Part shown: one piece after another, positions 1 through 64,000 of the stretch
How the letters are laid out: the number at the start of each line of letters is the position of its first letter
Numbering within the stretch: the first letter of the stretch is position 1
Assembly: GCA_002010665.1 (NCBI GenBank)
Contig: MTON01000027.1
Coordinates: 22,780-86,779 of the forward strand
DNA length: 64,000 bases
Direction: 5' to 3'
Source: Candidatus Aminicenantes bacterium JdFR-78
GTDB taxonomy: Bacteria > Acidobacteriota > Aminicenantia > JdFR-78
Notes under the pieces: model-generated
The model's database searches: none
What the model was told of the DNA's origin: nothing
The model's input: the letters and a program-made list of their open reading frames with translations, nothing else
Position numbers and translations under genes: made by a program

Positions 1-106
1 ATTTCCCTCTTCCACGGCACTTAATAATATATCAAAAAAAATAAAAATTGCAACCTTAAATTTTGAAATCTTGATGAGAGCAAAACTTTATGGTATATTT
101 CGATAG

Positions 107-1063
107 ATGTTAAAGGAGAATATTTATCTATCAATAATTATTCCAGTATACAATGAAAGGGAAAATCTGGAGCAATTATATAATGAAATAATTGAAAGTT
201 TAGGAAATTTTGAGAAGAAATATGAGATAGTATTTGTGGATGACGGAAGCGAAGACGGTTCATTCTCTTTATTGAAAAAAATTCATAAGAGAGACCCAAG
301 GGTTAAAATAATAAGGCTAAGAAGAAATTTCGGTCAGACAGCTGCTTTATCAGCAGGTTTTGATTTTGCAAAAGGGAAAGTAATAATTACAATGGACGGT
401 GACTTACAGAATGATCCACATGATATTCCAAAATTGATTGAAAAATTGGAAGAAGGGTATGATATTGTGAGTGGATGGAGGTATAAGAGGAGGGATAATT
501 TCTTTACAAGAAGATTACCATCCATAATTGCCAATTGGTTAATTTCATTAATTACAAATGTGAAACTCCATGATTATGGATGTACATTAAAAGCTTTCAG
601 GGGAGAAGTAATAAAAAGCATTAAATTATATGGAGAAATGCACCGTTTTATCCCTGCTATTGCAAGTTCCATTGGAGTGAAAATAACAGAAATAAAAGTA
701 AATCATAGGAAGAGGAGAGCAGGGAAGTCAAAATATGGGATTTCTCGCACTATAAGGGTTTTTTTAGATTTAATAACAGTTAAATTCCTTCTAAGCTATT
801 CAACTAGACCTCTCCAAGTATTTGGATTAATAGGTCTTATAAGTGGATTAACGGGAACAGCTATAGGAGTTTATCTCTCTTACCAGAGGCTGATTTTAAA
901 AACAACAGGACTAACAAATAGGCCACTGCTTCTTTTAGCAATCTTGTTGATATTTATAGGAGTTCAGTTTATTACTATGGGGCTTTTAGCAGAAATGATT
1001 TCAAGAACATATCATGAATCAGTGAATAAAAAGATATACACTATTAGAGAGATAATTGAATGA
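107..1063 (+). CDS. Family 2 glycosyltransferase, polyprenol-phosphate sugar transferase type (GtrB/ArnC/DPM1-like), with C-terminal membrane anchor
   Basis: N-terminal 'SIIIPVYNE' and 'DGSxD' GT2 signatures, DxD-like 'MDGDLQND', and two predicted C-terminal TM helices, as in ArnC/GtrB. Confidence 0.8.
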   Translation: MLKENIYLSIIIPVYNERENLEQLYNEIIESLGNFEKKYEIVFVDDGSEDGSFSLLKKIHKRDPRVKIIRLRRNFGQTAALSAGFDFAKGKVIITMDGDLQNDPHDIPKLIEKLEEGYDIVSGWRYKRRDNFFTRRLPSIIANWLISLITNVKLHDYGCTLKAFRGEVIKSIKLYGEMHRFIPAIASSIGVKITEIKVNHRKRRAGKSKYGISRTIRVFLDLITVKFLLSYSTRPLQVFGLIGLISGLTGTAIGVYLSYQRLILKTTGLTNRPLLLLAILLIFIGVQFITMGLLAEMISRTYHESVNKKIYTIREIIE

Positions 1064-1069
1064 TGAAAA

Positions 1070-2230
1070 ATGAAAATATTAATGTTAGCACCTGAGCCTT
1101 TTTTCCAACCAAGAGGGACTCCCCTTAGTGAGTATTTTAGAATTAAAGCCTTATCTGATTTAGGGTATGCCACGGATTTGGTCACTTATCATATTGGCGA
1201 AGATGTAGAAATTGAAAATTTGAAAATTTATAGAATTCCTAAAATTCCATTTATAAAAGAAGTGAAAGTTGGACCTTCCCTTACAAAAGTGTTTTTAGAT
1301 TTTTTCCTTATTATAAAAGCTGTGGAGAGACTCCTGAAGGAAAGGTACTCTCTAATTTTTTCTCATGAAGAGGGGGCTTTTTTTGGAGTAATTTTAGCAA
1401 AAATCTGGAAAATTCCCCATTTGTATGATATGCATTCAAGTTTGCCCCAGCAACTTGAAAATTTCCAATTTTCAAGATCCAGAATTTTAAAGAAGATATT
1501 CACATGGATAGAAAAGTTTGTCTTAAGAAACTCTGAGAGGGTAATTGTGATTTGTAAGGATTTGTTAAATACTGCAAAAAAAATAATCCCTGAGGATAAA
1601 ATATTCCTGATTGAGAATTTTCTTACTCTCGAAGGGAAAGAATATTCAGATACTGATATTAAAAGAAAAAAGAAAGAACTTGGGATAAATAATAAAAAAA
1701 TAGTTGTATATGCGGGGACCTTTGAAAGTTACCAAGGAATTCCTTTGCTTTTAGAGGCTTTTAAAAAATTAGACCATAATGTTGTTCTTTTACTTTTAGG
1801 AGGAAAGCCAAAGCAGATTGAAGAATTAAAAAACATTGCTTTAAAACTTGATTTACTCGATAAAATATTTTTTTTAGGGCAGGTATCTCCTCTTGAAATT
1901 CCAATCTATCTCTCAATGGCAGATGTTTTAGTTTCACCTCGCTTAAGAGGAACTAATACTCCTCTTAAAATATACAGTTATTTAAAATCTGGAAAACCAA
2001 TTGTTGCGACAAAATTACCAACCCATTTGCAGGTCTTAAATTCAGAAAATTCAATTTTGGTTGAACCGAATCCAGAGAGTTTTGCCGAAGGAATTAAATT
2101 TGCTCTATACAACCCTAAAGCAAAGGAAATTGCCTTGAATGCCAAAAAATTTGCTGAGCAGGAGTACACATATAAAAATTATCTAATAAAAGTTAAAAAC
2201 ACGATGAATTTTCTTGAAAATAAATCATGA
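1070..2230 (+). CDS. Glycosyltransferase family 4 (GT-B fold, group 1)
   Basis: Length and pattern typical of GT4 (GT-B C-terminal domain 'VVYAGTFESYQGIPLLLEAF...LLGG'). Translationally coupled to neighbours. Confidence 0.75.
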   Translation: MKILMLAPEPFFQPRGTPLSEYFRIKALSDLGYATDLVTYHIGEDVEIENLKIYRIPKIPFIKEVKVGPSLTKVFLDFFLIIKAVERLLKERYSLIFSHEEGAFFGVILAKIWKIPHLYDMHSSLPQQLENFQFSRSRILKKIFTWIEKFVLRNSERVIVICKDLLNTAKKIIPEDKIFLIENFLTLEGKEYSDTDIKRKKKELGINNKKIVVYAGTFESYQGIPLLLEAFKKLDHNVVLLLLGGKPKQIEELKNIALKLDLLDKIFFLGQVSPLEIPIYLSMADVLVSPRLRGTNTPLKIYSYLKSGKPIVATKLPTHLQVLNSENSILVEPNPESFAEGIKFALYNPKAKEIALNAKKFAEQEYTYKNYLIKVKNTMNFLENKS

Positions 2231-3198
2231 AGGCATTTGTAACAGGTGGAAGTGGTTTTATTGGAACTCATTTGATTAACTTTCTGCTTTCCAGAAAATG
2301 GAAAATAAAAGCTCTTTTTCACAAGAGTCCCATAAATATTTCAAAGAATGAGATAGAAATTATAAAAGGAGATGTAAGGGATTTAAGCTTACTTGAGAAA
2401 TTCATAGAAAAAGGAGATATTGTAATTCATTTAGCCTCTGCTCTTGGCGCATCTTTAATTTCGGGAAAGGAGTTTTTTGAGATAAATGCAGAGGGAACAA
2501 GAAATGTTTTAATGGCATGTTTAAGAAATGGAGCAAAAAGAGTTATTCATTTTAGTTCAGCAGGTGTTATAGGCCATGTTAAAAGAGGTGAAATTGCTGA
2601 TGAAAATTATCCATTAAATCCAGAAGATTTTTATGAAAGAAGTAAACTTGAAGGGGAGAAAATTGCTGTTGAATATGGAAGAAAGGGATTAGATGTAATT
2701 ATTATCAGGCCAGGCTGGGTATATGGACCTGGTGATAAAAGGACTTTTAAATTAATAAAAGCAATTGCAAGTGGGAAATTTTTTATTATTGGGAAAGGAT
2801 TAACTACTCAGACTCCTATTTATATTGATGATTTAGTCGAAGGGGTTTATTTATGTCTTCAGAAAGGTCTTCCAGGGGAAATTTATAATTTAGCAGGACT
2901 TGAGATATTAAGTGTGAAGGAAATGGCTGAGATAATTGCTGAAAGTCTAAATAAAAGAATTTTTCCTATAAAAATTCCAGTATTTATTGCTAATATTTTA
3001 GCATGGAGTATGGACAGATCCTACAGGATTTTTAATCAAGAGGCCCCTTTAACACCATCCAAAATAAGATTTTTCACAAAAGCAAAATCTCTTTCTATTG
3101 ACAAAGCGAGAAAAGAATTAGGTTTTTATCCTAAAACTTCATTTCGGAATGGAATTGAAAAGACAATATCATGGTATAAAAAAAATGGCTGGCTTTAA
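2227..3198 (+). CDS. NAD-dependent sugar epimerase/dehydratase (SDR family)
   Basis: N-terminal Rossmann 'VTGGSGFIGTHL' and YxxxK-type SDR core. ATGA overlap with upstream GT. Confidence 0.8.
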   Translation: MKAFVTGGSGFIGTHLINFLLSRKWKIKALFHKSPINISKNEIEIIKGDVRDLSLLEKFIEKGDIVIHLASALGASLISGKEFFEINAEGTRNVLMACLRNGAKRVIHFSSAGVIGHVKRGEIADENYPLNPEDFYERSKLEGEKIAVEYGRKGLDVIIIRPGWVYGPGDKRTFKLIKAIASGKFFIIGKGLTTQTPIYIDDLVEGVYLCLQKGLPGEIYNLAGLEILSVKEMAEIIAESLNKRIFPIKIPVFIANILAWSMDRSYRIFNQEAPLTPSKIRFFTKAKSLSIDKARKELGFYPKTSFRNGIEKTISWYKKNGWL

Positions 3199-3203
3199 AA
3201 TGA

Positions 3204-3232
3204 TTGACATATTCCATATGAGAATATATATT
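3204..3232 (+). promoter_or_regulatory. Sigma70-like promoter TTGACA-17-TATATT upstream of the symporter gene
   Basis: TTGACA at 3204-3209, 17-nt spacer, TATATT at 3227-3232, about 40 nt before the ATG at 3273. Confidence 0.4.
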
Positions 3233-3272
3233 TTATTTTCAAATTTAGAATGAAAGCAAAAGGCGTGGAAAG

Positions 3273-4505
3273 ATGAGAAAAATTAAACTTCATACTCAAA
3301 TTTTAATTGGAATGCTTTTGGGAGTTATAATTGGGATAATTTTCCAAGAGAAAGCAGTAATAATTAAACCAATTGGTACCATCTTTATAAGACTTATTAC
3401 CATGGTTGTTGTTCCCTTGGTTTTTGTATCACTTTTTATTGGAACCGCAAGTTTGGGAGATATAAAGAAATTGGGAAGGATTGGTTTAAAAGCTTTCCTT
3501 TACTTTTTCATCACAACAGCAATAGCGATTTCTGTGGGTGTTACTCTTGCGAATGTAGTGAAACCAGGGAGAGGTTTGCCGGATGAAGTTCAAGCTCAAT
3601 TGTTGAAAAATTACCAGCAGGAAAAGATATTTGATTTTGGTAAATTAGAGGAGAGGCCGAGTCTGATTCAAACATTGGTAAATATAGTACCAACAAATCC
3701 AGTAAAAGCACTTGCAGAAGGTAATATGTTACAAATAATATTTTTAGCGATTATTTTTGGAATAGCAGTTACTCTCATAAAAAAGGAAAAAGCAAAAACA
3801 GTTATAGATTTTTTTGATGGCTTTAATGATACAATTATACAAATTGTACATATCGTTATGAGGCTTGCTCCTTACGGTGTTTTAGCTCTAATAGCTGCAG
3901 TAGTCGGGGAATTTGGAATAGATATTTTACTACCTTTATTAAAGTATTCGCTTGTGGTAGTTTCCGGACTCTTCATTTACACTTTAAGCGTAAATAGTTT
4001 AACAGTTGGTCTAATAGGGCGATTTAGCCCTATTAAATTTTTTAAAAATTATAGACCAGCTATGTTAATAGCATTCAGCACTTCAAGCAGTAATGCTGCT
4101 CTTCCAATTGCCATGGAATGTGTTCAGGAAAAAATGAATGTTTCAAGAGAAGTTACAAGTTTTGTCCTCCCACTCGGTGCAACCATTAATATGGACGGAA
4201 CTGCCCTTTATCAAGGAGTAGCTGCTATTTTCATAGCACAAATTTATGGAATGAATTTGGGGATTGTTCAACAATTGACAATAATTCTCACAGCTACCTT
4301 AGCATCTGTTGGAGCTGCTGGTGTGCCAGGTGCTGGAATAATTACTTTGGCAATGGTGCTTCAGGCAATAAATGTTCCTTTAGAGGGGATTGCTTTGATT
4401 TTGGGGGTTGATAGGATTTTGGATATGCTTAGAACTACCACTAACATTATAGGAGATGCAGCAGGAGCAGTGGTTGTAAATTCAACTGAAAAATTGAAGA
4501 AATGA
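3273..4505 (+). CDS. Dicarboxylate/amino acid:cation symporter (DAACS family, GltP/SstT-like)
   Basis: About 410 aa polytopic membrane protein with DAACS hallmark segments ('SSSNAALP', 'NMDGTALYQ', 'GVPGAG...'). Confidence 0.85.
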   Translation: MRKIKLHTQILIGMLLGVIIGIIFQEKAVIIKPIGTIFIRLITMVVVPLVFVSLFIGTASLGDIKKLGRIGLKAFLYFFITTAIAISVGVTLANVVKPGRGLPDEVQAQLLKNYQQEKIFDFGKLEERPSLIQTLVNIVPTNPVKALAEGNMLQIIFLAIIFGIAVTLIKKEKAKTVIDFFDGFNDTIIQIVHIVMRLAPYGVLALIAAVVGEFGIDILLPLLKYSLVVVSGLFIYTLSVNSLTVGLIGRFSPIKFFKNYRPAMLIAFSTSSSNAALPIAMECVQEKMNVSREVTSFVLPLGATINMDGTALYQGVAAIFIAQIYGMNLGIVQQLTIILTATLASVGAAGVPGAGIITLAMVLQAINVPLEGIALILGVDRILDMLRTTTNIIGDAAGAVVVNSTEKLKK

Positions 4506-5503
4506 CAAAAAATATTGGATATTATAGAAGAATATTACAAATGTTTTATCATTACAAAAAGAAATCTTTAATTTTACCCTATTACCCTGTTAGGTTTTGG
4601 ATTGAGCCTACAAGCTATTGTAATCTTAAATGTATAATGTGTCCTAATAAAGAGTTAAAAAAAGAGGAAAATGGTTATCTTGATTTAGAACTATTCAAAA
4701 AAATAATAGATGAAATAAAATATTTTGCTTTTGAAATTTTTCTCCATCACAGAGGAGAATCTTTAATACATCCGGATTTTTTCAAAATGGTAAAGTATGC
4801 TCATGAGGCAGGTATAACCGTTAAACTCCATACTAATGGAACTCTTCTTGATGAAAAAAAATCTTATCAGATAATAGAATCAGGACTTGATCAATTATCA
4901 TTTTCCTTTGATGGTTTTGACAAAGAAATTTATGAAAAAATAAGAGTCGGTGGGAATTTTGAAAAAGTGGTTAATAATATTATTCAATTTTTAAAAATTA
5001 AGAAGGAATTGAAGGCAAAGAAACCTTTTACGATTATTGAACTGATAAATTTTCCTCACATTTATTCAGATAATTCTAAAGAGAAAAGGGAAAAATTTTT
5101 AAACAGATTTAAGGGGCTCCCTCTGAATAGGGTTGAAATAAGAGAAATGCATAACTGGGCTGGACTGGTTGAAAAAAATCAAAACTCAAAAATTAAAACC
5201 CAAAATTCAAAAAATTACTCTCCCTGCACTTTTCTCTGGCAGGCTTTGATTATATTTTGGGATGGCTCTGTAGTTCCCTGTACTCAGGATTTTCATGGAT
5301 ATTATATACTGGGAAATGTAAAAGATGCTTCGATAAAAGAAATTTGGAATAATGAAAAAATGATAAATTTAAGAAAAAAAATGAGAAATAAGGATATTTG
5401 TGATCTTGATACATGTAAGAATTGTGACCGTTTGTGGAGAGAGAAATTTTTGGGGATTCCAAAAGAATATTTATGGAAATTTCTTTTGAAGAGAATGCCT
5501 TAA
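4502..5503 (+). CDS. Radical SAM enzyme with C-terminal SPASM-type Cys cluster
   Basis: CxxxCxxC 'CNLKCIMC' near the N-terminus. C-terminal extra Cys cluster 'CTFLW...PCTQDF...CDLDTCKNCDRL' consistent with a SPASM/twitch auxiliary Fe-S domain. Confidence 0.75.
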   Translation: MTKNIGYYRRILQMFYHYKKKSLILPYYPVRFWIEPTSYCNLKCIMCPNKELKKEENGYLDLELFKKIIDEIKYFAFEIFLHHRGESLIHPDFFKMVKYAHEAGITVKLHTNGTLLDEKKSYQIIESGLDQLSFSFDGFDKEIYEKIRVGGNFEKVVNNIIQFLKIKKELKAKKPFTIIELINFPHIYSDNSKEKREKFLNRFKGLPLNRVEIREMHNWAGLVEKNQNSKIKTQNSKNYSPCTFLWQALIIFWDGSVVPCTQDFHGYYILGNVKDASIKEIWNNEKMINLRKKMRNKDICDLDTCKNCDRLWREKFLGIPKEYLWKFLLKRMP

Positions 5504-5507
5504 ATAA

Positions 5508-6482
5508 ATGAAAATAGCAGCTCTATTACCTCATTTTGAAGTTTTCGGGGGAGTTAGAAGATATTTAGAAATAGGAAATGAATTGATAAAAAGAGGTCAC
5601 GAGTACGTGATTTTTAATGTGAGAGATAAAAAAGTGGAATGGTTTGATTTCCGTGGAAGCATTAAGTCAATGGACCAGATTGAAAAAGATTATTTTGACT
5701 TTGCTATTTGTAGTGAGTATTCAATATTGAATCATTTCGAAAAAATAAAAGCAAAAAGGAAAATTTTTTATTTTATATTAGAAGGACATAAAAGAGAGAA
5801 AGAGGTTATAAAAAAAGATTATATATTTCTTGGAAACTCTATAGGGATTTGTAAGAAAATTGAACGAAAATATGGTAAAAAATGTTTTCATGCACCAGGA
5901 GGAATAAATCCCGAGATTTTTTATCCTATAAAGAGGGAAAAGGACGAAAAGTTTAGAATTCTCTGTTATGGAAGAATATATAAAAGAAGAAAAGGTATAA
6001 ATAAAATTATAAAAGCAGTTGAAAAATTGTATAAAAAATACAAATTTTTAGAATTGATACTTTTTGATACACCTGTAGGAAAAGAAAAAATAGACATAAG
6101 GAAATTAATTAAGCCCAAAGTGCCCACTAAGTTTTTTATCAATCTTCCACAAGATAAAATGGCATGGCTATATTCTCAAGGAGATGTATTTGTTAGTGCA
6201 GAGAAAAGAGCGGGCTGGAGTAACACAACCGCAGAGGCAATGGCTTGTAAAATACCAGTTATATGCACAAAGAGTGGAACACAGGATTTTGCAATAAATA
6301 ATCAAACAGCACTCATAATTTCTTTTAACCATCCTTTATTTATAGCAAAAAAAATAGAGAATTTAATTAAAAATGAAGAATTAAGGTGCAAATTAGCGGA
6401 GAATGGATATAGAAAGATTCATGAGTTTACATGGTCAAAATTAGTCGATAAGCTGGAAAGTATATTTAATGACTTATTATAG
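5508..6482 (+). CDS. Glycosyltransferase (GT4-like, GT-B fold)
   Basis: N-terminal 'HFEVFGGVRRYLEIGNEL...GHEY' and C-terminal 'EAMACKIPVI' resemble the GT4 donor-binding region. Confidence 0.6.
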   Translation: MKIAALLPHFEVFGGVRRYLEIGNELIKRGHEYVIFNVRDKKVEWFDFRGSIKSMDQIEKDYFDFAICSEYSILNHFEKIKAKRKIFYFILEGHKREKEVIKKDYIFLGNSIGICKKIERKYGKKCFHAPGGINPEIFYPIKREKDEKFRILCYGRIYKRRKGINKIIKAVEKLYKKYKFLELILFDTPVGKEKIDIRKLIKPKVPTKFFINLPQDKMAWLYSQGDVFVSAEKRAGWSNTTAEAMACKIPVICTKSGTQDFAINNQTALIISFNHPLFIAKKIENLIKNEELRCKLAENGYRKIHEFTWSKLVDKLESIFNDLL

Positions 6483-6570
6483 CAATTGAATAGATATCAA
6501 ACTTATGATATTCTTTTATTCGGAATACATATTTTAATTTTTCCTTGAAATTCAATGGGAGGAAGTATTA

Positions 6571-6801
6571 ATGAGAGAAGAAGAATTGAAAAAACTTCTC
6601 CTAAAAGAGAATGAGGAATTTAAGAGACTTTATGAAAAACATCAGGAATGTGAGAAAAGATTGAAGATGCTTCAGGAGAAATTATATTTAAATGAGAACG
6701 AGAAATATGAGGAAAAAATATTAAAAAAAGAGAAGTTAGCATTAAAGGATAAAATGTATCATATTATAAATGAGTATAAAAAAATAAAAAATGGTGAATA
6801 A
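6571..6801 (+). CDS. Small coiled-coil protein, DUF465/YdcH-like
   Basis: 76 aa, strongly charged heptad pattern. C-terminal 'KKEKLALKDKMYHII' resembles the YdcH family signature. Confidence 0.45.
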   Translation: MREEELKKLLLKENEEFKRLYEKHQECEKRLKMLQEKLYLNENEKYEEKILKKEKLALKDKMYHIINEYKKIKNGE

Positions 6802-7825
6802 AAAAGATATAAATCTTGCTATTATTGGAACTTTTTCTCTTAAGGGTAAAGAATTAAAAAATACTCTGGAAAATAAGGATTTGCCAATAAAAAAAATAAG
6901 ATTCCTTGATCCAGAAGTAAAAGAAGAATACAGCCATCTCACTGATTTTAAAGGTGAGGCACAAATAATACAGAGTATAAAGGAAGAGCATTTATATAAT
7001 ATGGATATTGTATTTTTTGCTTCAGATTCAGAAATAAGTAAAAAATATTGTTCTCTTGCACAGGAATATAATTTCAAAGCGATTGATCTAAGTGGTACCT
7101 TTAATACTAAAACAGAAATTCCTTTGGTGGTAGCAGGAGTAAATGATGAAGTTTTAAATAATGAAAGTTATATAATAGCTAACCCCCATCCTTTAGCAAT
7201 TATACTCTCTACCTTTATACATTTTCTCCAAAAAAATTATTCTCTAAATAAAATACTTGTAGTTGCATTTCAACCCGCTTCAGAATATGAGAAGAGCGGA
7301 ATTGATGAATTAATGGATCAGAGTATAGGTTTTTTAAATTTATCCAAAATTCCAAAAAAGATATTTAAAGAACAAGTCGCATTTAATTTGATTTCAAGGG
7401 TTGGTAAATTGGAAGAGGACGGATTTACTGACATTGAAAGAACAGTTGTTAAAGAAATAAAAAGAATTCTTTCAAATGAATCTGTTCCATTATCTTTAAG
7501 TCTTATACAGGCTCCTATTTTTCATACCTATTCTATTTTATCTTTTATAGAATTTATAGACTCTCCAACAATTTCTGATTTAGAAAATATTTTTAAGAAA
7601 TCTTCTCTTTTTGAAATTACTTCTCCTAATGAAACTCCTCCATCTCCAGTTTCAACAGCAGGTAAAGATAAAATATGCATTGGACAGATAAAAAGGGATA
7701 GAGTTTTCTCAAATAGTTTCTGGTTCTGGTTGGTTGCTGATAATCTTACAAGAGGTTCTGTTTTAAATGCAGTAGAGGTCGCGGAGAAACTAATATCAAT
7801 AAAATTTCCGGCAATTAATAAATGA
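6791..7825 (+). CDS. Aspartate-semialdehyde dehydrogenase-like protein lacking catalytic Cys and NADP-binding glycines (probable pseudoenzyme / USG-1-like)
   Basis: Clear Asd architecture: 'IANPxxxxI' where Asd has 'ANPNCST', here 'ANPHPLA'. 'GTFSLKG' replaces GxxGxxG. Conserved 'FQPASE', 'FHTYS' and C-terminal 'FWLVADNLTRGSVLNAVEVAE'. Confidence 0.6.
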   Translation: MVNKKDINLAIIGTFSLKGKELKNTLENKDLPIKKIRFLDPEVKEEYSHLTDFKGEAQIIQSIKEEHLYNMDIVFFASDSEISKKYCSLAQEYNFKAIDLSGTFNTKTEIPLVVAGVNDEVLNNESYIIANPHPLAIILSTFIHFLQKNYSLNKILVVAFQPASEYEKSGIDELMDQSIGFLNLSKIPKKIFKEQVAFNLISRVGKLEEDGFTDIERTVVKEIKRILSNESVPLSLSLIQAPIFHTYSILSFIEFIDSPTISDLENIFKKSSLFEITSPNETPPSPVSTAGKDKICIGQIKRDRVFSNSFWFWLVADNLTRGSVLNAVEVAEKLISIKFPAINK

Positions 7826-9612
7826 AAGGAATTAAGAAACTATTCAAATTGATCACTCCCTATAAATTGATTTTCGCACTTTCTCTAATTGCTATGTTCA
7901 TGGTCGCAGTTTTTACCTATTTATTTGTGAATCTGGTTCAGCCAATAATGGACCGTCTTTTTAATCTGGTACCTCAAGGTGTTCCTCAAAAGATAAGGGT
8001 TATGGATGTAATTTTTAATTTTCTTAATATAACGAAGGAAAATTTAATTGTTGCCTTACCTATCATTTTAATAGTAACAATCTTTGGAAAGGGTTTATTT
8101 TCTTTTCTTTCGACTTTTGGAATGAAATCAATTGGGCACAGAATTGTCAAGGATTTAAGGGATAAATTATATGAGAAAATAATCCATCAATCCCTTACAT
8201 TTTTCAATAAATCTTCCACAGGAGAATTGATATCAAGAGTTATAAATGATACTCAAAAAATTCACGAAGCTGTTTCTGGTAGTCTTTCTGTGTTAATTAC
8301 GGAAACTATGACTCTTTTAGTGCTTTTTGTTGGAATTTTTATTATAGATTGGCAACTTACTTTAATTTCTCTTTCTGTTACACCATTTGCCATTATTCCT
8401 TTAATTTTGTTTGGTAAACAGCAGAAAAGAAAAGGTCTTGAAGGTCAGGTGAAAATAGCAGAGATTACTAATTCTTTGTTTGAGACTATCGCAGGAAACA
8501 AGATTATTAAAGCATTTAATATGGAGAAATTTGAAATAAAAGAATTTGTAAGAAAAACCTATGAACATTTTAAAATAAATATAAAATTGGCATTAATAGG
8601 GAGTCTTTCCTCCCCCTTTATGGAATTTATTGGTGCTCTTGCAGCTGCCTTCATTCTAATTATAGGAGCAAGTAAAATAGCCCGGGCTGAGATTAGTCCT
8701 GGAGATTTTGGTTCTTTTATTATGGCTATATTAATGATGTATATGCCAATAAGGAGATTAAGTAGAGCCAATAATACTATTCAGCAAGGTCTTGCTGGCT
8801 TGGAGAGAGTACATGAAATTTTAGCTATGAAATCTGATGTTGTAGAAAGTCCGAATGCATATCCTTTACCTCCAGTTAAAGGGGAAGTTGAGTTTAAGGA
8901 TGTGTATTTCAGTTATAATCAATCAATACCTGTTCTTAGGGGAATAAATTTAAGGGTTTCACCAGGGGAAATGGTTGCATTGGTTGGTTTAAGTGGTGCG
9001 GGGAAGACCACTCTTGTCAGTTTAATACCTCGATTTTATGATGTTTCATCAGGCAAAATTACAATTGATAAAATAGATATAAGAGAAGTGACTCTTTCTT
9101 CTCTTAGAGCTCAAATTTCACTTGTGACTCAAGATACAATTTTATTTAATGATACTGTAAAGAATAACATTGCTTATGGAGTTAATAATGCAAGTATGGA
9201 TGATATAATAAAAGCATCAAAAGCTGCAATGGCGCATGAATTTATTATTAAGCTTCCTAAAGGCTATGATACATGCATTGGAGAAAGAGGATGCTTGCTC
9301 TCTGCTGGGCAGCGCCAAAGAATTGCAATAGCTCGTGCTATTTTAAAGAATGCTCCAATTTTAATTCTTGATGAAGCAACATCTGCCCTTGACAGCGAGT
9401 CAGAGCGATTAATTCAAATTGCTCTAAATAATCTAATAAAGAATAGAACCACATTTGTTATTGCACATCGTCTTTCAACAATTAAAAAAGCAAATAGAAT
9501 TGTTGTTCTTGATAAAGGGAAAATTGTTGAAATGGGCTCTCATGAGGAACTTTTAAAGAAAGGTGGATTATATAGAAGACTCTATGAGCTCCAATTTATT
9601 GATTTAGAATAA
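7822..9612 (+). CDS. ABC exporter, fused permease-ATPase (MsbA/lipid A exporter-like)
   Basis: Six N-terminal TM helices. Walker A 'GLSGAGKTT', signature 'LSAGQRQR', Walker B 'ILILDEATSALD', H-loop 'IAHRLST'. Confidence 0.85.
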   Translation: MKGIKKLFKLITPYKLIFALSLIAMFMVAVFTYLFVNLVQPIMDRLFNLVPQGVPQKIRVMDVIFNFLNITKENLIVALPIILIVTIFGKGLFSFLSTFGMKSIGHRIVKDLRDKLYEKIIHQSLTFFNKSSTGELISRVINDTQKIHEAVSGSLSVLITETMTLLVLFVGIFIIDWQLTLISLSVTPFAIIPLILFGKQQKRKGLEGQVKIAEITNSLFETIAGNKIIKAFNMEKFEIKEFVRKTYEHFKINIKLALIGSLSSPFMEFIGALAAAFILIIGASKIARAEISPGDFGSFIMAILMMYMPIRRLSRANNTIQQGLAGLERVHEILAMKSDVVESPNAYPLPPVKGEVEFKDVYFSYNQSIPVLRGINLRVSPGEMVALVGLSGAGKTTLVSLIPRFYDVSSGKITIDKIDIREVTLSSLRAQISLVTQDTILFNDTVKNNIAYGVNNASMDDIIKASKAAMAHEFIIKLPKGYDTCIGERGCLLSAGQRQRIAIARAILKNAPILILDEATSALDSESERLIQIALNNLIKNRTTFVIAHRLSTIKKANRIVVLDKGKIVEMGSHEELLKKGGLYRRLYELQFIDLE

Positions 9613-9613
9613 A

Positions 9614-10486
9614 ATGAGAAGTATGACGGGTTTTTATGAAAAAAGATTTACAACCGAGAATTATTTATTGTCAATCAGTATAAAGACTCTAAATCATCGT
9701 TATTTTGATTGGTATTTTAGAGGTAATCCCTATTTCGCTGAAATGGAAGATAGGTTTAGAAAATTAGCTCAAAGGGAGTTGAAAAGAGGAAGGGTGGAGG
9801 TTACAGTTGAGCTGGAATTTTTTCCTTCGTTTAATTGGAAAATATATGTAAATGAAGACTTACTGAATAAAGTCTTTAATTCATTAAAGCCGATTTTAAA
9901 AAAAATGAAAGGAAGAGTATTTTATCCTCTGGATTTTTTTCTTCGTATTCCAGGAACTTTCAATATTGAGCCATATAATCTGAAGAAAGAAATTGATTTT
10001 TTAGAAAGATGTTTTTTGGAGGTAATTAAAGGAGTTAAAGAAGAAAGAAAAAGGGAAGGGGAATTTATTAGGAAAGAGATTTTAGTATCTTTTGAAAAGG
10101 TGAAAACATTAATTGAAAAGATAAAAAAAATATCAGAAAATCAAGCTAATAAAATAGAAGAAAAATTGAGAGAAAGAATAAACAATTTAAAACTGGAAGG
10201 AGTGGAGGAAGAGAGGTTAGCTCAGGAGGTATTTTTTTATATCCAAAGAATGGATGTGAAAGAAGAGATTGCACGTACAGAAGCTCATTTAGAGCAAATT
10301 GGTGGTTTGATAAATTCCAGATCAGATGAACCTGTTGGAAGGAAAATCGAGTTTTTGTTACAAGAGGTACATAGAGAGGTTAATACAATAAATTCCAAAT
10401 CTCAAGATATTAATATTATAAATTGTGCAGTTGAAATAAAAAGTGAAATTGAAAAAATAAAACAGCAAATACAAAATATAGAATAA
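9614..10486 (+). CDS. YicC/YloC family stress-induced protein
   Basis: Starts 'MRSMTGF'. Length about 290 aa. Coiled-coil middle and conserved C-terminal DUF1732-like segment. Canonical position upstream of gmk. Confidence 0.7.
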   Translation: MRSMTGFYEKRFTTENYLLSISIKTLNHRYFDWYFRGNPYFAEMEDRFRKLAQRELKRGRVEVTVELEFFPSFNWKIYVNEDLLNKVFNSLKPILKKMKGRVFYPLDFFLRIPGTFNIEPYNLKKEIDFLERCFLEVIKGVKEERKREGEFIRKEILVSFEKVKTLIEKIKKISENQANKIEEKLRERINNLKLEGVEEERLAQEVFFYIQRMDVKEEIARTEAHLEQIGGLINSRSDEPVGRKIEFLLQEVHREVNTINSKSQDINIINCAVEIKSEIEKIKQQIQNIE

Positions 10487-10491
10487 TTAAA

Positions 10492-11100
10492 ATGCTTATT
10501 GTTGTAAGTGGACCATCAGGTAGTGGAAAATCAACTTTGTGTAGAAAGGTTTTAAATAATATTGAAAATCTCTTTTTCTCAGTTTCACATACTACTCGTG
10601 AAAGAAGGGAAAATGAGATTCACGGAAAAGATTATTACTTTATTTCAGAGGAACAATTTAAAAAAATGATTAAAAATAATGAATTTGTGGAGTGGGCAAT
10701 AGTCTATGGAAATTATTACGGAACTTCAAAAAAAGAAATTGAAGAAAAGGCTTCAAAAGGTGATTTGATCCTCGATATAGATGTACAAGGAGCATCTCAA
10801 ATAAAATCTAAATTTCAAGATGCAATTTTTATTTTTATCATGCCACCTTCTTTTGAGGAGTTAAGAAAAAGAATTATTAAAAGAGGAGATGAGGATTTTT
10901 TCTCTGTAGAGAAAAGGTTAAAGATTGCAAAAGAAGAAATAAAACATTACAGAGAATATGATTATTTAATTATTAATAATGAATTGAATAAAGCTGTAGA
11001 AGAGTTGGCATCAATAATCATAACTCAGAGATGTGCTCAGAGAAAGGATAGTATTGAGGTGAAAAGAATTATAGAATCATTCTGTGAGAAGGAGAAATGA
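10492..11100 (+). CDS. gmk: Guanylate kinase
   Basis: P-loop 'GPSGSGKSTL', 'SVSHTTR', 'YGTS', about 200 aa. Conserved yicC-gmk synteny. Confidence 0.9.
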   Translation: MLIVVSGPSGSGKSTLCRKVLNNIENLFFSVSHTTRERRENEIHGKDYYFISEEQFKKMIKNNEFVEWAIVYGNYYGTSKKEIEEKASKGDLILDIDVQGASQIKSKFQDAIFIFIMPPSFEELRKRIIKRGDEDFFSVEKRLKIAKEEIKHYREYDYLIINNELNKAVEELASIIITQRCAQRKDSIEVKRIIESFCEKEK

Positions 11101-12281
11101 GGAAAATTGCATTGGGCATATGTAGTTCAATAAGTATTTATAAATCAGCAGAAATTATTAGAGAATTTCAAAAGAAAGATATTAAAGTCAGAGTAATTAT
11201 GACTCGAAATGCAACTGAATTTATTCAGCCCTTGCTTTTTGAGGCTCTAACTGGAGAAAAGGTGATTGTAGACCAGTTTAAAAATTCAGCAGGGATTGAA
11301 CATATCTCTCTAGCAAATGAAATCTCCCTTCTTCTAATTGCACCCGCTACTGCGAATATAATAGGCAAACTTGCAAATGGCATAGCTGACGATTTTCTGA
11401 GCACATTCTATCTTGCAGTCAAATGCCCAGTAGTAATTGCTCCTTCAATGAATGAAAACATGTACTTAAATCCCATTACTCAAGAAAATCTTCGGAAGCT
11501 TAAATCCTTAGGAGTTATAATAATAGAACCAGAGGTAGGAGAGCTTGCCTGCGGAGTAAAAGGCATAGGAAGATTAGCAGAACCAGCAAAAATTGTAGAA
11601 GAATGTATTTCACTTATGGAAAGAAAGGATAGTTTAAGAGGAAAGAAAATTTTAATCACAGCTGGTCCAACACAAGAAAAAATTGATGCAGTAAGGTTTA
11701 TTTCTAATAAGTCATCAGGGAAAATGGGATATAGTCTCGCGAGAGAAGCTTTATGGAGAGGAGGGGAAGTAATACTCATTTCAGGTCCAACTTTTCTTCA
11801 GCCACCAAATAAAGCACAGGTAATAAAAGTTAATTCTGCTTTGGAAATGAGGGAACAGGTTATAAAGAATTACAAAGCCGCAGACATAGTTATAATGTGC
11901 GCTGCTGTTGCTGATTATAGACCTTCCAAAACTTATAAAACAAAAATTAAGAAAGAAGATGAAAAAATCAATATTGAACTTATTAGAAATCCCGATATTC
12001 TTGAGGAATTAGGTAGAAAAAAAGGGGATAAACTTTTAATTGGTTTTGCTGCAGAGACAGGGAATTTCATTGAGAATGCAAAAAAGAAAATGAAAAAAAA
12101 GAACTTAGATTTAGTTATTGTTAATGATGTTTCAAAGGAAAATATTGGTTTTGGTTCTGATTACAATCAGGTTATTCTAATAGATAAAAAGGGTGAAATT
12201 GAGAAAACGAAAATTTTAAGTAAAGTAGAAATAAGCAAAATAATTTTTGATAAAATTGAAAAGCTATTAAATGAGATTTGA
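11097..12281 (+). CDS. coaBC: Bifunctional phosphopantothenoylcysteine decarboxylase / phosphopantothenate-cysteine ligase
   Basis: N-terminal flavoprotein domain ('ICSSISIYK', 'PATANIIGKLANGIADD') and C-terminal CoaB ligase ('ITAGPTQEKIDAVRFISNKSSGKMG', 'AAVADY'). Confidence 0.9.
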   Translation: MRKIALGICSSISIYKSAEIIREFQKKDIKVRVIMTRNATEFIQPLLFEALTGEKVIVDQFKNSAGIEHISLANEISLLLIAPATANIIGKLANGIADDFLSTFYLAVKCPVVIAPSMNENMYLNPITQENLRKLKSLGVIIIEPEVGELACGVKGIGRLAEPAKIVEECISLMERKDSLRGKKILITAGPTQEKIDAVRFISNKSSGKMGYSLAREALWRGGEVILISGPTFLQPPNKAQVIKVNSALEMREQVIKNYKAADIVIMCAAVADYRPSKTYKTKIKKEDEKINIELIRNPDILEELGRKKGDKLLIGFAAETGNFIENAKKKMKKKNLDLVIVNDVSKENIGFGSDYNQVILIDKKGEIEKTKILSKVEISKIIFDKIEKLLNEI

Positions 12282-12933
12282 TAAGATTATTGAGGATATA
12301 AAAGAATGGTTGAAATTTTATTCAGAAATTGAAAGGGAAACCTATTTAGCATTGTCTTTGAAAGAGAATAATTTTGAAAAACTGGAGATTTTAAAGGAGA
12401 AAGTAAAAAATTGCAAGAAATGTAATCTTTCCAGTTCTCGAATAAATCCTGTTTTTGGAGAGGGAAACATAGAAGCAGACTTGATGTTCATCGGCGAAGC
12501 ACCTGGAGAAGAGGAAGATAAGAGAGGAAGACCTTTTGTGGGAAGAGCGGGTCAACTCCTTACAAAAATAATTTTAGCAATGAAGTTAAAGAGAGAAGAT
12601 GTCTATATAACAAATGTTGTGAAGTGCAGGCCACCAAGAAATAGAGATCCAAAAAATGATGAGATTTCTACCTGTCTTGGATATTTAATAGAACAGATAA
12701 AAATAATTAAACCAAAAGTAATAGTAACCTTAGGAAGAATTCCAGCAAAAGTTTTTATTAAAAGTTCCCAACCTATTACCCGATTAAGAGGAAATTTCTA
12801 TGATTATCAAGGCATAAAGCTTCTTCCCACTTATCATCCTTCATATTTAATCAGAAATGAAAGTAATATAAAACTTAAAAAAGAAGTGTGGTCTGATATG
12901 AAAAAAGTAATGGCCTTTCTTGGATTAGAATAA
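12271..12933 (+). CDS. Uracil-DNA glycosylase family 4 (4Fe-4S type)
   Basis: 'GEGN...[27 protein letters not shown]' motif A and C-terminal 'HPSYL' motif B of family-4 UDGs. Confidence 0.8.
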
Positions 12934-15081
12934 ATGGCAAATTTTGCTGAATTAGTTCTTCCTTTACCATTGAGTAAAACTTTATATTATAAAATTCCAT
13001 CACAATATAAAAATAGAATCAAAGAAGGAATGAGGGTTATTGTAGATTTGAAGAATAGAAAAATAACAGGTATTGTTGTGGGATTAATAGATAAAATTCC
13101 TCGAGAATTTTTAAAAGAATGTAAAGAGATAGAGGAAGTAATTGATGAAGAACCAGTAGTTTCAAAGTCCATTCTTGAATTGACCAGAAGATTTTCTGAT
13201 TATTATATTGTTCCGTGGGGGGAATTTATAAAATTAACTCTCCCTTCATCTTTAATTTTAAAAACTACTAAGAAAGTTTTTTTAACAGAAAAGGCAAAAA
13301 ATAAAAAAAATACTCAGAATCTATCAAAAAATGAGAAGGCTTTACTAAATTTTATTGGAAATAAATCCTATTCTGTTACTTTTCTTAAAAGAAAATTCAA
13401 AGATATTTCACCAATTCTTTCAAAGTTGAGTAGGAAAGGCTTAATAGAAATAAAAAACGAATTCAGAAAAATTAAGAAGAGAAAAGGTGCAAAGCCATTA
13501 GAAGAGGGGTTTTACCAATTAAAATTAGAGACGTTCATTCATTCTAAAGAAAAAGATAAAATAGATGAAATTATAAAGTCTATAAAAGATGAGAAGTCTT
13601 CTCAATTTTTAATTTTCGCTCCAGATAATATAAGAGTAAATTTATACTCTTATTTAATAAAAGAAACTATTTCAAAAGGTAAAAAAGTTCTCTTAATTCT
13701 ACCTGAAATTCTGTTAGTCAGAACAATATACGATGAGCTAAAAAAGAGAATAAATGTTAAAATAGGAATGTTTCATAGCGGTTTAACGCCCAGGGAAAGA
13801 GAGACAGAGTGGTTTAATATAAGAAATAATATGTATGACTTAATTATAGGTTCCCGCTCTTCAATATTTTTTCCCATTGAAAATCTCGGCTTGATAATTG
13901 TAGATAAAGAGGAGGATGAATCATATTTTTTGAAAAAGGACTATCCTTTTTACGATCTAAAGCAAATTGCTAAATTCAGAGCAAAAATAGAAAGTGTGAC
14001 ATTGGTATATGGCTCTGAGAGTCCATCAATTGAAAGTTATTATGAAGCATTGAAAAGAGGAGGTTTAATATCTTTAATAAGAGAGAAAAGATATGGTATG
14101 AAAGTTGTCATTAATTATCATTCAAAGAAAGAAACTAAAATAATAGGCGAAGAGCTTAAAAAGGAGATTAAAGAAAGATTAAGAAAAAACGAGCAAGTGA
14201 TTCTATTTGTTAATAGAAAAGGAGAGGAGGAGTTCCTTATATGTAAAAAATGCGGACTCTTACTCAAATGCAAAAATTGTAATTATCCCTATAATATTTA
14301 TAAAAGAGATAAAATAGTATGCTATTTCTGTAATTATATCCTTCCTCTCCCAAGTAATTGTCCAATTTGTAAAGGAGTTTTTAAAAGAATAATTGGAAAG
14401 GGAACTGGTTCTGTTTTAAAAGAAATTCAAAATCTATTTCCAGGGATAAAAGCGTGTAGATTTGACTCAGAAGCAATTAAAAATAGGAAAACAGAGACAA
14501 AAGTAATAAATGATTTCAATAAAGGTAAAGTGAAAATTCTAATTGGAACTCAGCTTCTAACCTATTATTACAATTTTAATAAAGTTTCGCTATTAGGAGT
14601 ATTATACCCAGAAAATATATTTGGAATTTCTGATTATAAAAGTGGGGAAAGATTTTTCCAAATTATGACTAATTTAAAAAAATTTGTTTCAGAAAAAGGT
14701 ACAATTTTTATTCAAACATCTTTTCCGGAGAATTACATTATCCAGATTTTAAAAGATTTTAATTATATTAAATTTTATAAAAGTGAACTTAAATTTAGAG
14801 AGTTATTTGAATATCCTCCTTTTTTTAAAATAGGAGAACTCATTTTTTATGGGAAAAATTTAAGAAATATAGCTAATAAGGCTCGTGTATTTTATTCTAA
14901 AATAAGAGAAAGTTCAGAAGACCTTAAAATTTATGAACCAGTTTTGCTACCGAAAATCCATGGAGAGTGCAGGGTGAGGATATTGATTAAAGCAAAAGAG
15001 GAAAGGATAATAGTTGATAATGTTAAAAAAGCATTGCAAGAAAATTTTCAGAGAAATTTTAACTTTATAATATATGCTTAG
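12934..15081 (+). CDS. priA: Primosomal protein N' (PriA) homolog with degenerate helicase ATPase motifs
   Basis: N-terminal 3'-DNA-binding domain and Cys4-Cys4 zinc region ('CKKCG...CKNC...CYFC...CPIC') typical of PriA. Walker A (GSGKT) position reads 'APDNIRV', Walker B DEEH reads 'DKEED', motif VI Arg-finger absent. Confidence 0.7.
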   Translation: MANFAELVLPLPLSKTLYYKIPSQYKNRIKEGMRVIVDLKNRKITGIVVGLIDKIPREFLKECKEIEEVIDEEPVVSKSILELTRRFSDYYIVPWGEFIKLTLPSSLILKTTKKVFLTEKAKNKKNTQNLSKNEKALLNFIGNKSYSVTFLKRKFKDISPILSKLSRKGLIEIKNEFRKIKKRKGAKPLEEGFYQLKLETFIHSKEKDKIDEIIKSIKDEKSSQFLIFAPDNIRVNLYSYLIKETISKGKKVLLILPEILLVRTIYDELKKRINVKIGMFHSGLTPRERETEWFNIRNNMYDLIIGSRSSIFFPIENLGLIIVDKEEDESYFLKKDYPFYDLKQIAKFRAKIESVTLVYGSESPSIESYYEALKRGGLISLIREKRYGMKVVINYHSKKETKIIGEELKKEIKERLRKNEQVILFVNRKGEEEFLICKKCGLLLKCKNCNYPYNIYKRDKIVCYFCNYILPLPSNCPICKGVFKRIIGKGTGSVLKEIQNLFPGIKACRFDSEAIKNRKTETKVINDFNKGKVKILIGTQLLTYYYNFNKVSLLGVLYPENIFGISDYKSGERFFQIMTNLKKFVSEKGTIFIQTSFPENYIIQILKDFNYIKFYKSELKFRELFEYPPFFKIGELIFYGKNLRNIANKARVFYSKIRESSEDLKIYEPVLLPKIHGECRVRILIKAKEERIIVDNVKKALQENFQRNFNFIIYA

Positions 15082-16144
15082 TCTTAAATTCTTTTTCAAC
15101 CTTTTCTTTAATCTTCAGCCAGTCTTCAAGAGGAATTGAGAGGAAAGCTTCCACAACTTTCGGATCAAACTGAGAGCCTGAGCATCTAATGATTTCTTTT
15201 TTTGCTTCTTCAATTGGGAGAGCTTTTCTATATGGCCGGTCAGAAATCAGAGCTTCCAGAGCATCTGCAACAGCGAATATCCTTGCTCCCAATGGGATGG
15301 AATTTCCCTTTAATTTCGCAGGATATCCATTTCCATCAAAGTGTTCATGGTGATGAAGGACTATTTGAGAGGCTTCCTTTAAGAATTTGATGCCTGATAT
15401 CATCTTATATCCTATAATAGGATGCTGTTTTATTATTTCCCATTCCTGAGTTGTTAATTTCCCTGGTTTTTTTAATATTTTATCAGGTATTCCAATTTTT
15501 CCAATATCATGGAGAAGTGCTCCCTTTCGTATATTTTCAAGTTCTTCGCCATCTTTAATTCCTATTTTTTTTGCAAGGGTTAAAGTAAATTGGGTAACAA
15601 CCTGCGAATGAGTTTGTGTCTCCGTATCTCTGGCATCCAAGGCCACAATAAATGACTCTAAAGTTGAGTTATATGTTGTTCTTAATTCCCTCAGAGTTTC
15701 TTCAAGATCAATTGTTTTCTGCTTTACTAATTCCTCCAAATTTTCCTGATATCTTTTATTCTCTAATATTAATCTTCTTCTTTCAAGGGCCTGCTCAACA
15801 GTTATTAATACTTCCTGTAACTTAAATGGCTTGGTTATATAATTAAAAGCTCCATTACTCATAGCTTCTATTGCAAGATCAATATCTCTTAAAGCAGAAA
15901 TCATAATAACCTCAATTTCGGGATAATTCTGTTTTATCTCCTTTAAAAGTTCTAATCCTGATTTGGTAGGCATTTTTATATCTGAAAGAACCAGGGAATA
16001 ATCATTTTCTGATTCGAGAATCTCCAATGCCTTTTCAGCAGATGGAGCAGAGGTGCAGTAATATCCCTTTGAAGTTAAAAAGTCAGATAAAAGATTTCTT
16101 ATTCCTTCTTCGTCATCAACTACTAATAATTTATCTGTTTTCAC
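15065..16144 (-). CDS. Response regulator with HD-GYP c-di-GMP phosphodiesterase output domain (RpfG-like)
   Basis: N-terminal REC ('LLVVDDE...D...K'), C-terminal 'HDIGK' and 'HHHEHFDGNGYP'. Confidence 0.85.
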   Translation of the reverse strand: MKTDKLLVVDDEEGIRNLLSDFLTSKGYYCTSAPSAEKALEILESENDYSLVLSDIKMPTKSGLELLKEIKQNYPEIEVIMISALRDIDLAIEAMSNGAFNYITKPFKLQEVLITVEQALERRRLILENKRYQENLEELVKQKTIDLEETLRELRTTYNSTLESFIVALDARDTETQTHSQVVTQFTLTLAKKIGIKDGEELENIRKGALLHDIGKIGIPDKILKKPGKLTTQEWEIIKQHPIIGYKMISGIKFLKEASQIVLHHHEHFDGNGYPAKLKGNSIPLGARIFAVADALEALISDRPYRKALPIEEAKKEIIRCSGSQFDPKVVEAFLSIPLEDWLKIKEKVEKEFKTKHIL

Positions 16145-16778
16145 TGGCTTTTTTCAGATTGTCAATAGCTCTTAACCAGAAATTTAATGAACGAATCTGA
16201 TTTTCTAAAAGATTCTTTTTATAAAGTTCTGAATTTTCTAATTCCTTTATTCTATCTAAATATTTCTTATTTTTTCTTGCATTATATAATTTTCTATAAA
16301 TATTAATTGCTTCCAAGATATGCCCCTGTTTGGCATATAATTCAGCCATAGAGGGTGTTAGAAAAATATCCCCGTCTTTTAATCCCCTCTCCCTTTTAAT
16401 TTTTTCTATGGTTTCCAATCTTTGTTCAATACTGTCATCCCATGGGTCTAAAAAAAGTGCTTTTTGGAAAGTTGTTTTAGCTTCCTCCCATTTTTGTTCA
16501 TGAGTTAAGATGTCTCCAAGTATTTTATAACCTGGTACATAATCTGGCTTCTCTTTCAAAATTGATTCGATTATTTCTTTTGCCTCTTTGTAACGTTTTA
16601 GATAATAAAGTAACTTCCCTTTAAGGAATTTTAGGGATGAGTAATCAGGGTGAAGTTTTTCTCCTTTTTCACATACTTCCAATGCTTTTTCTATTTCTCC
16701 AGAAGAGAAGTATTTTTCAGCTACTTTGAGAAAATCTTTCCCCTCTTTTAAAGTAATCTCGTTATTATTTGGTTCCAT
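16131..16778 (-). CDS. TPR-repeat protein
   Basis: Tandem 34-residue TPR-like repeats (W/LG/Y/A/F/A/P spacing). No signal peptide. Confidence 0.65.
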   Translation of the reverse strand: MEPNNNEITLKEGKDFLKVAEKYFSSGEIEKALEVCEKGEKLHPDYSSLKFLKGKLLYYLKRYKEAKEIIESILKEKPDYVPGYKILGDILTHEQKWEEAKTTFQKALFLDPWDDSIEQRLETIEKIKRERGLKDGDIFLTPSMAELYAKQGHILEAINIYRKLYNARKNKKYLDRIKELENSELYKKNLLENQIRSLNFWLRAIDNLKKASENR

Positions 16779-16782
16779 TTTT

Positions 16783-17292
16783 TTAATAGTGAATCGGAAT
16801 TATATAAATTGGAACATAATCATAAATAAATTCCTCTCCCTTTTCTGCAACATATACCCATATATAGATTGTTTCATGGAGATTACATTCTGATACTAAG
16901 GGCCCATAATACTTTACCTGAACTTTTCCATTCTTATCTGTATACCTACTAATTGTGCGTTTATTTCCAGCAAAATAGCCAAAAGGAACCTTTATCCTTA
17001 ATGCATTTCGGACTTCAAAAAATAATTTCTTATCTGGGATAGGAGTTCCATCATAATATTTGAGAGTAGCTGTAATTATTGAAACATCTCGAGTGTTTCC
17101 AGCTAAAAGAGTGTTTGGATTTGCGGTTACTGTTAAAATTTTTGCAGTAGTGGAGGGACCAGTAGGTAGAGGCTCTTCTACACCTTTTCTTTTACAACTC
17201 AAAAATACTAATAAAAGAGAAAAGCAAAAAGAAATTAAAATATATTTTGTTATTTTATTTCTCATTTTCGACCCCCAATTATTCATTCGCAT
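16783..17292 (-). CDS. Predicted lipoprotein, function unknown
   Basis: Signal peptide ending in lipobox 'FLSC'. Last gene region of the pilus operon. Confidence 0.4.
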   Translation of the reverse strand: MRMNNWGSKMRNKITKYILISFCFSLLLVFLSCKRKGVEEPLPTGPSTTAKILTVTANPNTLLAGNTRDVSIITATLKYYDGTPIPDKKLFFEVRNALRIKVPFGYFAGNKRTISRYTDKNGKVQVKYYGPLVSECNLHETIYIWVYVAEKGEEFIYDYVPIYIIPIHY

Positions 17293-17875
17293 AGTTATTG
17301 AAAAATACCTGCAAATAACCTGTTGCCTTTACTTTATTTTTTGCTAAATCATGGCCGTAAAGCTCAATAATAGCTGTAGCTTTTATCTCAGGGTCATTAC
17401 CGTCAACTAAATTAACAAGCGGAGGTTCTCTTTTTGCATTTATGGTTACTACAACGAATGAAACCTTCACCGAAGTCCCAATTTCTACAAGTGCAGAAAG
17501 CTTTCCTTCAATAGGATAGGGGACATCAACACCTGGTCTATTTTTTCCATCACTTCTTTCAAAACGGACGATATATCTGTCCAGCATGATATTGTTATAA
17601 ACTGACGATTCAATTCCAGGAGTTGGATTCATTAGTTCAGCAGTCAGTTCAACCACTGCCAAGTCAGCCTGAACATACACACTATCCTCTGTTTCCACAA
17701 TTACATCAGAAAACAATACATCTGCTTCCTCTTCCTGCCAGTTCACTCCCTTTATAGATTTGATAATAAGAATACTATTCGATCTTGTCTCATTCTCTAA
17801 TTTGTTACAAGAAATTGAGAAAATTAAAATAAAAACCAATATATAAATTAGAAGGAAAAGTGAATATTTTCTCAT
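17279..17875 (-). CDS. Predicted lipoprotein, function unknown
   Basis: Signal peptide with lipobox 'SISC'. Immediately downstream of pilQ. Confidence 0.4.
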   Translation of the reverse strand: MRKYSLFLLIYILVFILIFSISCNKLENETRSNSILIIKSIKGVNWQEEEADVLFSDVIVETEDSVYVQADLAVVELTAELMNPTPGIESSVYNNIMLDRYIVRFERSDGKNRPGVDVPYPIEGKLSALVEIGTSVKVSFVVVTINAKREPPLVNLVDGNDPEIKATAIIELYGHDLAKNKVKATGYLQVFFNNYANE

Positions 17876-17886
17876 TTATTTCCCTC

Positions 17887-20208
17887 CTATCCTCTAACTA
17901 TTCTTGGAGTTATAAAAATCAATAGTTCTCTATTCTGTCTTGATCGAGAAAATGATTTAAATAAATTTCCAATTATTGGTATTTTATGAAGTAATGGGAC
18001 TCTACTTCTACTAATAGTATCCTCCATCCTATAAATACCTCCAATAACTGCAGTCCCTCCATCCTTTACCATAACAGTTGTACTTGCACTTTGGGTGATT
18101 ATTGGAGGTATTCCATTTACTAGATTTGCAAAGTCAGCAGCATTATTTCTAATTTCAATTTTCATAATGATTGTTCCTTCTGCTGTAATTTGTGGAGTAA
18201 CTCTTAATTCCAAAGCTGCATTTACATATCTTGTTGTAACAGTAAAATTCGCAACAGTCTGAACAGGAATCTGTCTTCCTTGAATTATTTCAGCTTCCAT
18301 ATTGTTTTGTGTAGTTATTTTTGGGGCTGAGATTATACGACCTTCTCCTGAGGTTTCAAGAGCTGAAAGAGCCATATCAAGCCTGAAAGTGTCAAGGACG
18401 TTTCCAAATGAAATGCCCATTGCAGAATCAAATACAGGAGCTGGCAAGTTAATTGCATAGCCACCTAATGGGCCTTCGAGTCCTTTTGCTAAAATTCCAG
18501 AAATTTTTGAGCCATCCACTGTTATGCTATTAGGAAATTGGAGGGAAGTTTGATTCCCATAATAAGCATCTGCAATTGCTCTAAAACCCCATTGAATTCC
18601 TAAATTACGAGCAAAATTAGATGTTGCTTCAACAATTCGTGCTTCAATGCTGACCTGAGGGTTTGGAACATCAAGAGTTTCTATTAATTTTTCTATTATC
18701 TCCACTCTGTTTGGTATATCAGAGATTATTAGAGTATTACTTCTTTCGTCAATAATTATTTCTCCCCTTGGAGAAAGCTGTTTTTCCAGAATTGGTTTTA
18801 TATCAGCAACTCTTGCATATGAGAGGGTTCTAGTTAAAATTTTAATTGGTCCAGCAAGCTCTTTTGCTTCTCTTAGCCTTCGTGCCTGTTCTTCTTCTCT
18901 AGCAAGGGTTTCAGGGGTTGCGATTCTTAAAACATTTCCTTCGAGTACCATTCCAAGCTTATTTGATTTTAATATTATTTCTAATGCTTGATCCCATGGA
19001 ACCTCAACAAAATCACAAGTAACTCTTCCAGAGACTCCAGGATCAAAAACCACGTTCAGTCCTGCTATATTTGCGAGAAATATAACAACGTCTCTTAAAT
19101 CCGCATCTTTAAATTTAAGGGTAACTCTTTCCCCCTTATACTTTGGTTCCTCTCCAGCTATTGTTTTTGGTTTAAAAATTTCTTTTTCCTGTGGAATTTT
19201 ACCTTTATTTTCTTGGACTTGTGTTTCTTGAAATTGTTTTTCCATTGAAGATTTACTTTTTACCACTTTTTCAGGGACTTTACTTTCTTTTTTAATTTTT
19301 GGGATGGGTTCTTTCCTCACAGGAAGAGTAGTCTCTTTTTTTGTATCTGAATCTTCACCGCCATTACCATCGCTATAAAAATCCACTATTATATTTTTTC
19401 CTACTTTTTTAACTTTATATTCTGGCTTTTCTGTAACATCAAATACAACTCGAGTGATTTTTTCTGGATTGGATTTATACTGAGCAGTTCTAATTCCTAT
19501 AATACCACGTTCACCAATTTTATATGAGGGTTTTAATTTATTAACCACATCAAATAAATCAATAACGATTCTTTCTGGGTTTTTAACTTCAAAGCAATCA
19601 TAAGAAGTTTCATCATTAAGAATCAATATTGTTCTCAGACCCTTTCTACTTTTCTCTATTTTGATATCTTGTAAATACCTTGTTTTCTTTTTGACTGGAT
19701 TTACTGGTTTTGTTAATGTCTCTGTCTTTGCAATTTTTTTATCTGTTTTTTCCTGTTTAATCGGTTTAACTGGTTTAACCGGATTGATATTTACAGGAGA
19801 GTTTTTATGCTTGAATTCAACAACTAAACTATTTGAAGTTGTATATACTCGATAGGGAACAGATGTTTTCATTTTTATTTCAGCTCTACCAGAAATCAAA
19901 GAAGTAGGTTGAATTCTAATTTCAGTGACACAAGGCGATTGAATATTATAATTTCTTTTTGGTGTATGAATTTTTACATTATCAAATTCTATTATCAAAA
20001 TTTGAGGATTTTCCCTGGAATTGTAAACTGTTGGTAAAGGAAGCAAGGCTGAAGTCTGGAATATTATTTTGGTCTTATCCGCTTGGACTGAAGAATAGAT
20101 ATTGAGTATTTCAATAGGGTTTTTTTTCAATTGTGCATAGATTAATGGGGAAATACCCAATATGGTTATTATCAGAAAAATTGGAATTAATTTTCTTCCT
20201 AAACTCAT
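17887..20208 (-). CDS. pilQ: Type IV pilus secretin PilQ
   Basis: Signal peptide, AMIN-like N-terminal repeats, Pro/Lys-rich linker, N0/N1 and C-terminal secretin domain ('GGTAVIGG...VPLLHKIPIIGNLF'). Confidence 0.85.
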   Translation of the reverse strand: MSLGRKLIPIFLIITILGISPLIYAQLKKNPIEILNIYSSVQADKTKIIFQTSALLPLPTVYNSRENPQILIIEFDNVKIHTPKRNYNIQSPCVTEIRIQPTSLISGRAEIKMKTSVPYRVYTTSNSLVVEFKHKNSPVNINPVKPVKPIKQEKTDKKIAKTETLTKPVNPVKKKTRYLQDIKIEKSRKGLRTILILNDETSYDCFEVKNPERIVIDLFDVVNKLKPSYKIGERGIIGIRTAQYKSNPEKITRVVFDVTEKPEYKVKKVGKNIIVDFYSDGNGGEDSDTKKETTLPVRKEPIPKIKKESKVPEKVVKSKSSMEKQFQETQVQENKGKIPQEKEIFKPKTIAGEEPKYKGERVTLKFKDADLRDVVIFLANIAGLNVVFDPGVSGRVTCDFVEVPWDQALEIILKSNKLGMVLEGNVLRIATPETLAREEEQARRLREAKELAGPIKILTRTLSYARVADIKPILEKQLSPRGEIIIDERSNTLIISDIPNRVEIIEKLIETLDVPNPQVSIEARIVEATSNFARNLGIQWGFRAIADAYYGNQTSLQFPNSITVDGSKISGILAKGLEGPLGGYAINLPAPVFDSAMGISFGNVLDTFRLDMALSALETSGEGRIISAPKITTQNNMEAEIIQGRQIPVQTVANFTVTTRYVNAALELRVTPQITAEGTIIMKIEIRNNAADFANLVNGIPPIITQSASTTVMVKDGGTAVIGGIYRMEDTISRSRVPLLHKIPIIGNLFKSFSRSRQNRELLIFITPRIVRG

Positions 20209-20218
20209 TTAAAGCCTC

Positions 20219-20653
20219 CTAATCCGATTCCAATTTTTTTATTATATCCTTATATTTTTTCCCACCTATTGGTCTCGGTAATAATTGTCTTAATATAATT
20301 TTATTTTCATCTATTGATAAAACATATCCATCATAGAATTTATCACCTTTTTTTACAAAATAAGGGAAACCATCGGGTCCATTTACAATAGCAATATATT
20401 TTCCCTTTACTTTTGCTATTCCTCTAAGAACAATTTCTCCCACTGAAAGACCTTCTCTACCAGGTTTTTTTGGTCTCTCTTCTAATACAGGACCTTTAAG
20501 GAGATCTCTAAAAGGATCTCTTCTTCCAGCAGGATTATAAAAGAATTTCTTAATTTTTATTTCCTCTTTTTTTATCTCAGATTTTTTCTCCTGTAGAAAA
20601 AGAAAATTTGATATCAAAAGGATTGAAAGAGATAAAATTATAAACTTTCTCAT
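20219..20653 (-). CDS. pilP: Type IV pilus assembly protein PilP
   Basis: Lipoprotein-like N-terminus, 'RRDPF' motif and C-terminal beta domain. Position between pilO and pilQ. Confidence 0.6.
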   Translation of the reverse strand: MRKFIILSLSILLISNFLFLQEKKSEIKKEEIKIKKFFYNPAGRRDPFRDLLKGPVLEERPKKPGREGLSVGEIVLRGIAKVKGKYIAIVNGPDGFPYFVKKGDKFYDGYVLSIDENKIILRQLLPRPIGGKKYKDIIKKLESD

Positions 20654-20654
20654 A

Positions 20655-21245
20655 TTATCCCCTCTTTTTTTCTTTTTCAGATTCCTCTGGAAGTTTCTCC
20701 TTGAAAATATAAGTCTTAGCTACACAGTCAACTGAAATAGTGTTTATTTCTGTCTGATCCCTCAAAGCAGATATTGTAATGTCTTCTACATTGAAAAGTC
20801 TCGAAAATCTACTTAAATGGTCGAAGAATATAGCAAGATTATGATAATTCCCGTTTAATTTCATTGAAATTGGCCATTCAAGATAATATTCCTGTTCAAT
20901 CTCTCCTTTAGGAGCAAATTTAATAATTGTTAAACGGGAATCTGAAGCCAGCTGTTGAATCCTTCTTAAAATTGCGTCAATTTCTTTTTTCTCTGGAATA
21001 ATTAACTCCAGTTCTTCTAGTTGCATGTTTAACTTTTTAAGTTCAGCTTTAAGTTTTTCCAATTGTCTTTTTTGCGCTTTAGCTCTTTGGACTTCCCTTT
21101 CAACAGCCATCCTTTCTTCTCTTAAAGTATTAAGCTCTTCATTTTTTGGCTTATAATAAAAAAAGTAGAATAAGCCGAAAATTAAAAGAGCTATTATTAA
21201 ATATCCATACCACGGTAAATTTCTCATTTTACTTTCCTTGTTCAA
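20655..21245 (-). CDS. pilO: Type IV pilus assembly protein PilO
   Basis: Single N-terminal TM, long coiled coil, C-terminal ferredoxin-like domain. Synteny pilN-pilO-pilP. Confidence 0.65.
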   Translation of the reverse strand: MNKESKMRNLPWYGYLIIALLIFGLFYFFYYKPKNEELNTLREERMAVEREVQRAKAQKRQLEKLKAELKKLNMQLEELELIIPEKKEIDAILRRIQQLASDSRLTIIKFAPKGEIEQEYYLEWPISMKLNGNYHNLAIFFDHLSRFSRLFNVEDITISALRDQTEINTISVDCVAKTYIFKEKLPEESEKEKKRG

Positions 21246-21840
21246 TTTTTTGTTGTGAATAAGGTTGATAAATGAATTCTGAAGTTAATGTGAATTCAAG
21301 GACAGGTTCTCCGCCAATCCTTTTCTGAGTTGAGTCAATTAAATTTACATTTATGAAATAGGGACTTCTATTCAGATTAGTAATGTAATCAGCTATAAGG
21401 TTATTGGAAAGAGCCCTTCCTCTTATTTCGATTTTATTTGCACTGAATTTTAATGACGTGAGCCAGACCCAATCAGGTAAATTTCTACTGAGTTCATCCA
21501 TCATTATAACAGGAGCTTCCTGTTTTGCTCTCAAATTATTAATGAGCTCTATTTTTTTCTCAACAAGTAACTTTTTTTTCTGTAATTCTTCAAGGTCTCT
21601 AACAATATATGCCAATTTTCTCCTTTCTTCTCTGGCCCTTTCCAACGCCTCCCTTTCGTTTTTTATTGCTCTGTTCTGAAAGAAGAAAAGACCTGCAATC
21701 ACAATCAATACAGCTAAAATTATGTAGACAGAATAATTTTTTACCTCCTTTTTGACTTCTGGTCTAACAATTTCCTCAATTTCTTCTCCAGGTCGTATAA
21801 TTTCCTTTTTTTGAGGCTTTAATAAATTTATTTTTATCAT
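21229..21840 (-). CDS. pilN: Type IV pilus assembly protein PilN
   Basis: N-terminal conserved 'INLL' PilM-binding motif, single TM, coiled coil. Synteny. Confidence 0.7.
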   Translation of the reverse strand: MIKINLLKPQKKEIIRPGEEIEEIVRPEVKKEVKNYSVYIILAVLIVIAGLFFFQNRAIKNEREALERAREERRKLAYIVRDLEELQKKKLLVEKKIELINNLRAKQEAPVIMMDELSRNLPDWVWLTSLKFSANKIEIRGRALSNNLIADYITNLNRSPYFINVNLIDSTQKRIGGEPVLEFTLTSEFIYQPYSQQKIEQGK

Positions 21841-21843
21841 TTT

Positions 21844-22914
21844 TTATTCTCCCATTCTTCTTAGGGCTGAGCCTAAAGCAATTCCGAATAGGGGAGCCAT
21901 TTCAACTGTATAAAAAGGATCAAATTTTTTTAGGTCATAGTCTATATTTCTAAAAGGATTTAATACCTCTACATCTACTTTAAACCCGTCTCTAAAATAA
22001 TCTACAATACCTGTTAATTTTGCTGTTCCTCCACTCAAAAATATTTTTTCAATTTTGCCTTTTGTTATTTTTTGAGAATCCAGAAAAGCAAAAGTTTTAT
22101 CAATTTCGTCTTTAAGATCCCTTAAATTGGCATCAATTACAGCCTTTGCATCAGAATAAGAAATTTCTTTTACTGTCATCCCTCTTTTCAGTTGTTCAGC
22201 TTCTTCATAATTCAGGTTGAACTCTTTCTGGATGTTCTGTGTAAGATAATTTCCTCCCATTGCAAATTCCCTAACAAAAATTGGGATACCTTTTTCCACT
22301 ACATTTATTGTGGTTAAATCAGAGCCAATATTTATTAATGCAATTCTCCAATTTCTATAATCATCATAATTTATTTCCAATGAATTCAAAAGAGCGAATG
22401 CATCAACTTCTATTACTTCTAGATTCTTACCTGCTTGAGTAATAACGCTTCTATAACTATTAATTTTATCTTTTTTTACAGCAACTAATAACACATCCAT
22501 TTTTCTTTCTTCTTCAACCTTAGGAGTTTCTAAAATGACATAATCTATGGTAACTTCATCTAAAGGGAATGCTATATGTTGTTTTGCTTCCCATAGTATT
22601 GATTCCTCAAGCTCTTCAGGAGTAAGATAGGGAAGGGAAATCTTTTTAATTATCACTCCACTTCCAGAAAGGGAGAGCGCAACATTATTGTTTTTTATAT
22701 TATTCCTTTCAAATAGCCGATGAATTGTATCTATTACTACTGTAGAATCCATAATAACACCTTCAACTATGCTTTCATGTGGAAGAGTTTCATATCCAAT
22801 TTTGGACAGTTCAAAGCCTCTATTTCCCCTCTTTGGTTTCAGTTCTACAGCTTTAATTGAGTGAGAGCCAATGTCCAAACCGACTAACTGCTTACTTTTT
22901 TTAATTTTAATCAC
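21844..22914 (-). CDS. pilM: Type IV pilus assembly ATPase-fold protein PilM
   Basis: Actin/FtsA-like fold ('VGLDIGSHSIKAVEL', 'GGTAKLTG'). Confidence 0.85.
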   Translation of the reverse strand: MIKIKKSKQLVGLDIGSHSIKAVELKPKRGNRGFELSKIGYETLPHESIVEGVIMDSTVVIDTIHRLFERNNIKNNNVALSLSGSGVIIKKISLPYLTPEELEESILWEAKQHIAFPLDEVTIDYVILETPKVEEERKMDVLLVAVKKDKINSYRSVITQAGKNLEVIEVDAFALLNSLEINYDDYRNWRIALINIGSDLTTINVVEKGIPIFVREFAMGGNYLTQNIQKEFNLNYEEAEQLKRGMTVKEISYSDAKAVIDANLRDLKDEIDKTFAFLDSQKITKGKIEKIFLSGGTAKLTGIVDYFRDGFKVDVEVLNPFRNIDYDLKKFDPFYTVEMAPLFGIALGSALRRMGE

Positions 22915-23014
22915 TTATAAACCTCTTAAATCTGTCTTAGTTTGTATTAAATTTAATTAAAAAATTTTTTAATGTCAAGTATTTTTTTTATAAAAAATTT
23001 TTTTTCTGATTTAT

Positions 23015-23506
23015 TTAAGTTGAATTTTCCCTGATTTTTCTCTTTAATTCTTTTTCAACGACTGCAGGAACCAGATTTTTAATACAGCCACCTAATTTAA
23101 AGACTTCTTTAACCAATCTTGAGCTTAGAAAGGAATACTCGATGCTTGGCATCATAAAGAGGGTTTCAATTTCTGGATTTAATTTTCTATTCATCAAAGC
23201 CATCTGGAATTCATATTCAAAATCAGAAATTGCTCTTAATCCTCTTATTACCACCTTTGCCTTTTTCCTTTTTACAAAATCTACCAGAAGCCCCTGAAAA
23301 GGTTCCACTTCGATTTCCTCCCTATCTTTGAAAATTTCTTTAATTATCCTCACCCTTTCCTCAATGGAGAAAAAGTAATTTTTTTCCGGATTTTTGAGTA
23401 CTCCTATAATTATCTTATCAAATATCTTCAATCCCCTCTCTATTATATCAATGTGACCATTTGTTATAGGGTCAAAGGAGCCAGGGTAAATCGCTATTTT
23501 TTTCAT
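23015..23506 (-). CDS. coaD: Phosphopantetheine adenylyltransferase
   Basis: '[18 protein letters not shown]' HxGH nucleotidyltransferase motif, 163 aa. Confidence 0.9.
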
Positions 23507-24051
23507 TTCTTATTCGAATGAAAAATATCATAAAAAAAGAGTTTTTTCAAATTAATCCCTTTTATAATGGCAATAATAAAAAAAATGGGTAAGAAAATTA
23601 TTAACTCAATTCCAATAGCCTTTAAATTCGAAATAGAGAAAAGTTCAGATAAATTACCTTTGCTTATCCCAGGAAAAAGCCCAAGATAAAAGGTTTTATT
23701 CCAGAAAGGATAGAACATAGGAACACCTATTGGCTCTCTGTAATCTGTGACAAGAGAGTCAATTAAAAAGTGAGTACAAATTATTATAAATGAGAGGATT
23801 GCGTATTTTTTATTTTTGTAAATTAAATAAACAAGAAGAGAAACAATAAGGGCAAAGAGAAAATTATGAGTGTAAATTTGATGAAATTTTCCTCCTTTTT
23901 CTAATCCCATAAAGAGTGTAGGTAATAAATCCATATCCGGTAGAAGGCCCAAAAGGAGAATGAAAAAAATATACTTGATGTTATAATATTCATTTTCTGC
24001 AACTAATCCAATACTGAGGCTTGCTAAGGAATGACCTAAGGGGGAGGGCAT
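23503..24051 (-). CDS. Membrane-bound metal-dependent hydrolase, YdjM/DUF457-like
   Basis: About 180 aa polytopic protein with conserved His/Asp in TM segments ('GHSLASL', 'LLPDMD', 'HFLIDSL'). Confidence 0.55.
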
Positions 24052-24054
24052 TTT

Positions 24055-24348
24055 TTATCCCTTTTTAACTAAGTTAATGAATTCTTTTAAGTTATTTCTT
24101 TGCTTGGAGTTTACTTCAATAAATTCAAAAGCTATTTTGAAAATTTCCTTGTCATTTCTTATATCTTTTTCTATTCTTTTTACAATACCCTTGATTGAAA
24201 AATCCAGTTCTTTATAAGATATTCTCAAAAAATGGGTTGAATTCAATGGAAGGGAATAGGTAGCTTCAATTAATATTCCTCCTTCACTTATATTTTTAAT
24301 AATGAAATCTCTTAAAAATTCAATTTTAGTTATTTTTTTATTATTCAT
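24055..24348 (-). CDS. Hypothetical protein (possible degenerate PilZ-like partner)
   Basis: Overlaps the PilZ gene by 8 nt. No recognisable motifs. Confidence 0.3.
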   Translation of the reverse strand: MNNKKITKIEFLRDFIIKNISEGGILIEATYSLPLNSTHFLRISYKELDFSIKGIVKRIEKDIRNDKEIFKIAFEFIEVNSKQRNNLKEFINLVKKG

Positions 24349-24700
24349 TTTCTTCCTTTTTTCCAGATAAATCTTTTAAATACTCATTCAGTAATTTCAA
24401 TTGGTTGTTGGTTATATTCTCAAATTTAATACCTGCTCTATAAATAATGGCATCTTCTTTCAAAGAATGGACAAATACCCTTTCTACCTTTCCTTGGGCA
24501 ATGAATCTTTTTCCATTTAAATCAATTTCTAAGTTGCATTCGCTACCAATTTTAATTGGAGTTGTTATCTCAACTAGAACACCGGACTGGCTTATATCAA
24601 CAATGGTTCCCTCTATTCCAGTTTTAATTTTTCCCGGCACTCTTTTTTTTAATTCTACCCTCGGGTATTTTCTTCTCTCTATAAAGCTTGTTTTTTTCAT
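24341..24700 (-). CDS. PilZ-domain c-di-GMP receptor protein
   Basis: 'RRKYPRVEL' (RxxxR) followed by 'DISQSGVLVE' (D/NxSxxG), the two halves of the PilZ c-di-GMP binding signature. Confidence 0.7.
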   Translation of the reverse strand: MKKTSFIERRKYPRVELKKRVPGKIKTGIEGTIVDISQSGVLVEITTPIKIGSECNLEIDLNGKRFIAQGKVERVFVHSLKEDAIIYRAGIKFENITNNQLKLLNEYLKDLSGKKEENE

Positions 24701-24761
24701 AGGTATTGAAGATAATTAACATATAATTAACATATATGCAAGCTATTTTGGTGTTTTAGAA

Positions 24762-26468
24762 ATGAAAAGTGCTAAAGAGCTGAAAGAAATTCTTATTAAT
24801 ATAGATGGAAAGGGTTATAAAGCTTATAAAAGAATAGAAGGAATTTACAGATTTGATAATTATAGAATTTCCATTGACCATGTTCAGGGAGACCCTTTTG
24901 CTTCTCCCACAAAAGTTAGAGTATTTGTGGATGAAAAAATAGCAAATTTTCCTAAGGATACTTATTCAAATAAAAGCAGAGAGATTGCTTTAAGAGATTT
25001 TTTAACGAGAAAATTTTCGATAGCGATTAAAAAATATTCTAAAGGCAAAAGGGGATCTGGAAAAAGCGGTTTAATAGGCATTGATATTCCTGGTCAGGAA
25101 ATTTTAGAGCGGAACTCGATTTTAATAAATAAAGGTTCAATAGAAGTTCGTTTTACTGTAGGACTACCTGCTAGAGGGAGAAGAATACTCTCGAAAATAG
25201 CTTTTTCAATTTTCTTTGAGGAGATTCCCAGGATTGTAATAGAATCATTATTTTATAAAAATTTGGACAAAAAAGAGCTTTATCGACATATTGAAATTTC
25301 AGAAGATGCAGATTATTTAAGGTCTATTCTGGATGAATTAGGTCTTGTGGCCTTTATTGGAGAGAACTCAATTCTTCCTCGTAGAAGTGGAATTGATCCA
25401 CGTCCATTATCAGCAGAGAAAGCAATTAGGTTTCGAGCACCTGAGGAGTTAAAGTTTGAAGTCAAACTCCCAAACAAAGGTCTAATCAAAGGCATGGGAA
25501 TACCCAAGGGAGTAACACTTATAGTTGGAGGAGGTTATCATGGGAAATCCACACTTTTAGAAGCTATTCAGTTTGGAATTTACAATCATATCCCAGGAGA
25601 TGGCAGAGAATATGTTGTTTCTAATCCTGATACAGTAAAAATCAGAGCAGAGAATGGTAGAAGAATAGAGAAAGTAGATATTTCCAATTTTATTAGTAAG
25701 CTCCCACTTGGAAAAGATACTCGAGTCTTCTCCACCGACAATGCAAGTGGTAGCACATCCCAGGCAGCAAATATAATAGAAGCTCTGGAAATGGGGGCAA
25801 AAGTTCTCTTAATTGATGAAGATACTTCAGCAACTAATTTTATGATTCGGGATCATAAAATGCAGGAATTAATATCAAAGGATAAAGAGCCAATAACTCC
25901 TTTTATAGATAAGGTTCAACAGTTATACAAGGATTATGGGGTTTCGTCCATAATTGTGATTGGAGGAGCAGGGGATTACCTTGATGTTGCAGATTGCGTG
26001 ATTTCAATGGTTAATTATGTCCCATTTGATTTCACTCAGAAAGCCAAGCAAATTGTTGAGAGATTTAGAACAGAAAGAAAAAGAGAAGGAGGGATCCATT
26101 TTGGGAGAATAACTAAGAGAATTCCTTCTTCATGTAGTATAAAAAGATGGAGAAAAATAAAGATTGACCCATATGAATATAAAATTATCTCATGCAATGG
26201 TAACAAACTGGATCTAACTGCTCTTGAACAATTAGTTCATCCAGCTCAAACAAAAGCCATCGCACGAGCATTAAGTTATTCTATAAAATATATGGATGGC
26301 AAAAGAACACTAAGAGAGATTGTAGAAAGGGTTATTGAAGATGTAGAAAAGAATGGTCTTGATATTCTTTCAAGAAGAATTACAGGAGATTTCGCAAAAT
26401 TCAGAAAATATGAACTGGCATTTGCTTTAAATAGACTAAAGAGCTTTGAGATTAAACAGATGCTTTAA
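24762..26468 (+). CDS. Predicted ABC-class ATPase (stand-alone 'ABC_ATPase' family, COG3044-like)
   Basis: About 570 aa. Central P-loop 'GGGYHGKSTLLEAI' and Walker-B-like 'VLLIDEDTSATNF' in a non-transporter context. Confidence 0.5.
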   Translation: MKSAKELKEILINIDGKGYKAYKRIEGIYRFDNYRISIDHVQGDPFASPTKVRVFVDEKIANFPKDTYSNKSREIALRDFLTRKFSIAIKKYSKGKRGSGKSGLIGIDIPGQEILERNSILINKGSIEVRFTVGLPARGRRILSKIAFSIFFEEIPRIVIESLFYKNLDKKELYRHIEISEDADYLRSILDELGLVAFIGENSILPRRSGIDPRPLSAEKAIRFRAPEELKFEVKLPNKGLIKGMGIPKGVTLIVGGGYHGKSTLLEAIQFGIYNHIPGDGREYVVSNPDTVKIRAENGRRIEKVDISNFISKLPLGKDTRVFSTDNASGSTSQAANIIEALEMGAKVLLIDEDTSATNFMIRDHKMQELISKDKEPITPFIDKVQQLYKDYGVSSIIVIGGAGDYLDVADCVISMVNYVPFDFTQKAKQIVERFRTERKREGGIHFGRITKRIPSSCSIKRWRKIKIDPYEYKIISCNGNKLDLTALEQLVHPAQTKAIARALSYSIKYMDGKRTLREIVERVIEDVEKNGLDILSRRITGDFAKFRKYELAFALNRLKSFEIKQML

Positions 26469-27786
26469 TAAATTGCGGAGCTTTTTTACCTATGATGATC
26501 TGTATTTTATACTCTGGTTTAAGCCATTTTTTAATATAAGTATTGAACTCCTTTAAACTTATATTCTCGATTATATTGAAAAACTTGTTTGGATATTCAT
26601 AACCGAGCCCGTGAATTTCAAAATAGCCAAAAGTAAATGCTTTTTTAGATTTACTCTCATTTTCTCTAAGAAAGGATGCTATTGAATTTATTTTGGCAAT
26701 CTCAAGCTCCTCTTCTGAAACCCCGTTTTCTATTAATTTTTTAAATTCATTTTTCAATAGTTTAACGGTTTTTTCCTGATTATCATGGTGTGTTTCAATA
26801 CAAGCGCTGAATGTCCCAGCAAATAACATGAAATTTACTTTTGAACGAATTGAATAAGCTAATTTCTCTTTCTGTCTTAATGCCCAGAGTCGAGAATAAG
26901 TTCCTTTTCCAATCAGGACATTTAAGAGATAACCTAAAGCAAAATTTTTTTCATTGATTTCACTCTGGGGATAGGCGATCATAATAAGAGATTGCCTTCT
27001 ATTTTTATATATAAATTTATCTTGAGCCTGTAAAATTATCTGTGCTTTGTTCTTCTTCAATTTTGATTCGCCTGCAGGAATTTTTGAAAAATACTTTTTA
27101 ATTATGTCGTATACGGCATTGGAATCTAAATCAGTAACAACTGATATAATTAAATTTTCCCCTCGAAAATAGGCATTATAAAAATTTTTAATATCCTTTT
27201 TGTTGATAGATTTTATTGATTCTTCATTTCCATAGACTGGATTTCCGTAGTGCTTTTTCCCAAATCTGAGGTTATTATGAATATTTTCTATTAAAAGCCA
27301 AGGTTCTTCCTTCTCTCGTTTTTGTCTTGCCTCCATGATTTTTTTTATTCTATTAATTCTTATTCCACTGAATAAAGGTTTTGTGAAGGATTTTGAAATT
27401 ATTTTGATTGTTTTTTCAAAGTTTTTTGAAAGACATTCAATTTCGATTGTTGTATAGTCAAAGCTTCCATTTACTGATATTTTAGATCCCATGGTTGCTA
27501 TTTTCTGTACATCGTTTGAACTCCCGGGATCCACTGCAAGACGAGTGGTAAGAAAAGAGAGCCCACTTTTCCCCTCTGGTTCAGCAAGTTTTCCTCCTTT
27601 AATGAAAATTCTGGCTACTGTGAGGCTGGAGGTCGAGTCTTTTTGACAAATTATTCTTATTCCATTTTTTAATATGAATTTATTTAGTGATGAAAAAGTA
27701 GTTTTCTGAATATTAGTTGTAGATGGAATTGCAAAGCTAAAATTCACTAGAAAAATCAATAATAGAGAAATTTTATTTATTCTCAT
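26452..27786 (-). CDS. M16-family peptidase subunit lacking the HxxEH zinc motif (non-catalytic partner)
   Basis: Signal peptide, M16 N- and C-domain architecture, no inverted zinc motif. Overlaps the catalytic partner upstream. Confidence 0.65.
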   Translation of the reverse strand: MRINKISLLLIFLVNFSFAIPSTTNIQKTTFSSLNKFILKNGIRIICQKDSTSSLTVARIFIKGGKLAEPEGKSGLSFLTTRLAVDPGSSNDVQKIATMGSKISVNGSFDYTTIEIECLSKNFEKTIKIISKSFTKPLFSGIRINRIKKIMEARQKREKEEPWLLIENIHNNLRFGKKHYGNPVYGNEESIKSINKKDIKNFYNAYFRGENLIISVVTDLDSNAVYDIIKKYFSKIPAGESKLKKNKAQIILQAQDKFIYKNRRQSLIMIAYPQSEINEKNFALGYLLNVLIGKGTYSRLWALRQKEKLAYSIRSKVNFMLFAGTFSACIETHHDNQEKTVKLLKNEFKKLIENGVSEEELEIAKINSIASFLRENESKSKKAFTFGYFEIHGLGYEYPNKFFNIIENISLKEFNTYIKKWLKPEYKIQIIIGKKAPQFIKASV

Positions 27787-29176
27787 TTTCAGGATAAATA
27801 ATTACTATTGAATATCTATCTCTATAAAGATATTTTCCTGCTACTTTTCTTAATTGTGTGGGAGTCACATTTTCAATTTTCTCAATGAAACTACCATTTT
27901 TAATGGTTTTTTGTTGAAGAATTAGAAATTTTGAGACAGCAATTGCAACATTAAGTCCTATTTCAAAACCTGCATATTGAGCTATTTTCGCTTGATTTTT
28001 AGCACTTTCGAGTTCATCTAGAATGGGATAGTAAATTTCACTTGGCATATATTCCTCTATGGAATAACGGGAAATTTTTGCTTCTTTTAGAACTTTTCTA
28101 ATGATTCTTTCAACTGTTTTAATTTTTTTAGAAGGTGAACTTACGATTAAAGTTATTACACCACTATACTTATATGGAATATAATACATTTTTAGGTTAT
28201 AGATTAAGTTGCCTCTTCTCTGTAAAGCATTCCAGAGTCTTGGGCTTGAACCAGAACCAATAATTCTGGTTAGGATTTGTGTAGGGATTTCATCTTCATC
28301 ACCGAGAGGAGGCGCTGGGATGCCAAATATAATATATGCCTGCTCAGTACTTTTGTAAATAATAGATTTTATGGATTTAGATATGGGTTGAGGGGGATTT
28401 ATTTCCTTATGAATAACTTTATTTGCTGGTATATTCTCATAAATTTCTTTTATTTTTTCAATGACATAATTCTTATCCACATCTCCTACCACACAAATAG
28501 CAGAGTTTGAAGGATTGAAATATTTTTTATAATATGAGTAAATTTCTTCAATAGAAGCTCTCTTTATGTTTTCTTTGCTTCCATATACTGGAAAACCATA
28601 AGGATGTGTTTTAAATAACTGCCTATACATTAATTCTATTCCATATTTTTCAGGATCATCAAAATAAGAATCAATTTCATCCAATACGATTTCTTTTTCT
28701 TTTTTAAGACCTTCTTCTGTGATTTTAAGGTCAAATAGCATCTCTTTATGGATTTCAATTGCGAAATCAAAAAATTTTGATGGAAGTGAAATTTCAAAGG
28801 TAGTCACATCCCTTCCTGTATGCCCATTAAAATAAGCTCCATGAGCTTTCATTTCATTAACTATTTCCTCGCCACTTCTTTTCTCTGTTCCTCTAAATAA
28901 GATTAAGTGTTCCAATAAATGAGTGAAGCCATTAGTTAATTCATCTTCATCTTTTGAACCAACATTAATTGCAGTTACTATATTTACAAGGGGCAAATTA
29001 TGCCTTTCCATAACAAATACTTTCATTCCGTTCTTTAATTCTATGAATTCAGTCTGCGGTTGATTTTGTGGGAATGACAGATTAGAGAGGAATAATAAAA
29101 GGAATAGTAATATAAAAATAAAAGAAGAATTTTTAGAATTCATAACTCTATTATAATTTAATAACAATCCATTCAA
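27773..29176 (-). CDS. M16-family zinc peptidase (pitrilysin-like), catalytic subunit
   Basis: Signal peptide and inverted zincin motif 'HLLEHLIL' with downstream Glu. Confidence 0.8.
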   Translation of the reverse strand: MNGLLLNYNRVMNSKNSSFIFILLFLLLFLSNLSFPQNQPQTEFIELKNGMKVFVMERHNLPLVNIVTAINVGSKDEDELTNGFTHLLEHLILFRGTEKRSGEEIVNEMKAHGAYFNGHTGRDVTTFEISLPSKFFDFAIEIHKEMLFDLKITEEGLKKEKEIVLDEIDSYFDDPEKYGIELMYRQLFKTHPYGFPVYGSKENIKRASIEEIYSYYKKYFNPSNSAICVVGDVDKNYVIEKIKEIYENIPANKVIHKEINPPQPISKSIKSIIYKSTEQAYIIFGIPAPPLGDEDEIPTQILTRIIGSGSSPRLWNALQRRGNLIYNLKMYYIPYKYSGVITLIVSSPSKKIKTVERIIRKVLKEAKISRYSIEEYMPSEIYYPILDELESAKNQAKIAQYAGFEIGLNVAIAVSKFLILQQKTIKNGSFIEKIENVTPTQLRKVAGKYLYRDRYSIVIIYPENENK

Positions 29177-29230
29177 AAAACAAGGAGAAGAAGATATTAA
29201 AAATTTAAGAAATAAAAAAATTGAAAATAA

Positions 29231-30217
29231 TTAACTCAAAAAGTTAGTTTTAAAATCCTGAATTCCTTTTCCATTTCCGAGCACCAGCAAGGTGTCACCC
29301 ACTTCGATTTTTGTTTCAGGTGCTGGATTAAAACAAATTTCTTTCCCTGGCTTCCTTACAGCCATTACAATTACATTGGATTTTCTTCTGATGTCAGCTT
29401 CTTTTAAAGATAGACCTACAATTTTAGATTGTTTACTTACAACAAATTCCTCCATAAAAAGGGAGAGTTCCTGTCTTCTAATTATAAGATCTATAAAATC
29501 AACAAGAGTGGGTCTTATCAATCCCTGAGCTATTTTTAATCCTCCAAGTTTGTAAGGACTTACAACCTTGTTGGCTCCAATTTGAAGAATTTTTTTCTCT
29601 CCTTCCTCATCGAGAGCTTTTGAAAGAATATATAATGAAGGATTGAGTTGTCGAGCAGTTAGAACAAGATATAAATTATCAGCGTCAGTAGGAAGAAGGG
29701 CAGCGAGTCCCTTAGCTCTCTTAACTCCAGCTTGAATAAGGACTTCCTCTAAAGTTGCGTCTCCCTCTATATATAAGCAGTTTTTTTTCTCAAGGTTGTG
29801 AATTTTTTCTCTGTTATTTTCTATAACAACATGAGGAATATTTTCCATCATAAGTCTTTCTTGGACTATTTGTCCCATTCTACCATATCCACAAACAAGA
29901 TAATGATTTGATATAGTTTTTAATTTTTTTTCATTCATTCTTTTCCTCCAGAATTTTCTAATCCCTCCTTCAAAGGCTATTTCAGCGATTTTAGTAAATG
30001 CATAAAAGGCAGTGCTAACTCCTGAGAAAATTATAAATATTGTAAAGATTCTGCCAGTTGGGGTAAGAGGTCTCACTTCTCTGAATCCAACAGTGAATAT
30101 AGTAATTACAGTCATATAAAGACACTCCAGAATATTCCATTTTTCAATTAAGAAATAGCCAAAAGTGCCAATAATTATGATTAGGAAAAATAAAATAATG
30201 GGTTTTATCATAATCAA
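29231..30217 (-). CDS. 2-TM potassium-channel-like protein with RCK (TrkA-N/TrkA-C) gating domain, atypical selectivity filter
   Basis: TM1, pore helix, filter 'TVGFRE' (canonical TVGYGD), TM2, then Rossmann 'LVCGYGRMGQ' RCK and C-terminal TrkA-C. Confidence 0.7.
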   Translation of the reverse strand: MIMIKPIILFFLIIIIGTFGYFLIEKWNILECLYMTVITIFTVGFREVRPLTPTGRIFTIFIIFSGVSTAFYAFTKIAEIAFEGGIRKFWRKRMNEKKLKTISNHYLVCGYGRMGQIVQERLMMENIPHVVIENNREKIHNLEKKNCLYIEGDATLEEVLIQAGVKRAKGLAALLPTDADNLYLVLTARQLNPSLYILSKALDEEGEKKILQIGANKVVSPYKLGGLKIAQGLIRPTLVDFIDLIIRRQELSLFMEEFVVSKQSKIVGLSLKEADIRRKSNVIVMAVRKPGKEICFNPAPETKIEVGDTLLVLGNGKGIQDFKTNFLS

Positions 30218-30281
30218 ATATATATATTATTTTTTTTATTGAGACAAGCCTCTTATTATAAAAACTTTATAATATAAAAAC

Positions 30282-30310
30282 TTGACAATATTATACTCAT
30301 ATTTTATAAT
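30282..30310 (+). promoter_or_regulatory. Consensus sigma70 promoter (TTGACA-17-TATAAT) for the dnaK operon
   Basis: TTGACA 30282-30287, 17-nt spacer, TATAAT 30305-30310. Strong SD 'AAGGAGGTG' 6 nt before the dnaK ATG. Confidence 0.55.
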
Positions 30311-30354
30311 AAAGTTGAACTAATAGTTATTCTCATGTAATAAGGAGGTGAAAA

Positions 30355-32268
30355 ATGAGTAAAATAATTGGGATCGACCTTGGAACAACAAATTCAGTTG
30401 TTGCAATTGTTGAAGGTGGAAAACCAACAGTAATTTTAAATGAGGAAGGGGGGAGAATAACACCATCTGTTGTTGCCTTTACTGATAAAGGGGAAAGATT
30501 AGTTGGTCAGGTTGCTAAAAGGCAGGCTATTACAAATCCTGAAAATACTGTTTATTCAATAAAAAGATTCATGGGTAGAAGATATGACGAAGTTTCAGAA
30601 GAAATTAAACAGGTCCCTTATAAAGTGATAAAGGCAAAGAATGGGGATGCATGGGTTGAAATAAGAGGAAAACAATACTCTCCTCCCCAGATTTCAGCAA
30701 TGATTCTCCAGAAACTGAAAAAAGCTGCTGAAGATTATCTTGGAGAAAAAGTTCAGAAGGCTGTTATAACTGTTCCAGCTTATTTCAATGATGCACAGCG
30801 TCAGGCAACTAAAGATGCTGGCACCATAGCTGGTCTTGAGGTTGTAAGAATTATAAACGAACCTACTGCAGCTGCTCTTGCTTACGGGATGGAAAAGAAA
30901 AAGGATCAAACCATTGCTGTTTTTGACTTTGGTGGAGGAACTTTTGATATATCCATTTTAGAGGTTGGTGAAGGCGTTGTTGAAGTTAAGGCAACAAATG
31001 GTGATACACATCTGGGAGGAGATGATATAGATCAAAAAATTATAGAATGGTTAGTTGAGGAATTTAAAAAAGAAACAGGTATTGATTTGAGCAAGGATAG
31101 AATGGCTCTCCAGAGGTTAAAGGAGGCTGCAGAGAAGGCAAAGATTGAGCTTTCAACCACTATGGAGACAGAGATCAATTTACCATTCATTACTGCAGAT
31201 GCCACTGGTCCAAAACACCTCGTTAAAAAACTTACAAGAGCAAAATTAGAGCAACTTGCTGAGCCTATTTTCCAGAGACTGATTCCTCCATGTGAGATAG
31301 CGTTAAAGGATGCGGGTTTAAAGCCCCATCAAATAGATGAAGTAATTTTAGTTGGTGGTTCAACAAGAATACCAAAAGTCCAGCAACTGGTCAAAGAATA
31401 TTTTGGTAAAGAACCACACAAAGGAGTGAATCCTGATGAAGTAGTTGCAATTGGAGCTGCAATTCAGGGAGCAGTTCTTGCAGGAGATGTTAAAGATGTT
31501 CTTCTTCTTGACGTGACTCCTTTAAGCCTTGGAATCGAGACACTTGGTGGAGTGTTTACAAAAATAATTCCTCGAAATACAACAATTCCAACAAGAAAAA
31601 GCGAAATTTTTACAACCGCCACTGATAATCAGACGAGTGTAGAAATACATGTGCTTCAGGGCGAAAGAGAGATGGCTGCTGATAATAAGTCTTTAGGGAG
31701 ATTTCATCTTGTTGGTATTCCTCCAGCACCAAGAGGAGTTCCAAAAATTGAGGTTACCTTTGATATAGATGCTAATGGAATTCTCCATGTTTCTGCTAAG
31801 GATTTAGGGACAGGGAAAGAACAGAAAATTACGATTACTGGGAGCAGTGGATTAACCAAAGAAGAAGTTGAAAGAATGGTTAAAGAGGCAGAAGAACATG
31901 CTGAAGAAGATAGAAGGAAAAGAGAGGCAGCAGAAGCGAGAAATAGGGCGGATAATCTGATTTATACAACCGAAAAGCTCATTAAAGAGAATAAAGATAA
32001 GATTCCACCCGAAGATTTGAAGGCTATTGAAAAAGAAATTGAAAATACCAAGAAGGCGATGGAAGGTGGGAATGTCAATGAAATCAATAAAGCTGTAGAA
32101 GCTTTGACTCAGGCATCTCATCGTATAGCTGAGGTAATTTATCGTGGAGCAACTCAGCAAGAACAGGCTTCCTCTCAAGGTGGGACATCCCAGCAGAAAA
32201 GTTCGGGAGATGATTATATAGATGCTGAAGTTGTAGATGAAGGTGATGGTAAGGATAAAACTAACTAA
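30355..32268 (+). CDS. dnaK: Molecular chaperone DnaK (Hsp70)
   Basis: '[10 protein letters not shown]', 'DLGGGTFD', '[11 protein letters not shown]', full-length Hsp70 with acidic C-terminus. Confidence 0.95.
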
Positions 32269-32273
32269 TAAAA

Positions 32274-33362
32274 ATGAAGGATTATTATAAGATCCTGGGT
32301 GTAAGTAGAAATGCTACACTTGATGAGATAAAAAAAGCTTATAAAAAATTAGCCAGAAAATACCATCCTGATCTAAATCCTGGGGACAAGGAAGCAGAAG
32401 AAAGATTCAAAGAAATCCAGGAGGCATACTCAGTTCTAAGTGACCCGAAGAAAAGAGAACAATATGATAGATTTGGATTTGTAGGGGATTTTCGGCAAGC
32501 TGATTCCCAGGATTTCTACACAGGATTTGCAGGTTTTGATTTCTCAGAATTTGGCACATCAACTTTTAAGGATTTCTTTGACGCATTTTTTGGGAGGACA
32601 ACACCAAAATGGGGTCCAGAGAAAGGAGAAGACCTTCATTATACAATGACTATAAGTTTTGAGGATTCGATAAAGGGCTTGAGAACAAGGATTAAATTGT
32701 TCAGAAGGGATACTTGTCCGAGTTGTGGAGGGTATGGATACTCAAAAGGAAAAGAAATAATTTGCCCTGCATGTGGAGGAAGTGGTAAAATAAACCTGCA
32801 AAGAGGATTTATGAAATTTTACACTACTTGCTCAAATTGTCATGGCACTGGGAAAATTCCAGGAGAACCTTGCTATTATTGCAAAGGTGGAGGTTTAATA
32901 GAGAAGGAAGAAATAGTAAATGTAAGGATTCCTCCTGGTGTGGATAATGGATCAATTGTAAGAATTTCAGGAAAGGGGAACGGAGGTCTGAGAGGAGGTC
33001 CTCCTGGTGATCTTTTCATAACAATACAGGTTAATCCTCATCCATTTTTTGAAAGAAAGGGTAAAAATATTTATTGTACGATCCCTATCACAGTAACAGA
33101 AGCTGCACTTGGAGCAAAAATTGAAGTACCAACTCTCGAAGGTAAGGCTACTATTAAAATTCCTCCAGGTACCTCAAGTGGTCAGAAATTCAGATTAAAG
33201 GGTAGAGGAGTTCCCTTTCTAAAGGGAGATGGTAGAGGAGATTTATTTGTGGAAGTTAAAATAGTTCCTCCTCCATCAGAGGATGTCAGGGTTAGGGATT
33301 TGTTAAAAGAGCTTGATAGAATTACCAATTTTAATCCAAGAAAAAATTTAAAAGTGAGTTAA
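32274..33362 (+). CDS. dnaJ: Molecular chaperone DnaJ (Hsp40, type I)
   Basis: J domain with 'HPD', G/F-rich region, four CxxCxGxG zinc repeats, C-terminal domains. Confidence 0.9.
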
Positions 33363-33363
33363 A

Positions 33364-33786
33364 ATGATGGAAGATAAGAAAAAAAGAGAAGAAAGAAAGA
33401 AATATTACATGATTAGTACAGTAGCAAAACTGTATAATATTCATCCTCAAACTTTGCGGCTCTATGAGAGAGAGGGATTACTTAAACCATCTCGTACAGA
33501 AGGGAATACAAGGTTGTATTCAGAGGAGGATTTAAGACAGCTCGAAATTATTCTAAATTTAACGAGAGAATTGGGAGTTAATTTAGCAGGAGTTGAGATC
33601 ATTCTAAATATGAGAAAAAAAATGGAGGAAATGCAAAAGGAGGTAAATGAATTATTGAATTATATAAAAAGAGAATTTTTTGAGGGCAGAGAAAGAGAAT
33701 TTGAATTTTTAAGAAAATCTCTTGTAAAAACAACTCCAGCTAAGGTAATAAAAATAGAAAAAATAGAAGAAAAAAATAATGCCTAA
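33364..33786 (+). CDS. hspR: MerR-family heat-shock repressor HspR
   Basis: MerR-type HTH 'YMISTVAKLYNIHPQTLRLYEREGLLKPSRTEGNTRLYS' directly after dnaK-dnaJ, as in hspR operons. Confidence 0.7.
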   Translation: MMEDKKKREERKKYYMISTVAKLYNIHPQTLRLYEREGLLKPSRTEGNTRLYSEEDLRQLEIILNLTRELGVNLAGVEIILNMRKKMEEMQKEVNELLNYIKREFFEGREREFEFLRKSLVKTTPAKVIKIEKIEEKNNA

Positions 33787-34627
33787 AAAATCCAAAAATT
33801 TATTTATTTCCAATAATTTAAAAATTTATTTAAAGGAAATCTCAAAATTCCCTTTGCTAAGTGAAGAGGAAGAGAAAGAACTTGCAAAAAGAATCAGAAA
33901 AGGAGATAATGGAGCTTTAAAAAAACTGGTTGAATGTAATCTTCGCTTTGTTGTGCATTATGCAAAAAAATATAGAGGTTTTGGACTTTCCTTTCTTGAC
34001 TTGATAAATGAGGGAAATAAAGGATTGATAGAAGCTGCTAAAAGATATGATCCATCAAAAAATGTAAAGTTTATATCCTATGCTGTATGGTGGGTTAGAC
34101 AGGCGATTATTCAAGCACTTTCGGAGTACTCTCATATTTATACTCTTCCAACAAAGGTTGCAAACCTAAGAAGCCGTGTAAGAGAAGCAGAGGCTAAGTT
34201 AAAAAGGCAATTAAGACGTGAACCATATAGGGATGAAATAGCTGATGAGCTCGATCACCCTTTGGAAGAAATTGATGATATATACGACCTAAGTAAAGAA
34301 GATTTATCATTAAACGATACATTTATTGATGAAACGAGGGAACTGGCAGAGACATTGAAAGATGAAACTACCCCTTCAGTTGAATATCAGATCATTAAAC
34401 TATTCATTGAAAAGCAGATTCGCCAAGTGCTCAATGAACTTGATGAAAGGGAGGCATTAGTATTAAAATTAAGATTTGGAATTGAAGATAATCAGCCAAA
34501 AACTCTAAGAGAAATAGGAGAAATGTTAAATATTTCCCGTGAAAGGGTTAGACAGATAGAAAAAAGGGCTAAAGAAAAATTAGCTCGTCTTAAAAAAGTT
34601 CAACAATTGAGAGGTTATTTGAATTAA
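33779..34627 (+). CDS. RNA polymerase sigma factor, sigma-70 family (group 3-like)
   Basis: Regions 2 ('LINEGNKGLIEAAKRYDP...YAVWWVRQAI'), 3 and 4 ('LREIGEMLNISRERVRQIEKRA'). 282 aa, no region 1.1. Confidence 0.8.
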   Translation: MPKKSKNLFISNNLKIYLKEISKFPLLSEEEEKELAKRIRKGDNGALKKLVECNLRFVVHYAKKYRGFGLSFLDLINEGNKGLIEAAKRYDPSKNVKFISYAVWWVRQAIIQALSEYSHIYTLPTKVANLRSRVREAEAKLKRQLRREPYRDEIADELDHPLEEIDDIYDLSKEDLSLNDTFIDETRELAETLKDETTPSVEYQIIKLFIEKQIRQVLNELDEREALVLKLRFGIEDNQPKTLREIGEMLNISRERVRQIEKRAKEKLARLKKVQQLRGYLN

Positions 34628-34628
34628 G

Positions 34629-35381
34629 ATGAAAGATAAAACATGTGAAATCTGTCAGGGAACAGGATGGATTATTGAGGAAAAAGATGGAAATACATTT
34701 GCAAGAAGGTGTGACTGTTTTGAAAAAGAGAAGATTAACTATTTATTGTCTTCAGCTCGGATTCCACCTCGCTATCAACATTGCACTTTCGAAAATTTTG
34801 ATCCTCAGAATGCTTCCCAGAAAAGAGCATTAAAAATATCTAAAAAATTTGTTGAAAATTATCCTATTCAAGATATTGGGCTTTTATTCTTAGGCCCTTG
34901 TGGTGTTGGGAAAACGCATCTTGCTGTTGCAATATGTCATGAATTGATTAAAACAAAGGCGGTTCCTTGTCTGTTTTATGATTTTAGAGAATTAATCAAA
35001 GATATTCAGTCTTCGTATTCTTCTGAGTCTGAATTTACTGAATCAGAAATTCTTCTTCCAGTAATTGAGACAGAAATTCTTGTTCTTGATGAACTTGGTG
35101 CTAAAAGACCGAGTAGTTGGGTAGAGGAAATGCTCTTTTATATTATTAATCAGAGATATAATAAGAAGAAACTGACTATTTTTACTTCTAATTTTCCAGA
35201 TGAAATAGAAAAAGAAGAGACTACTTTTACTCCAGATTTGATAAAAAGTAAAGACGAAGAAACACTTACAGACAGGATTGGCTATAGACTTCGTTCAAGA
35301 ATTTATGAAATGTGTAAAACAGTAGAAATTGAAGGAGAGGATTTTCGAAAAAAAGTTAGACAAGGAAGTTATCGCTTTTAA
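34629..35381 (+). CDS. DnaC/DnaI/IstB-like AAA+ ATPase with N-terminal Cys4 zinc-binding motif (putative helicase loader)
   Basis: N-terminal 'CEICQGTG...CDC'. Walker A 'GPCGVGKTHLA', Walker B 'LVLDELG', about 250 aa. Confidence 0.55.
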   Translation: MKDKTCEICQGTGWIIEEKDGNTFARRCDCFEKEKINYLLSSARIPPRYQHCTFENFDPQNASQKRALKISKKFVENYPIQDIGLLFLGPCGVGKTHLAVAICHELIKTKAVPCLFYDFRELIKDIQSSYSSESEFTESEILLPVIETEILVLDELGAKRPSSWVEEMLFYIINQRYNKKKLTIFTSNFPDEIEKEETTFTPDLIKSKDEETLTDRIGYRLRSRIYEMCKTVEIEGEDFRKKVRQGSYRF

Positions 35382-35408
35382 AAATAAATCATAGACTAAA
35401 TTTCAAAG

Positions 35409-36422
35409 ATGGGGGGTTCAGAGATGGGGGATAAAATTAAAAAATTAATAGGTATAATCTCTTTCATGTGTGTAACAGCTATTTTATTTTGTCAAATTGA
35501 ATGGACAAAATTTTCTAATCCAGTATTGACTAAAAGCACCTCATCAAAAGGTTGGGATTTTATAGCAATAGGGCAACCTACTTGCTTGGTAGATAATAAT
35601 ATTTTCAAAATGTGGTATGTGGGGGCAGGAATTTTTAATAATAAATTAATTAGTAGCATTGGTTATGCTTACTCTTTTAATGGTATAAATTGGATAAAAT
35701 ATGGTAAAAATCCAATCTTAAAAGTAGGTCCTTCTGGTTCTTGGGATCAAGGATGGATAGATACTCCTACAGTATGTAAAGATAAATTTGGTTACAAAAT
35801 GTGGTATTTGGGGATGCCTTCTTTGGAAACTCCTCCTTTAAATGCTAAAATCGGCTTAGCTATATCCTCGGATGGTATTAATTGGGAAAAATATTCAGGG
35901 AATCCAGTATTTTCTAAAGGATCTGAAAATGATTGGGATGGTTTTTGGATTGAATCTCCATCAGTAATTTGGGATGAAGAAGACGGATTATATAAAATGT
36001 GGTACACAGGTGTGGACAGGAACTGGAGATGTCGAATTGGATACGCTTATTCGCCTGATGGTATTAATTGGACAAAGTATAAAGATAATCCTATTTTAGA
36101 TTTAGGTGAAGAGGGCTCTTGGGAAGATTTATGGGTTGCAGTTTGTTCTGTAAATAAACGGGGAAAATTGTATGAAATGTTCTATTGTGGAGTTTCTAAA
36201 ACTGACATGCTAGATGGTAGAGTAGATTCCCCGAAAATAGGTCTTGCCATATCATTTGATGGTGTTCATTGGAAGAAGCACCCTGATAATCCAATTCTTT
36301 CTGATGCTTGGGCACCAACTGTGGTGTTGTATGAAAGTAAATATAAGATTTGGTATGAGCTGAGTACCGGAATATATTTAGCTGAATCGAAACTAAGAAA
36401 AGTGGCAAAAGGTAGAAGATAA
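35409..36422 (+). CDS. Five-bladed beta-propeller glycosidase-like protein (GH43/GH130/DUF377 superfamily)
   Basis: Signal peptide. Five repeats of 'G...W..GW...P.V' blades with conserved Asp/Glu. Size 337 aa. Confidence 0.45.
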   Translation: MGGSEMGDKIKKLIGIISFMCVTAILFCQIEWTKFSNPVLTKSTSSKGWDFIAIGQPTCLVDNNIFKMWYVGAGIFNNKLISSIGYAYSFNGINWIKYGKNPILKVGPSGSWDQGWIDTPTVCKDKFGYKMWYLGMPSLETPPLNAKIGLAISSDGINWEKYSGNPVFSKGSENDWDGFWIESPSVIWDEEDGLYKMWYTGVDRNWRCRIGYAYSPDGINWTKYKDNPILDLGEEGSWEDLWVAVCSVNKRGKLYEMFYCGVSKTDMLDGRVDSPKIGLAISFDGVHWKKHPDNPILSDAWAPTVVLYESKYKIWYELSTGIYLAESKLRKVAKGRR

Positions 36423-36432
36423 AATTATCTTT

Positions 36433-37236
36433 TTAAATACGAAAAGCTATTCCTCCTCGCAGTAAAAACCCATTCCATATTCCAAAGTCAATTAAGATAT
36501 AGAATCCATTGATAATTTCACCTTTTATTCCTAAATTAAGTTGAATAATTGGGATAATTGGAAGGAATTCTTTTGTATTTTTTAAATCCTGCTCGCCTTT
36601 CAAACTTTCTGGTTTTGTTTTTTTCTCATTCATATCAAAAAATTCCCCACTTCCTGAATAAGAAACTTCTCCATTAATAGGAGCTATTCCTAATCCAATA
36701 GTAAAATAAGGCCGTATTTTCCATGATGGTTTTATATCCCAGCGAAAACTCAGATTATATGAAAGAGACTCTATAATAAGATTACCATTTGTTTCTAAGT
36801 CTATATAGGAACCATTAGTAAATTCTTCTTTCACTTTTCCATTCATTAAAAGTCTCATTTTTATTTTGTCAATAGAAAATCCTATGCTAAATGATCCTTT
36901 CTTCCCACTAGGATAAAATCTTAATTCAAATCCATAATTATTCCCCGAAGATTCAAAATTTATTTCCTGATTATAATTCAATTCATTTAAATTCGGATAT
37001 TTATTTGAAATCTCATTTCTAAATTCTTTTTCAAATGTATTTTCTGCAGGATATTGTAGTAATTCCCATATAAAGTTCATATCCCAGGATGAATAATGCA
37101 CACCAATCTCCCACTTTCCCCCTTTAGCTAATAAATTTTGGGTATTAAAAATAAGGCAAAATAAAAAAATTAAAAATATTTTAAATTTTAAAAAATTTTC
37201 ATTCTTGCTGAAAATTCTCTTTCTTTTGAACATCAC
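36433..37236 (-). CDS. Hypothetical outer-membrane beta-barrel protein
   Basis: Signal peptide, alternating hydrophobic pattern, aromatic-rich C-terminus ending '...GGIAFRI'. Confidence 0.35.
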   Translation of the reverse strand: MMFKRKRIFSKNENFLKFKIFLIFLFCLIFNTQNLLAKGGKWEIGVHYSSWDMNFIWELLQYPAENTFEKEFRNEISNKYPNLNELNYNQEINFESSGNNYGFELRFYPSGKKGSFSIGFSIDKIKMRLLMNGKVKEEFTNGSYIDLETNGNLIIESLSYNLSFRWDIKPSWKIRPYFTIGLGIAPINGEVSYSGSGEFFDMNEKKTKPESLKGEQDLKNTKEFLPIIPIIQLNLGIKGEIINGFYILIDFGIWNGFLLRGGIAFRI

Positions 37237-37378
37237 CCCACCATACTTAGGAAGCTTATATCAAAATAAAAAATTAATGTCAATTAGAAAAAATATTAAA
37301 GACAAGATGTTATTAAAAAATTAAATAAAAGTGCTACTGCTTATAATTTTAATTTCTTGAACATGACTAAGAACTGGA

Positions 37379-37933
37379 TTAAGAATTCCTGTAAAAAGAA
37401 AGAACATCAGTCCCTATTGCAACTCTACGAAACAGTTTAAAATATTTTGGATCGAATTCTGTTTTTACAAAATGCCTGAGAATTATAAAGCCATTAGGCT
37501 TTAAAATTTCTCTCTTTTTTATAACCTTTAAAGGATTTCTTTCCTCAAGCAATTGATAGGGAGGGTCAAGAAAAATTATATCGAATTTTTTCTTTTCCTT
37601 TGCAAGTTGAATTACTCCAAGATTGAACTCTTTGCAGATTATTTCAAAATTATCTTCAATTCCACATTTAGCGAGATTATGTTTTATAATTTTCACTGCC
37701 TGATATTTATATTCAATGAAAACAACTTCTTTTGCACCACGACTGAAAGCCTCTATACCAACTGAGCCTGTTCCTGCAAATCCATCGAGGAATATACTAC
37801 CTCTTACATCCATTTGAATAATATTGAATAAGGTCTCCTTCACTCTATCAGTTAGAGGTCTTACTTCAGGGTCTTTAACCTTTTTCAATTTTCTCCCTTT
37901 ATACAATCCACCAATTACTCTTATCATTTTCAA
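37379..37933 (-). CDS. rsmD: 16S rRNA (guanine966-N2)-methyltransferase RsmD
   Basis: 'LDGFAGTGSVGIEAFSRGA' SAM motif I and 'FLDPPY' motif IV, 184 aa. Confidence 0.85.
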   Translation of the reverse strand: MKMIRVIGGLYKGRKLKKVKDPEVRPLTDRVKETLFNIIQMDVRGSIFLDGFAGTGSVGIEAFSRGAKEVVFIEYKYQAVKIIKHNLAKCGIEDNFEIICKEFNLGVIQLAKEKKKFDIIFLDPPYQLLEERNPLKVIKKREILKPNGFIILRHFVKTEFDPKYFKLFRRVAIGTDVLSFYRNS

Positions 37934-38475
37934 TAGTAAATTATGATTTTGCCTTTCTCGGTTTTAATATTTTTTATTCCATAAGGGAGTTCATACCAAC
38001 TGAAAATTGAAAGAGGTTCATAGCCTTCTAATTTTGACAGATAATCAATGATAAATTCTAAGAAATTGACTGGAATAGGCTGTTCCTCTAAAAAGAGTTT
38101 TTCAAAGTCAAATTTTGCATACCTATTTTTAATCATTATTTTTCCCCTGAAATAGATATTAAAAATTTTAGACCCGTTAACATTTTCTAATTGAATGGTT
38201 GCTTTTCCCTCAATAACATTTTTATTTAAAATTTTTAATTTAATTTTTTTTAATCTCTTTATATTTTCCTTCCTGATACGATAATCAAGATAAGAATTTA
38301 TTTCATTTTCACTCACTGAAATTTCCTGTGTTGTGGTATTTTTATTGTTTTTTATTTTCTCAATAATTTCTTTGACTTTAATTACTTCTTTATTTTCACT
38401 TTTCGCCCATGATGAAAAAAGTATAGGGATAATTATTAATAGTAATATAAATTTAATTTTTTTTTGAAATTTCAT
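37930..38475 (-). CDS. Hypothetical secreted protein
   Basis: Signal peptide. No recognisable motif. Overlaps rsmD start (operonic). Confidence 0.3.
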   Translation of the reverse strand: MKFQKKIKFILLLIIIPILFSSWAKSENKEVIKVKEIIEKIKNNKNTTTQEISVSENEINSYLDYRIRKENIKRLKKIKLKILNKNVIEGKATIQLENVNGSKIFNIYFRGKIMIKNRYAKFDFEKLFLEEQPIPVNFLEFIIDYLSKLEGYEPLSIFSWYELPYGIKNIKTEKGKIIIYY

Positions 38476-38527
38476 TTCAGACCAATTTTGATGTTAACAT
38501 TTAAAAAATTAATTCGCAATATTTACT

Positions 38528-39043
38528 TTGCCATTCCAATTCTATAAAATATTATACACAATGATTCCGGTTTTTTCATTTATTGGAGAGTCCAAATCTG
38601 GAAAAACATCTATTATAGAAAAGGTAATTAAAGAATTAAAAAATAGAGGCTACAAGGTAGGTATTATAAAACATTCCTGTTGTGATTTTGAAATAAATAA
38701 GAAGGAAAAGGATACCCGGAGATTTCAGGACGCAGGAGCTGATTCAGTTGCATTTTCTTCTCGAGATAAATTCTTTTTATTTAGAAAAAATAAGGAGGAA
38801 GTATCTATAAAAGAGATTATCGAGAAATATTTTGATGATGTTGATATTATTTTAACTGAAGGGTATAGCAGGGAGAAATTTCCAAAAATAGTTATCTCTA
38901 AAGAAGTAAAGGAGGAAAATTTAATTTATGATAATCTGATAGCTGTTGTATGTGAAAAGCAAATAAATAAGAGAATACCTGTTTTTACTTTTAATCAAAT
39001 TAATGAACTTGTGGATTTTTTATTAAGGCGTGTTAATCTTTAA
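38528..39043 (+). CDS. mobB: Molybdopterin-guanine dinucleotide biosynthesis adapter protein MobB
   Basis: P-loop 'IGESKSGKTSII', 'GIIKH', about 170 aa. Confidence 0.7.
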   Translation: MPFQFYKILYTMIPVFSFIGESKSGKTSIIEKVIKELKNRGYKVGIIKHSCCDFEINKKEKDTRRFQDAGADSVAFSSRDKFFLFRKNKEEVSIKEIIEKYFDDVDIILTEGYSREKFPKIVISKEVKEENLIYDNLIAVVCEKQINKRIPVFTFNQINELVDFLLRRVNL

Positions 39044-39085
39044 AACTTTTAATTTTTAATTTAAATTGTTAAAATATTTTTTCCA

Positions 39086-39574
39086 ATGAAAGCGCATGAT
39101 TTCTTGGAATTGTTAAAAAAACAAGGCTTTAATTTCTTTACAGGTGTTCCTTGTTCTTATTTTAAACCTTTGTGTGAGATTTTGAATAAAGAAAATGATT
39201 TATTTCATATTCCAGCCGTGAGAGAGGATATTGCAGTTGGATTATCTGTCGGAGCATATTTATCTGGAAAAATGCCTGTAATTTATATGCAGAATTCCGG
39301 TCTTGGATACTCCCTTGAGGCTTTTGCTTCCCTTCATCTGATTTATTACATACCCACTCTTGTTCTTGTGAGTTATAGAGGCCCAGAGGACAAAGGATGG
39401 GAAGAGCATTTGATTATGGGAAAACATACAGAGGATTTATTTAGGAGTTTTGAATTAAAATATTCTATTTTTAAAGGGAATATAACAGAGGAGGAACTAA
39501 AGGAAATTAAGGATTACTTAATTGGAACACAATTACCTTATTTCTTGCTCGTTACAAAAGGAGCCCTTGAATGA
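39086..39574 (+). CDS. Sulfopyruvate/phosphonopyruvate decarboxylase-like TPP enzyme, alpha subunit (ComD-like)
   Basis: About 160 aa N-terminal pyrimidine-binding half of a split TPP decarboxylase. Overlaps the beta subunit by 4 nt. Confidence 0.6.
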   Translation: MKAHDFLELLKKQGFNFFTGVPCSYFKPLCEILNKENDLFHIPAVREDIAVGLSVGAYLSGKMPVIYMQNSGLGYSLEAFASLHLIYYIPTLVLVSYRGPEDKGWEEHLIMGKHTEDLFRSFELKYSIFKGNITEEELKEIKDYLIGTQLPYFLLVTKGALE

Positions 39575-40131
39575 ACAGACTTGAAGCTATAAAGATTGTT
39601 ATTGAGAATCTTTCAGGAGATGAATTATTGGTTCATGCTAATGGAGCGATAAGTAGAGAATCCTTTTTCTGTAAAAACAGGAAAGAAAATTTCTATCTGC
39701 TTGGATCAATGGGTCTTGCTTCATCAGTTGGTTTTGGTCTTGCACTTAATCAGCCTAATAAGAAAATTGTTATTTTGGATGGAGATGGAAATGTCTTAAT
39801 GGGTTTTGGAAATTTAGCTTTAATAGGTGCATTCAAGCCCAAGAATTTAATTCACTTAGTTTTTGATAATCAGGTTTACGGAACCACTGGAAACCAACCA
39901 ACTATTTCTAAATATATACCCTTTAGTGAGGTCGCAAAGCTTTTGGGTTATAGAACCTCACACTATATAGATAAAGAGGATTCTCTAAAGAAAATTTTTA
40001 AAGAAATTCTAAAAGAGCCAGGACCTCACTTTTTACATATTAAAGTCAGTCCAGAGGTAACCCAGATCTGTCCTCGTATTCCATATTCAGCGAAAGAAAT
40101 AAAGGAAAGGTTTATTTCTTCGCTTAAATAA
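39571..40131 (+). CDS. Sulfopyruvate/phosphonopyruvate decarboxylase-like TPP enzyme, beta subunit (ComE-like)
   Basis: TPP-binding 'GSMGLASSVGFGLAL...LDGDGNVLMGFGNL' (GDG-x-N motif), about 185 aa. Confidence 0.6.
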   Translation: MNRLEAIKIVIENLSGDELLVHANGAISRESFFCKNRKENFYLLGSMGLASSVGFGLALNQPNKKIVILDGDGNVLMGFGNLALIGAFKPKNLIHLVFDNQVYGTTGNQPTISKYIPFSEVAKLLGYRTSHYIDKEDSLKKIFKEILKEPGPHFLHIKVSPEVTQICPRIPYSAKEIKERFISSLK

Positions 40132-40133
40132 AT

Positions 40134-40706
40134 TTATCCCTTGAATTTAAATTCATTGAAACAAACAATTTCCTCGATCTTCTTCCGTTTTTTTTCTTTT
40201 AATGGTCTTTTTTCATAATATCCCATGGCAATTAAGGAGACTATCTTGTATTTTCTTGGAATTTTGAAAAACTTTCTAACCTTTCTTGCATTAAACCATC
40301 CAATCCAACAGGTTCCAAGTCCAAGTTCCTGAGCCTGAAGAACAATGTGTTCTCCTGCTATTCCGATATCTATTAGATAATAATTTATTCCTTGAATCTG
40401 TTTTCCTATTCGATTTGCAATAATGTCAAGACGAGCAAGTATGAGAATAATTACAGGAGCTTTTGAAGCAAATTTTGATGGAAAATAAATACCTGAAAAT
40501 GCCTCTTTTGAGAATTTTTCTTTTGTTTCAGGGTCGTCAATTACAATAAATCTCCATGGTTGGACATTTTCTGCGGACGGAGCAAGGCGAGCAGCCTCGA
40601 GACATGTAAGAATCTTTTCTCTTTCAACTGGTTTGTCTATAAATCTTCTGATACTTCTTCTATTTCTTATTAATTCCTGTAAATAAGTCATTTTCTCAAA
40701 ACCCAT
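40134..40706 (-). CDS. Nitroreductase-family flavoprotein
   Basis: 'RRSIRRF' FMN-binding N-terminus, 'PSAENVQPWRFIVI'. Confidence 0.7.
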   Translation of the reverse strand: MGFEKMTYLQELIRNRRSIRRFIDKPVEREKILTCLEAARLAPSAENVQPWRFIVIDDPETKEKFSKEAFSGIYFPSKFASKAPVIILILARLDIIANRIGKQIQGINYYLIDIGIAGEHIVLQAQELGLGTCWIGWFNARKVRKFFKIPRKYKIVSLIAMGYYEKRPLKEKKRKKIEEIVCFNEFKFKG

Positions 40707-40716
40707 AATTCAAAAT

Positions 40717-42315
40717 TCATAACTCAAATATGTGTTTTCCTTCTCCGTAAACTAACATTTTATAAGTCTTCTCAATTCTATCCCAGTTTTCCTCTCTATC
40801 AAGAGCCCAGTATCTTCCAATAACTGAAACCACTTTTCCAACACCGAGTTTTTTTACCTCATTTTCAACCTTTTCTATATAAATTGCTCCACTCTCTGGT
40901 CTTTCGCCTCTTCTCCCAAGAAAGGAGTGAATATAAACATTTTTAAGATTTAAATTCTTAACCATCTTTAATAATGCAAAAAGATGTTTTATTGTTCCAT
41001 GTGAACTGTAAAAAGATACAATTCCCATTAGATGCAGGGATTTATTGCTGTCTCTTGCCTTATTCATTGCCCGTAGCAGAGTCTTGTTCTGGAAGAAAGA
41101 ACCATCCTCAATTGCTTTATCAATTCTCAATCTATCTGAATAAATTATTCTTCCTGCTCCGAGATGCAGATGTCCTGCTTCTGAATTTCCAACAGTTCCA
41201 GCAGGCATTCCTACCGATTCTCCTGATGCATTCAATTTCGTAGAAGGATAATTCTTCCAAAAATAATCAAAATTGGGGGTATTTGCTTTTGCAATCATAT
41301 TCCCGTGCTTTTCCTCTCTCAGTCCCCAGCCATCAAGAATTAAGAGCAAGATCCTGTTTCTTTTTTTTAAAATAGGCGAATTATTTAATATGAGATTTTT
41401 TCCGGTCATTGATTCAGGTTTTGGAATGTTAAAAAGTGATAATATTGTAGGTGCAACATCTATTAAATTTCCTTCTCTCTCTAAAATAATTTCTTCCTTT
41501 GAGTCATACAAAGGATCAATTAGAATAAAAGGAACTGGATTTTTAGTGTGACCTGTATTTATTGTTCCTTCAGGATAAAGCCATTCCTCCACTGTTCCAT
41601 GATCCGCAGTAACAATAACAGTTATTCCTGAATTCAGTGCTTCTTTTACAACTTTTCCCATATAAAAATCAACAGCCTCCACTGCTTTTTGGACTGCTTT
41701 TTCGTCCTCAATGTGTCCAACTACATCAACATTTGCAAAATTTACAAGAAAGAAGTCATACTTTTTATCTTTTAACTGTGCTATAGCTGTTTTACTCACT
41801 TTCTCGATGCTCATCTCAGGTTTTTCATTATAATTCTTAATATTCGATGGTGATGGTATGACAATTGTGTTTTCTCCTGGAAAAGCTTTAATCCTTTTTC
41901 CATTAAAAAAATAACTTACATGAATGGCTTTTTCTGATTCTGAAATTTTAACCTGGTTTATCCCATGTTTGCTTAAGACTTCACTTAATGTATCTTTTGT
42001 TTCTCCAAGTGGTGGAAAAGCGACCTTTGTTTTTAAATCCGGATGATATTCAATCATTGTGACCAAATTTATTTCCAAATCCTTTTCTACTGGAAAGTGA
42101 TTAAAATTTTTATCAATTAAACTCTGTGATAATTCTATTTCTCTCTCTCCTCTGATGTCATAGAAAATTACATAATCACCATTTTTTAATCTTCCAATTG
42201 GATTTCCTTTCTTATCTGTGAGAACTATTGGCTCAAGAGTCTCGTCTTCTTGACCAGATTTATAGGCATCCCTTATAGCCTGCGCCATAGGTGAAAATAA
42301 TCTATTTTCTTTCAT
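40717..42315 (-). CDS. gpmI: 2,3-bisphosphoglycerate-independent phosphoglycerate mutase
   Basis: About 530 aa. Metal-binding 'ADHGT', 'DVVGH', 'SEAGHLH', Ser-phosphotransfer 'GNSEAGH'. Confidence 0.85.
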   Translation of the reverse strand: MKENRLFSPMAQAIRDAYKSGQEDETLEPIVLTDKKGNPIGRLKNGDYVIFYDIRGEREIELSQSLIDKNFNHFPVEKDLEINLVTMIEYHPDLKTKVAFPPLGETKDTLSEVLSKHGINQVKISESEKAIHVSYFFNGKRIKAFPGENTIVIPSPSNIKNYNEKPEMSIEKVSKTAIAQLKDKKYDFFLVNFANVDVVGHIEDEKAVQKAVEAVDFYMGKVVKEALNSGITVIVTADHGTVEEWLYPEGTINTGHTKNPVPFILIDPLYDSKEEIILEREGNLIDVAPTILSLFNIPKPESMTGKNLILNNSPILKKRNRILLLILDGWGLREEKHGNMIAKANTPNFDYFWKNYPSTKLNASGESVGMPAGTVGNSEAGHLHLGAGRIIYSDRLRIDKAIEDGSFFQNKTLLRAMNKARDSNKSLHLMGIVSFYSSHGTIKHLFALLKMVKNLNLKNVYIHSFLGRRGERPESGAIYIEKVENEVKKLGVGKVVSVIGRYWALDREENWDRIEKTYKMLVYGEGKHIFEL

Positions 42316-42357
42316 GAATCTATTAATATAAATTTACTTCGAGCAAGTGTCAATCGA

Positions 42358-43533
42358 TTAATGTTTTTTTGGTTCAGGTGCTTTTAGAGTGAAAACTGAT
42401 GCTACAAGGAATAATAAAATACTTGCAATAATGTACATTATTTTAAATCCATATGTGTCTGATATCTTTCCAAAAAGTGGAGAGCCAATTCCTATTCCTA
42501 TATCAAAAAGAGTCAGATAGAGGCTTATTGCAAGACCTTTATTTTCATGTCCGAGAAAATCTATTATATATGTGCTTAATGCAGGAAAAAGCAATCCCTG
42601 TCCAAACCCACCTATAAGACCAGTTAAAATTATCATGTATAGATTATTAATTTGGGTTATCAAAAGTAGATTTAATGAAATGATGATTACTGCAGGAAAA
42701 ATCACTCTTTTTCTTCCGTAGCGGTCTGATATGCCTCCTATGCCAAGACGAGTTAAAACAGCGGCTATTGAAAAAGCCACAAAGAAGGGGCCCACTCTCT
42801 GCAAATTTAATGATTTAATGAAAAGTGAAATAAAATAAACAATTGTTCCCCTTACTGCTCCGTGAACAAGAGGTAGAGCACAGATTATAATGAAAATTAT
42901 TTTATTTATTTCAATAATCTTCATTGGATTCTTTCCTGAACTTTTATTTTGATTGGAGAAAAAATTAAGCGGTTCTGGAATAAGATAGATGCAAAGAAAT
43001 GAAGCTAAGACAAAAATAATGCATGTAATAAATAGAGCATTAAAACCAAATTCCCTAATAATTTCTTCTCCAATGAATGGTCCAAGAGCCTGAGAGGTTA
43101 AACCTCCTATTCCAATTATTCCCATAGAATGAGCAAGTCTTTCTGCTGGAGCCAAATCAGAGCATAGGGTCATGGTTGCTGTCATGCTTATTCCCCAGCC
43201 AATGCCCGTAAGTGCTCGAAGTAATAGAGGTAACCAGCCAGCGTCTTTAACAAACAGGAAGAAAGGAAAAATTAAGATTAAAATTATAATCCCTAGAAGA
43301 GAAATCTTTTTCCTCCCATGTATATCTATCAAACGACCAAAAAGTGGTCGCACAAAAATCACAACAAGACTGTTTATCCCCATTATCAGTCCAATTTGAC
43401 TTTCAGAAGCACCAAATCTCTTTAAAAATAACGGAAACAGGAAAAACAGAGAAACAGTCATAAACAGGAAAAAATAACCGATAAAGGCTATTATAAAATT
43501 TTTATTCCAGATGCTTTTGGGTTGTGAGTACAT
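42358..43533 (-). CDS. MFS transporter
   Basis: 12 predicted TMs, 'GRLIDIHGRKK' and 'SDRYGRKR' MFS loop 2-3 / 8-9 motifs. Confidence 0.8.
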   Translation of the reverse strand: MYSQPKSIWNKNFIIAFIGYFFLFMTVSLFFLFPLFLKRFGASESQIGLIMGINSLVVIFVRPLFGRLIDIHGRKKISLLGIIILILIFPFFLFVKDAGWLPLLLRALTGIGWGISMTATMTLCSDLAPAERLAHSMGIIGIGGLTSQALGPFIGEEIIREFGFNALFITCIIFVLASFLCIYLIPEPLNFFSNQNKSSGKNPMKIIEINKIIFIIICALPLVHGAVRGTIVYFISLFIKSLNLQRVGPFFVAFSIAAVLTRLGIGGISDRYGRKRVIFPAVIIISLNLLLITQINNLYMIILTGLIGGFGQGLLFPALSTYIIDFLGHENKGLAISLYLTLFDIGIGIGSPLFGKISDTYGFKIMYIIASILLFLVASVFTLKAPEPKKH

Positions 43534-43661
43534 GAAAAACTGCTCCAGATTGAAAGATGAGAAGTAAGAGAGATAATTTTTTGATGAAAGCTAAATGAAA
43601 AAAGGAACATATATTAATATATCTCGTTTTACTGTTTTAGTAAAGATTTGTGTGGAATTTT

Positions 43662-44447
43662 TTAAACGATTGTTATCCAGTCAACTTTTGCTCTTTTCCA
43701 GTCCTGAATAATAATATTTCTCTCAAGGAAAAATTTTCTTATTTCCTGAATACTAAAATCCAATATATCTTCCATTATAGGTATTAGAAATGCTAATGCA
43801 TCATCGCTTATAACTGATCTCTTTGCAATATGACCGAGATAGTCAGATTTTGAGGCAGCTATTGGATAGCCATCAAGAGTGCGAAGATGAAGCATGACAT
43901 TTACATCAGAGACACCATCTCCTACATATAAGATTCTGTCATAAGGTATTTTTTCTTTTTCATGGAGTATATCAATCGTTCTTACTTTACCATATCCTGC
44001 ATTTACATTTTTAATTCCCTGCACAATTCCTCTTTCATCAAAGTTGAACTCTGTCCCGTATATATATTTCTCATTAACCATGCCTCCTAATGCTGATACA
44101 ATCATTTCCCTTGGTGCAGCTGAATTAATATAAAATTTAAATTTTGCATTTCCGATTCCCTCTTCTAGTATTGACACAAGCTCCTTAATATGATTTTTAA
44201 GTGTTATTTTCTTTCCAATCTTTATGAAATCCTCTCTTTTTATTTTTCCTTTATAATCTGGGTCATATTCTATTAAGTAAGATAATTCTGCTCCCTGCTG
44301 GACAAAATATTTATTTGCTATGGAATTTACTTTTTTTTCAAATTCTTCCCTTGAAATTCCAATCAACTCGCTTAATAAAACACCTCCATCGTCCAGACTT
44401 AATGTTCTATCAAAGTCAGAAACAAAGAGATATGTAGTCTTACTCAT
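43662..44447 (-). CDS. HAD-superfamily hydrolase (HAD-IB / phosphoserine-phosphatase-like)
   Basis: Motif I 'FVSDFDRTLS', motif IV 'YVGDGVSD'. Confidence 0.55.
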   Translation of the reverse strand: MSKTTYLFVSDFDRTLSLDDGGVLLSELIGISREEFEKKVNSIANKYFVQQGAELSYLIEYDPDYKGKIKREDFIKIGKKITLKNHIKELVSILEEGIGNAKFKFYINSAAPREMIVSALGGMVNEKYIYGTEFNFDERGIVQGIKNVNAGYGKVRTIDILHEKEKIPYDRILYVGDGVSDVNVMLHLRTLDGYPIAASKSDYLGHIAKRSVISDDALAFLIPIMEDILDFSIQEIRKFFLERNIIIQDWKRAKVDWITIV

Positions 44448-44499
44448 TTTAAAGCCTATTATACCTCAAAAAAGAATTTTTGATAAACTATATAATTTT

Positions 44500-45927
44500 T
44501 TATTCTTTTGGCAGAGGCAGTTCAATCACTTCTCCCATGTTGAGAGCTTTCAGTTGTTCTTCAATTTCTGACTTTTTTCCCACAACAAGTATCACCAGCT
44601 CCTCAGGATGAATTGTTCTCTTAGCCATTTCAAGGACTTTTTTCTTATCCACTTTAAGTATTCTGGGGATATAAGTTTCAAGATAGTTATCAGGAAAACC
44701 CTGAAGTTTAAGAGATAAGAATTCATTCAAGAGAGAAATTGCTGAATCAAATCTATGGACAAAGGAATTCTGCTCATATTTTTTTGCTACCTTAAGTTCT
44801 TCCGAAGTTACGGGATTTTTTATTATATCATTCATTATCTCCAGCATTGTGGAAATAGCCTCTCCCACAGTTTGGTTTTTTGTCATACAGAAATTGAAGA
44901 ATAGACCTCGATTCCTTCCACTCCCAACTATTCCAAATGTTGTATAAGCAAGACCTTTATGAGACCTTACCTCTCTCATCAATCTTGAATTAAATCCCCC
45001 GGTTCCGTAGATGTAGTTTAAAACATTTATTTCAACATTGTCAGGGTCAAGTCTGTTTATTCCAAGGTGTCCCATACATATTACAGCCTGGGTCATATCC
45101 TCTTTATTGATAAGATAAATTCCGGGTTTTGCTGCAAGTTTGGCTTTTGGAAGTTCTAATTTCTCGGGTGTTTTCCCTTTCCAATTTTTAAAACCGGCTT
45201 TTAAAATACGAAGGATATTTTCTAATTCGAAATCTCCAGCAATAGCTATTGTTAATTCAAGGTCCCTTATGTTTTCATAATAGAATTTTTTCACATCTTC
45301 GAGTGTAATCCTATTAATACTCTCAGTTGTGGTTCTTCTAGCATCAGGAAAATCTTTTCCATAGATAAGTTCAGTGAAGAGAATCATTCCTGTTCTCATC
45401 GGATTATCCCATCTTCTTCTAATTGACTCAAGCTCCCTCTTTTTCTCCATGTCAAATCTTTCTTCGTCAAAAACAGGGTTAACAATAATATCCATCAGGA
45501 TTTTCCAGGTTTCTATAAAATTCTTTTTTAAACACCACATTCTTATCATTGAAAATTCAGTTCCTGAACTTACCGATATAGATGAACCAAGAAAATCTAA
45601 TCTTTCCTCGAGTTTTCCCGGAGGAAAATTCTTAGTTCCACCGCTCTTCATCAGTCTGAACGTTATTGATGAAAGTCCTTCTTTTCCCTCTGGATCCAGC
45701 AGGCTTCCAACTTTAAAGAATAAGAACATGTTGATTACTGGGTTTTCCCTATCAACTTTATAATAGAGGTCAATCCCTTTTTTGATTTTGGTAAAATCTG
45801 GTTTAATAGGTTTAAATTCAAGATCCTTAAATTTAAGCTTTTTTGGGTCTTTTTGGGCTGAAGAAGGAATTGCTATTAAAATTGAAAATATTAAAAACAG
45901 GATTAAAAGTTTTAATTTTCTCCTCAT
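44500..45927 (-). CDS. M16-family peptidase subunit without HxxEH (non-catalytic partner)
   Basis: Signal peptide, M16 two-domain architecture, zinc motif absent. Adjacent to catalytic partner. Confidence 0.65.
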   Translation of the reverse strand: MRRKLKLLILFLIFSILIAIPSSAQKDPKKLKFKDLEFKPIKPDFTKIKKGIDLYYKVDRENPVINMFLFFKVGSLLDPEGKEGLSSITFRLMKSGGTKNFPPGKLEERLDFLGSSISVSSGTEFSMIRMWCLKKNFIETWKILMDIIVNPVFDEERFDMEKKRELESIRRRWDNPMRTGMILFTELIYGKDFPDARRTTTESINRITLEDVKKFYYENIRDLELTIAIAGDFELENILRILKAGFKNWKGKTPEKLELPKAKLAAKPGIYLINKEDMTQAVICMGHLGINRLDPDNVEINVLNYIYGTGGFNSRLMREVRSHKGLAYTTFGIVGSGRNRGLFFNFCMTKNQTVGEAISTMLEIMNDIIKNPVTSEELKVAKKYEQNSFVHRFDSAISLLNEFLSLKLQGFPDNYLETYIPRILKVDKKKVLEMAKRTIHPEELVILVVGKKSEIEEQLKALNMGEVIELPLPKE

Positions 45928-45946
45928 TTTTACCTCTCCTAAAAAT

Positions 45947-47440
45947 TTATTTAGCTTTTTCTTTTCTCAGTAAGACACCGACTGTTCTATTGCTTTCAGT
46001 AAAATATTTTCTTGCAACATTCATTATGTCCTGAGGCGTAATTTTCTTCATTTCAGAAACTCTCTTGAAATCAGCATCTAAATCATTGAATAATAGAACA
46101 TTTCGAAGAATTCTCATAGCTAAAAATACATTTTCTGCAAAGCCAAAAGACCTGTAAAGAGATGCTTCAGCCTGATTTATTGCTTTTTCAATTTCCTCCT
46201 TTGAAACAGGTTCTTTTTTTAATTTTTCAAGATGCTCATAAACGGCTTTTTCAAGTTCTTCTGGAGTGTGAGGATGTCTTGGCTGACAGTAAATTGTAAA
46301 TAAAGAAGGGTATCTCACTCCAGGGTCATTTATAGAAGTATAGACAGTAAGTGCCATCTTTCTGTCTATTACAAGGTCCCTTCTTAAGCGGGATGAATCT
46401 CCTCTGCTAAGAATATAACTTATGAGTTCAAGAACAATATTATCTCTTTTAAACCATGAAGGAATATGATAGCCTATTAGTAAGCGAGGTTCTGCATCAA
46501 ATTTAACAATCACTCTTCTTTCTCCCTTTTGGTGAGGTTCTATAAAATGTGGTCTTGGAGGTTCAGGTCCAGCAGGGATATCTCCGAAATACTCCTCTGC
46601 AAGTTTTTTCACTTCTTCAAAATTGACATCACCCACAATGGCTGCAACCATATTATTTGGGATGTAGTATGTTTTATAAAAATTTAATGCTTTCTTTTTT
46701 GTTAAAGTAAGGAGGTCCTCTAAATATCCGACAACTGGATGACGATACGGATGAAGAATAAAAGCAACATGGTAAAATTCCTCTTGAAGAAAACCATCAG
46801 GATTATTGTCCTCGTACATTCTCCTTTCCTCACATACAACATCTCTTTCCGAGTAAAATTCTCTTAAAGCAGGATATTTAAATCTTTCAGATTCAATGAG
46901 GAACCAGAGTTCAAGTCTATTAGATGGAAGCATTACAAAATATTGAGTTGTGTCATTCCCGGTGCTTGCATTTAAGAATTCTCCTCCATTTTCAGAATAA
47001 ATCTTGTCAATCTCATCTTTTACAACATATTTCCTGTGTTTATTCTGTAATTCAGCTAATTTTTTTCTCAAAATTTCAATTTTTTTCGAATCAGCTTCCT
47101 CTCCCTTAGCGTATTCCGCGGCAAGTTCATTTCCAATCTTGTCCATTTCTTTAAGAATTATTTTTTCTTTTTCCCAGTCCTTTGAGCCAATTACTGGAGT
47201 TCCTTTAAATGCCATATGTTCAAAGAAGTGTGCTATGCCTGTCTCTCCCTTTTTCTCATCAACACTTCCAACTTTAACCATTATCATTCCAGCAAAAGTT
47301 GGAACCTGATGTCTTTCCAGCACAAAAAATCTCATCCCATTTGAGAGAGTGAAACTTTTAACCCTTTTTGAGAATTCTTGCCCTAAAATGAAAGGAGAAA
47401 TAATCAGAATAAGAATTAGTAAATAAACAATTTTTTTCAT
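45947..47440 (-). CDS. M16-family zinc peptidase, catalytic subunit
   Basis: Signal peptide, 'HFFEHMAFKGT' inverted zincin motif. Confidence 0.8.
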   Translation of the reverse strand: MKKIVYLLILILIISPFILGQEFSKRVKSFTLSNGMRFFVLERHQVPTFAGMIMVKVGSVDEKKGETGIAHFFEHMAFKGTPVIGSKDWEKEKIILKEMDKIGNELAAEYAKGEEADSKKIEILRKKLAELQNKHRKYVVKDEIDKIYSENGGEFLNASTGNDTTQYFVMLPSNRLELWFLIESERFKYPALREFYSERDVVCEERRMYEDNNPDGFLQEEFYHVAFILHPYRHPVVGYLEDLLTLTKKKALNFYKTYYIPNNMVAAIVGDVNFEEVKKLAEEYFGDIPAGPEPPRPHFIEPHQKGERRVIVKFDAEPRLLIGYHIPSWFKRDNIVLELISYILSRGDSSRLRRDLVIDRKMALTVYTSINDPGVRYPSLFTIYCQPRHPHTPEELEKAVYEHLEKLKKEPVSKEEIEKAINQAEASLYRSFGFAENVFLAMRILRNVLLFNDLDADFKRVSEMKKITPQDIMNVARKYFTESNRTVGVLLRKEKAK

Positions 47441-47545
47441 ATAATCTCCTCCTATGTTAATTGACTTTATTGTCTTCTGATAGAAGTTATTTTATTTTTT
47501 GTCTTTTCAATTGTCAAACACGTGTTTAATTTATGCATTTTTAAG

Positions 47546-47574
47546 TTGACTCTTTTTATTATAATTAATATATT
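47546..47574 (+). promoter_or_regulatory. Sigma70-like promoter TTGACT-17-TATATT for the S9 peptidase gene
   Basis: TTGACT 47546-47551, 17 nt, TATATT 47569-47574. SD 'AAGGAGGAAAA' before the ATG at 47602. Confidence 0.4.
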
Positions 47575-47601
47575 GTTAGAGAAAATGTAAAGGAGGAAAA
47601 T

Positions 47602-49644
47602 ATGAGAAATAAAAGTTTTATCCTCACAGTAATTTTAAGTTTATTATTAATTTTACCTGCCTTTTCTGGTGAAAAGCATGCAATAACCTTTGATGATTTT
47701 ATTAAAATTAAAAGAATAGGTGATTCTCAACTGTCTCCTGATGGAAAATCAGTTGCTTTTGTAATAACAGAGATGAATAAAGAGGAGAATACAAGCAATA
47801 GTGATATCTGGCTTGCATCTATTGATGGAAAATTGCTTCGGAAGTTAACTTCTTCTCCAAAGGCGGATTACAGACCTCGATGGTCACCAGATGGCAAGAA
47901 AATCGCTTTTATATCCACACGCAGTGGTTCTCCGCAGATTTGGATGATTAATTTGAGAGGAGGTGAGGCATATCAAGTTACTGATGTTCCAACCGGAGTT
48001 TCAGGATTTATCTGGTCACCTGATGGTAAGTATCTGATTTATGCTTCAAAGGTCTATCCAGATTGTCCTGATGAAAAGTGCAATAAAGAGAGAGAAGAAA
48101 AGAAGAAAAAAAGTAAAGTAAAAGCGAAAATTTTTGATAGTTTGTTGTTCAGACACTGGGATGAATGGAGAGATGAGAAGAGAAGTCACCTGTTTTTGTA
48201 TTCAATAGATGAGAAAAAAGCAGTAGATTTAACCCCTGGTAATTATGATTGCCCTCCAATAGCTCTGGGAAGTGCTCATGATTACGATTTCTCTCCGGAT
48301 GAGAAGGAAGTATGCTTTGTGATGAATACAGATCCGGTGGTGGCAACCAGCACAAATAATGATTTATTTATTGTTTCTCTTGAGACAAAAGAAATTAAGA
48401 GGCTCACTGAAAATAAAGCTAACGATAATTCTCCTCATTATTCTCCTGATGGTAAATATATAGCCTATCGTGCTATGGAAAGACCTGGTTTTGAATCAGA
48501 TAAATATTCATTAATGATATATGATAGAGAAACCGGGAAGACAATTAATTTAACCGAGGATTTTGACCTTTCAATCGGAAATATTGTGTGGTCACCTGAC
48601 AGTAAATATATTTATTTCTCATGCCAGGAAAAAGCTCGTCGACCAATTTATCGGGTGTCCATAAAGAAAAAGAAAATTGAGAAAATTCTGGATGGAGTAA
48701 CAACCGGAAATTTCATGTTAACTCCTGATGGTAAGACCATTATTTTTGAGAGAGAGGCGATTAATTTACCTAAAGAGATATTTAAATATGATATTAAAAA
48801 GAAAAAAATAGAACAGATTACCAGAATAAATGAAGAGATTCTTTCAAAATTAGAGATGAATTCCCTCGAGGAATTCTGGTTCACTGGAGCAGATGGAGAT
48901 AAGGTCCATGGTCTTCTTCTTAAGCCTCCTTTCTTTGATCCTTCTAAGAAATATCCTTTAGTGATGCTAATACACGGAGGGCCTCAGGGAGCATGGGAAG
49001 ATGAATTTCACTATCGCTGGAACGCACAGATGTTTGCCTCCCCTGGATATGTGGTTGTAATGATAAATTTTCATGGAAGCACGGGTTACGGACAGGCTTT
49101 CACTGATAGTATTACAGGAGATTGGGGAGGAAAACCCTTTGAAGATTTAATGGCTGGATTAACATATGTCCTTGCAAATTACGATTTTATAGATCCGAAT
49201 TTAAAAGCTGCAGCTGGTGCGTCATATGGCGGATATATGATAAACTGGATAGAAGGTCATACGAATCGTTTTAAATGCTTGATTTCTCATGCAGGAGTTT
49301 TTGATTTAAGAAGCATGTATGGAGCAACAGAAGAATTGTGGTTCCCTGAATGGGAATTTAAAGGAACGCCATGGACAAATCCTGAAATGTATGAGAAATT
49401 TTCACCGAGCTATTATGTTCGGTATTTTAAGACTCCATGTCTTGTGATTCACGGTCAAAATGATTTCAGAGTTCCCGTCACTCAGGGTTTCCAGATGTTC
49501 ACCTCTCTTCAAAGGATGGGAGTTCCTTCAAAACTTGTTTATTTTCCTGATGAAACCCATTTCGTGCAAAAACCGCAGAATGCTGAGCTGTGGTGGAAAG
49601 TAGTTCATGAATGGCTGGCTAAATACTTAAAATCTGGAAAATAA
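47602..49644 (+). CDS. S9-family serine peptidase (acylaminoacyl-peptidase / prolyl oligopeptidase type) with N-terminal beta-propeller
   Basis: Signal peptide. Repeated 'SPDGK' propeller blades. C-terminal alpha/beta hydrolase with nucleophile elbow 'GASYGGYM', Asp and His downstream. Confidence 0.85.
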   Translation: MRNKSFILTVILSLLLILPAFSGEKHAITFDDFIKIKRIGDSQLSPDGKSVAFVITEMNKEENTSNSDIWLASIDGKLLRKLTSSPKADYRPRWSPDGKKIAFISTRSGSPQIWMINLRGGEAYQVTDVPTGVSGFIWSPDGKYLIYASKVYPDCPDEKCNKEREEKKKKSKVKAKIFDSLLFRHWDEWRDEKRSHLFLYSIDEKKAVDLTPGNYDCPPIALGSAHDYDFSPDEKEVCFVMNTDPVVATSTNNDLFIVSLETKEIKRLTENKANDNSPHYSPDGKYIAYRAMERPGFESDKYSLMIYDRETGKTINLTEDFDLSIGNIVWSPDSKYIYFSCQEKARRPIYRVSIKKKKIEKILDGVTTGNFMLTPDGKTIIFEREAINLPKEIFKYDIKKKKIEQITRINEEILSKLEMNSLEEFWFTGADGDKVHGLLLKPPFFDPSKKYPLVMLIHGGPQGAWEDEFHYRWNAQMFASPGYVVVMINFHGSTGYGQAFTDSITGDWGGKPFEDLMAGLTYVLANYDFIDPNLKAAAGASYGGYMINWIEGHTNRFKCLISHAGVFDLRSMYGATEELWFPEWEFKGTPWTNPEMYEKFSPSYYVRYFKTPCLVIHGQNDFRVPVTQGFQMFTSLQRMGVPSKLVYFPDETHFVQKPQNAELWWKVVHEWLAKYLKSGK

Positions 49645-49773
49645 TAATTTATTGAATTTATTGAGTTTGTTGAATTAACATTAGTAGAAAGTCAAAAGTC
49701 CTTAGTCAAAAGTCAACATTTTATAATTCATATTTTACAAGTAGAATAACGCTTTCCGATTTGTGAAAATTTT

Positions 49774-49802
49774 TTGACATCTTGTTTTAATCATAATATA
49801 TT
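49774..49802 (+). promoter_or_regulatory. Sigma70-like promoter TTGACA-17-TATATT for hicBA
   Basis: TTGACA 49774-49779, 17 nt, TATATT 49797-49802. SD 'AGCGAGGTGA' before the ATG at 49823. Direct repeat 'AGTCAAAAGTC' x2 about 90 nt upstream. Confidence 0.45.
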
Positions 49803-49822
49803 TTAGAAAGCGAGGTGATACT

Positions 49823-50026
49823 ATGAAGTTAAAAGTAATTATTCATGAAGCTGAAGAAGGGGGATATTGGGCTGAAGTGCCATCTATTCCTGGCTGTGCC
49901 ACTCAGGGTGAGACATTTGAAGAACTTCTTGCCAATATTTATGAAGCTGTAGAGGCATGTCTGTCCGTTGACATAAAAGATATAGAAATTACGGAAAAAG
50001 ATAGAGTTTTGGAGATTGTAGTGTGA
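49823..50026 (+). CDS. hicB: HicB-family antitoxin (UPF0150/DUF1902-like)
   Basis: 67 aa. '[31 protein letters not shown]' typical of the HicB N-domain. 4-nt overlap with hicA. Confidence 0.7.
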
Positions 50027-50229
50027 AAGCCATCTCTGGGAAAGAATTCGCTAAGCTACTCGAAAGGAAAGGCTGGGTATTAAAAAGAATAAAAGGAAGT
50101 CACCATATTTATATGAAGGAAGGAATTAATGTCCGAATTTCTGTTCCTATACACGGTAATAAGCCACTAAAGCTTGGTCTTCTTAAATACTTTATGAAAG
50201 TTGCTGGAATTGATGAAAGTGAATTGTGA
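50023..50229 (+). CDS. hicA: HicA-family mRNA interferase toxin
   Basis: 68 aa. 'KGSHHIY' and dsRBD-like fold signature of HicA/YcfA. Confidence 0.8.
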
Positions 50230-50291
50230 AATAAATTACATAAAAAATAGTTATCAATATTTTCATTTAAGGGAAAAACTGGATTAGAAAA

Positions 50292-51746
50292 ATGAATTTA
50301 AAAGCGGATTTTCCGGAGAAAGATTTATTTGTGAAGCTTTTTGGAGAGAATGTTTATGCAGTTGGGGGATATGTGCGGGATTTGCTCATGGGTATTCATT
50401 CAAAGGATGTGGATATTCTGATTACAAAACATACAGTTGACGAAATTGTTAATAAAATTTCAAAATACGGTCGGGTGGACCTTGTTGGAAAAAGTTTTGG
50501 AGTTATAAAATTTACAACAAAGGGTAGAACCTATGATGTTTCTTTACCCAGGACAGAGGTTCTTGATGAATCTCGGAAAAAAGACCATAAGAATTTCATT
50601 ATTTCGGCTGATCCGAATTTACCTATTGAAAAAGACCTTGAGAGACGAGATTTCAGATGTAACAGTATAGCACTTAGATTAATAGATGGAAAAATCATTG
50701 ATCCATTTAATGGTCAGAAAGATATTAAAGAAAAAATAATTCGGATAACAAATCCAAAAACTTTTCCTGACGATCCCTTGAGAGTCTTGAGAATTGCCAG
50801 ATTTGCATCAATTTTGAATTTTAGAGTTGATCCTGAGTTGTATTACATATCTCAACGAATTGATTTAAAGGGTCTCAGTGTGGAGAGAATTAATGAGGAA
50901 TTATTTAAAATCCTCCTTCTCTCGGATAGACCCTCAATAGGTTTGAAAGAGTTTTTCAAACTCGGGGTTTTATATCAATTGTTTCCAGAACTTTACAAAC
51001 TTACTCTGACTATTCAAGATTCAGTTTTTCATCCTGAAAAAGATGAGTTTGGTCACCATACTGTATGGCATCATACCTTGATTACAGTGGATCAGGCAAA
51101 GAGATTGTGTAAAAAATTTAATTTGAGCGAGGAAAAAAGTTTAGCATTATTATTAGCAGCCCTTTATCATGATGTAGGAAAAAGTGAAACTGCAAAATGG
51201 GAATATAAAAATGGAAGAATGGTTATTACAAATAATCGCCACGATGTCATAGGAGCAAAAATAACTGAAGAGGTTTTCAACAGATTTAAAATATATTCAT
51301 GGAATGGCTATGATTTGAGGAAAATGGTTTTAATTCTTGTAAGGACACATCACCGTTCAACTGACCTATGGCAGAACAGGCATAATGTGACTCGCAGAGC
51401 TTTTAACAGGCTTGCAGCAGATGTTGAAGGTGAAATCGAGCTTCTCATACTTCTGGATGCAGCTGATAGGGCAGGTAGATATGAGGAGTTAATAGATGAT
51501 TTAGATGAACAAGGAAAATGGCTTTTTAAAAAATTCGAGGAACTCAGAGTATCAAAGGAAACGATTAAACCTCTTGTAATGGGGAGGGATTTATTAAAAC
51601 TTGGTTTCTCACCCGGACCTAAACTCGGAAAGATATTGAAGAAGCTTTATGAAATGCAACTTGACAATGAATTTCAGACAAAAGAGGAAGGCATTAAACT
51701 AGCATCCAAAGTATCAAAAGAATTATTCGGGAAAGAAAAAGTATAA
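50292..51746 (+). CDS. cca: tRNA nucleotidyltransferase (CCA-adding enzyme) with HD domain
   Basis: Class II Pol-beta head 'AVGGYVRDLLMG...DVD', neck/body, C-terminal HD 'LYHDVGK'. Confidence 0.8.
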   Translation: MNLKADFPEKDLFVKLFGENVYAVGGYVRDLLMGIHSKDVDILITKHTVDEIVNKISKYGRVDLVGKSFGVIKFTTKGRTYDVSLPRTEVLDESRKKDHKNFIISADPNLPIEKDLERRDFRCNSIALRLIDGKIIDPFNGQKDIKEKIIRITNPKTFPDDPLRVLRIARFASILNFRVDPELYYISQRIDLKGLSVERINEELFKILLLSDRPSIGLKEFFKLGVLYQLFPELYKLTLTIQDSVFHPEKDEFGHHTVWHHTLITVDQAKRLCKKFNLSEEKSLALLLAALYHDVGKSETAKWEYKNGRMVITNNRHDVIGAKITEEVFNRFKIYSWNGYDLRKMVLILVRTHHRSTDLWQNRHNVTRRAFNRLAADVEGEIELLILLDAADRAGRYEELIDDLDEQGKWLFKKFEELRVSKETIKPLVMGRDLLKLGFSPGPKLGKILKKLYEMQLDNEFQTKEEGIKLASKVSKELFGKEKV

Positions 51747-51754
51747 GAATTCAA

Positions 51755-52729
51755 ATGAGAATTTTAGTTACTGGTGGAGCAGGGTATATAGGCTCCCATA
51801 CTGTAAAAGAACTTGAAAAACAGAATTACGAAGTAATTATCTTTGACAATCTTTCTACTGGAAGAAAAGAATTAGTCAAAGGTAAAAAGCTAATAATAGG
51901 AGATTTAAAAAATCTTGATGAAGTTAGGGAAGTTTTTAGGAAATATAAGTTTGATGCAGTTATGCATTTTGCTTCCTTGATTCAGGTGGGAGAATCCTAT
52001 AAAAATCCATTGAAATATTATAGAGAGAATATTTTAAATAGTTTGAATCTTCTTCAGACAATGGTAGAAGAAGGAGTGAATTATTTTATTTTTTCCTCAA
52101 GTGCAGCAGTTTACGGTATTCCTAAATTTACGCCAATTAGTGAAGATCATCCATTAAATCCAGTTAATCCATATGGAGAGACGAAATTTTTTATTGAAAA
52201 AATGTTACAGAATTTTGATAGAGCCTATGGATTAAAGTATGTTTCACTGAGGTATTTTAATGCTGCAGGTGCAGATCCTGACGGAGAATTAGGAGAGCTT
52301 CATGAGCCTGAGACTCATCTTATACCGAATATTCTGCTTTTTCTTCTTGGTAAAAAAGAGAGATTTGAAATTTATGGGAATGATTTTCCAACACCTGATG
52401 GCACAGCCATCAGGGATTATATTCATGTAACTGATTTAGCAAGAGCACATGTCCTAGCTCTAAAAAAACTTTTTAAGACTAAAAAAAGCGAGGTGTTCAA
52501 TTTAGGAGTGAAAAAAGGGCATTCTGTTCTGGAAGTTGTAAAAGAAGTGGAAAAAGTAACAGGGAAAAAAGTGGAGTATACTATCAAACCAAGAAGGGAA
52601 GGAGATGTTCCAATTCTGATTGCAAGCGAAGAGCGGGCAAGAAAAGAGCTAAACTGGAAACCTCAGTATTCTGATTTAAAGACCATAATACAAACTGCCT
52701 GGAACTGGCATAGAAAACAAGTTATTTGA
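51755..52729 (+). CDS. galE: UDP-glucose 4-epimerase
   Basis: 'VTGGAGYIGSH', 'YxxxK', about 324 aa, characteristic GalE C-terminus. Confidence 0.85.
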   Translation: MRILVTGGAGYIGSHTVKELEKQNYEVIIFDNLSTGRKELVKGKKLIIGDLKNLDEVREVFRKYKFDAVMHFASLIQVGESYKNPLKYYRENILNSLNLLQTMVEEGVNYFIFSSSAAVYGIPKFTPISEDHPLNPVNPYGETKFFIEKMLQNFDRAYGLKYVSLRYFNAAGADPDGELGELHEPETHLIPNILLFLLGKKERFEIYGNDFPTPDGTAIRDYIHVTDLARAHVLALKKLFKTKKSEVFNLGVKKGHSVLEVVKEVEKVTGKKVEYTIKPRREGDVPILIASEERARKELNWKPQYSDLKTIIQTAWNWHRKQVI

Positions 52730-52852
52730 CTTAAGATTTTACAAGTGTTATAAACTTTTTTGAATGTTGGAAATTTTTAACAGCATTTATTTTAAGAAGA
52801 CCATTCATAATTCACATTTTACATTTCACAGAATAATAGGAAAGGAGGGAGC

Positions 52853-55800
52853 ATGAAATTAAAAAGCATATTTGTTTTTATTCTGGCATTTATTTTATGT
52901 TATGGGATTGTTTATGCTCCTCAGGAAGCAAGAGTTCTTCGTTTTCCAGCAATTTATAAGGATCAAATAGTTTTTACCTATGCTGGAGATTTATACACTG
53001 TTTCAGCAAAGGGTGGAATAGCAAGAAAGCTTACAAGTCATGAAGGTTATGAAATGTTTGCTCGTTTTTCTCCTGATGGAAAGATGATTGCTTTCACAGC
53101 AGAATATGATGGAAATCGAGAAGTTTATGTGATGCCAAGCAAGGGAGGTATTCCAAAAAGAGTTACCTATACACCTGTTTTAAGGAGGGATGATGTTGCG
53201 GATAGAATGGGTCCAAACAATATTGTAATGGGATGGAAACATGACAACAAACACATTGTTTTCCGTTCACGAATGAGGGAATGGAATAGCTTTAATGGTC
53301 AACTTTATCTTGTCCCATGTGATGGTGGAACTCCTGTTCAGTTACCTCTACCAAGAGGAGGATTCTGTTCCTTTTCTCCGGATGATAAAAAGCTTGCTTA
53401 TAATCGTATATTTCGTGAATTCAGAACATGGAAAAGATATAGGGGCGGAATGGCGGATGATATATGGATTTATGATTTTGAAACTAAAAAAGTAACAAAT
53501 ATTACAAATAATCCAGCACAGGATATTATTCCAATGTGGAGTGGAGATAAAATTTACTTCCTTTCTGATAGAGACGAAAACAAGAGAATGAATTTATATG
53601 TATATGACCTGAAGACAAAACAGACTCGGAAACTTACAAATTTCACAGAATATGACATCAAATTCCCGTCTCTGGGTCCGGACGCAATAGTTTTTGAATA
53701 TGGTGGATACATTTACCGCTTTGACTTAAAAACAGAAAAAGTTTCCAAGGTTCCAATTTTTATTGCTGATGATATGGTTACTGGAAGGGATAAGATAATA
53801 AATGTAAAGGATTATATTACAACCTTTCATGTCTCTCCAGGAGGGAAAAGAGCACTTTTTGGTGCAAGAGGAGAGATATTTACAATTCCAATTAAATATG
53901 GAAATACCAGAAATTTAACAAATACCTCTGGTGTTCATGAAAGAAATCCCCGATGGTCACCTGATGGAAAATGGATTGCATTTATTTCAGATAAAAGCGG
54001 AACAGGGGAAATTTATATTATGCGACAGGATGGTTCAGGTAAACCAGAACAGCTTACCTTTAATGGAGATACATATAAATATGAAATTCTCTGGTCTCCG
54101 GATGGAAAAAAGATTATGTGGAGTGATAAAAAACTTAGATTGAATTATGTTGATGTGGAGACCAAAAAGGTTGTGCAAGTGGCAAAGGCTGATATTTGGG
54201 AAATTCGTCAATATTGCTGGTCTCCTGATAGTAAATGGATAGCATATGCAAAGCCAGAAGTTAAAGGCATGACAAAAATTTATTTATATAATCTGGATAC
54301 AAAGAAGACATATGAAGTGACAGAAGGGTGGTATTCCTCATATGCTCCTTGTTTCAGTTCTGATGGAAAATACCTCTTCTTTGTTTCTGATAGAGAATTT
54401 AATCCTGTTTATAGCAGGGTGGAGTGGAATTATGCCTATCTTGCAATGGCAAAAATTTATTTTGTGACATTGAGGCGGGATATAAAGTCTCCATTTGAAC
54501 CTAAGAGTGATGAGGTTGAGATAAAAGAAAAGGAGAAAAAATTGCCTGAAAGTAAATCCAAGAAAGGTAAAGAGAAAAAAGTAAAAGAGAAAAAGAAAGT
54601 AGTAGAGGTTAAGATTGACCCTGTTGGACTGAAAGACAGAATTATTGCACTTCCAATTGAAACCGCTAACTACTGGCATATCACATCAATTGGAGACAGG
54701 ATTTATTATATGAAAAGAAAAGATCTGGAAAGGAAGTCATATTTGATGATGTATGACCTGAAGGCGCAAAAAGAGACAAATCTTGGAAATATTGATAGAT
54801 ATGAAATTTCTCCTGATAAGAAAAAGATGATTATAAGGAAAGGGAAAGACTATGCAATAATAGATTTGCCCGTTTCTCCAATAAAAATAAAAGAGAAACT
54901 AGACCTTTCTCATATGGAGATGAAGCTTAATCGGAAGGAAGAGTGGAATCAGATTTTTAATGAGTGCTGGCGTCATATGAAATACTTCTTCTATGACCCA
55001 AACATGCATGGAGTGGATTGGGAAGCAATGAGACGCAAATACGAACCCCTGGCAAGAGCAGTTAATCATCGCGCAGATTTGACTTATGTGATAGGAGAGA
55101 TGATTGGAGAGTTAAATGTTGGTCATGCTTATGTGGGTGGAGGAGATGTGCCAAAAGTTAAAAGGATTAAAGTTGGTATGCTGGGTGCCCAGTTTGAGCG
55201 GGATCCAAAAACTGGATATTACAAAATTGTAAAAATTCTGAAAGGACAGAACTGGAGCAAGAGACTCAGGTCACCTTTAACTGAGGTTGGTGTTAATGTT
55301 AAAGAAGGGGAATATTTAATTGCAATTAATGGAAAGCCAACAAATAAGATGAAAGACATGTATGAGGCTCTGGTTAATACAGTAGGGAAGCAGGTTAAGC
55401 TAAAAGTAAATAGTAAACCGACGGAAAAAGGTGCAAGAGAGGTTGTGGTTGTTCCGATTGAGAGCGAACAGGACCTTTATTACTATAACTGGGTTCAGAA
55501 AAATATTGAAAAGGTTAATAAAGCGACAAATGGAAAAGCGGGTTATATTCATATTCCGGATATGGGAAGAAGAGGCCTCAATGAATTTGTGAAGTATTTT
55601 TATCCTCAGCTGAGAAAAAAGGCTTTAATTATAGATGTTCGTGGTAATGGAGGAGGAAATGTTTCTCCAATGATAATTGAGCGTTTGAGAAGAGAAATTG
55701 CAATGATTGGGATTGCAAGAAATACTGTGCCGAGCCCTGACCCAGAAGCTCTAATACTCGGTCCAAAGGTGTGTTTGATTGATGAATTTTCAGCCTCAGA

Positions 55801-56140
55801 TGGAGATATTTTCCCTTATAGATTTAAGAAATATAAACTTGGAAAGTTAATTGGAAAACGGACATGGGGAGGCGTTGTTGGTATCAGAGGCACTTTACCT
55901 CTTGTTGATGGTGGATATTTAATGAAACCTGAATTTGCTATTTATGATACAGAAGGGAAGAAGTGGATTATTGAGGGTCATGGTGTGGAACCTGATATCT
56001 ATGTGGATAATGACCCAGCGAAAGAGTATGCTGGAATAGATGAACAGTTGAATAAAGCTATTGAAGTTATTCTTGAAGAGCTGAAGACAAAAGAAAAAGA
56101 ATTACCTCCACCACCACCTTATCCAAAGAAAGATAAATGA
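52853..56140 (+). CDS. Tricorn-protease homolog (S41 family) with tandem beta-propellers and PDZ domain
   Basis: 1095 aa, signal peptide, repeated 'SPDGK' blades, PDZ. C-terminal S41 catalytic domain ('VRGNGGG', 'FSASDGD', 'EGHGVEPD'). Confidence 0.8.
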   Translation: MKLKSIFVFILAFILCYGIVYAPQEARVLRFPAIYKDQIVFTYAGDLYTVSAKGGIARKLTSHEGYEMFARFSPDGKMIAFTAEYDGNREVYVMPSKGGIPKRVTYTPVLRRDDVADRMGPNNIVMGWKHDNKHIVFRSRMREWNSFNGQLYLVPCDGGTPVQLPLPRGGFCSFSPDDKKLAYNRIFREFRTWKRYRGGMADDIWIYDFETKKVTNITNNPAQDIIPMWSGDKIYFLSDRDENKRMNLYVYDLKTKQTRKLTNFTEYDIKFPSLGPDAIVFEYGGYIYRFDLKTEKVSKVPIFIADDMVTGRDKIINVKDYITTFHVSPGGKRALFGARGEIFTIPIKYGNTRNLTNTSGVHERNPRWSPDGKWIAFISDKSGTGEIYIMRQDGSGKPEQLTFNGDTYKYEILWSPDGKKIMWSDKKLRLNYVDVETKKVVQVAKADIWEIRQYCWSPDSKWIAYAKPEVKGMTKIYLYNLDTKKTYEVTEGWYSSYAPCFSSDGKYLFFVSDREFNPVYSRVEWNYAYLAMAKIYFVTLRRDIKSPFEPKSDEVEIKEKEKKLPESKSKKGKEKKVKEKKKVVEVKIDPVGLKDRIIALPIETANYWHITSIGDRIYYMKRKDLERKSYLMMYDLKAQKETNLGNIDRYEISPDKKKMIIRKGKDYAIIDLPVSPIKIKEKLDLSHMEMKLNRKEEWNQIFNECWRHMKYFFYDPNMHGVDWEAMRRKYEPLARAVNHRADLTYVIGEMIGELNVGHAYVGGGDVPKVKRIKVGMLGAQFERDPKTGYYKIVKILKGQNWSKRLRSPLTEVGVNVKEGEYLIAINGKPTNKMKDMYEALVNTVGKQVKLKVNSKPTEKGAREVVVVPIESEQDLYYYNWVQKNIEKVNKATNGKAGYIHIPDMGRRGLNEFVKYFYPQLRKKALIIDVRGNGGGNVSPMIIERLRREIAMIGIARNTVPSPDPEALILGPKVCLIDEFSASDGDIFPYRFKKYKLGKLIGKRTWGGVVGIRGTLPLVDGGYLMKPEFAIYDTEGKKWIIEGHGVEPDIYVDNDPAKEYAGIDEQLNKAIEVILEELKTKEKELPPPPPYPKKDK

Positions 56141-56264
56141 GAAATGTGAAATGTAAAATGAAAAGCTGAATATCGAAAAACGGAAACCGGAAATCGGAAA
56201 ACGGAAATTAAAAATAATCTTTCATTCAATTTTTTCTGCATTTTCGATTTTCTTTAAGTCATCA

Positions 56265-56298
56265 ATAAAGGCGTCATACGCCTTTATACAATATTTTT
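56265..56298 (+). terminator. Rho-independent terminator after the tricorn gene
   Basis: 10-bp stem ATAAAGGCGT / ACGCCTTTAT with 3-nt loop, followed by 'ACAATATTTTT'. Confidence 0.5.
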
Positions 56299-56461
56299 GA
56301 CAGTGAAGGGCATATATAAAAAATTCTTTAAAGACAAGTATTTAGAAGAAAAGTAAATCGTATACCATAGAAGAAAACGACAGAGTTTTCCGCATCCTCA
56401 GAGGTTACAGAGTCTTCTGAAAAAAATGATTTTTTTCATAATGGATAATTTTTCATTGGAA

Positions 56462-57601
56462 TTAATATTTTATCTCATTCCAGTTTTCAATTTTTAATCT
56501 TTTAATCATTATATTTCCTGTTTCCTTGGAGCGAAGAAGAGAATAGATATAACCTCGCTTGATTACATGCGGATAGCAAGGTAACTTCGTATAATACAAG
56601 AACTTCCCTTTTGAACTGAAAATATCTATGTCCCATTCCTCTCTCTTATCAGATGGTGACTTAAATTTAATTACCCATATTCTTCCTTTCTCGTCAGTAA
56701 GTATATCAGTAAAAAATGGACAGTATTCAGGAATATACATCCTCTTTAATTTTTTGGCTTTCCTTGGAACAGGAATCGGATTTTCATCTTTTTTTATTTC
56801 AAAAATTAAATTACCTTCTTTATCAAGAACAAATAATCTATATTCATCTGACTTTGCATATATAATTTTATTTTCAAATGAAGCGAGAACTAATCTTAGA
56901 GCATATGGGCTCAAAACTCCTCCAAAAACTCCTCCACCTCCTTTGCCTTTTATTTTTATATTTCTCTCAATTAATTTATCTATTTCTTTTATCAGTTTGC
57001 CTTTAAAATCCAGCATAACAAGACAGTTGTATGCTCCGCTTTCCTCAAATTGAAGAACTGGAATAAAAATTCTCTGCTCAGATGTAATTACAAAGCGAAG
57101 ACCTAAATAAGGAGGGATTGAAAAATCAAAAGTCGAATAATCACAGGGAATTCTCTCTACAAAATCTCCATTTTTATTAAACTTCTCAATCTCTCTTCCA
57201 TCTTTAACATATATGTTATCTTCAGTGTCAATAAATATAGAAACTGGAAATTCAAACTCACCAGGTCCTTTCCCTCTTCTTCCAATTGTTTTAAGGTATT
57301 TTCCATTTTTATTAAATACTTGAACTCTACAATTTCCCCTATCAACTATATAGATGTTTCTCCTGCTATCAACCCCAATATCTGAAACCCGATAAAACAT
57401 ATAATTCTCATCTATTTCTGATTCCTTGATTGTTAAGTCTTCCTTTAATTTAAGTTTTAATTCACTACATTCAGGGTTAATCTCAGAACTACATATTTCT
57501 ATAAAAGCAAAAAACATAAAATAAAGAAGACATAACAAATAACCCTTTTTATTTTGTGTTCTCATCTGATAATTTTTTATAAAATAATTTTCGAATTTCA
57601 A
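56462..57601 (-). CDS. Secreted NHL-type beta-propeller protein (paralog family A, copy 1)
   Basis: Signal peptide. First blade is a canonical NHL repeat 'GRRGKGPGEFEFPVSIFIDTEDNIYVKD'. Paralogous to 57912-58999, 60322-61446 and 63693->64000. Confidence 0.55.
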   Translation of the reverse strand: MKFENYFIKNYQMRTQNKKGYLLCLLYFMFFAFIEICSSEINPECSELKLKLKEDLTIKESEIDENYMFYRVSDIGVDSRRNIYIVDRGNCRVQVFNKNGKYLKTIGRRGKGPGEFEFPVSIFIDTEDNIYVKDGREIEKFNKNGDFVERIPCDYSTFDFSIPPYLGLRFVITSEQRIFIPVLQFEESGAYNCLVMLDFKGKLIKEIDKLIERNIKIKGKGGGGVFGGVLSPYALRLVLASFENKIIYAKSDEYRLFVLDKEGNLIFEIKKDENPIPVPRKAKKLKRMYIPEYCPFFTDILTDEKGRIWVIKFKSPSDKREEWDIDIFSSKGKFLYYTKLPCYPHVIKRGYIYSLLRSKETGNIMIKRLKIENWNEIKY

Positions 57602-57602
57602 G

Positions 57603-57908
57603 CTATGTTTTAGTGTAGGGGCAGCATCTACTATAAGAAGCTACTGGCTCGTTATTAATAATGCACTGGCATAAAACGCATTCTCTTGAACCGCCATCAA
57701 TTCCACAAAAAACGTCCTCGCAATAACCAAATGTCTCACAAAAAATAATAAGAAATCCTTCTCTGCTTCGTTCGCAAATAAGGGAGGCTCGGCAGTGTTT
57801 TCTTTCTGCCGCATGAACAAATTTTACCACCATAAGTATTGCTAAAATTAGTGCTATCCCAATGCTTAAACCAATTAAAAGATGTTTGTTTTTTGATAAA
57901 CTTTTCAT
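57603..57908 (-). CDS. Small Cys-rich protein with N-terminal signal/anchor (101-aa class)
   Basis: N-terminal hydrophobic helix then 11 Cys in about 65 aa. SD 'AAGGGGA' 6 nt upstream. Stop lies 1 nt from the start of the downstream beta-propeller gene. Confidence 0.5.
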   Translation of the reverse strand: MKSLSKNKHLLIGLSIGIALILAILMVVKFVHAAERKHCRASLICERSREGFLIIFCETFGYCEDVFCGIDGGSRECVLCQCIINNEPVASYSRCCPYTKT

Positions 57909-57911
57909 TTT

Positions 57912-58999
57912 AATCCCCTTTTAAAGTTTTGGAATTTTAAACTTTATAAATTTTAATTCATATTTATCCTTTAAATGTCCATATTCAAGAACATATTTCC
58001 TATTTTTTCTATCTAAAGCAAAACCCCGGAGAATAAAAGGAACATTTTTTATAAATAATTTAATAAATTTATTTTTATAATTTCCATTTAAATCAAAAAT
58101 ATATACTTTTCTCCTTATTCCACATAATAAATTATTTTCTATAACTTCTATTCCAAAAATGTATCTAATAGCATATATTCCATCCTCACTTATTACATTC
58201 TGAGGGGTTTCAAATGGAAGTTTTGATTCTTTTATAAATTTATCAATTTCTAATACACCCCTGACTTTTAATTTTCTTAAGTTTCTAAAAAAGACTAACT
58301 CACCTTTTGAAGTATATTTATATATTTAAATATAACTGGATAAAAAACGAACGCACCGTATATATTGTCTTTGTTATCTATTATTAATTTTGCTTTATTA
58401 AAAAAACAATATGCTTCTATATCTTTTGTAGGAATTATTTTTCCAAAGGTCTTTGTTAGTTTACCGTTTTCATTAAAACCAGAAATCAATTTTTTATTCA
58501 AGAATTTGCTTTTATTTTTACTATCAAGAAAAATCATTTTTTTAGAACCAACTACAATTGAACTCACCCCATATAATTCCTCTTGAATGGAAATTTTCTT
58601 TTTAAATTTTCCGCTTAAATCATATACTTTAATACTGTTATCACCATTTATTATGTAAATTAATCCTTTTTTAATAAAAAAGGCTTGAGGCTTATAAAGT
58701 GATTGCTCATCTTGACCTATCTGTCCAATTTGTCCAATTATTTTACCTTTCTCATTTAACTTTAAAATTCTGTGATTCTCTCTATCCAAGGCATAGATAA
58801 TACCGTCATTGTAAGCAAAAAGTGTTTGCGTCAAATAAAAATTAAGATTCATTTTATCAAAATCTTCTGTCTCTGTGTCAAAAAGCACCTTTGCATTAAC
58901 TTTGATTTCTTTCTCAAAGGCTGGAGAGGAGATTAAAAGGTGGAACGATATTATTAAAAGATAAAATAGAATTAAAAGTAATTTAAATATTCTCTTCAT
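57912..58999 (-). pseudogene. Frameshifted paralog of the NHL beta-propeller family
   Basis: ORF 58295-58999 (234 aa) stops at about two-thirds of paralog length. The remaining C-terminal third ('...DGIYAIRYIFGIEVIENNLLCGIRRKVYIFDLNGN...') continues in a different frame to a TAA at 57921-57923 with no ATG. Shift lies near an A6 run at about 58285-58291. Confidence 0.5.
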
Positions 59000-59849
59000 T
59001 TACTCTTCATAAGCAATTTTAGTATCGCATTAAATATATACTCTTCGCTCATTCCAATTTTCTCAACGAAAATTATTTTTTTATTTTTTATTAATACGGT
59101 AAAAGGATCATTCTTTAAAAAATCATCAGTAATATATTTTTGCTCATCTGGTAATAAATTGAAATTGGGGCATTAAATATATCTCAAAAGGTATTTTTAT
59201 ATATCCTTTAATTTCCTTTACATCATTACTGTTAAATGGATCAAGAAAAGTAATCAACACCCTGCTTTTAATCTTTTCTTTTTTCAATCTGTCCCGTAGC
59301 TTAATCAAGGTATTAATTCTTTTCCCTGTCTTGCACAAGCTGCAAAAAGATGAAAAAATAGTTAAAATTATATTATCTCCTCTTGAAATATTTCTTAGGT
59401 AAATTTTTTTTTCTTCCTCACATCGTAAAGAATTAAATCAGGAACTTCTTTCCCTTTAATAAATATCGTCTGCTCAGACGGTTTTTTAAATATATAATTA
59501 ATTTTCCCAAGGATACTCTTTTCCACCAATTGCCTCATCTCTTCTTCACTGATTAAACTTTTTGAATAAAATTCAATTTTCCATTTTTAAAATCTTTGTC
59601 TTTATATCGCTTAAATAATACTTCTGCATAAACTAATTTGAATTTGTCAGATATGTATAGGGGGTCAAAAAATAGAATAAAAAGATTTTTCACTTTTTCT
59701 TCACATAAAACAAATAAGTTTCCATTAATATCCTCAGCGTAAAAGTCCGGAGCTCTGTCTCCATAAGAAAATGCTTTTTTCTCCACTCCCACCAAGAAAG
59801 ACCAGAGGAAAATTGTTAAAATCATTGCTGAAATCAGCAATGCACTCAA
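58996..59849 (-). pseudogene. Disrupted TlpA-like thioredoxin-fold gene (at least two frameshifts)
   Basis: Three frames each match successive parts of the intact copy 61931-62497: N-terminal anchor plus 'APDFYAEDINGN' (frame of 59553-59849), CxxC 'FCSLCKTG...' (frame of 59144-59338), C-terminus '...KIGMSEEYIFNAILKLL' (to 58996). T9 homopolymer at 59404-59412. Confidence 0.45.
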
Positions 59850-59877
59850 TACGTTTATTGACTTCTTAAATCTCGTT

Positions 59878-60300
59878 ATCCCTTTGCACTAAAAAATTTA
59901 TTTATCAAATATCATAAAGTCAATTAATTTTATTCGTAAATTTTCCGATTTGATATCTTGCTCTATATTCGGAAGGAGTGACACCTTCCATTTCTTTAAA
60001 ATCTTTATAGAAATTCTGAACGAATTTATATCCAACTCTATATGAAATCTCTTTTATACTCAATGAATCACCTTCTAAAAGCTTCTTTGCTTTTTCAATT
60101 TTCCTTCGCTTTAAATAAGCTTTAAAAGTCATTCCAATTTCTTTTTTAAAAAGCTCGCATAAACGAGAACGACCAAGACAACAGTATTTTGTAATAGTTT
60201 TTAGACTTATCTTTTTATCTAAATTCTTTTCTATAAACTTAAGAGCTTTTTTGACTCTTAAATCCATTTTTCATAAAATTTAGGACTAAAAAGAGGAAAA
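59878..60300. repeat. About 420-bp segmental repeat (copy 2) carrying the AraC gene and its flanks
   Basis: Near-identical at nucleotide level to 62484-62950, including the 'CCCTTTGCACTAAAAAATTTATTTATCAAA' 3' flank and 'ACTAAAAAGAGG..AAACTT' 5' flank. Confidence 0.7.
59920..60267 (-). CDS. MarA/SoxS-sized AraC-family HTH regulator (copy 2)
   Basis: 115 aa consisting only of the dual-HTH AraC DNA-binding domain. Nearly identical to 62532-62897. Confidence 0.75.
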   Translation of the reverse strand: MDLRVKKALKFIEKNLDKKISLKTITKYCCLGRSRLCELFKKEIGMTFKAYLKRRKIEKAKKLLEGDSLSIKEISYRVGYKFVQNFYKDFKEMEGVTPSEYRARYQIGKFTNKIN

Positions 60301-60321
60301 ACTTAAACTAATTATTATAAA

Positions 60322-61446
60322 TTAATCTTTAATTTTTAAAGAATATACTGCAAAACTTGGAGTTACTTCATCAATGCAAAATGTATAAATATTATTATTT
60401 TCATCAATATCCATTATCGTTTCTGGGCCAAATTTTATATCCTTCTTTATTAAAGTCCCATCTAAAGAAAAAATGTCCAGATAATTTCTCGTCTTTTTAA
60501 TTCCCTTTTCTCTATAAGTCTCGGATAATTGAACTACTACATGGTTTTCTTTTGTAAAATGAACTCCTGCAATTACAATTAATTTTTCAATAGAATCCAT
60601 GATTCTCTGAATTTCTGCAACACTTTTAATTTTTTTTACGCTTAATTCGACTAGTTTTTTAGGAAATTTATAACCTGGGATTTTTCTTCCAAATTTTCTT
60701 ATCACTTGTCCATTTGTATTCAGAATATAAATTATATAAGGATTCGAGGGTTCAAAATGTGCAAATGCAATTAGATTATTTTTAACATCTATACTCCCCA
60801 TATAAGGCGTATGCAAACTATCCTTTCTTGGTTTTGGCCTATCCGGGAGAACTTCCTCAAAAAATGATTTAATGTATTTTCCAGTTCTATCATAAACATG
60901 AATATGATATTTTGACATAAGTTGTGGAGGGAAATAATAAATTACAATATTTCCATTTATGTCAAAATCCATACTTCGAGGATATTTCCAAGGCATGAGT
61001 TTTATAGATTTAATAAAATTCAAAGAATTATCAAAAATGCTTATTCTTCTGTTTCTAATTTCAGCTACCCAGATATTTCCTTTCTCATCAATTGCAAAAT
61101 GAGAAGGAGAATCAAGCTCTCCAGGTCCTTGTCCTTTTCCTCCTGCTTCTTTTATAAATTTTCCATCCTTTGAGAATTTCTTAATTGTATGTCCTTTAAA
61201 ATCAAGAACAAAGATATTACCATCTCTATCAGCTTTAATATCAGTTATCAGGAAAAAAAGCTCTTCTTTCTTTTCTTCACTTCCGATTTTGAATTTTTTT
61301 TCAATAATTACTTCTTTACCTAAAATTCCATTTGTTATAATAATTAAGCTTAGAAAAACCACAAAGATCTTCCTCATTCTTTCTCTCATTTTTTCATCCC
61401 CTGTTTGATATTTATCTATAATTACTATTGAGCTATCTCTATGCAT
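60322..61446 (-). CDS. Secreted NHL-type beta-propeller protein (paralog family A, copy 3)
   Basis: NHL blade 'GGKGQGPGELDSPSHFAIDEKGNIWVAE'. Probable true start at the internal 'MRERMRKIFVVFLSLIIITNG' signal peptide (about 61389). Confidence 0.6.
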   Translation of the reverse strand: MHRDSSIVIIDKYQTGDEKMRERMRKIFVVFLSLIIITNGILGKEVIIEKKFKIGSEEKKEELFFLITDIKADRDGNIFVLDFKGHTIKKFSKDGKFIKEAGGKGQGPGELDSPSHFAIDEKGNIWVAEIRNRRISIFDNSLNFIKSIKLMPWKYPRSMDFDINGNIVIYYFPPQLMSKYHIHVYDRTGKYIKSFFEEVLPDRPKPRKDSLHTPYMGSIDVKNNLIAFAHFEPSNPYIIYILNTNGQVIRKFGRKIPGYKFPKKLVELSVKKIKSVAEIQRIMDSIEKLIVIAGVHFTKENHVVVQLSETYREKGIKKTRNYLDIFSLDGTLIKKDIKFGPETIMDIDENNNIYTFCIDEVTPSFAVYSLKIKD

Positions 61447-61646
61447 TTTTCGTAAGAAATTCTACATCCTGTTGTGCATTCATGAAATAAACCAAAAGGA
61501 ATATAGGCAACACACATTAAAACGCAAGCCTCATATAAATCCTCGCATTCTTCTTCTGTTATTGCTAAAACCGGTTTTTGTTTAGTAAGAAATAAGTTTA
61601 AAATTAAAATGAAGGAAATAATAATAATCAATAATTTTTTTACCAT
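61425..61646 (-). CDS. Small secreted Cys-rich peptide precursor (73-aa class, copy b)
   Basis: Signal peptide with 'PVLA|IT' cleavage-like site. Mature about 45 aa with C-x6-C-x3-C ... C-x3-C-x6-C spacing. Confidence 0.5.
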   Translation of the reverse strand: MVKKLLIIIISFILILNLFLTKQKPVLAITEEECEDLYEACVLMCVAYIPFGLFHECTTGCRISYEKCIEIAQ

Positions 61647-61686
61647 CTCTTACCTCCTGCTTTATTCTAATTTATTAATTAAGCGG

Positions 61687-61908
61687 TTACTCCTCAGCCA
61701 TACTCATGCAAAGTTCAAAGAAAATTCTACATCCTTCTTGACATCCATAATTCGAACCACAACTTTCTTGACATGCAGAAAAAATTTCAAGGCAATCTTT
61801 TTCTGTTACTTTTGCAATCATTGATTTTTGAAAAATAGTTAAGAAACCAAAAACAAGGAACATTAAAAGAGCACTCGTTAATAAGAATACTTGAATTTTT
61901 TTAGACAT
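61687..61908 (-). CDS. Small secreted Cys-rich peptide precursor (73-aa class, copy a)
   Basis: Signal peptide 'SMIA|KV'. Same mirrored six-Cys spacing (CLEIFSAC QESC ... CQEGC RIFFELC). Confidence 0.5.
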   Translation of the reverse strand: MSKKIQVFLLTSALLMFLVFGFLTIFQKSMIAKVTEKDCLEIFSACQESCGSNYGCQEGCRIFFELCMSMAEE

Positions 61909-61930
61909 CCTTACCCCCTGAATTTTATTT

Positions 61931-62497
61931 TTAAAAAATTAATTCTCTTAATTCATAATAATCACTCCCATCTAATTCACCTGTTTTTATCCATTCAACT
62001 TTGCCTTTCCCATTAATTAAAATAGTCTGAGAAAATTTCGAAATTCTGTAATCTCGAATAAATTTTTCTCTATTTTTAGGAGTATAAACTGGAATGTCCA
62101 CTTTTAAATATGATTTTAAATTTCGTGCATCTTTCAGTTCCCTTAAACTGATTAATAGTACCCTTGCCTTATCTTTAAGTTGGTAACTTAACCTTCTCCA
62201 AAATATTAAATTTTTATCACAAGGAATACATGAATTTGTTTGAATGAAAAGCAATGTTTTCTTATTATTATTGAAATCAATAAATTCTATTTTGCCATCT
62301 AAATTAACTGCTTCTATAGGAGGTGCATAATCGTCTGGGATTAGATGAGGAATTTCTTTTCTTAATGCTATTATATGAGCTTTAAGCCTTCTATTTTGAA
62401 TTATTAATATCACTATTTCTAGTAAAATCAACAAAATTAATATTCCTATTAAAAAATTAACTAATTTTTTATATTTCATTGTATTATCCCTTTGCAC
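61931..62497 (-). CDS. Membrane-anchored TlpA/ResA-like thiol:disulfide oxidoreductase (thioredoxin fold, CxxC)
   Basis: N-terminal TM, 'APPIEAVNLDGK' start of the thioredoxin domain, active site 'SCIPCDKN'. Likely start is the ATG at 62479 (SD 'AAAGGGA') rather than the GTG at 62497. Confidence 0.7.
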   Translation of the reverse strand: MQRDNTMKYKKLVNFLIGILILLILLEIVILIIQNRRLKAHIIALRKEIPHLIPDDYAPPIEAVNLDGKIEFIDFNNNKKTLLFIQTNSCIPCDKNLIFWRRLSYQLKDKARVLLISLRELKDARNLKSYLKVDIPVYTPKNREKFIRDYRISKFSQTILINGKGKVEWIKTGELDGSDYYELRELIF

Positions 62498-62950
62498 TAA
62501 AAAATTTATTTATCAAAAATCCTAAAGTCAACTAATTTTTATTCGTAAAATTTCCGATTTTGTTAGTAAATTTTCCGATTTGATATCTTGCTCTGTATTT
62601 GGAAGGAGTGACACCTTCCATTTCTTTAAAATCTTTATAGAAATTCTGAACGAATTTATATCCAACTCTATATGAAATCTCTTTTATGCTCAGTGAATCG
62701 TCTTTTAAAAGCTTCTTTGCTTTTTCAATTTTCCTGCGCTTTAAATAAGCTTTAAAAGTCATTCCAATTTCTTTTTTAAAAAGCTCGCATAAACGAGAAC
62801 GACCAAGACAACAGTATTTTGCAATAATTTTTAGACTTATCTTTTTATCTAAATTCTTCTCTATGAACTTAAGAGCTTTTTTGACTCTTAAATCCATTTT
62901 TCATAAATTTCCCTTTCCATTAATTTAGTACTAAAAAGAGGGAGAAACTT
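62484..62950. repeat. About 470-bp segmental repeat (copy 1) carrying the AraC gene and its flanks
   Basis: See copy 2. Contains an internal 21-nt tandem duplication ('GTAAAATTTCCGATTTTGTTA'). Confidence 0.7.
62532..62897 (-). CDS. MarA/SoxS-sized AraC-family HTH regulator (copy 1)
   Basis: 121 aa AraC dual-HTH domain. C-terminus carries a 21-nt tandem duplication relative to copy 2 ('IGKFTNKIGNFTNKN' vs 'IGKFTNKIN'). Confidence 0.75.
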   Translation of the reverse strand: MDLRVKKALKFIEKNLDKKISLKIIAKYCCLGRSRLCELFKKEIGMTFKAYLKRRKIEKAKKLLKDDSLSIKEISYRVGYKFVQNFYKDFKEMEGVTPSKYRARYQIGKFTNKIGNFTNKN

Positions 62951-63390
62951 GAAAATTTTTGAAATTTTTATAAGTTAAGTAAAGCCAATAAGTTAAATAG
63001 ATAGTTTTCTATCCACGAATCAAAAGATTTTTTTTATATTTTGAGGAAATCATAAAAAAATTCGATAAAAAAAATGACAAATTTCTCATTAATATGAAAA
63101 GATGTTTAAATAGTAGAAAGATGCTTTCTTTAAGTTAAACTGTTCGGAATAACAATTTGTCCAAAAATTTTGTGAAAGAAAAGATAGACAGGCTACTTTT
63201 TATTACCTCTCTTTTTAGTCTCTCCTCTATTTTTATCATTTCGAATCAGATTCTATATGAATTTTTATAATTATGACGATCGGTAAAGTAACCTATTCTT
63301 TTTTATTTACCATCTCATTCCTTTCTAATTTAAACTTGTTTCCCCCTACCGATTTCTTTTTACCCAGAATATTATATCTTAGGAATCAAA

Positions 63391-63696
63391 TTAACGACAG
63401 CAAGTTCTGCGATATTCGTCACAATACCAATAAAACCATTCCCAAGGCCCTGTACATTCTATTAACCATTCAGAACGACAAATGCAATAACCATCACACC
63501 AGGCTTCCTCTAATGTGTAGTTTTTACAATTTCTTTTTCCTCCACAATCTTCAACACAATGTTCACGAGCAAGACTTTTACATAATATTGTGGGTGTGCA
63601 AGATTTTGGTTCATCTGCAAATAGATATTTAATCAAAATTAAATCAAAACATAAAATTAAACCTAAAATAATTAAAAGAAGAAGATTTTTCTTCAT
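63391..63696 (-). CDS. Small Cys-rich protein with N-terminal signal/anchor (101-aa class)
   Basis: Hydrophobic N-terminus then 12-13 Cys in about 70 aa. ATG overlaps the TGA of the upstream beta-propeller gene (ATGA). Confidence 0.5.
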   Translation of the reverse strand: MKKNLLLLIILGLILCFDLILIKYLFADEPKSCTPTILCKSLAREHCVEDCGGKRNCKNYTLEEAWCDGYCICRSEWLIECTGPWEWFYWYCDEYRRTCCR

Positions 63697-64000
63697 TTTT
63701 GACTCCTTAAATTAAATTTTTTAAAAATCTTATTTTGGTCAACTTGTTGCTTTTTCTTTTTATAGATTATTATTTTTGTATTACTTAAAACTGCGTAGAT
63801 ATTTTTAATGTTATTAATACAATAAATTCCATCAGTAGTATTAGGAACTTCTATACAAGAAACAAAACTTCCATTTTTTCTAAATATATATATTTCTTCT
63901 TTTTTGATAGAACTATTAAAATAAAAAAGATATAAATTTTCGTTATTATCCGATAAAAATTCATGAAATGCTACCCTATATCTCCCTTTGGATAATGATT
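63693..64000 (-). CDS. C-terminal part of a fourth NHL beta-propeller paralog (5' end beyond window)
   Basis: Open frame from the window edge to TGA at 63693-63695. '...YIFRKNGSFVSCIEVPNTTDGIYCINNIKNIYAVLSNTKIIIYKKK' resembles the C-termini of the other paralogs. Confidence 0.4.
   Translation of the reverse strand, partial: SLSKGRYRVAFHEFLSDNNENLYLFYFNSSIKKEEIYIFRKNGSFVSCIEVPNTTDGIYCINNIKNIYAVLSNTKIIIYKKKKQQVDQNKIFKKFNLRSQK

Follow-up and report, generated by a model that had tools for sequence, protein, structure and literature searches.

The gene considered here, for which AsdL is used as a working name, encodes a protein resembling aspartate-semialdehyde dehydrogenase (Asd) and lies between a small DUF465 gene and a gene for an MsbA-like ABC exporter in the 64-kb stretch of DNA that was analysed (the window; Table 1). 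AsdL gene strings are co-directional and tightly packed, with overlaps between stop and start codons; in the window, the end of the DUF465 gene runs 11 nt into AsdL, and the ATG of the exporter gene overlaps the AsdL TGA (as ATGA). The initial annotation had placed AsdL between glycan-synthesis genes and an MsbA-like exporter; a glycosyltransferase gene and the exporter gene are indeed present on the two sides, but the intervening DUF465 gene had been missed. A promoter and terminator scan of positions 5400-10600 returned no signal above shuffled expectation, and searches of the window for tRNA genes and Rfam families found none.

Table 1. Features of the AsdL locus (nucleotide positions in the window, or residues of the AsdL protein).
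Feature	Position	Strand	Remarks
GT1/GT4-family glycosyltransferase	5508..6482	+	upstream of DUF465 gene
DUF465 (coiled-coil) gene	6571..6801	+	76 aa; Pfam DUF465 25.4 bits (cut-off 25)
AsdL, Asd-like ORF	6791..7825	+	344 aa; ATG start, TGA stop
N-terminal Rossmann domain	residues 9-123		Pfam
Asd/ArgC dimerisation domain	residues 148-320		Pfam
Fingerprint G13-T-F-S16-L-K-G19	6827..6847	+	GxxGxxG in Asd; central Gly replaced by Ser
His133-Pro134 (codons CAT CCT)	7187..7192	+	replaces Asn-Cys of Asd nucleophile loop ANPNCST
Q161-P162-A-S164-E165	7271..7285	+	equivalent of Asd Q-S-x-S-G (oxyanion Gln + SGAG) loop
Q240 + F244-H245-T-Y247	7508..7531	+	Q240 for carboxylate Arg, Tyr247 for catalytic His
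D317-N318 of ADN motif	7739..7744	+	common to AsdL and true Asd
MsbA-like ABC exporter	7822..9612	+	596 aa; TIGR02203 MsbA_lipidA 574 bits (cut-off 602); ABC_membrane, ABC_tran

The relationship of AsdL to Asd is far above chance. Both domains of the two-domain Asd fold are complete, as judged by Pfam and Foldseek, and alignment to the Pfam models of the family, which had been suggested as a check, gave 48.8 bits (E 1e-12) for Semialdhyde_dh (PF01118) and 63.4 bits (E 4e-17) for Semialdhyde_dhC (PF02774). The domain order and conserved blocks quoted in the initial annotation are all found in the reading frame, namely VVAGVNDEVL at residues 113-122, FQPASE at 160-165, FHTYS at 244-248, and FWLVADNLTRGSVLNAVEVAE at 312-332. 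Among solved structures, phmmer matched 2qz9 (E 2e-36) and 2hjs (E 1e-31), and an AlphaFold (AF2) model with a pLDDT of 93.7 and a pTM of 0.92 superimposes on Vibrio cholerae Asd2 (2qz9) with a Foldseek TM score of 0.90-0.93. The closest known system is the short asd_B-type Asd (TIGR01296; V. cholerae Asd2, 2QZ9/2R00; Thermus thermophilus, 2YV3), which has the same two-domain fold and length at TM scores in that range and about 25% identity, and which shares with AsdL the scaffold motifs GIDEL..Q, Q.AFN, and VADN...NA as well as the oxyanion Gln161, Ser164, Asp99, and Asp317-Asn318.

Unlike the asd_B-type enzymes, AsdL has no Cys nucleophile, catalytic His, pair of Arg residues, Lys, or Glu. 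It was aligned residue by residue to three solved relatives, and the nucleophile loop is gap-free: IIANPNCSTIQM of Asd pairs with IIANPHPLAIIL of AsdL, and the position of the nucleophile Cys is therefore occupied by Pro134. The only Cys residues of AsdL, at 87 and 296, are not close to the nucleophile site. In the same alignments the catalytic His corresponds to Tyr247, the carboxylate-binding Arg to Gln240, the phosphate-binding Arg to Asn105, the Lys to Thr218, and the Glu to Ile215; the SGAG loop reads SEYE, and the loop at residues 161-165 retains the Gln and Ser and carries a family-specific Pro162. Two positions before Tyr247, and predicted to lie on one strand with it, is a new and near-invariant residue, His245. 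What the Cys, the His, the two Arg, and the Lys do in Asd has been described (PMC12060211). As these alignments show, AsdL has replaced all the residues with which Asd binds aspartyl phosphate and forms and resolves the thioester, so that the loss of the catalytic Cys first pointed out in the initial annotation extends to the whole Cys/His/Arg/Arg/Lys/Glu set. All nine NCBIfam Asd models score AsdL below their cut-offs (NF011456, 197.8 versus 223; TIGR01296, 190.9 versus 324.2), and because of these scores AsdL, on the evidence of its sequence, cannot be a working aspartate-semialdehyde dehydrogenase (EC 1.2.1.11).

Members of the family are indeed labelled ‘aspartate-semialdehyde dehydrogenase’ by JGI and in one or more NCBI records, as would be appropriate if AsdL were a genuine Asd whose catalytic residues had been misaligned; the gene might otherwise be a decaying pseudogene. 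Either explanation is scarcely credible. A misaligned true Asd was rejected, since the alignment to the three structures is gap-free, with Pro134 at the Cys position that gap adjustment might have restored, and no column reaches 25% Cys in the family alignment of 239 sequences. A decaying pseudogene was likewise rejected on account of the intact frame, the confidently folded model, and a dN/dS of 0.054 in comparison with an 87%-identical relative (locus L093).

The AsdL family is under strong purifying selection. Pairs of Terriglobia members give dN/dS values of 0.017-0.21, and the identical AsdL protein occurs on 16 contigs. The residues that took the place of the Asd catalytic set are strongly conserved among the 239 homologues: His133 is present in 220 and Pro134 in 227, Pro162 and Ser164 each in 238, Gln240 in 218, Phe244 in all 239, and His245 in 232, and position 247 is occupied by Tyr in 187 sequences and by His in 44. 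The corresponding weighted conservation values are 0.88 for His133, 0.91 for Pro134, 0.99 for Pro162, 0.83 for Gln240, and 0.98 for His245. Residues held in common with Asd on the cofactor side (D99, S164, and D317-N318) are 94-99% conserved, with D317 in 236 and N318 in 234 of the 239. AsdL combines lost catalytic residues with purifying selection, as a pseudoenzyme would. Since the substituted residues are conserved in the manner of a true active site, they argue for a new functional cleft and not a dead one.

The dinucleotide-binding site has also changed. AsdL had been described as lacking the dinucleotide-binding glycines, a wording that holds for the central glycine, replaced by Ser16, but is too strong for the motif as a whole, in which G13 and G19 are kept. 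Among the homologues, G13 is found in 228 of 239, Ser or Thr at position 16 in 231, and G19 in 222. A residue with a side chain in place of the central fingerprint glycine usually weakens dinucleotide binding. The stretch ‘AS.RS’ that follows beta-2 in Asd, which we take to be the NADP 2'-phosphate site, has given way to ‘LD’ in 26 of 32 diverse representatives of the family; where Asd reads ‘LASERS’, AsdL reads ‘FLDPEV’, and an acidic residue closes beta-2. AsdL accordingly lacks the combination of GxxGxxG with a Ser/Arg site for the 2'-phosphate of NADP. An acidic residue at this position is typical of NAD-preferring Rossmann folds. Because two fingerprint glycines, Ser/Thr16, S164, D317-N318, and the acidic residue of beta-2 are all in place, the nucleotide binding of AsdL may have been remodelled rather than lost.

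These features bring forward the main rival to a binding role, which is possible but on balance unlikely, namely that AsdL is an NAD(H)-dependent oxidoreductase that works without covalent thiol catalysis. His133, His245, and Tyr/His247 would serve as general acids and bases on an alcohol or carbonyl group, as in the structurally related Gfo/Idh/MocA enzymes, and AsdL would act on a lipid head group or on a lipid or LPS precursor that is made or used by the products of neighbouring genes. Gfo/Idh/MocA oxidoreductases consist of a Rossmann domain and a GAPDH-like C-terminal alpha/beta domain and use His, Tyr, Lys, or Asp residues for acid-base catalysis without a thiol; the analogy with AsdL is mechanistic only and shows that a Cys-less protein of such an architecture can be a dehydrogenase. 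Such an enzyme would be consistent with a fingerprint that has been remodelled and not erased, with the conservation of the cofactor side, with the ‘LD’ exchange, and with the new near-invariant polar residues that occupy the loop and strand once used for catalysis, including the alternation of Tyr and His at position 247, either of which can donate protons. A cleft of His/His/Tyr/Gln/Ser, together with Gly13, Gly19, Ser164, Asp317-Asn318, and the acidic beta-2 end, would suit an active non-thiol NAD enzyme equally well. Against an oxidoreductase stand the loss of the central fingerprint glycine, with the weaker binding that usually accompanies it, and the PssA/Psd pathway, which has no missing reaction for which AsdL would be a candidate.

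Members of the family come from Aminicenantia, Terriglobia, Bryobacterales, Acidicapsa, Thermoanaerobaculia, and unclassified Acidobacteriota; those named Terriglobia, Bryobacterales, and Acidicapsa were found in a genome scan run with an 11-sequence subset of the 32-sequence alignment. The clade is distinguished by the signature G-x-x-[ST]-x-x-G, His-Pro for Asn-Cys, Q-P-x-S, Gln for the carboxylate Arg, and F-H-x-[YH], which is represented in the window protein by S, HP, QPAS, Q, and FHTY. On profile scores the window protein can hardly be told from true Asd (282 bits on an HMM of the Terriglobia family versus 268 on one of true Asd), and given so weak a gap, the assignment was based on signature residues, phylogeny, and gene neighbourhood. 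When canonical Asd was sought in Aminicenantes, the clusters of the ten true Asd proteins with the highest scores were named Bacillaceae or had no name, and the literature yielded nothing of use on the point. Trees were constructed by neighbour-joining; the AsdL family is contiguous in the tree, and in 60 of 60 bootstraps canonical Asd was absent from the smallest clade uniting the window protein with a member from Terriglobia. AsdL is shown by these comparisons as a monophyletic family spread through the Acidobacteriota, apart from canonical Asd. Literature searches covering USG-1 and Asd paralogues, DUF465/YdcH, and Asd together with PssA/Psd in Acidobacteria brought up no account of the family. 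In a separate observation, the nucleophile Cys was absent from 93 of the 150 nearest sequence clusters.

The initial annotation had drawn attention to the USG-1 paralogues of Asd (Pseudomonas aeruginosa, 2HJS; Escherichia coli usg), with which AsdL has in common the Asd fold, an incomplete catalytic set, and the lack of characterization. The similar length and fold (2hjs, E 1e-31, TM 0.88) would agree with orthology to these proteobacterial proteins, as would the P. aeruginosa protein itself, which lacks the catalytic His and, like AsdL, has Gln at the position of the carboxylate Arg. However, 2hjs keeps all three glycines of the GxxGxxG fingerprint, carries a Cys immediately ahead of the nucleophile column (‘SPCAVA’), and is without the HP, FH, and W311 signatures of AsdL. 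PRK05671, PRK08040, and PRK06901, which we take to be the USG-1-type models of NCBIfam, score AsdL below cut-off (171.8 versus 284, 159.2 versus 273, and 64.3 versus 437, respectively), and in a neighbour-joining tree, a phylogeny with USG-1 proteins having been proposed as a check, P. aeruginosa USG-1 falls on a separate branch, with other variants, outside the AsdL clade. Orthology with USG-1 is thus very improbable and was rejected.

AsdL differs from Asd also in that its gene is found in strings of lipid genes and not in amino-acid operons. In Aminicenantia, including the window, the order is DUF465-AsdL-msbA, and it is kept down to 41-46% identity; the exporter gene also lies downstream of AsdL in loci L001, L003, L004, and L094 and is adjacent to it only in this class. 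The Terriglobia have the order psd-pssA-AsdL-lptE-holA; PssA precedes AsdL in 76 of 76 loci, LptE follows it in 77 of 78, and 75 of 80 loci include HolA. Thermoanaerobaculia and other lineages show DUF465-(psd)-pssA-AsdL, and the full order DUF465-Psd-PssA-AsdL is seen in P0122, whose protein is 44% identical to that of the window, and in P0128; pssA is likewise adjacent in Thermoanaerobaculia-type loci and in other lineages whose proteins share only 29-44% identity with that of the window. PssA and Psd pass their NCBIfam cut-offs (the PssA of locus L091, used as a query, retrieved thousands of PssA sequences in a protein search). The DUF465 gene is an upstream partner kept in Aminicenantia, Terriglobales, and Thermoanaerobaculia, and a small DUF465 gene was found upstream in loci L001-L009 and L090-L093 and in 27 of 80 Terriglobia loci. 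The partners recurring through the phylum are thus DUF465, Psd, PssA, LptE, and MsbA, and no single neighbour is universal. The glycan genes mentioned in the initial annotation are not the context that is conserved, the glycosyltransferase gene being upstream in two of the three other Aminicenantia loci, absent in L001, and not conserved outside the class. Psd, PssA, and LptE were looked for in the window and are absent from it. Searches of the window by tblastn with V. cholerae Asd2, the Thermus Asd, and USG-1 matched the AsdL gene only, and no canonical asd was found within the 94 loci retrieved. The gene strings also include the housekeeping genes holA, yicC, gmk, coaBC, and priA.

The envelope-lipid function proposed for AsdL rests on this arrangement of genes, which within a single phylum may be due in part to common descent and not to a common function; lptE and holA are neighbours in many bacteria, and we know of no functional link between them. 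The lipid-gene neighbourhood could by the same token be an inherited order without functional meaning, with AsdL being a conserved Asd-derived paralogue that has a role outside the envelope, for example in metabolite sensing within amino-acid metabolism. The neighbours do vary by class (PssA/LptE as opposed to MsbA), housekeeping genes are interspersed, and no operon is bounded by promoter or terminator signals that exceed chance. An accident of descent is nonetheless improbable, in that the adjacency of pssA is unbroken in the Terriglobia and reaches the distant lineages noted above, AsdL overlaps the genes on either side at the stop and start codons, and pssA, psd, lptE, and msbA recur as immediate neighbours in loci that are otherwise rearranged.

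The interpretation that we favour, with about even confidence, is that AsdL is an Asd fold repurposed as a ligand-binding accessory of the membrane-lipid machinery, with a cleft that has been remodelled and is maintained by selection. The suggestion of a pseudoenzyme or repurposed binding protein made in the initial annotation fits the evidence, the Asd fold having been kept, the catalytic set lost, and the curated cut-offs missed. Conservation is highest in the residues that line the former active-site cleft, and for this reason the cleft would still be a functional ligand site; moreover, the remodelled Rossmann site probably still holds a nucleotide or another phosphorylated ligand. Thiol-based acyl-phosphate reduction would not be expected of it. 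The protein is presumably cytoplasmic, since a signal peptide could not be accommodated ahead of the first Rossmann strand, which begins at residue 7. AsdL would then assist membrane phospholipid and LPS biogenesis by binding a ligand, as an accessory or a regulatory subunit, at the level of phosphatidylserine/phosphatidylethanolamine (PS/PE) synthesis and lipid export. Some pseudoenzymes are kept as partners that regulate metabolic enzymes allosterically or serve them as scaffolds, and AsdL resembles these in its lost catalytic residues, in a fold and cleft under purifying selection, and in a gene linked to a pathway. A more specific and rather doubtful proposal is that AsdL is an undescribed, phylum-specific component of membrane biogenesis, either an NAD-dependent enzyme that acts on a PS/PE head group or a lipid A/LPS precursor, or a nucleotide-sensing protein that couples PssA-Psd to MsbA/LptE. 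Were this true, a new membrane-biogenesis component would have been made by rewiring the active site of an enzyme of amino-acid biosynthesis.

The labelling of family members as ‘aspartate-semialdehyde dehydrogenase’ by JGI and in some NCBI records may lead metabolic reconstructions to credit metagenome-assembled genomes of Acidobacteriota and Aminicenantes with a step of Lys, Thr, and Met synthesis of which AsdL is incapable. With respect to the evolution of enzymes, AsdL provides a clean case in which one catalytic set has been swapped for a different and equally conserved one, and it is useful for the study of active-site repurposing because the residues were exchanged as a set in a well-understood enzyme. 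Cys-less Asd-like proteins may constitute a large and neglected group, given the proportion of the nearest clusters that lack the nucleophile. Acidobacteriota are among the most abundant bacteria of soils and sediments, and they have unusual envelope lipids about which little is understood. Encoded between pssA and lptE, or beside msbA, across the phylum, AsdL offers a testable handle on acidobacterial envelope biology.

The window encodes an Asd-like protein, here named AsdL together with its Acidobacteriota relatives, in an intact open reading frame that runs from an ATG to a TGA codon, and the motifs resembling those of aspartate-semialdehyde dehydrogenase (Asd) that were quoted in the initial annotation are all found in it. 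Homology to Asd is unambiguous: Pfam recognizes Semialdhyde_dh at residues 9-123 (48.8 bits) and Semialdhyde_dhC at residues 148-320 (63.4 bits), and among PDB sequences phmmer matches V. cholerae Asd2 (2qz9; E 2e-36), Thermus Asd (2yv3; E 2e-32), and the P. aeruginosa USG-1 homologue (2hjs; E 1e-31). The AlphaFold2 model (pLDDT 93.7, pTM 0.92), built from a 32-sequence alignment, superposes on 2qz9 with a TM-score of 0.90-0.93, showing that AsdL has the Asd fold. The protein is predicted to be cytoplasmic, because its first Rossmann strand begins at residue 7 and leaves no space for a signal peptide.

Coordinates of the window features discussed in the text
Feature	Position	Strand	Length	Remarks
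Sodium:dicarboxylate symporter and radical SAM/SPASM genes	3273-5503	+		4-nt mutual overlap
DUF465 gene	6571-6801	+	76 aa	Pfam 25.4 bits (cut-off 25)
AsdL	6791-7825	+	344 aa	
MsbA-like ABC exporter	7822-9612			TIGR02203 574 bits (cut-off 602)
Phosphoglycerate-mutase-like protein	40717-42315	-	532 aa	Metalloenzyme, residues 102-298; iPGM_N, residues 398-528
NHL / six-bladed beta-propeller (DUF5128) gene	56462-57601	-		paralogous pair
NHL / six-bladed beta-propeller (DUF5128) gene	60322-61446	-		paralogous pair

Residue equivalences were taken from alignments to the three solved relatives and from two MAFFT alignments. IIANPNCSTIQM aligns to IIANPHPLAIIL, and the nucleophile loop is free of gaps against all three structures; Pro134 therefore occupies the position of the catalytic Cys and His133 that of the preceding Asn. 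The replacement of the Cys had been proposed from the sequence and is borne out here, since gap adjustment, by which it was to be refuted, restores no Cys. The only two cysteines of AsdL (87 and 296) are unconserved and lie away from the loop, and no column of the 239-sequence family alignment reaches 25% Cys. A misaligned true Asd is essentially excluded by the gap-free loop and the lack of a Cys column. PMC12060211 outlines what the Asd Cys, His, two Arg, and Lys do and how they are conserved from bacteria to fungi. In AsdL the catalytic His is replaced by Tyr247, the substrate-carboxylate-binding Arg by Gln240, the phosphate-binding Arg by Asn105, the Lys by Thr218, a Glu by Ile215, and the SGAG loop by SEYE. 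The entire catalytic and substrate-binding set has been lost, the oxyanion Gln (Gln161) being the sole survivor of the active site. AsdL also scores under the curated cut-off of all nine NCBIfam Asd models (best 197.8 versus 223). Judged by its sequence, AsdL cannot carry out the Asd reaction, because these residues are replaced, no Cys is nearby, and every NCBIfam Asd model is below cut-off.

The substitutes are themselves fixed in the family. Sequence-weighted conservation across 239 homologues is 0.88 for His133, 0.91 for Pro134, 0.99 for Pro162, 0.83 for Gln240, 1.00 for Phe244, 0.98 for His245, and 0.91 for Trp311; Gly13, Gly19, Asp99, Ser164, Gln195, Asn199, Asp317, and Asn318, which are common to AsdL and true Asd, are equally conserved. 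Conserved, different cleft residues have thus taken the place of the Asd set. His245 lies two residues upstream of the former catalytic His position in the same predicted beta-strand (246-255), and by strand geometry its side chain presumably faces the same way. Rather than decaying, the gene shows strong purifying selection, with dN/dS of 0.054 against an 87%-identical relative (locus L093) and 0.017-0.21 across five Terriglobia pairs, and the identical protein occurs on 16 assembled contigs. A pseudogene is essentially excluded by the intact frame and the dN/dS of 0.054.

The initial annotation overstated the loss of the dinucleotide-binding glycines: the fingerprint reads G13-T-F-S16-L-K-G19, so that the central Gly is replaced by Ser and the other two of the three are kept. 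Ser or Thr occupies the central position in 231 of 239 homologues. This conserved residue, the retained Gly13, Gly19, Ser164, and Asp317-Asn318, and the 'LD' that 26 of 32 diverse members have in place of 'AS.RS' where beta-2 ends are compatible with the main rival reading, in which AsdL would still be an NAD(H)-using dehydrogenase whose acid-base chemistry relies on His/Tyr; we regard this as possible but rather doubtful. In Thermoanaerobaculia members (P0137, P0139, P0155, P0160, and P0169) the first fingerprint Gly is also replaced, by Asn or Asp (N/D-T-G).

Among the 120 database proteins most similar to window AsdL (41-87% identity), all those with a name belong to Candidatus Aminicenantes/Aminicenantia. 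Searching 1.84 billion cluster representatives brought up many further, more distant proteins with the AsdL signature (His-Pro for the nucleophile Asn-Cys, Q-P-x-S, Gln for the carboxylate Arg, F-H-x-[YH], and G-x-x-[ST]-x-x-G), their scores intermixed with those of canonical Asd; the best 150 include 52 canonical Asd, 35 proteins with His-Pro, and 93 lacking the nucleophile Cys. The Cys-less proteins among these 150 (P0121-P0270) carry several signatures besides His-Pro, such as Ser-Ser, Ser-Ala, Gly-Ala, and USG-1-like Cys-Ala, and Asd-like proteins without the Cys seem to make up a large, heterogeneous group. One family-specific peptide pattern matched 415 species genomes. Almost all of the best 80 belong to Acidobacteriota (Terriglobia, Bryobacterales, Solibacteraceae, and Acidobacteriaceae); they include one labelled Candidatus Xenobia and the cultured Acidicapsa dinghuensis. 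Thermoanaerobaculia form a further subclade, and other members are labelled Acidobacteriota. Neighbour-joining of 171 sequences gathers the proteins with the signature, window AsdL included, into one contiguous group, and the smallest clade uniting window AsdL with a Terriglobia member contained no canonical Asd in 60 of 60 bootstrap replicates. Profile scores separate the groups poorly (282 versus 268 bits), and the grouping is therefore based on derived residues in common, on the tree, and on gene context, which show a monophyletic family spread across Acidobacteriota. An affinity to USG-1 is not borne out, the P. aeruginosa protein falling outside the AsdL group in this tree; USG-1 orthology is essentially excluded by this placement and by the USG-1 membership tests.

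In the window, the stop of a DUF465 (coiled-coil) gene, absent from the initial annotation, overlaps the AsdL start by 11 nt, and the AsdL stop overlaps the ATG of the MsbA-like exporter gene, which is followed by YicC, Gmk, CoaBC, UDG, and PriA. DUF465 has, to our knowledge, no known function; a homologous small gene lies 5' of AsdL in three Acidobacteriota classes. The order DUF465-AsdL-msbA recurs in three other Aminicenantia loci whose AsdL is only 41-46% identical, two of the three with a GT1 glycosyltransferase 5' of DUF465. Of the setting first described, between glycan-synthesis genes and an exporter, the msbA-like neighbour is real and conserved in Aminicenantia, and the other upstream glycan genes are not conserved. 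The symporter/radical SAM pair sits inside that upstream glycosyltransferase/epimerase string (GT2, GT1, NAD-epimerase ... GT1). Psd, PssA, and LptE were not detectable in the 64-kb window.

In Terriglobia the order is (DUF465)-Psd-PssA-AsdL-LptE-HolA, often with overlapping stop and start codons: PssA lies 5' of AsdL in all 76 loci with room for it, and LptE 3' in 77 of 78; of 80 loci, 75 have HolA, and a DUF465 gene could be detected in 27. P0122, from the non-Aminicenantia lineage nearest to window AsdL (44% identity), and a thermophile-type acidobacterial contig both show DUF465-Psd-PssA-AsdL, and Thermoanaerobaculia-type loci show DUF465-PssA-AsdL, with psd missing between the two. PssA and Psd exceed NCBIfam cut-offs (TIGR00473, 137.9 versus 107; NF003685, 210.7 versus 183). 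Across these rearranged loci, the immediate neighbours of AsdL are therefore repeatedly genes whose products make phospholipids (pssA, psd), assemble LPS (lptE), or export lipids (msbA), together with DUF465, showing tight linkage to envelope-lipid genes; that the synteny is inherited gene order only seems improbable. At three homologous loci (L006/L007, 9086-11313; L009, 7756-8919) a class I/II aminotransferase, itself followed by a GT2 glycosyltransferase, comes after or next to AsdL in place of LptE, another envelope-related setting; L006 carries LpxB and a lipid A acyltransferase about 7 kb upstream.

Elsewhere in the window, the phosphoglycerate-mutase-like protein has its iPGM_N match after the Metalloenzyme match, and of the 217 profile positions the match covers only 1-131; either the domain order is unusual or the domain is partial. 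Few long ORFs lie between the DUF5128 paralogues (about 57.6-60.3 kb). Otherwise the window holds housekeeping genes and peptidases of the kind typical for Aminicenantes (PilQ-type secretin, DnaK, S9/S41/M16 peptidases, HD-GYP response regulator); ARAGORN found no tRNA genes in the 64 kb, and no Rfam family reached its gathering threshold.

AsdL is a real feature, a Cys-less Asd-fold paralogue. It resembles USG-1 proteins in being a catalytically remodelled Asd paralogue, and membership tests place it in neither Asd nor USG-1. The proposal of a pseudoenzyme or repurposed binding protein stands as regards the lost Asd set and purifying selection, and not as regards USG-1. Sequence by itself would fit both an accessory role and a dehydrogenase. 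Our preferred reading, at roughly even odds, is that AsdL binds a ligand without redox chemistry and has an accessory or regulatory role; the former active-site cleft would still be a functional ligand site, and AsdL would serve membrane-lipid biogenesis. Full-text searches turned up no publication on the family or on a connection between it and pssA, lptE, or msbA. The generic name in NCBI is 'Asd/ArgC dimerization domain-containing protein'. In JGI, and in at least one NCBI record, such proteins (P0005, P0015, P0380, and many others) go under 'aspartate-semialdehyde dehydrogenase', a name that the sequence contradicts, and systematic mis-annotation of these Cys-less proteins is likely. The family is of note for its phylum-wide conservation, coordinated active-site replacement, and fixed place in envelope-lipid operons, and its mis-annotation would carry over into the amino-acid pathways predicted from Acidobacteriota and Aminicenantes genomes.

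What the first reader, a model, noticed from the sequence alone, without database searches (positions are those of the whole stretch)
12934..15081. PriA homolog with all helicase ATPase motifs degenerate
The protein keeps the PriA N-terminal 3'-end-binding domain and the Cys-rich zinc region, but the Walker A position reads 'APDNIRV' where PriA has GxGKT. Walker B DEEH reads 'DKEED', and the motif VI 'GRAGR' arginine finger is missing. An ATPase-dead PriA could still load the replisome through protein-DNA interactions but not unwind. Together with the zinc-finger DnaC-like loader nearby (34629-35381), this suggests an unusual restart pathway
Basis: seen in the sequence. Interest (0 to 1): 0.6.

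Follow-up and report, generated by a model that had tools for sequence, protein, structure and literature searches.

The report
ATPase-dead PriA restart protein (Aminicenantes)
This gene is the replication-restart protein PriA of an Aminicenantes bacterium that has lost every residue needed to burn ATP but kept its DNA-fork-binding and zinc parts; the whole lineage shares this, making it a second natural "pseudohelicase" PriA lineage after the Deinococcus-Thermus one.

Summary
ORF 12934-15081 (+, 715 aa) is a full-length PriA by NCBIfam, by a PDB sequence match to E. coli PriA, and by predicted fold. Its Walker A reads APDNIRV, Walker B reads DKEED and motif VI reads NLKKFVSEKG. The Q-motif Gln, motif III and the motif V Lys-Gly are also gone, and no P-loop exists elsewhere in the protein or in any reading frame.

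It is not an error or a decaying gene. Thirty-seven cluster representatives of about 716 aa (two of the clusters are labelled Candidatus Aminicenantes) form one clade with the same losses. They sit in the ancestral gmk-coaBC-udg-priA slot, and dN/dS is about 0.16. ATP-site residues lost constraint, while the 3'BD, motifs Ia/Ib/Ic, all eight zinc cysteines and the CTD stayed conserved. Arg replaces the Walker A Lys, as in Deinococcus-Thermus PriA.

Most likely it is an ATP-independent fork-recognition scaffold that recruits DnaB, like D. radiodurans PriA and E. coli PriA K230R/A. So it is a new member of a known kind.

The "DnaC-like" ORF is an ordinary DnaC/DnaI-type loader 19.5 kb away and does not indicate an unusual pathway.

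Two caveats remain. I could not check for a second, canonical PriA elsewhere in these genomes. The public record of this contig carries one extra G at 13217-13222, which splits the gene.

The parts
12934..15081 (+). priA ortholog (715 aa plus TAG), a predicted pseudohelicase
   Evidence: ORF; TIGR00595 at 354 bits, above the 230 cutoff; E. coli PriA 8fak E=1e-71; AF2 model pLDDT 82.9, Foldseek 8fak_H E=2.5e-49, TM 0.78/0.86
12934..13248 (+). 3' DNA-binding domain (aa 1-105), conserved
   Evidence: Pfam PF17764 E=3.9e-24; canonical invariants Y19, P22, G32, G46, D71, P104 kept in the clade. The column of the SSB-tail pocket Trp (R86 here) is W in 91% of canonical PriAs and 0% in the clade (PMC5531588)
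13217..13222 (+). G6 run inside codons W95-G96-E97; the public record has G7 here, which splits the gene
   Evidence: the only difference in 4,875 bases. Orthologs use TGG GGA GA and are intact
13249..13533 (+). short winged-helix region plus linker (aa 106-200); the linker aa 180-199 is predicted disordered
   Evidence: AF2 secondary structure and pLDDT; about 100 aa shorter than in most canonical PriAs (alignment A1)
13549..13551 (+). position of the invariant upstream Gln (Q-motif position), here Glu206
   Evidence: Q in 100% of 105 canonical PriAs and 3% of the clade
13618..13638 (+). remnant of Walker A (APDNIRV): one residue shorter, no Gly-Lys-Thr, Arg234 in place of the Lys
   Evidence: R at this column in 89% of the clade
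13699..13710 (+). motif Ia (LPEI), conserved DNA-contact motif
   Evidence: P257 and E258 kept in the clade
13903..13917 (+). remnant of Walker B (DKEED in place of DEEHD): the second-position Glu is replaced by Lys and the His by Glu
   Evidence: D324 and E326 kept, E325 present in only 51% of the clade
14014..14022 (+). remnant of motif III (SES in place of SAT)
   Evidence: A362 in 11% and T363 in 22% of the clade, against 99-100% in canonical PriAs
14242..14370 (+). Cys-rich region with all eight zinc-ligand cysteines
   Evidence: C437, C440, C446, C449, C463, C466, C476, C479 are invariant or nearly so in the clade and in canonical PriAs
14545..14571 (+). motif V: GT kept, the Lys-Gly replaced (GTQLLTYYY)
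   Evidence: G538 and T539 kept; K544 and G545 at 0% in the clade against 99% in canonical PriAs
14671..14700 (+). remnant of motif VI (NLKKFVSEKG), with no Gln, no Gly and no arginine fingers
14809..15078 (+). C-terminal domain, including YPPF and the clade-specific invariants E635, R644, R651
   Evidence: Pfam PF18074 E=4.3e-5, just under the cutoff; fold match; clade-specific columns
10492..12933 (+). upstream co-directional genes gmk, coaBC and udg: the conserved ancestral priA neighbourhood

Best explanation
This is the vertically inherited PriA of the Aminicenantes lineage. It has become a pseudohelicase: the two-lobe SF2 core survives only as a DNA-binding scaffold, because the nucleotide pocket has been erased. 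The protein still recognises abandoned forks or D-loops. The 3'BD would hold the nascent 3' end, and the WH, helicase-lobe surface, CRR and CTD would hold the parental duplex and the lagging-strand template. On binding, it would present a docking surface through which the replicative helicase DnaB is recruited, either directly or with a DnaC/DnaI-type loader. It cannot translocate or unwind, so it can act only where the lagging-strand template is already single-stranded or where another helicase has cleared it. Shown here: PriA identity and fold; complete loss of the ATP-site residues; retention of the DNA-contact, zinc and CTD residues; clade-wide conservation; purifying selection; positional orthology. 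Inferred: fork binding, DnaB recruitment, absence of ATPase activity, and that this is the only PriA in the cell. Arg234 (89% conserved, in place of the Walker A Lys) plausibly salt-bridges the retained D324/E326 to stabilise the empty pocket. The clade-specific invariants (Q195, D341, P559-E560, E635, R644, R651) are candidate new interface or latch residues. Both of these last points are speculation.
For: PriA identity. Motif loss with no alternative P-loop. Clade of 37 representatives at 50% identity, about 716 aa each, all lacking GKT and GRxGR; the clade is monophyletic in 46 of 50 bootstraps with motif columns removed. Selective relaxation: of 115 columns that are at least 90% conserved in 105 canonical PriAs, 62 are lost, including Q206, all of Walker A, E325, A362/T363, K544/G545 and Q580/G583/R584. 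The other 53 are kept, including 3'BD residues, P257/E258, H281, G306/R308/S309, NRxG, 8 Cys, G538/T539 and Y627-P628-P629. Purifying selection: dN/dS 0.16, with 39.5 synonymous and 20.5 non-synonymous changes at dS 0.078, and intact ORFs in all six loci examined. Same syntenic slot in all relatives examined. The same gmk-coaBC-udg-priA order occurs next to a canonical PriA in Acidobacteriota MAG L084, and yicC-gmk-coaBC-priA occurs in Bacillota. Precedents: D. radiodurans PriA has K->R in Walker A, no ATPase or helicase activity, binds forks and binds DnaB (PMC4504706). E. coli PriA K230R supports restart through PriA-PriB in vivo, and K230A loads DnaB in vitro (PMC5778457; PMC10175261).
Against: No biochemistry exists for any member. 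I could not scan whole Aminicenantes genomes, so a second, canonical PriA cannot be excluded (searches were uninformative). PriA is the fastest-evolving of the 11 syntenic genes and dN/dS 0.16 is not very low, so constraint is relaxed relative to its neighbours. The conserved SSB-tail pocket Trp is lost, so at least one canonical interaction has probably changed. In the public record this particular genome's copy is frameshifted. The downstream partner is unknown.
Confidence: 0.68

Rival explanations
1. It is a PriA-derived paralog or neofunctionalised protein, for example a fork- or D-loop-binding regulator or blocker. Restart would then be carried out by a canonical PriA encoded elsewhere, or by a PriA-independent route.
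For: Whole genomes were not searchable. The gene evolves faster than all its neighbours. It has new clade-specific invariant residues and has lost the SSB-pocket Trp.
Against: It occupies the ancestral priA slot shared with canonical PriAs of Acidobacteriota and Bacillota in every genome examined. No canonical PriA labelled Aminicenantes appeared among the named hits. No second PriA is present in the 64-kb window. All PriA-specific domains are retained.
Confidence: 0.2
2. It is still an active ATPase/helicase that uses a non-canonical nucleotide site, for example Arg234 with D324/E326, or the weak 'second nucleotide site' proposed for E. coli PriA.
For: Arg234, D324 and E326 are conserved in the clade. 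About half of the clade keeps DEEH or DEEQ. A second, weaker nucleotide site has been proposed for E. coli PriA (PMC5778457).
Against: The adenine-reading Gln position, all P-loop glycines and Thr, motif III, the motif V Lys-Gly and both motif VI arginines are lost and variable across the clade. K230R alone abolishes E. coli PriA ATPase activity, and the natural K->R PriA of D. radiodurans has no measurable ATPase activity (PMC4504706). No alternative P-loop exists.
Confidence: 0.05
3. It is a decaying pseudogene or an assembly or sequencing artefact.
For: The public record of this contig has an extra G in a G-run that splits the gene into 112-aa and 624-aa ORFs. PriA is the most diverged gene in the neighbourhood.
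Against: The window copy is an uninterrupted 715-aa ORF. Six orthologous loci at 33-66% identity have no internal stops. The same motif states recur in 37 independent cluster representatives from many samples. dN/dS is 0.16. All eight Cys and dozens of PriA invariants are retained. The AF2 model is confident.
Confidence: 0.04

Closest known systems
Deinococcus radiodurans (Deinococcus-Thermus) PriA pseudohelicase (Lopper, Boone & Morrow 2015, PMC4504706)
   Same: A natural PriA with poor matches to Walker A and Walker B. Arg stands in place of the Walker A Lys, the rest of the PriA architecture is retained, and the change is shared lineage-wide. For D. radiodurans it was shown experimentally that there is no ATPase or helicase activity while ssDNA binding, fork binding and a DnaB interaction are kept. 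That is the model proposed here.
   Different: Different phylum (Aminicenantota, placed with or within Acidobacteriota). Other Acidobacteriota have canonical PriA in the same synteny, so the loss looks independent. Here the P-loop glycines and Thr are also gone, with a one-residue deletion, and the Q-motif position, motif III, the motif V K-G, both motif VI arginines and the SSB-pocket Trp are lost. The paper describes only motifs I and II.
E. coli PriA K230R/K230A/K230D (priA300), engineered ATPase-dead PriA
   Same: No ATPase, helicase or translocase activity, yet the protein is competent for primosome assembly and DnaB loading (PMC5778457, PMC10175261). This shows that the restart-scaffold function can be separated from the motor.
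   Different: Those are single point mutants in an otherwise canonical protein that works through PriB and DnaT; they are defective in the PriA-PriC route. No PriB, DnaT or PriC was seen here, but the window is only 64 kb.
Canonical PriA (E. coli 8fak/6dcr, K. pneumoniae 4nl4/6dgd; TIGR00595)
   Same: The same six-domain architecture and fold (3'BD, WH, HD1, HD2, CRR, CTD), the same eight zinc cysteines, and the same gene neighbourhood as in Bacillota and Acidobacteriota.
   Different: All catalytic ATP-site residues are absent, the WH/linker region is shorter (about 716 aa against about 730-830), and it is the fastest-evolving gene in its neighbourhood.
Actinobacterial 'primosome assembly protein PriA' (NCBIfam PRK14873 models)
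   Same: From my memory only: database annotation treats these PriAs as lacking recognisable helicase motifs. NCBI's name for these models omits 'helicase'.
   Different: Not verified here; three literature searches found no supporting statement. The window protein matches these models only weakly (131 bits or less against cutoffs above 800), so it is not a member of that subfamily.

Membership tests
PriA (primosomal protein N' / replication restart protein; TIGR00595, PF17764 + PF18074) | N-terminal 3' DNA-binding domain | tested here: met
   PF17764 E=3.9e-24 at residues 7-104; PDB 2d7e 3'BD E=2.2e-8
PriA (primosomal protein N' / replication restart protein; TIGR00595, PF17764 + PF18074) | Family-level sequence score above the curated cutoff | tested here: met
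   TIGR00595 at 354.3 bits against a cutoff of 230.35; the subfamily-specific PRK05580 equivalog models all score below their cutoffs
PriA (primosomal protein N' / replication restart protein; TIGR00595, PF17764 + PF18074) | Six-domain PriA fold with a two-lobe SF2 core | tested here: met
   AF2 model pLDDT 82.9, pTM 0.79; Foldseek 8fak_H E=2.5e-49, TM 0.78/0.86; the next family, Mfd, scores E~1e-12
PriA (primosomal protein N' / replication restart protein; TIGR00595, PF17764 + PF18074) | Cys-rich region with 8 Cys (two zinc sites) inserted in helicase lobe 2 | tested here: met
   All 8 Cys are aligned and invariant or nearly so. Zinc binding itself was not tested.
PriA (primosomal protein N' / replication restart protein; TIGR00595, PF17764 + PF18074) | C-terminal domain (PriA_C) | tested here: met
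   PF18074 E=4.3e-5 (24.7 bits, just under the 26.9 cutoff); supported by the full-length fold match and the conserved YPPF
PriA (primosomal protein N' / replication restart protein; TIGR00595, PF17764 + PF18074) | Catalytic SF2 motifs I (GxxGSGKT), II (DEEH), VI (QxxGRxGR) | tested here: not met
   APDNIRV, DKEED and NLKKFVSEKG; no P-loop elsewhere. It is therefore a PriA homolog and ortholog, but not a PriA helicase.
PriA (primosomal protein N' / replication restart protein; TIGR00595, PF17764 + PF18074) | Orthology: sits in the ancestral priA gene neighbourhood | tested here: met
   gmk-coaBC-udg-priA is shared with the canonical PriA of L084; yicC-gmk-coaBC-priA occurs in Bacillota
PriA (primosomal protein N' / replication restart protein; TIGR00595, PF17764 + PF18074) | Fork/D-loop binding and primosome assembly activity | not testable with these tools
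   Needs biochemistry or genetics
PriA pseudohelicase (as defined for Deinococcus-Thermus, PMC4504706) | Walker A Lys replaced (K->R), with poor matches to motifs I and II | tested here: met
   R234 aligns with E. coli K230 in both the HMMER and MAFFT alignments; R in 89% of the clade
PriA pseudohelicase (as defined for Deinococcus-Thermus, PMC4504706) | Motif loss is lineage-wide and the gene is maintained by selection | tested here: met
   37 cluster representatives, monophyletic; dN/dS 0.16
PriA pseudohelicase (as defined for Deinococcus-Thermus, PMC4504706) | No ATPase or helicase activity, with retained DNA and DnaB binding | not testable with these tools
   Predicted from sequence only
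PriA pseudohelicase (as defined for Deinococcus-Thermus, PMC4504706) | Common descent with the Deinococcus-Thermus PriA clade | not tested
   No Deinococcus or Thermus PriA sequence was obtainable. Synteny with canonical Acidobacteriota PriA argues for an independent, in-place loss.
DnaC/DnaI replicative-helicase loaders (ORF 34629-35381) | AAA+ domain of the DnaC/DnaI/IstB clade with intact Walker A and B | tested here: met
   GPCGVGKT and LVLDELG; PF01695 E=1e-17; Aquifex DnaC 3ecc 4e-30, DnaI 2qgz 7e-20, E. coli DnaC 6qel 8e-17, IstB 5e-9; PRK08116 at 164 bits, below its 189 cutoff
DnaC/DnaI replicative-helicase loaders (ORF 34629-35381) | Functional or genomic linkage to priA | tested here: not met
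   19.5 kb away, after dnaK-dnaJ-merR-sigma70; no IstA transposase next to it

The most novel reading that the evidence does not exclude
Across candidate phylum Aminicenantota, the only PriA is an anciently fixed, completely nucleotide-free scaffold. The loss would be independent of Deinococcus-Thermus and convergent on the same Lys-to-Arg change. The pathway would be rewired: the SSB-tail pocket is lost and new invariant CTD residues R644, R651 and E635 have appeared. Replication restart in a whole phylum would then run without any PriA motor activity, and the minimal, ATP-independent function of PriA (a fork-triggered conformational switch that recruits DnaB) could be studied in a natural protein.
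Probability: 0.5. Interest if true: 0.5.

Novelty: new member of a known kind. Interest (0 to 1): 0.4.

Why it matters
[quoted passage not shown] A second, deeply branching lineage has erased the ATP site more thoroughly while keeping the gene under selection at the ancestral locus. This strengthens the view that PriA's essential job is structure-specific fork recognition and loader recruitment, not unwinding. It also provides a natural contrast set of 53 retained and 62 lost invariant columns, which maps the PriA residues that serve the scaffold function as opposed to the motor function. On the practical side, these proteins are currently auto-annotated as "primosomal protein N'", and TIGR00595, whose name is "replication restart helicase PriA", scores the window protein above its cutoff; the "helicase" label should not be taken at face value.

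Tried and rejected
(1) An alternative P-loop or DExH elsewhere in the protein or in another frame: none found.
(2) A genome-contig scan with the 35-sequence alignment failed because it had no sufficiently conserved stretch. It was useful only as a control (79 of 79 usable loci canonical) and for synteny.
(3) A homolog search with the canonical PriA of the Acidobacteriota MAG L084, meant to detect a hypothetical second, canonical PriA in Aminicenantes, was saturated by relatives above 61% identity, the few named ones being Acidobacteriota. It was uninformative.
(4) Midpoint rooting of the NJ tree placed the root inside the long-branched clade. I redid it with a canonical outgroup.
(5) dN/dS between the window and its nearest relatives (55-66% aa identity) would be saturated, so I used a closer pair from cluster P0123 instead.
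(6) Literature checks for an Aminicenantes PriA report found nothing relevant. Checks for actinobacterial PriA lacking helicase motifs found nothing either, so that point remains memory only.
(7) Rfam, tRNA and tandem-repeat scans of the window found nothing relevant.
(8) The pseudogene/artefact reading was rejected at the clade level.
(9) Reading ORF 34629-35381 as an IS21 IstB was rejected: DnaC and DnaI hits are much stronger, and there is no IstA neighbour.
Full report
**1. What is in the sequence**

The window holds an uninterrupted ORF at 12934..15081 on the + strand (715 aa). Its ATG directly follows the stop codon of an upstream uracil-DNA glycosylase gene.

The protein is a PriA by every test:
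- TIGR00595 priA scores 354 bits against a cutoff of 230.
- Pfam finds PriA_3primeBD (E=3.9e-24) and PriA_C.
- phmmer against the PDB gives E. coli PriA 8fak at E=1e-71, aligned over residues 5-639.
- An AlphaFold2 model (pLDDT 82.9, pTM 0.79) matches full-length PriA structures by Foldseek: 8fak_H at E=2.5e-49 with TM 0.78/0.86. The next family, Mfd, scores about 1e-12.

The source organism is Candidatus Aminicenantes bacterium AC-335-G13, NCBI candidate phylum Aminicenantota.

**2.

In the residue-by-residue alignment with E. coli PriA:

| Motif | E. coli PriA | Window protein |
|---|---|---|
| Walker A | GVTGSGKT | (F)APDNIRV, with Arg234 opposite Lys230 |
| Walker B | DEEHD | DKEED |
| Motif III | SAT | SES |
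| Motif V | GTQMLAKGHHF | GTQLLTYYYNF |
| Motif VI | QVAGRAGRAG | NLKKF---VSE |

- Translating the exact coordinates confirms these strings.
- There is no GK[ST], GxGK, DExH or GRxGR anywhere in the protein, and no P-loop in any of the six frames of the region.
- Of the 120 best homologs from the 5.8-billion-protein index, the 115 outside the close clade are all canonical at all five motifs.
- 79 of 79 usable PriA loci from unrelated genomes are canonical too.

**3. It is a lineage trait, not an error or a dying gene**

*Extent of the clade.*
- The window protein and P0002-P0005 (66% down to 33% identity) share a Walker A that is one residue shorter and has no Gly-Lys-Thr, and they lack motif VI.
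- A profile of these five, searched against 1.84 billion cluster representatives, found further representatives of about 716 aa with the same features. Together with the starting sequences, 37 were counted as the degenerate clade.
- Two of the clusters carry the NCBI label Candidatus Aminicenantes.
- With the motif columns removed, these 37 form a single clade in 46 of 50 NJ bootstraps. Their internal diversity (1.29 substitutions per site) is as large as that among the other 117 PriAs in the set (1.21).

*Position in the genome.*
- In every relative whose DNA I fetched on a long contig, the gene sits in the same slot: asd-ABC-yicC-gmk-coaBC-udg-priA, then the pilQ-pilO-pilN-pilM cluster (pilMNOQ) on the opposite strand. 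On shorter fragments, udg is still immediately upstream.
- The same gmk-coaBC-udg-priA order flanks a canonical 847-aa PriA in an Acidobacteriota MAG (L084).
- yicC-gmk-coaBC-priA occurs in Bacillota.
- The degenerate gene is therefore the in-place descendant of an ordinary priA.

*Selection.*
- Two members of one cluster differ by 39.5 synonymous and 20.5 non-synonymous changes (dS 0.078, dN/dS 0.16).
- Six orthologous loci have no internal stops.
- PriA is nonetheless the most diverged of the 11 syntenic genes in every comparison, for example 55% identity against 67-90% for its neighbours, and 34% against 39-56%. This fits partial relaxation of constraint.

**4. Which residues lost constraint**

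I compared 105 canonical PriAs with the 37 clade members, column by column. Of the 115 columns that are at least 90% conserved in canonical PriAs:

- **62 are lost in the clade.**
  - The invariant Gln 23 residues upstream of Walker A, which is the Q-motif position (100% falling to 3%).
  - Every Walker A residue. The Lys becomes Arg in 89% of the clade.
  - The second-position Glu of DEEH (51%).
  - Motif III Ala and Thr.
  - Motif V Lys-Gly (0%).
  - Motif VI Gln, Gly and Arg (0-19%).
  - K333 in the aromatic-rich-loop region.
- **53 are kept.**
  - 3'BD residues Y19, P22, G32, G46, D71 and P104.
  - Motif Ia (P257, E258), motif Ib (H281) and motif Ic (G306, R308, S309).
  - D324 and E326.
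  - The NRxG motif.
  - All eight cysteines.
  - G538 and T539.
  - D567.
  - Y627-P628-P629.

This is the typical signature of a pseudoenzyme: the catalytic pocket decays while the binding scaffold is maintained.

Two further points:
- The column of the SSB-tail pocket Trp is W in 91% of canonical PriAs and 0% in the clade. This is Trp82 of K. pneumoniae PriA, the one pocket residue also conserved in S. aureus PriA (PMC5531588).
- The clade has its own near-invariant residues that are rare in canonical PriAs: Q195, R234, D341, L542, P559-E560, E635, R644 and R651.

The window's own low-GC subclade (with P0002 and P0003) is among the most degenerate, with DKEED, NRKG and Tyr in place of the CRR His residues.

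**5. How it most likely works**

Established knowledge:
- E. coli PriA K230R lacks ATPase, helicase and translocase activity, yet supports restart through the PriA-PriB route in vivo (PMC5778457).
- K230A is used routinely to load DnaB in vitro (PMC10175261).
- In the fork-bound cryo-EM structure, fork binding itself pivots the CRR. This forms an ssDNA pore and exposes the partner-docking surface (PMC10175261).
- The natural K-to-R PriA of D. radiodurans has no ATPase or helicase activity but binds ssDNA and forks with near-normal affinity and binds DnaB directly (PMC4504706).

By analogy, I propose that the Aminicenantes protein is an ATP-independent fork or D-loop sensor. DNA-triggered rearrangement would recruit DnaB, directly or through a DnaC/DnaI-type loader. 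It could act only where the lagging-strand template is already single-stranded.

Shown here: identity, fold, motif loss, the retention pattern, selection and orthology. Inferred: DNA binding, partner recruitment, lack of ATPase activity, and that this is the sole PriA.

One weak lead: the AF2 model superposes better on the fork-bound conformation (8fak, rmsd 5.0) than on the apo structures (6dcr at 8.6; 4nl4 and 6dgd at about 13). I do not rely on this.

**6. The nearby "DnaC-like" ORF**

- ORF 34629-35381 (250 aa) has an N-terminal CxxC-x18-CxC and an intact AAA+ site (GPCGVGKT, LVLDELG).
- Its best matches are Aquifex DnaC (3ecc, 4e-30), DnaI (2qgz), E. coli DnaC (6qel) and only then IstB.
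- It follows dnaK-dnaJ-merR-sigma70, 19.5 kb from priA, with no IstA beside it.

It is a plausible housekeeping helicase loader. From my own knowledge, an N-terminal zinc module is the normal DnaI architecture. It adds nothing unusual and is not linked to priA.

**7. Comparison with what is known, and novelty**

- The kind, a natural PriA pseudohelicase, is already described for Deinococcus-Thermus.
- The library holds no report of PriA motif loss in Aminicenantes.
- Other Acidobacteriota (Solibacteraceae, Bryobacteraceae, Pyrinomonadales, gp4, L084) have canonical PriA. The loss therefore appears independent and specific to this lineage.
- It goes further than what the Deinococcus paper describes, which covers motifs I and II only.
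- I could not align it against a Deinococcus sequence, and I could not verify my recollection that actinobacterial PriAs are annotated as lacking helicase motifs.
- About ten other scattered PriAs in the profile hits also have damaged motifs while their nearest neighbours are canonical. One of them is from Candidatus Omnitrophota. Motif loss may therefore recur.

Verdict on novelty: a new member of a known kind.

**8. Caveats**

- Whole genomes could not be scanned, so a second, canonical PriA is not excluded.
- The deposited contig differs from the window by one extra G at 13217-13222. That splits the gene into a 112-aa 3'BD ORF and the 624-aa protein NCBI annotates. Orthologs read TGG GGA GA at this site and are intact, so a homopolymer error is the likelier explanation, but a real frameshift in that single cell is possible.
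- There is no biochemistry for any member.

**9. Scores**

Interest is 0.4. The finding is real, clean and lineage-wide, and it is useful for separating PriA's scaffold function from its motor function. The concept and the likely mechanism are already published.

Noticed in passing
window 13217-13222 (against L091 = GCA_024179005.1 JAMZSG010000002.1): The public record of this contig is identical to the window over 4,875 bases except for one extra G (G7 against G6) in codons W95-G96-E97 of priA. In the record the gene is split into a 112-aa 3'BD ORF and a 624-aa ORF, which NCBI annotates as 'primosomal protein N'' starting MFRGG. Orthologs use TGG GGA GA and are intact.
   Followed up: yes
proteins P0158, P0175, P0202, P0211, P0218, P0234, P0235, P0237, P0262: About ten other PriA cluster representatives outside the Aminicenantes clade (655-823 aa) also lack one or more of GKT, DEEH and GRxGR, yet their nearest neighbours are canonical. 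One (P0237) belongs to Candidatus Omnitrophota. PriA motor loss may have happened repeatedly in uncultured lineages. The hit list was biased towards degenerate sequences by the query profile.
   Followed up: partly
window 34629-35381 (+): A DnaC/DnaI-family AAA+ helicase-loader homolog with an N-terminal CxxC-x18-CxC zinc-ribbon-like motif and intact Walker A and B. It lies directly after a sigma-70 gene (33779-34627) and a dnaK-dnaJ-merR (hspR-like) cluster (30355-33786). Its best PDB match is Aquifex aeolicus DnaC.
   Followed up: partly
window residue 86 of PriA (nt 13189-13191) and clade-wide: The Trp of the SSB C-terminal-tail pocket (K. pneumoniae Trp82; W in 91% of canonical PriAs) is absent from all 37 clade members, so the PriA-SSB contact is probably lost or remodelled along with the motor.
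   Followed up: partly
window 15065-16144 (-) and 16131-16778 (-): A response-regulator/HD-GYP-type (HD_5) gene converges on priA and overlaps its 3' end by 17 nt, followed by a TPR protein. This pair is present in the low-GC relatives (L004, L005) but absent at the same position in the more distant clade members L001 and L002, so it is an insertion between priA and the pilQ-pilO-pilN-pilM (pilMNOQ) cluster.
   Followed up: partly
window 47602-49644 and 52853-56140 (+); 56462-61446 (-): A prolyl-oligopeptidase (S9) gene and a 1,095-aa tricorn-type protease (PD40 + Tricorn_C1 + PDZ + S41), followed by a low-GC (26-28%) stretch that encodes two NHL/DUF5128 beta-propeller paralogs. From my own knowledge, this fits the peptide-degrading lifestyle attributed to Aminicenantes; nothing unusual was seen.
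   Followed up: no
AF2 model mde0ba432905c: The predicted structure superposes better on the fork-bound, CRR-pivoted E. coli PriA (8fak_H, rmsd 5.0, TM 0.86 normalised by target length) than on the apo structures (6dcr rmsd 8.6; 4nl4 and 6dgd about 13). This could hint at a default 'loader' conformation, or it could be an artefact of prediction or of which residues are modelled in each entry.
   Followed up: no

Follow-up and report, generated by a model that had tools for sequence, protein, structure and literature searches.

Adjoining cassettes of small secreted cysteine-rich proteins, beta-propellers and thioredoxin-like genes in an uncultivated deep-subsurface bacterium

Among thioredoxin-like proteins, TlpA is established as a reductase of copper-site proteins. 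In the mau cluster of methylamine dehydrogenase, a propeller subunit and a many-disulfide small subunit are accompanied by a MauD-like protein and by MauE, a DsbB-like oxidase that stands in for DsbB in E. coli via a CXC site (bioRxiv 10.64898/2026.03.05.709764). In NHLRC2 and SOQ1, which have homologues in prokaryotes, thioredoxin-like and NHL domains are fused and together form a cleft surrounding the active-site cysteines (PMC6107167), and a preprint reports, in its title, methionine sulfoxide reductase activity for SOQ1. Here we analyse a 64-kb stretch of DNA (the window) in which genes for thioredoxin-like proteins, NHL propellers and small cysteine-rich proteins stand together, a trio of which we find no description in the searchable literature, PADLOC or Rfam. 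A preliminary description of this DNA drew a loose comparison with Bacteroidetes loci that pair propellers with TlpA-family proteins; we could not extend that pairing to propellers at large: of 122 genes directly adjoining propeller genes of diverse kinds, 3 match AhpC-TSA, a figure that is an undercount because the thioredoxin-like proteins considered here match Pfam only weakly.

Layout and state of the array

We find three adjoining cassettes, all on the minus strand (Table 1), each of which combines one or more small secreted cysteine-rich proteins with its own beta-propeller and a membrane thioredoxin-like gene. Four genes in fixed order had been proposed, but the order differs in each cassette: AraC, thioredoxin-like, peptide, peptide and propeller in cassette 1; AraC, thioredoxin-like pseudogene, propeller pseudogene, peptide and propeller in cassette 2; and two-domain thioredoxin-like, propeller and then peptide in cassette 3, which lies mostly beyond the window edge and for which no AraC gene was found on the DNA available. 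To call this a tandemly repeated cassette is therefore only loosely right: the repeat at the DNA level consists of the AraC gene and the promoter-like spacer before the thioredoxin-like gene (95-96% identity), while the propeller paralogues are 21-24% identical to one another. Genes are separated by 22-54 nt in cassette 1, and the peptide and propeller genes are 1 nt apart in cassette 2 (stop codon of the 10-Cys gene to start codon of the next propeller) and overlap by 4 nt in cassette 3. The G+C content of the array, 26-31%, is below that of its surroundings.

Table 1. Coordinates of the features of the array, in window positions
Feature	Position	Strand	Basis or remark
AraC/XylS-type regulator, DNA-binding domain only, 121 aa, cassette 1	62532..62897	-	Pfam HTH_18, HTH_AraC
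Promoter-like element TTGACT-17-TAAATT, copy 1	62503..62531	-	motif scan; within 95%-identical repeat D3
Membrane-anchored thioredoxin-like oxidoreductase, CIPC motif, 188 aa, cassette 1	61931..62497	-	ResA/StoA matches
Secreted 6-Cys mini-protein, 73 aa, C-x6-C-x3-C-x5-C-x3-C-x6-C	61687..61908	-	dN/dS, AlphaFold2, homologues
Second secreted 6-Cys mini-protein, 73 aa	61425..61646	-	paralogue of neighbouring 6-Cys protein
DUF5128/NHL six-bladed beta-propeller, 374 aa, cassette 1	60322..61446	-	Pfam DUF5128, NHL
AraC-type HTH-only regulator, 115 aa, cassette 2	59920..60267	-	HTH_18 81 bits; repeat D1
Promoter-like element TTGACT-17-TAAATT, copy 2	59895..59923	-	motif scan; DNA repeat
Decayed two-domain thioredoxin-like gene, cassette 2	59144..59849	-	three-frame translation
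Propeller pseudogene, cassette 2	57915..58999	-	frame analysis; tblastn with L097 ORF
Secreted 10-Cys protein, 101 aa, cassette 2	57603..57908	-	homologues with same Cys
DUF5128/NHL beta-propeller, 379 aa, cassette 2	56462..57601	-	DUF5128 50.4 bits
Secreted 12-Cys protein, 101 aa, cassette 3	63391..63696	-	13th Cys inside signal peptide
Propeller, C-terminal part, runs off window, cassette 3	63693..64000	-	Pfam DUF5128
Terminator-like hairpin	56265..56287	.	between array and convergent Tricorn-type protease gene

Much of the preliminary description of the single genes stands. Both regulators are HTH-only AraC proteins (HTH_18, 83 and 81 bits; more exactly 82.8 bits in cassette 1, Pfam cut-off 33.6), and the cassette 1 gene shares 96% DNA identity with the copy at 59927-60226. 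Copy 1 of the promoter-like element lies between the AraC stop codon and the thioredoxin-like start codon, and its sequence also stands before the thioredoxin-like gene of cassette 3 (locus L001, about 150-200); the conserved element probably functions as a promoter. The third instance announced past the window edge is there as well: the propeller whose C-terminus lies in the window is a full gene of 363 aa (L001, 1232-2323).

Cassette 1 is intact, as had been described, and the breaks seen in cassette 2 are confirmed. In its thioredoxin-like pseudogene, three-frame translation gives a first domain without CxxC and a second with CSLC, broken by frameshifts; several frame changes are needed, one of them at a run of nine A at 59404-59412, and locus L098 holds an intact homologue of the same two-domain architecture (300 aa, CFQC). 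The propeller pseudogene begins with a 234-aa ORF (58999-58295), is frameshifted near 58322 and then runs on in a different frame, over about 125 aa, as far as about 57915, so an apparent gap of 386 nt is in fact the propeller C-terminus. At the frameshift site a relative (L097) has an uninterrupted ORF, and tblastn with it covers both frames at 86-87% identity. The lesions of cassette 2 have the same sequence in 4 assemblies. Cassettes 2 and 3 carry frameshifted versions of the two-domain protein, and the only intact CxxC enzyme in this strain is that of cassette 1; as the strain lives with two of its three oxidoreductase genes and one propeller gene frameshifted, the cassettes are individually dispensable.

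The cassette 1 enzyme, described from the outset as a membrane thiol:disulfide oxidoreductase-like protein with a CxxC motif, has an N-terminal membrane anchor (public gene callers start it at 62479, giving 182 aa). It matches ResA (4.9e-8) and StoA (8.9e-6) in NCBIfam and StoA in the PDB (3.6e-5), and its family profile matches ResA in the PDB (1.9e-8); AhpC-TSA, Redoxin and Thioredoxin_8 of Pfam are all hit below their cut-offs. Orthologues are found in loci L008, L009, L087 and L090. An invariant serine occupies the canonical cis-proline position throughout the clade, which is why the enzyme may behave atypically.

Both propellers that are intact in the window exceed the Pfam DUF5128 cut-off, in line with their first assignment. 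That of cassette 1 (41.2 bits, cut-off 22.9; probable start 61389, giving 355 aa) has an N-terminal signal peptide or anchor, and its AlphaFold2 model (pLDDT 82) finds the Brat and TRIM NHL domains in Foldseek (E=1e-15) together with Bacteroides BF0058 and BVU_1028. An orthologue of the 379-aa propeller lies at the end of L087, as its final gene (E=1.8e-39).

Selection on the small genes and recurrence of the module

The preliminary description staked its reading on the small ORFs being conserved as coding. We find dN/dS of about 0.11, conserved synteny and, for all three peptide types, a cysteine framework kept in diverged homologues: the small cysteine-rich ORFs are real genes, on which purifying selection acts. 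For the first 6-Cys gene, comparison with L087 gives dN/dS 0.11, with 0 nonsynonymous and 4 synonymous changes in the mature part; its homologues are P0121-P0131. The second 6-Cys protein (phmmer E=3e-6 to its neighbour; dN/dS 0.11) keeps every cysteine in alignments A3 and A9. All ten cysteines of the 10-Cys protein are kept in P0133 (83%) and P0134 (76%), and its signal peptide is less conserved than the mature part. An exhaustive search yields eight diverged homologues of the 12-Cys protein (32-53% identity) with a common 10-Cys framework.

That these proteins are secreted and cysteine-rich is borne out, with 6, 10 and 13 cysteines (12 of the 13 after the signal peptide). The pre-proteins, of 70-100 aa, carry Sec-type signal peptides that end in AxA-like sites as read from the sequence, and are rich in aromatic residues. 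The first 6-Cys protein is modelled by AlphaFold2 as two helices (residues 36-50 and 54-70, pLDDT about 82) that form a hairpin, on which Cys 39/46/50 are mirrored by 56/60/67. A script finds an even number of cysteines after the signal peptide in 20 of 24 peptides. Even counts, mirror spacing and aromatic richness together suggest that the cysteines form disulfides rather than free thiols.

Co-occurrence of propeller, thioredoxin-like and small cysteine-rich genes in related genomes had been named as a check, and we find it in other Aminicenantes and in other phyla. The order in Aminicenantes/Acidobacteriota is thioredoxin-like gene, cysteine-rich peptide, DUF5128/NHL propeller: L008 has a thioredoxin-like gene (CAPC), a 77-aa Cys6 peptide and a propeller; L009 an AraC-like gene, a thioredoxin-like gene (CVPC), a 72-aa Cys6 peptide and a propeller; synteny is also conserved in L090 and L091. 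L087, from a close relative, reads cysteine-rich peptide, MauE (CGCF), thioredoxin-like, two Cys6 peptides and propeller, and continues with AraC, thioredoxin-like (CWSC), Cys peptide and two propellers. Analogous arrangements, some with MauE, occur in Ignavibacteria (L015, L029, L045), Pyrinomonadaceae (L026 and L040, whose MauE matches score E=4.5e-18 and 7e-19), Rhodothermales, Bacteroidota and Longimicrobiales, and further analogous cassettes are L032, L052, L060 and L072. The order recurs across lineages that are independent and whose proteins share 35-40% identity. At least 6 loci join the 6-Cys family to the propeller-1 clade, and in L098, L099 and L100 a gene of the 12-Cys family follows a propeller-3 clade gene at a distance of about 20 nt (41% propeller identity).

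Quantitatively, 16 of 29 small secreted cysteine-rich ORFs have a propeller on the same strand within 700 nt, against 2.3 +/- 1.4 under random placement (0 of 5000 permutations reached 16) and 11 of 176 cysteine-poor control ORFs. Some loci count against a fixed association: the nearest propeller 1 orthologue (L007) follows a copper ATPase with no thioredoxin-like or peptide gene, P0003 (L089) likewise lacks both, and diverse NHL/DUF5128 propeller loci have mixed neighbours. The components form a conserved functional module.

A proposed working and its alternatives

We give about an even chance to the reading that each cassette is a self-contained unit working outside the cytoplasm, devoted to the oxidative folding of its own secreted disulfide-rich mini-proteins and supplying a propeller as their cognate partner. 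The AraC-type regulator would act at the promoter-like element before the thioredoxin-like gene, and the operon encodes one or two pre-proteins of the size given above, whose 6, 10 or 12 cysteines would be paired after export by the membrane-anchored enzyme. In this step the enzyme would act in the manner of MauD or DsbA, and a quinone-linked oxidase of the MauE type would return it to the oxidised state. The 6-Cys product would be a hairpin clamped by three inter-helix disulfides, a pairing suggested by symmetry. Tight gene coupling and co-inheritance of peptide family and propeller clade suggest that the folded mini-protein has the exported propeller as its cognate partner in binding, in which case the propeller might carry it, receive it, sequester it in an immunity-like way or form a heteromer with it. 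The pumps that lie beside cassettes elsewhere, in other phyla among them (RND and membrane-fusion genes in Ignavibacteria, MacB-type in L026, L040 and L091) could move periplasmic peptides across the outer membrane. Our leading guess for the output is a secreted antagonistic or signalling mini-protein. The bacteriocin, toxin, signalling or RiPP function first put forward gains no support from the gene content: no peptide-modifying enzyme other than the oxidoreductase is present, and the peptide N-termini are ordinary signal peptides, not leaders.

How far does the dedicated disulfide system of the preliminary description survive? MauE in the equivalent loci of L087, L026 and L040 lends it independent support (the window itself contains no MauE, DsbB or VKOR). 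The closest solved relatives of the enzyme, ResA and StoA, are however reductases, which counts against an oxidative role, and the direction of catalysis cannot be read from sequence. These reductases, like TlpA itself, favour an account in which the cysteine-rich proteins are periplasmic Cu(I)/Zn binders, akin to metallothioneins or copper-storage proteins, kept reduced by a TlpA/ResA-like enzyme, with propeller and nearby pumps serving metal resistance. The position of the L007 propeller directly after a heavy-metal P-type ATPase and the pumps themselves agree with it, and helix cysteines at i, i+4, i+7 and i+11 would also line a thiolate core. We nonetheless consider it unlikely: the MauE that goes with the module is an oxidase, 20 of 24 mature peptides have an even number of cysteines, disulfides between the helices would suit the mirror-symmetric spacing, the peptides are aromatic/hydrophobic-rich and His-poor, unlike metallothioneins, and profile searches detect no metal-sensing regulator or metallochaperone family. 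The parts of the mau cluster match too, and the coupling of gene pairs in translation hints at partners made in stoichiometric amounts, as for a heteromeric periplasmic enzyme with the propeller as large subunit and the disulfide-rich protein as the small subunit that performs catalysis or bears the cofactor, its maturation aided by proteins of the MauE/MauD type. Such an enzyme seems improbable to us, because the small proteins have only cysteines in common across cassettes and thus no conserved cofactor-forming residue pair, MauG-like, radical-SAM and electron-acceptor genes were not found, and the propeller is of the six-bladed NHL type, against seven blades in MauB, with no catalytic-looking invariant residues beyond the NHL structural motif.

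The fused architecture of NHLRC2 and SOQ1, both of which are among the sequence matches, raises the prospect of an extracytoplasmic redox-repair or regulatory pair in which thioredoxin-like protein and propeller act on another client and the small proteins are redox substrates or regulators, not the product. We see a slim chance of this, since the matches are weak (3e-5 for NHLRC2 and 0.06 for SOQ1), the CC(I/V)NC motif is absent here (the cassette 1 motif is CIPC), the genes are not fused, and some loci lack the thioredoxin-like gene or have MauE in its place; moreover, no conserved operon partners were found for NHLRC2 (PMC6107167), whereas in the present loci no neighbour is as constant as the gene for the small protein. 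Finally, the frameshifts of this strain and the low G+C of the array might be taken to indicate no system at all, only a decaying array of unrelated paralogous lipoprotein or exported-protein genes adjacent by chance. This is the least probable account, and what we see of synteny and selection already contradicts it: gene order recurs in independent lineages and other phyla, propellers and cysteine-rich ORFs are strongly enriched beside each other, and the small genes are under purifying selection.

Organisation of the array and its broken reading frames

The last 7.5 kb of the window is filled by a single minus-strand array of three neighbouring gene sets, which we call cassettes 1, 2 and 3 and of which the third lies mostly beyond the window edge. 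Its genes are collected in the following table.

Genes of the minus-strand array and their positions in the window
Gene or region	Cassette	Position	Strand	Remarks
AraC-type regulator, DNA-binding domain only	1	62897-62532	-	Pfam HTH_18, 82.8 bits
Thioredoxin-like protein (Trx1), 188 aa, hydrophobic N-terminal anchor, CIPC	1	62497-61931	-	ResA/StoA matches
Two 6-Cys proteins of 73 aa with signal peptides	1	61908-61687; 61646-61425	-	
DUF5128/NHL propeller (propeller 1)	1	61446-60322 (probable start 61389)	-	Pfam
Second AraC gene	2	60267-59920	-	Pfam HTH_18, 81 bits
Broken thioredoxin-like region	2	59849-59144	-	
Propeller ORF, 234 aa	2	58999-58295	-	
101-aa ten-cysteine protein	2	57908-57603	-	
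Intact propeller	2	57601-56462	-	
101-aa protein with 13 cysteines (12 beyond the signal peptide)	3	63696-63391	-	Window edge
Third propeller, C-terminus only	3		-	Window edge

The two AraC regulators (121 and 115 aa) have their DNA-binding domain at residues 12-104, with HTH_18 scores to be read against a cut-off of 33.6, and Pfam HTH_AraC matches them in two stretches, giving two helix-turn-helix motifs. Neither has a ligand-binding or dimerisation domain and both align end to end with MarA, SoxS and RamA; by sequence, they fit the single-domain, MarA/SoxS-like form of the AraC/XylS family.

A preliminary description of this DNA had presented the array as a repeated cassette of fixed gene order. 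The genes are real, but the repeated cassette proves too neat a picture: repeated DNA is limited to the AraC gene and a spacer of about 55 nt before the thioredoxin-like gene (95-96% identity). A promoter-like TTGACT-17-TAAATT stands in both spacer copies and again ahead of cassette 3. Recent tandem duplication of whole cassettes is ruled out, since the AraC segment alone repeats at the DNA level. The mutual identity of propellers 1-3 is 21-24% and each cassette has its own, unrelated peptide family, which points to old paralogous cassettes. Because the AraC genes are 96% identical and the remainder of the cassettes is unrelated DNA, the regulator and promoter segment alone may have undergone gene conversion or been copied recently. 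The fixed order fails as well. In public contigs carrying identical genes, cassette 3 continues with a thioredoxin-like gene, followed by a propeller of 363 aa and, last, the 12-Cys gene, so that the peptide gene comes after the propeller, and no AraC gene was found for this cassette on the DNA that these contigs cover.

Two small features of the regulator genes may be recorded here. Their 3' ends (62532-62560 versus 59920-59930) differ by a tandem duplication of about 21 nt, reading ...KFTNKIGNFTNKN in one copy and ...KFTNKIN in the other. The 493 nt between the 12-Cys gene and the first AraC gene (62898-63390) are free of ORFs above 37 aa on both strands, barring an antisense ORF that overlaps the peptide gene, and presumably hold the AraC promoter.

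Both the thioredoxin-like gene and the first propeller gene of cassette 2 are broken, as previously described, with frame changes in each. The propeller leaves its frame at about 58322 and carries on in another frame to about 57915; a relative (L097, 86-87% identity) reads through the same place without interruption. The thioredoxin-like region comprises two domains, the first without cysteines and the second with CSLC, and the second can be read through only with two or more frame changes, of which one falls at an A9 run (59404-59412). That these frameshifts are sequencing errors is ruled out by the 2-kb region being identical across four assemblies and by the intact frame of the relative. 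In cassette 3, too, the thioredoxin-like gene has two domains, and it is split by a one-base shift in an A5 run (about 855-861 of L001, a public contig carrying the array). With one A added to this run, the gene would encode 299 aa and correspond to the uninterrupted 300-aa homologue of locus L098, which has CFQC in its second domain; as it stands, the CLGC domain downstream lacks a separate start codon. An intact CxxC enzyme is present in this strain in cassette 1 only.

Homopolymer runs can serve as slippage sites, and on the minus strand the A9 run coincides exactly with the frame loss of the cassette 2 CxxC domain. With more frame breaks lying downstream, simple phase variation at this run is unlikely.

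Products of the cassettes

The small Cys-rich ORFs of all three types are genes, and the earlier proposal that they are coding is supported by purifying selection and by cysteine frameworks kept in homologues. Compared with L087, a close relative whose propeller is 84% identical, both 6-Cys genes give a dN/dS of 0.11, and the mature part of the first differs by four synonymous and zero nonsynonymous changes. The 6-Cys family has 11 matches among 5.8 billion proteins, all of which keep the six cysteines at conserved spacing. Homologues of the 10-Cys protein (83% and 76% identity) keep all ten cysteines, with a signal peptide less conserved than the mature part. For the 12-Cys protein, an exhaustive search returned eight diverged homologues (32-53% identity) with a common ten-cysteine framework. 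Neither Pfam nor NCBIfam gave a match for the peptides of the window or of the related loci, and a fold search of a peptide model against the PDB gave nothing significant (best E above 5).

The peptides carry Sec-type signal peptides ending in AxA-like sites, and aromatic residues are abundant in them. For the 6-Cys protein the prediction is a helical hairpin (helices 36-50 and 54-70) on which Cys39, 46 and 50 mirror Cys67, 60 and 56, the geometry expected, on this model, for three inter-helix disulfides. A script counted an even number of cysteines after the signal peptide in 20 of 24 peptides, and two further peptides are even by eye once its signal-peptide boundary is corrected. The mirrored cysteines of the predicted hairpin, the even counts and the aromatic richness together favour disulfides over free thiols.

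Among NCBIfam models, Trx1 matched ResA (4.9e-8) and StoA (8.9e-6), with no MauD model among the matches. StoA and ResA were also matched in a sequence search of the PDB, and the family profile reached PDB ResA at 1.9e-8 in an alignment that spans the active site; the Pfam models AhpC-TSA, Redoxin and Thioredoxin_8 match as well, but none reaches its gathering cut-off. ResA, StoA and TlpA are reductants for cytochrome c, spore cortex or copper-site assembly. Trx1 shares with them the N-terminal anchor, the thioredoxin fold and a C-x-P-C active site (here CIPC), but its client would apparently be the neighbouring Cys-rich mini-protein, and the conserved cis-proline loop is absent from its clade: Ser156 aligns with the proline of the ResA 'LPT' motif, a near-universal residue among ResA-type enzymes, and is invariant in five orthologues. 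CcdA/DsbD family members, which would feed a reductive function, were not found among the annotated neighbours at the loci examined, and a metagenome scan with the Trx alignment A8 returned two short contigs only. A paralogue in L087 (4771-5340) retains the cis-proline, unlike the Trx1 clade.

The assignment of the propellers to the six-bladed NHL/DUF5128 type is firm. The window propellers score 41.2 and 50.4 bits for DUF5128 (cut-off 22.9) and 27.6 and 27.5 bits for NHL (cut-off 20), and the family profile matches NHL domains in the PDB. An AlphaFold2 model of propeller 1 (pLDDT 82, pTM 0.80) matched the NHL domains of Brat, TRIM2 and TRIM71 in Foldseek (E=1e-15 to 1e-12, target-normalised TM about 0.75-0.78). 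At the N-terminus, the propellers carry a signal peptide or a lipoprotein-like sequence and the thioredoxin-like proteins an uncleaved anchor, so that, together with the signal peptides of the small proteins, all cassette products other than the regulator are expected to act outside the cytoplasm. Many propellers of the DUF5128 type occur in Bacteroidota, Acidobacteriota and related phyla, none of them, to our knowledge, with a known function; literature searches gave nothing relevant on them or on their pairing with TlpA-type and cysteine-rich proteins. Two propellers of known structure, BF0058 (PDB 4raa) and BVU_1028 (PDB 3s9j) of Bacteroides, are likewise exported and six-bladed, with about 360 residues. 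The former is matched by sequence profile (5.7e-8) and both by fold (E about 1e-10), but identity to the window propeller is 12-14% only, and the match adds no mechanism because neither has a known function.

Related loci and a possible role in disulfide formation

Related loci were fetched either via the propeller alone or via individual proteins. The table below gives their gene content; its first six rows are Aminicenantes and other Acidobacteriota, its last three are from other phyla.

Gene content of related loci
Locus	Lineage	Genes in order
L008	Aminicenantes/Acidobacteriota	Thioredoxin-like (CAPC), 77-aa Cys6, propeller
L009	Aminicenantes/Acidobacteriota	AraC-like, thioredoxin-like (CVPC), 72-aa Cys6, propeller
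L090	Aminicenantes/Acidobacteriota	Thioredoxin-like (CVPC), 79-aa Cys10, apparent insertion-sequence remnant, propeller
L091	Aminicenantes/Acidobacteriota	79-aa Cys-rich, propeller
L087		83-aa Cys-rich, MauE, thioredoxin-like, two Cys6, propeller, AraC, 326-aa ORF, thioredoxin-like (CWSC), 71-aa Cys6, two propellers
L098, L099, L100		Cassette 3-clade propeller (41% identity), about 20 nt, 12-Cys family member
	Ignavibacteria	Tandem units of peptide, propeller lipoprotein and anchored CxxC protein, then RND pump
L026, L040	Pyrinomonadaceae	AraC-like, MauE, Cys6 peptide(s), propeller, MacB-like permease
L032		Two thioredoxin-like genes (one without cysteines), propeller, two 12-Cys peptides

Across 80 loci, of the 29 small signal-bearing ORFs with at least four cysteines, 16 have a same-strand propeller gene no more than 700 nt away. 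The count expected from random placement is 2.3 +/- 1.4, none of 5000 permutations reached 16, and Cys-poor control ORFs lie near a propeller gene in 11 of 176 cases. Synteny and this enrichment show that the module is conserved in related genomes. It is confined to particular propeller clades and does not extend to all NHL propellers: a Pfam census of 76 diverse propeller loci (122 immediate neighbours) was heterogeneous and showed no general partner family, and at locus L089 no peptide gene stands beside the propeller. The anchored CxxC proteins of Ignavibacteria may be related to the Aminicenantes thioredoxin-like family, a relationship moderately supported by profile comparison (hhalign probability 57%, E=1e-4).

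Some details of these loci stand apart. In L090, the 131-aa ORF (2734-3129) whose insertion separates the Cys-rich peptide gene from the propeller gene is tentatively read as an IS200-like transposase remnant. The 326-aa ORF between the AraC gene and the thioredoxin-like gene of the second L087 cassette (3782-4762) has a weak match to Pfam DUF5659 as its sole match and no counterpart in the window. In Ignavibacteria peptides (L029 999-3531, L045 2055-4653), a conserved segment separates the membrane anchor from the Cys-rich end, as in ...LLGIEMQLFEPTYA and ...LFGLKISAFVSDTYA. It resembles a leader or recognition motif, and the Aminicenantes peptides lack it.

By analogy, the nearest counterpart in logic would be the mau cluster, made up of the propeller subunit MauB, the small subunit MauA with six disulfides, the thioredoxin-like MauD and the membrane oxidase MauE. 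Both have a propeller, a small exported protein with many disulfides and a CxxC thioredoxin-fold protein, to which the related loci add MauE, and both would have a private disulfide-forming pair for one Cys-rich client. The differences are that MauB is seven-bladed and the propeller here a six-bladed NHL/DUF5128 type, that the small proteins here are hypervariable and without similarity to MauA, and that MauA, MauB, MauG, amicyanin and other mau genes are absent here, as is MauE from the window. The nearest published hint to the cassettes comes from decRiPPter, in the part of that work available to us, which predicts Streptomyces RiPP families combining mauE/mauD homologues with precursors of at least eight cysteines (PMC7794033). 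There too, MauE/MauD-type genes adjoin small Cys-rich precursor genes outside the methylamine pathway, but the predictions are for Actinobacteria and that part does not mention a propeller (PMC7794033), whereas here a DUF5128 propeller is the constant partner and the peptides have ordinary signal peptides.

MauE is absent from the 64-kb window and present in L087 (PF07291, 1.1e-24, with a CGCF motif as its CXC site) and in the two Pyrinomonadaceae loci (E=4.5e-18 and 7e-19). Together with the thioredoxin-like MauD it has long been linked to maturation of the six-disulfide methylamine dehydrogenase small subunit, and a 2026 preprint reports that MauE replaces DsbB in E. coli through the CXC site, probably via a thioredoxin-fold intermediary (bioRxiv 10.64898/2026.03.05.709764). 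Given the evidence for disulfides in the peptides, this role of MauE and its presence in the relatives' loci, the most economical reading of the Trx1-type gene is that it would form half of a private oxidative-folding pair. Two points speak against an oxidative role of Trx1: the closest of its relatives to have been characterised are reductases, and the invariant serine holds the cis-proline position. We propose that a MauD-type thioredoxin-like enzyme, with a MauE-type oxidase, would pair the cysteines of one small client, so that the cassettes would serve the private folding of disulfide-rich secreted mini-proteins with a propeller partner; the arguments for and against this mechanism seem to us evenly balanced. 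The core of the earlier suggestion, a dedicated module for disulfide-rich secreted proteins with a propeller partner, holds up on conserved synteny, selection and MauE in relatives. The functions put forward with it, as a bacteriocin, toxin or signalling module, are hypothetical.

The weakest link in the proposed folding mechanism is the propeller as cognate partner of the peptide. Here all the evidence is genetic: the tight spacing or overlap of the two genes, the co-inheritance of peptide family with propeller clade, and the fusions of a thioredoxin-like domain to an NHL propeller in NHLRC2 and SOQ1, where the two form a joint cleft (PMC6107167), suggest such a partnership. In these fusions, too, a thioredoxin-like module works beside an NHL propeller, but as a single chain with CC(I/V)NC and no small Cys-rich partner. 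Membership of that group is rejected on the separate genes, the CIPC motif and sequence matches that are weak and distant (SOQ1 3e-5, NHLRC2 0.06). A rival account would place the system in metal handling. Its main lead is locus L007 (5211-9122): propeller 1 has its closest species-level orthologue there (38% identity), directly after a heavy-metal (copper) P-type ATPase; no thioredoxin-like or peptide gene stands beside that orthologue.

The mismatch with a standard bacteriocin locus noted in the preliminary description is real, and a class II bacteriocin or microcin locus is rejected, as the array contains no double-glycine leader, ABC exporter or peptidase. A RiPP cluster is likewise rejected, with no recognised modifying enzyme (radical SAM, YcaO, lanthionine synthetase etc.) in the cassettes or their relatives; disulfide formation is the only candidate chemistry that their sequences suggest. 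The heat-stable enterotoxins of E. coli are exported by Sec, acquire their disulfides from DsbA in the periplasm and exit via TolC-dependent pumps. They share with the peptides here their small size, Sec export and disulfide-rich periplasmic state, but rely on the general Dsb system and lack a propeller partner. Tripartite pumps adjoin the cassettes in Ignavibacteria and L091; beside the array in the window there is no pump gene. None of the eight array proteins matched a PADLOC anti-phage defence model, and Rfam found nothing on L001 and L002, the contigs that contain the array.

A broader reading, which we consider unlikely, is that these loci form an undescribed class of periplasmic systems spanning several phyla, in which hypervariable, disulfide-knotted proteins are secreted as toxins or signals. 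Each of these proteins would have its own MauE/MauD-type folding catalyst and be held, carried or neutralised by a co-evolving DUF5128/NHL propeller. If true, uncultivated Acidobacteriota, Ignavibacteria and their relatives would possess a novel architecture of the bacteriocin/immunity-like or ligand/receptor kind, and DUF5128 propellers would for the first time have a function. A constant, co-inherited disulfide-rich partner in any case offers the first testable functional hypothesis for propellers of this type. The loci also supply natural clients, and a likely thioredoxin-fold intermediary, for the newly proposed MauE disulfide pathway, and do so from anaerobic, uncultivated lineages. The mini-proteins, coming from a subsurface organism living at about 65 degC, would be new disulfide-stapled scaffolds, such as the helical hairpin with three predicted rungs, and of interest for peptide engineering or as antimicrobials if bioactive.

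Flanks of the array

Upstream of the thioredoxin-like gene of cassette 3, all public contigs with the array break off within about 60-200 nt, some 2.3 kb beyond the window end (L001 1-204; ends of L002-L006 and L092-L094), and this common stop suggests an assembly-breaking repeat. Their terminal 100 nt are unusually G+C-rich, and this end sequence has no Rfam family, tRNA or match elsewhere in the window. On the other side, a gene for a Tricorn-type protease homologue (52853-56140, plus strand, 1095 aa, with a signal peptide) is convergent to the array and neighbours it in all assemblies; it is absent from L087. The G+C content of the array (56001-64000) is 26-31%, versus 31-37% in the preceding 10 kb, and could reflect foreign origin or relaxed constraint.
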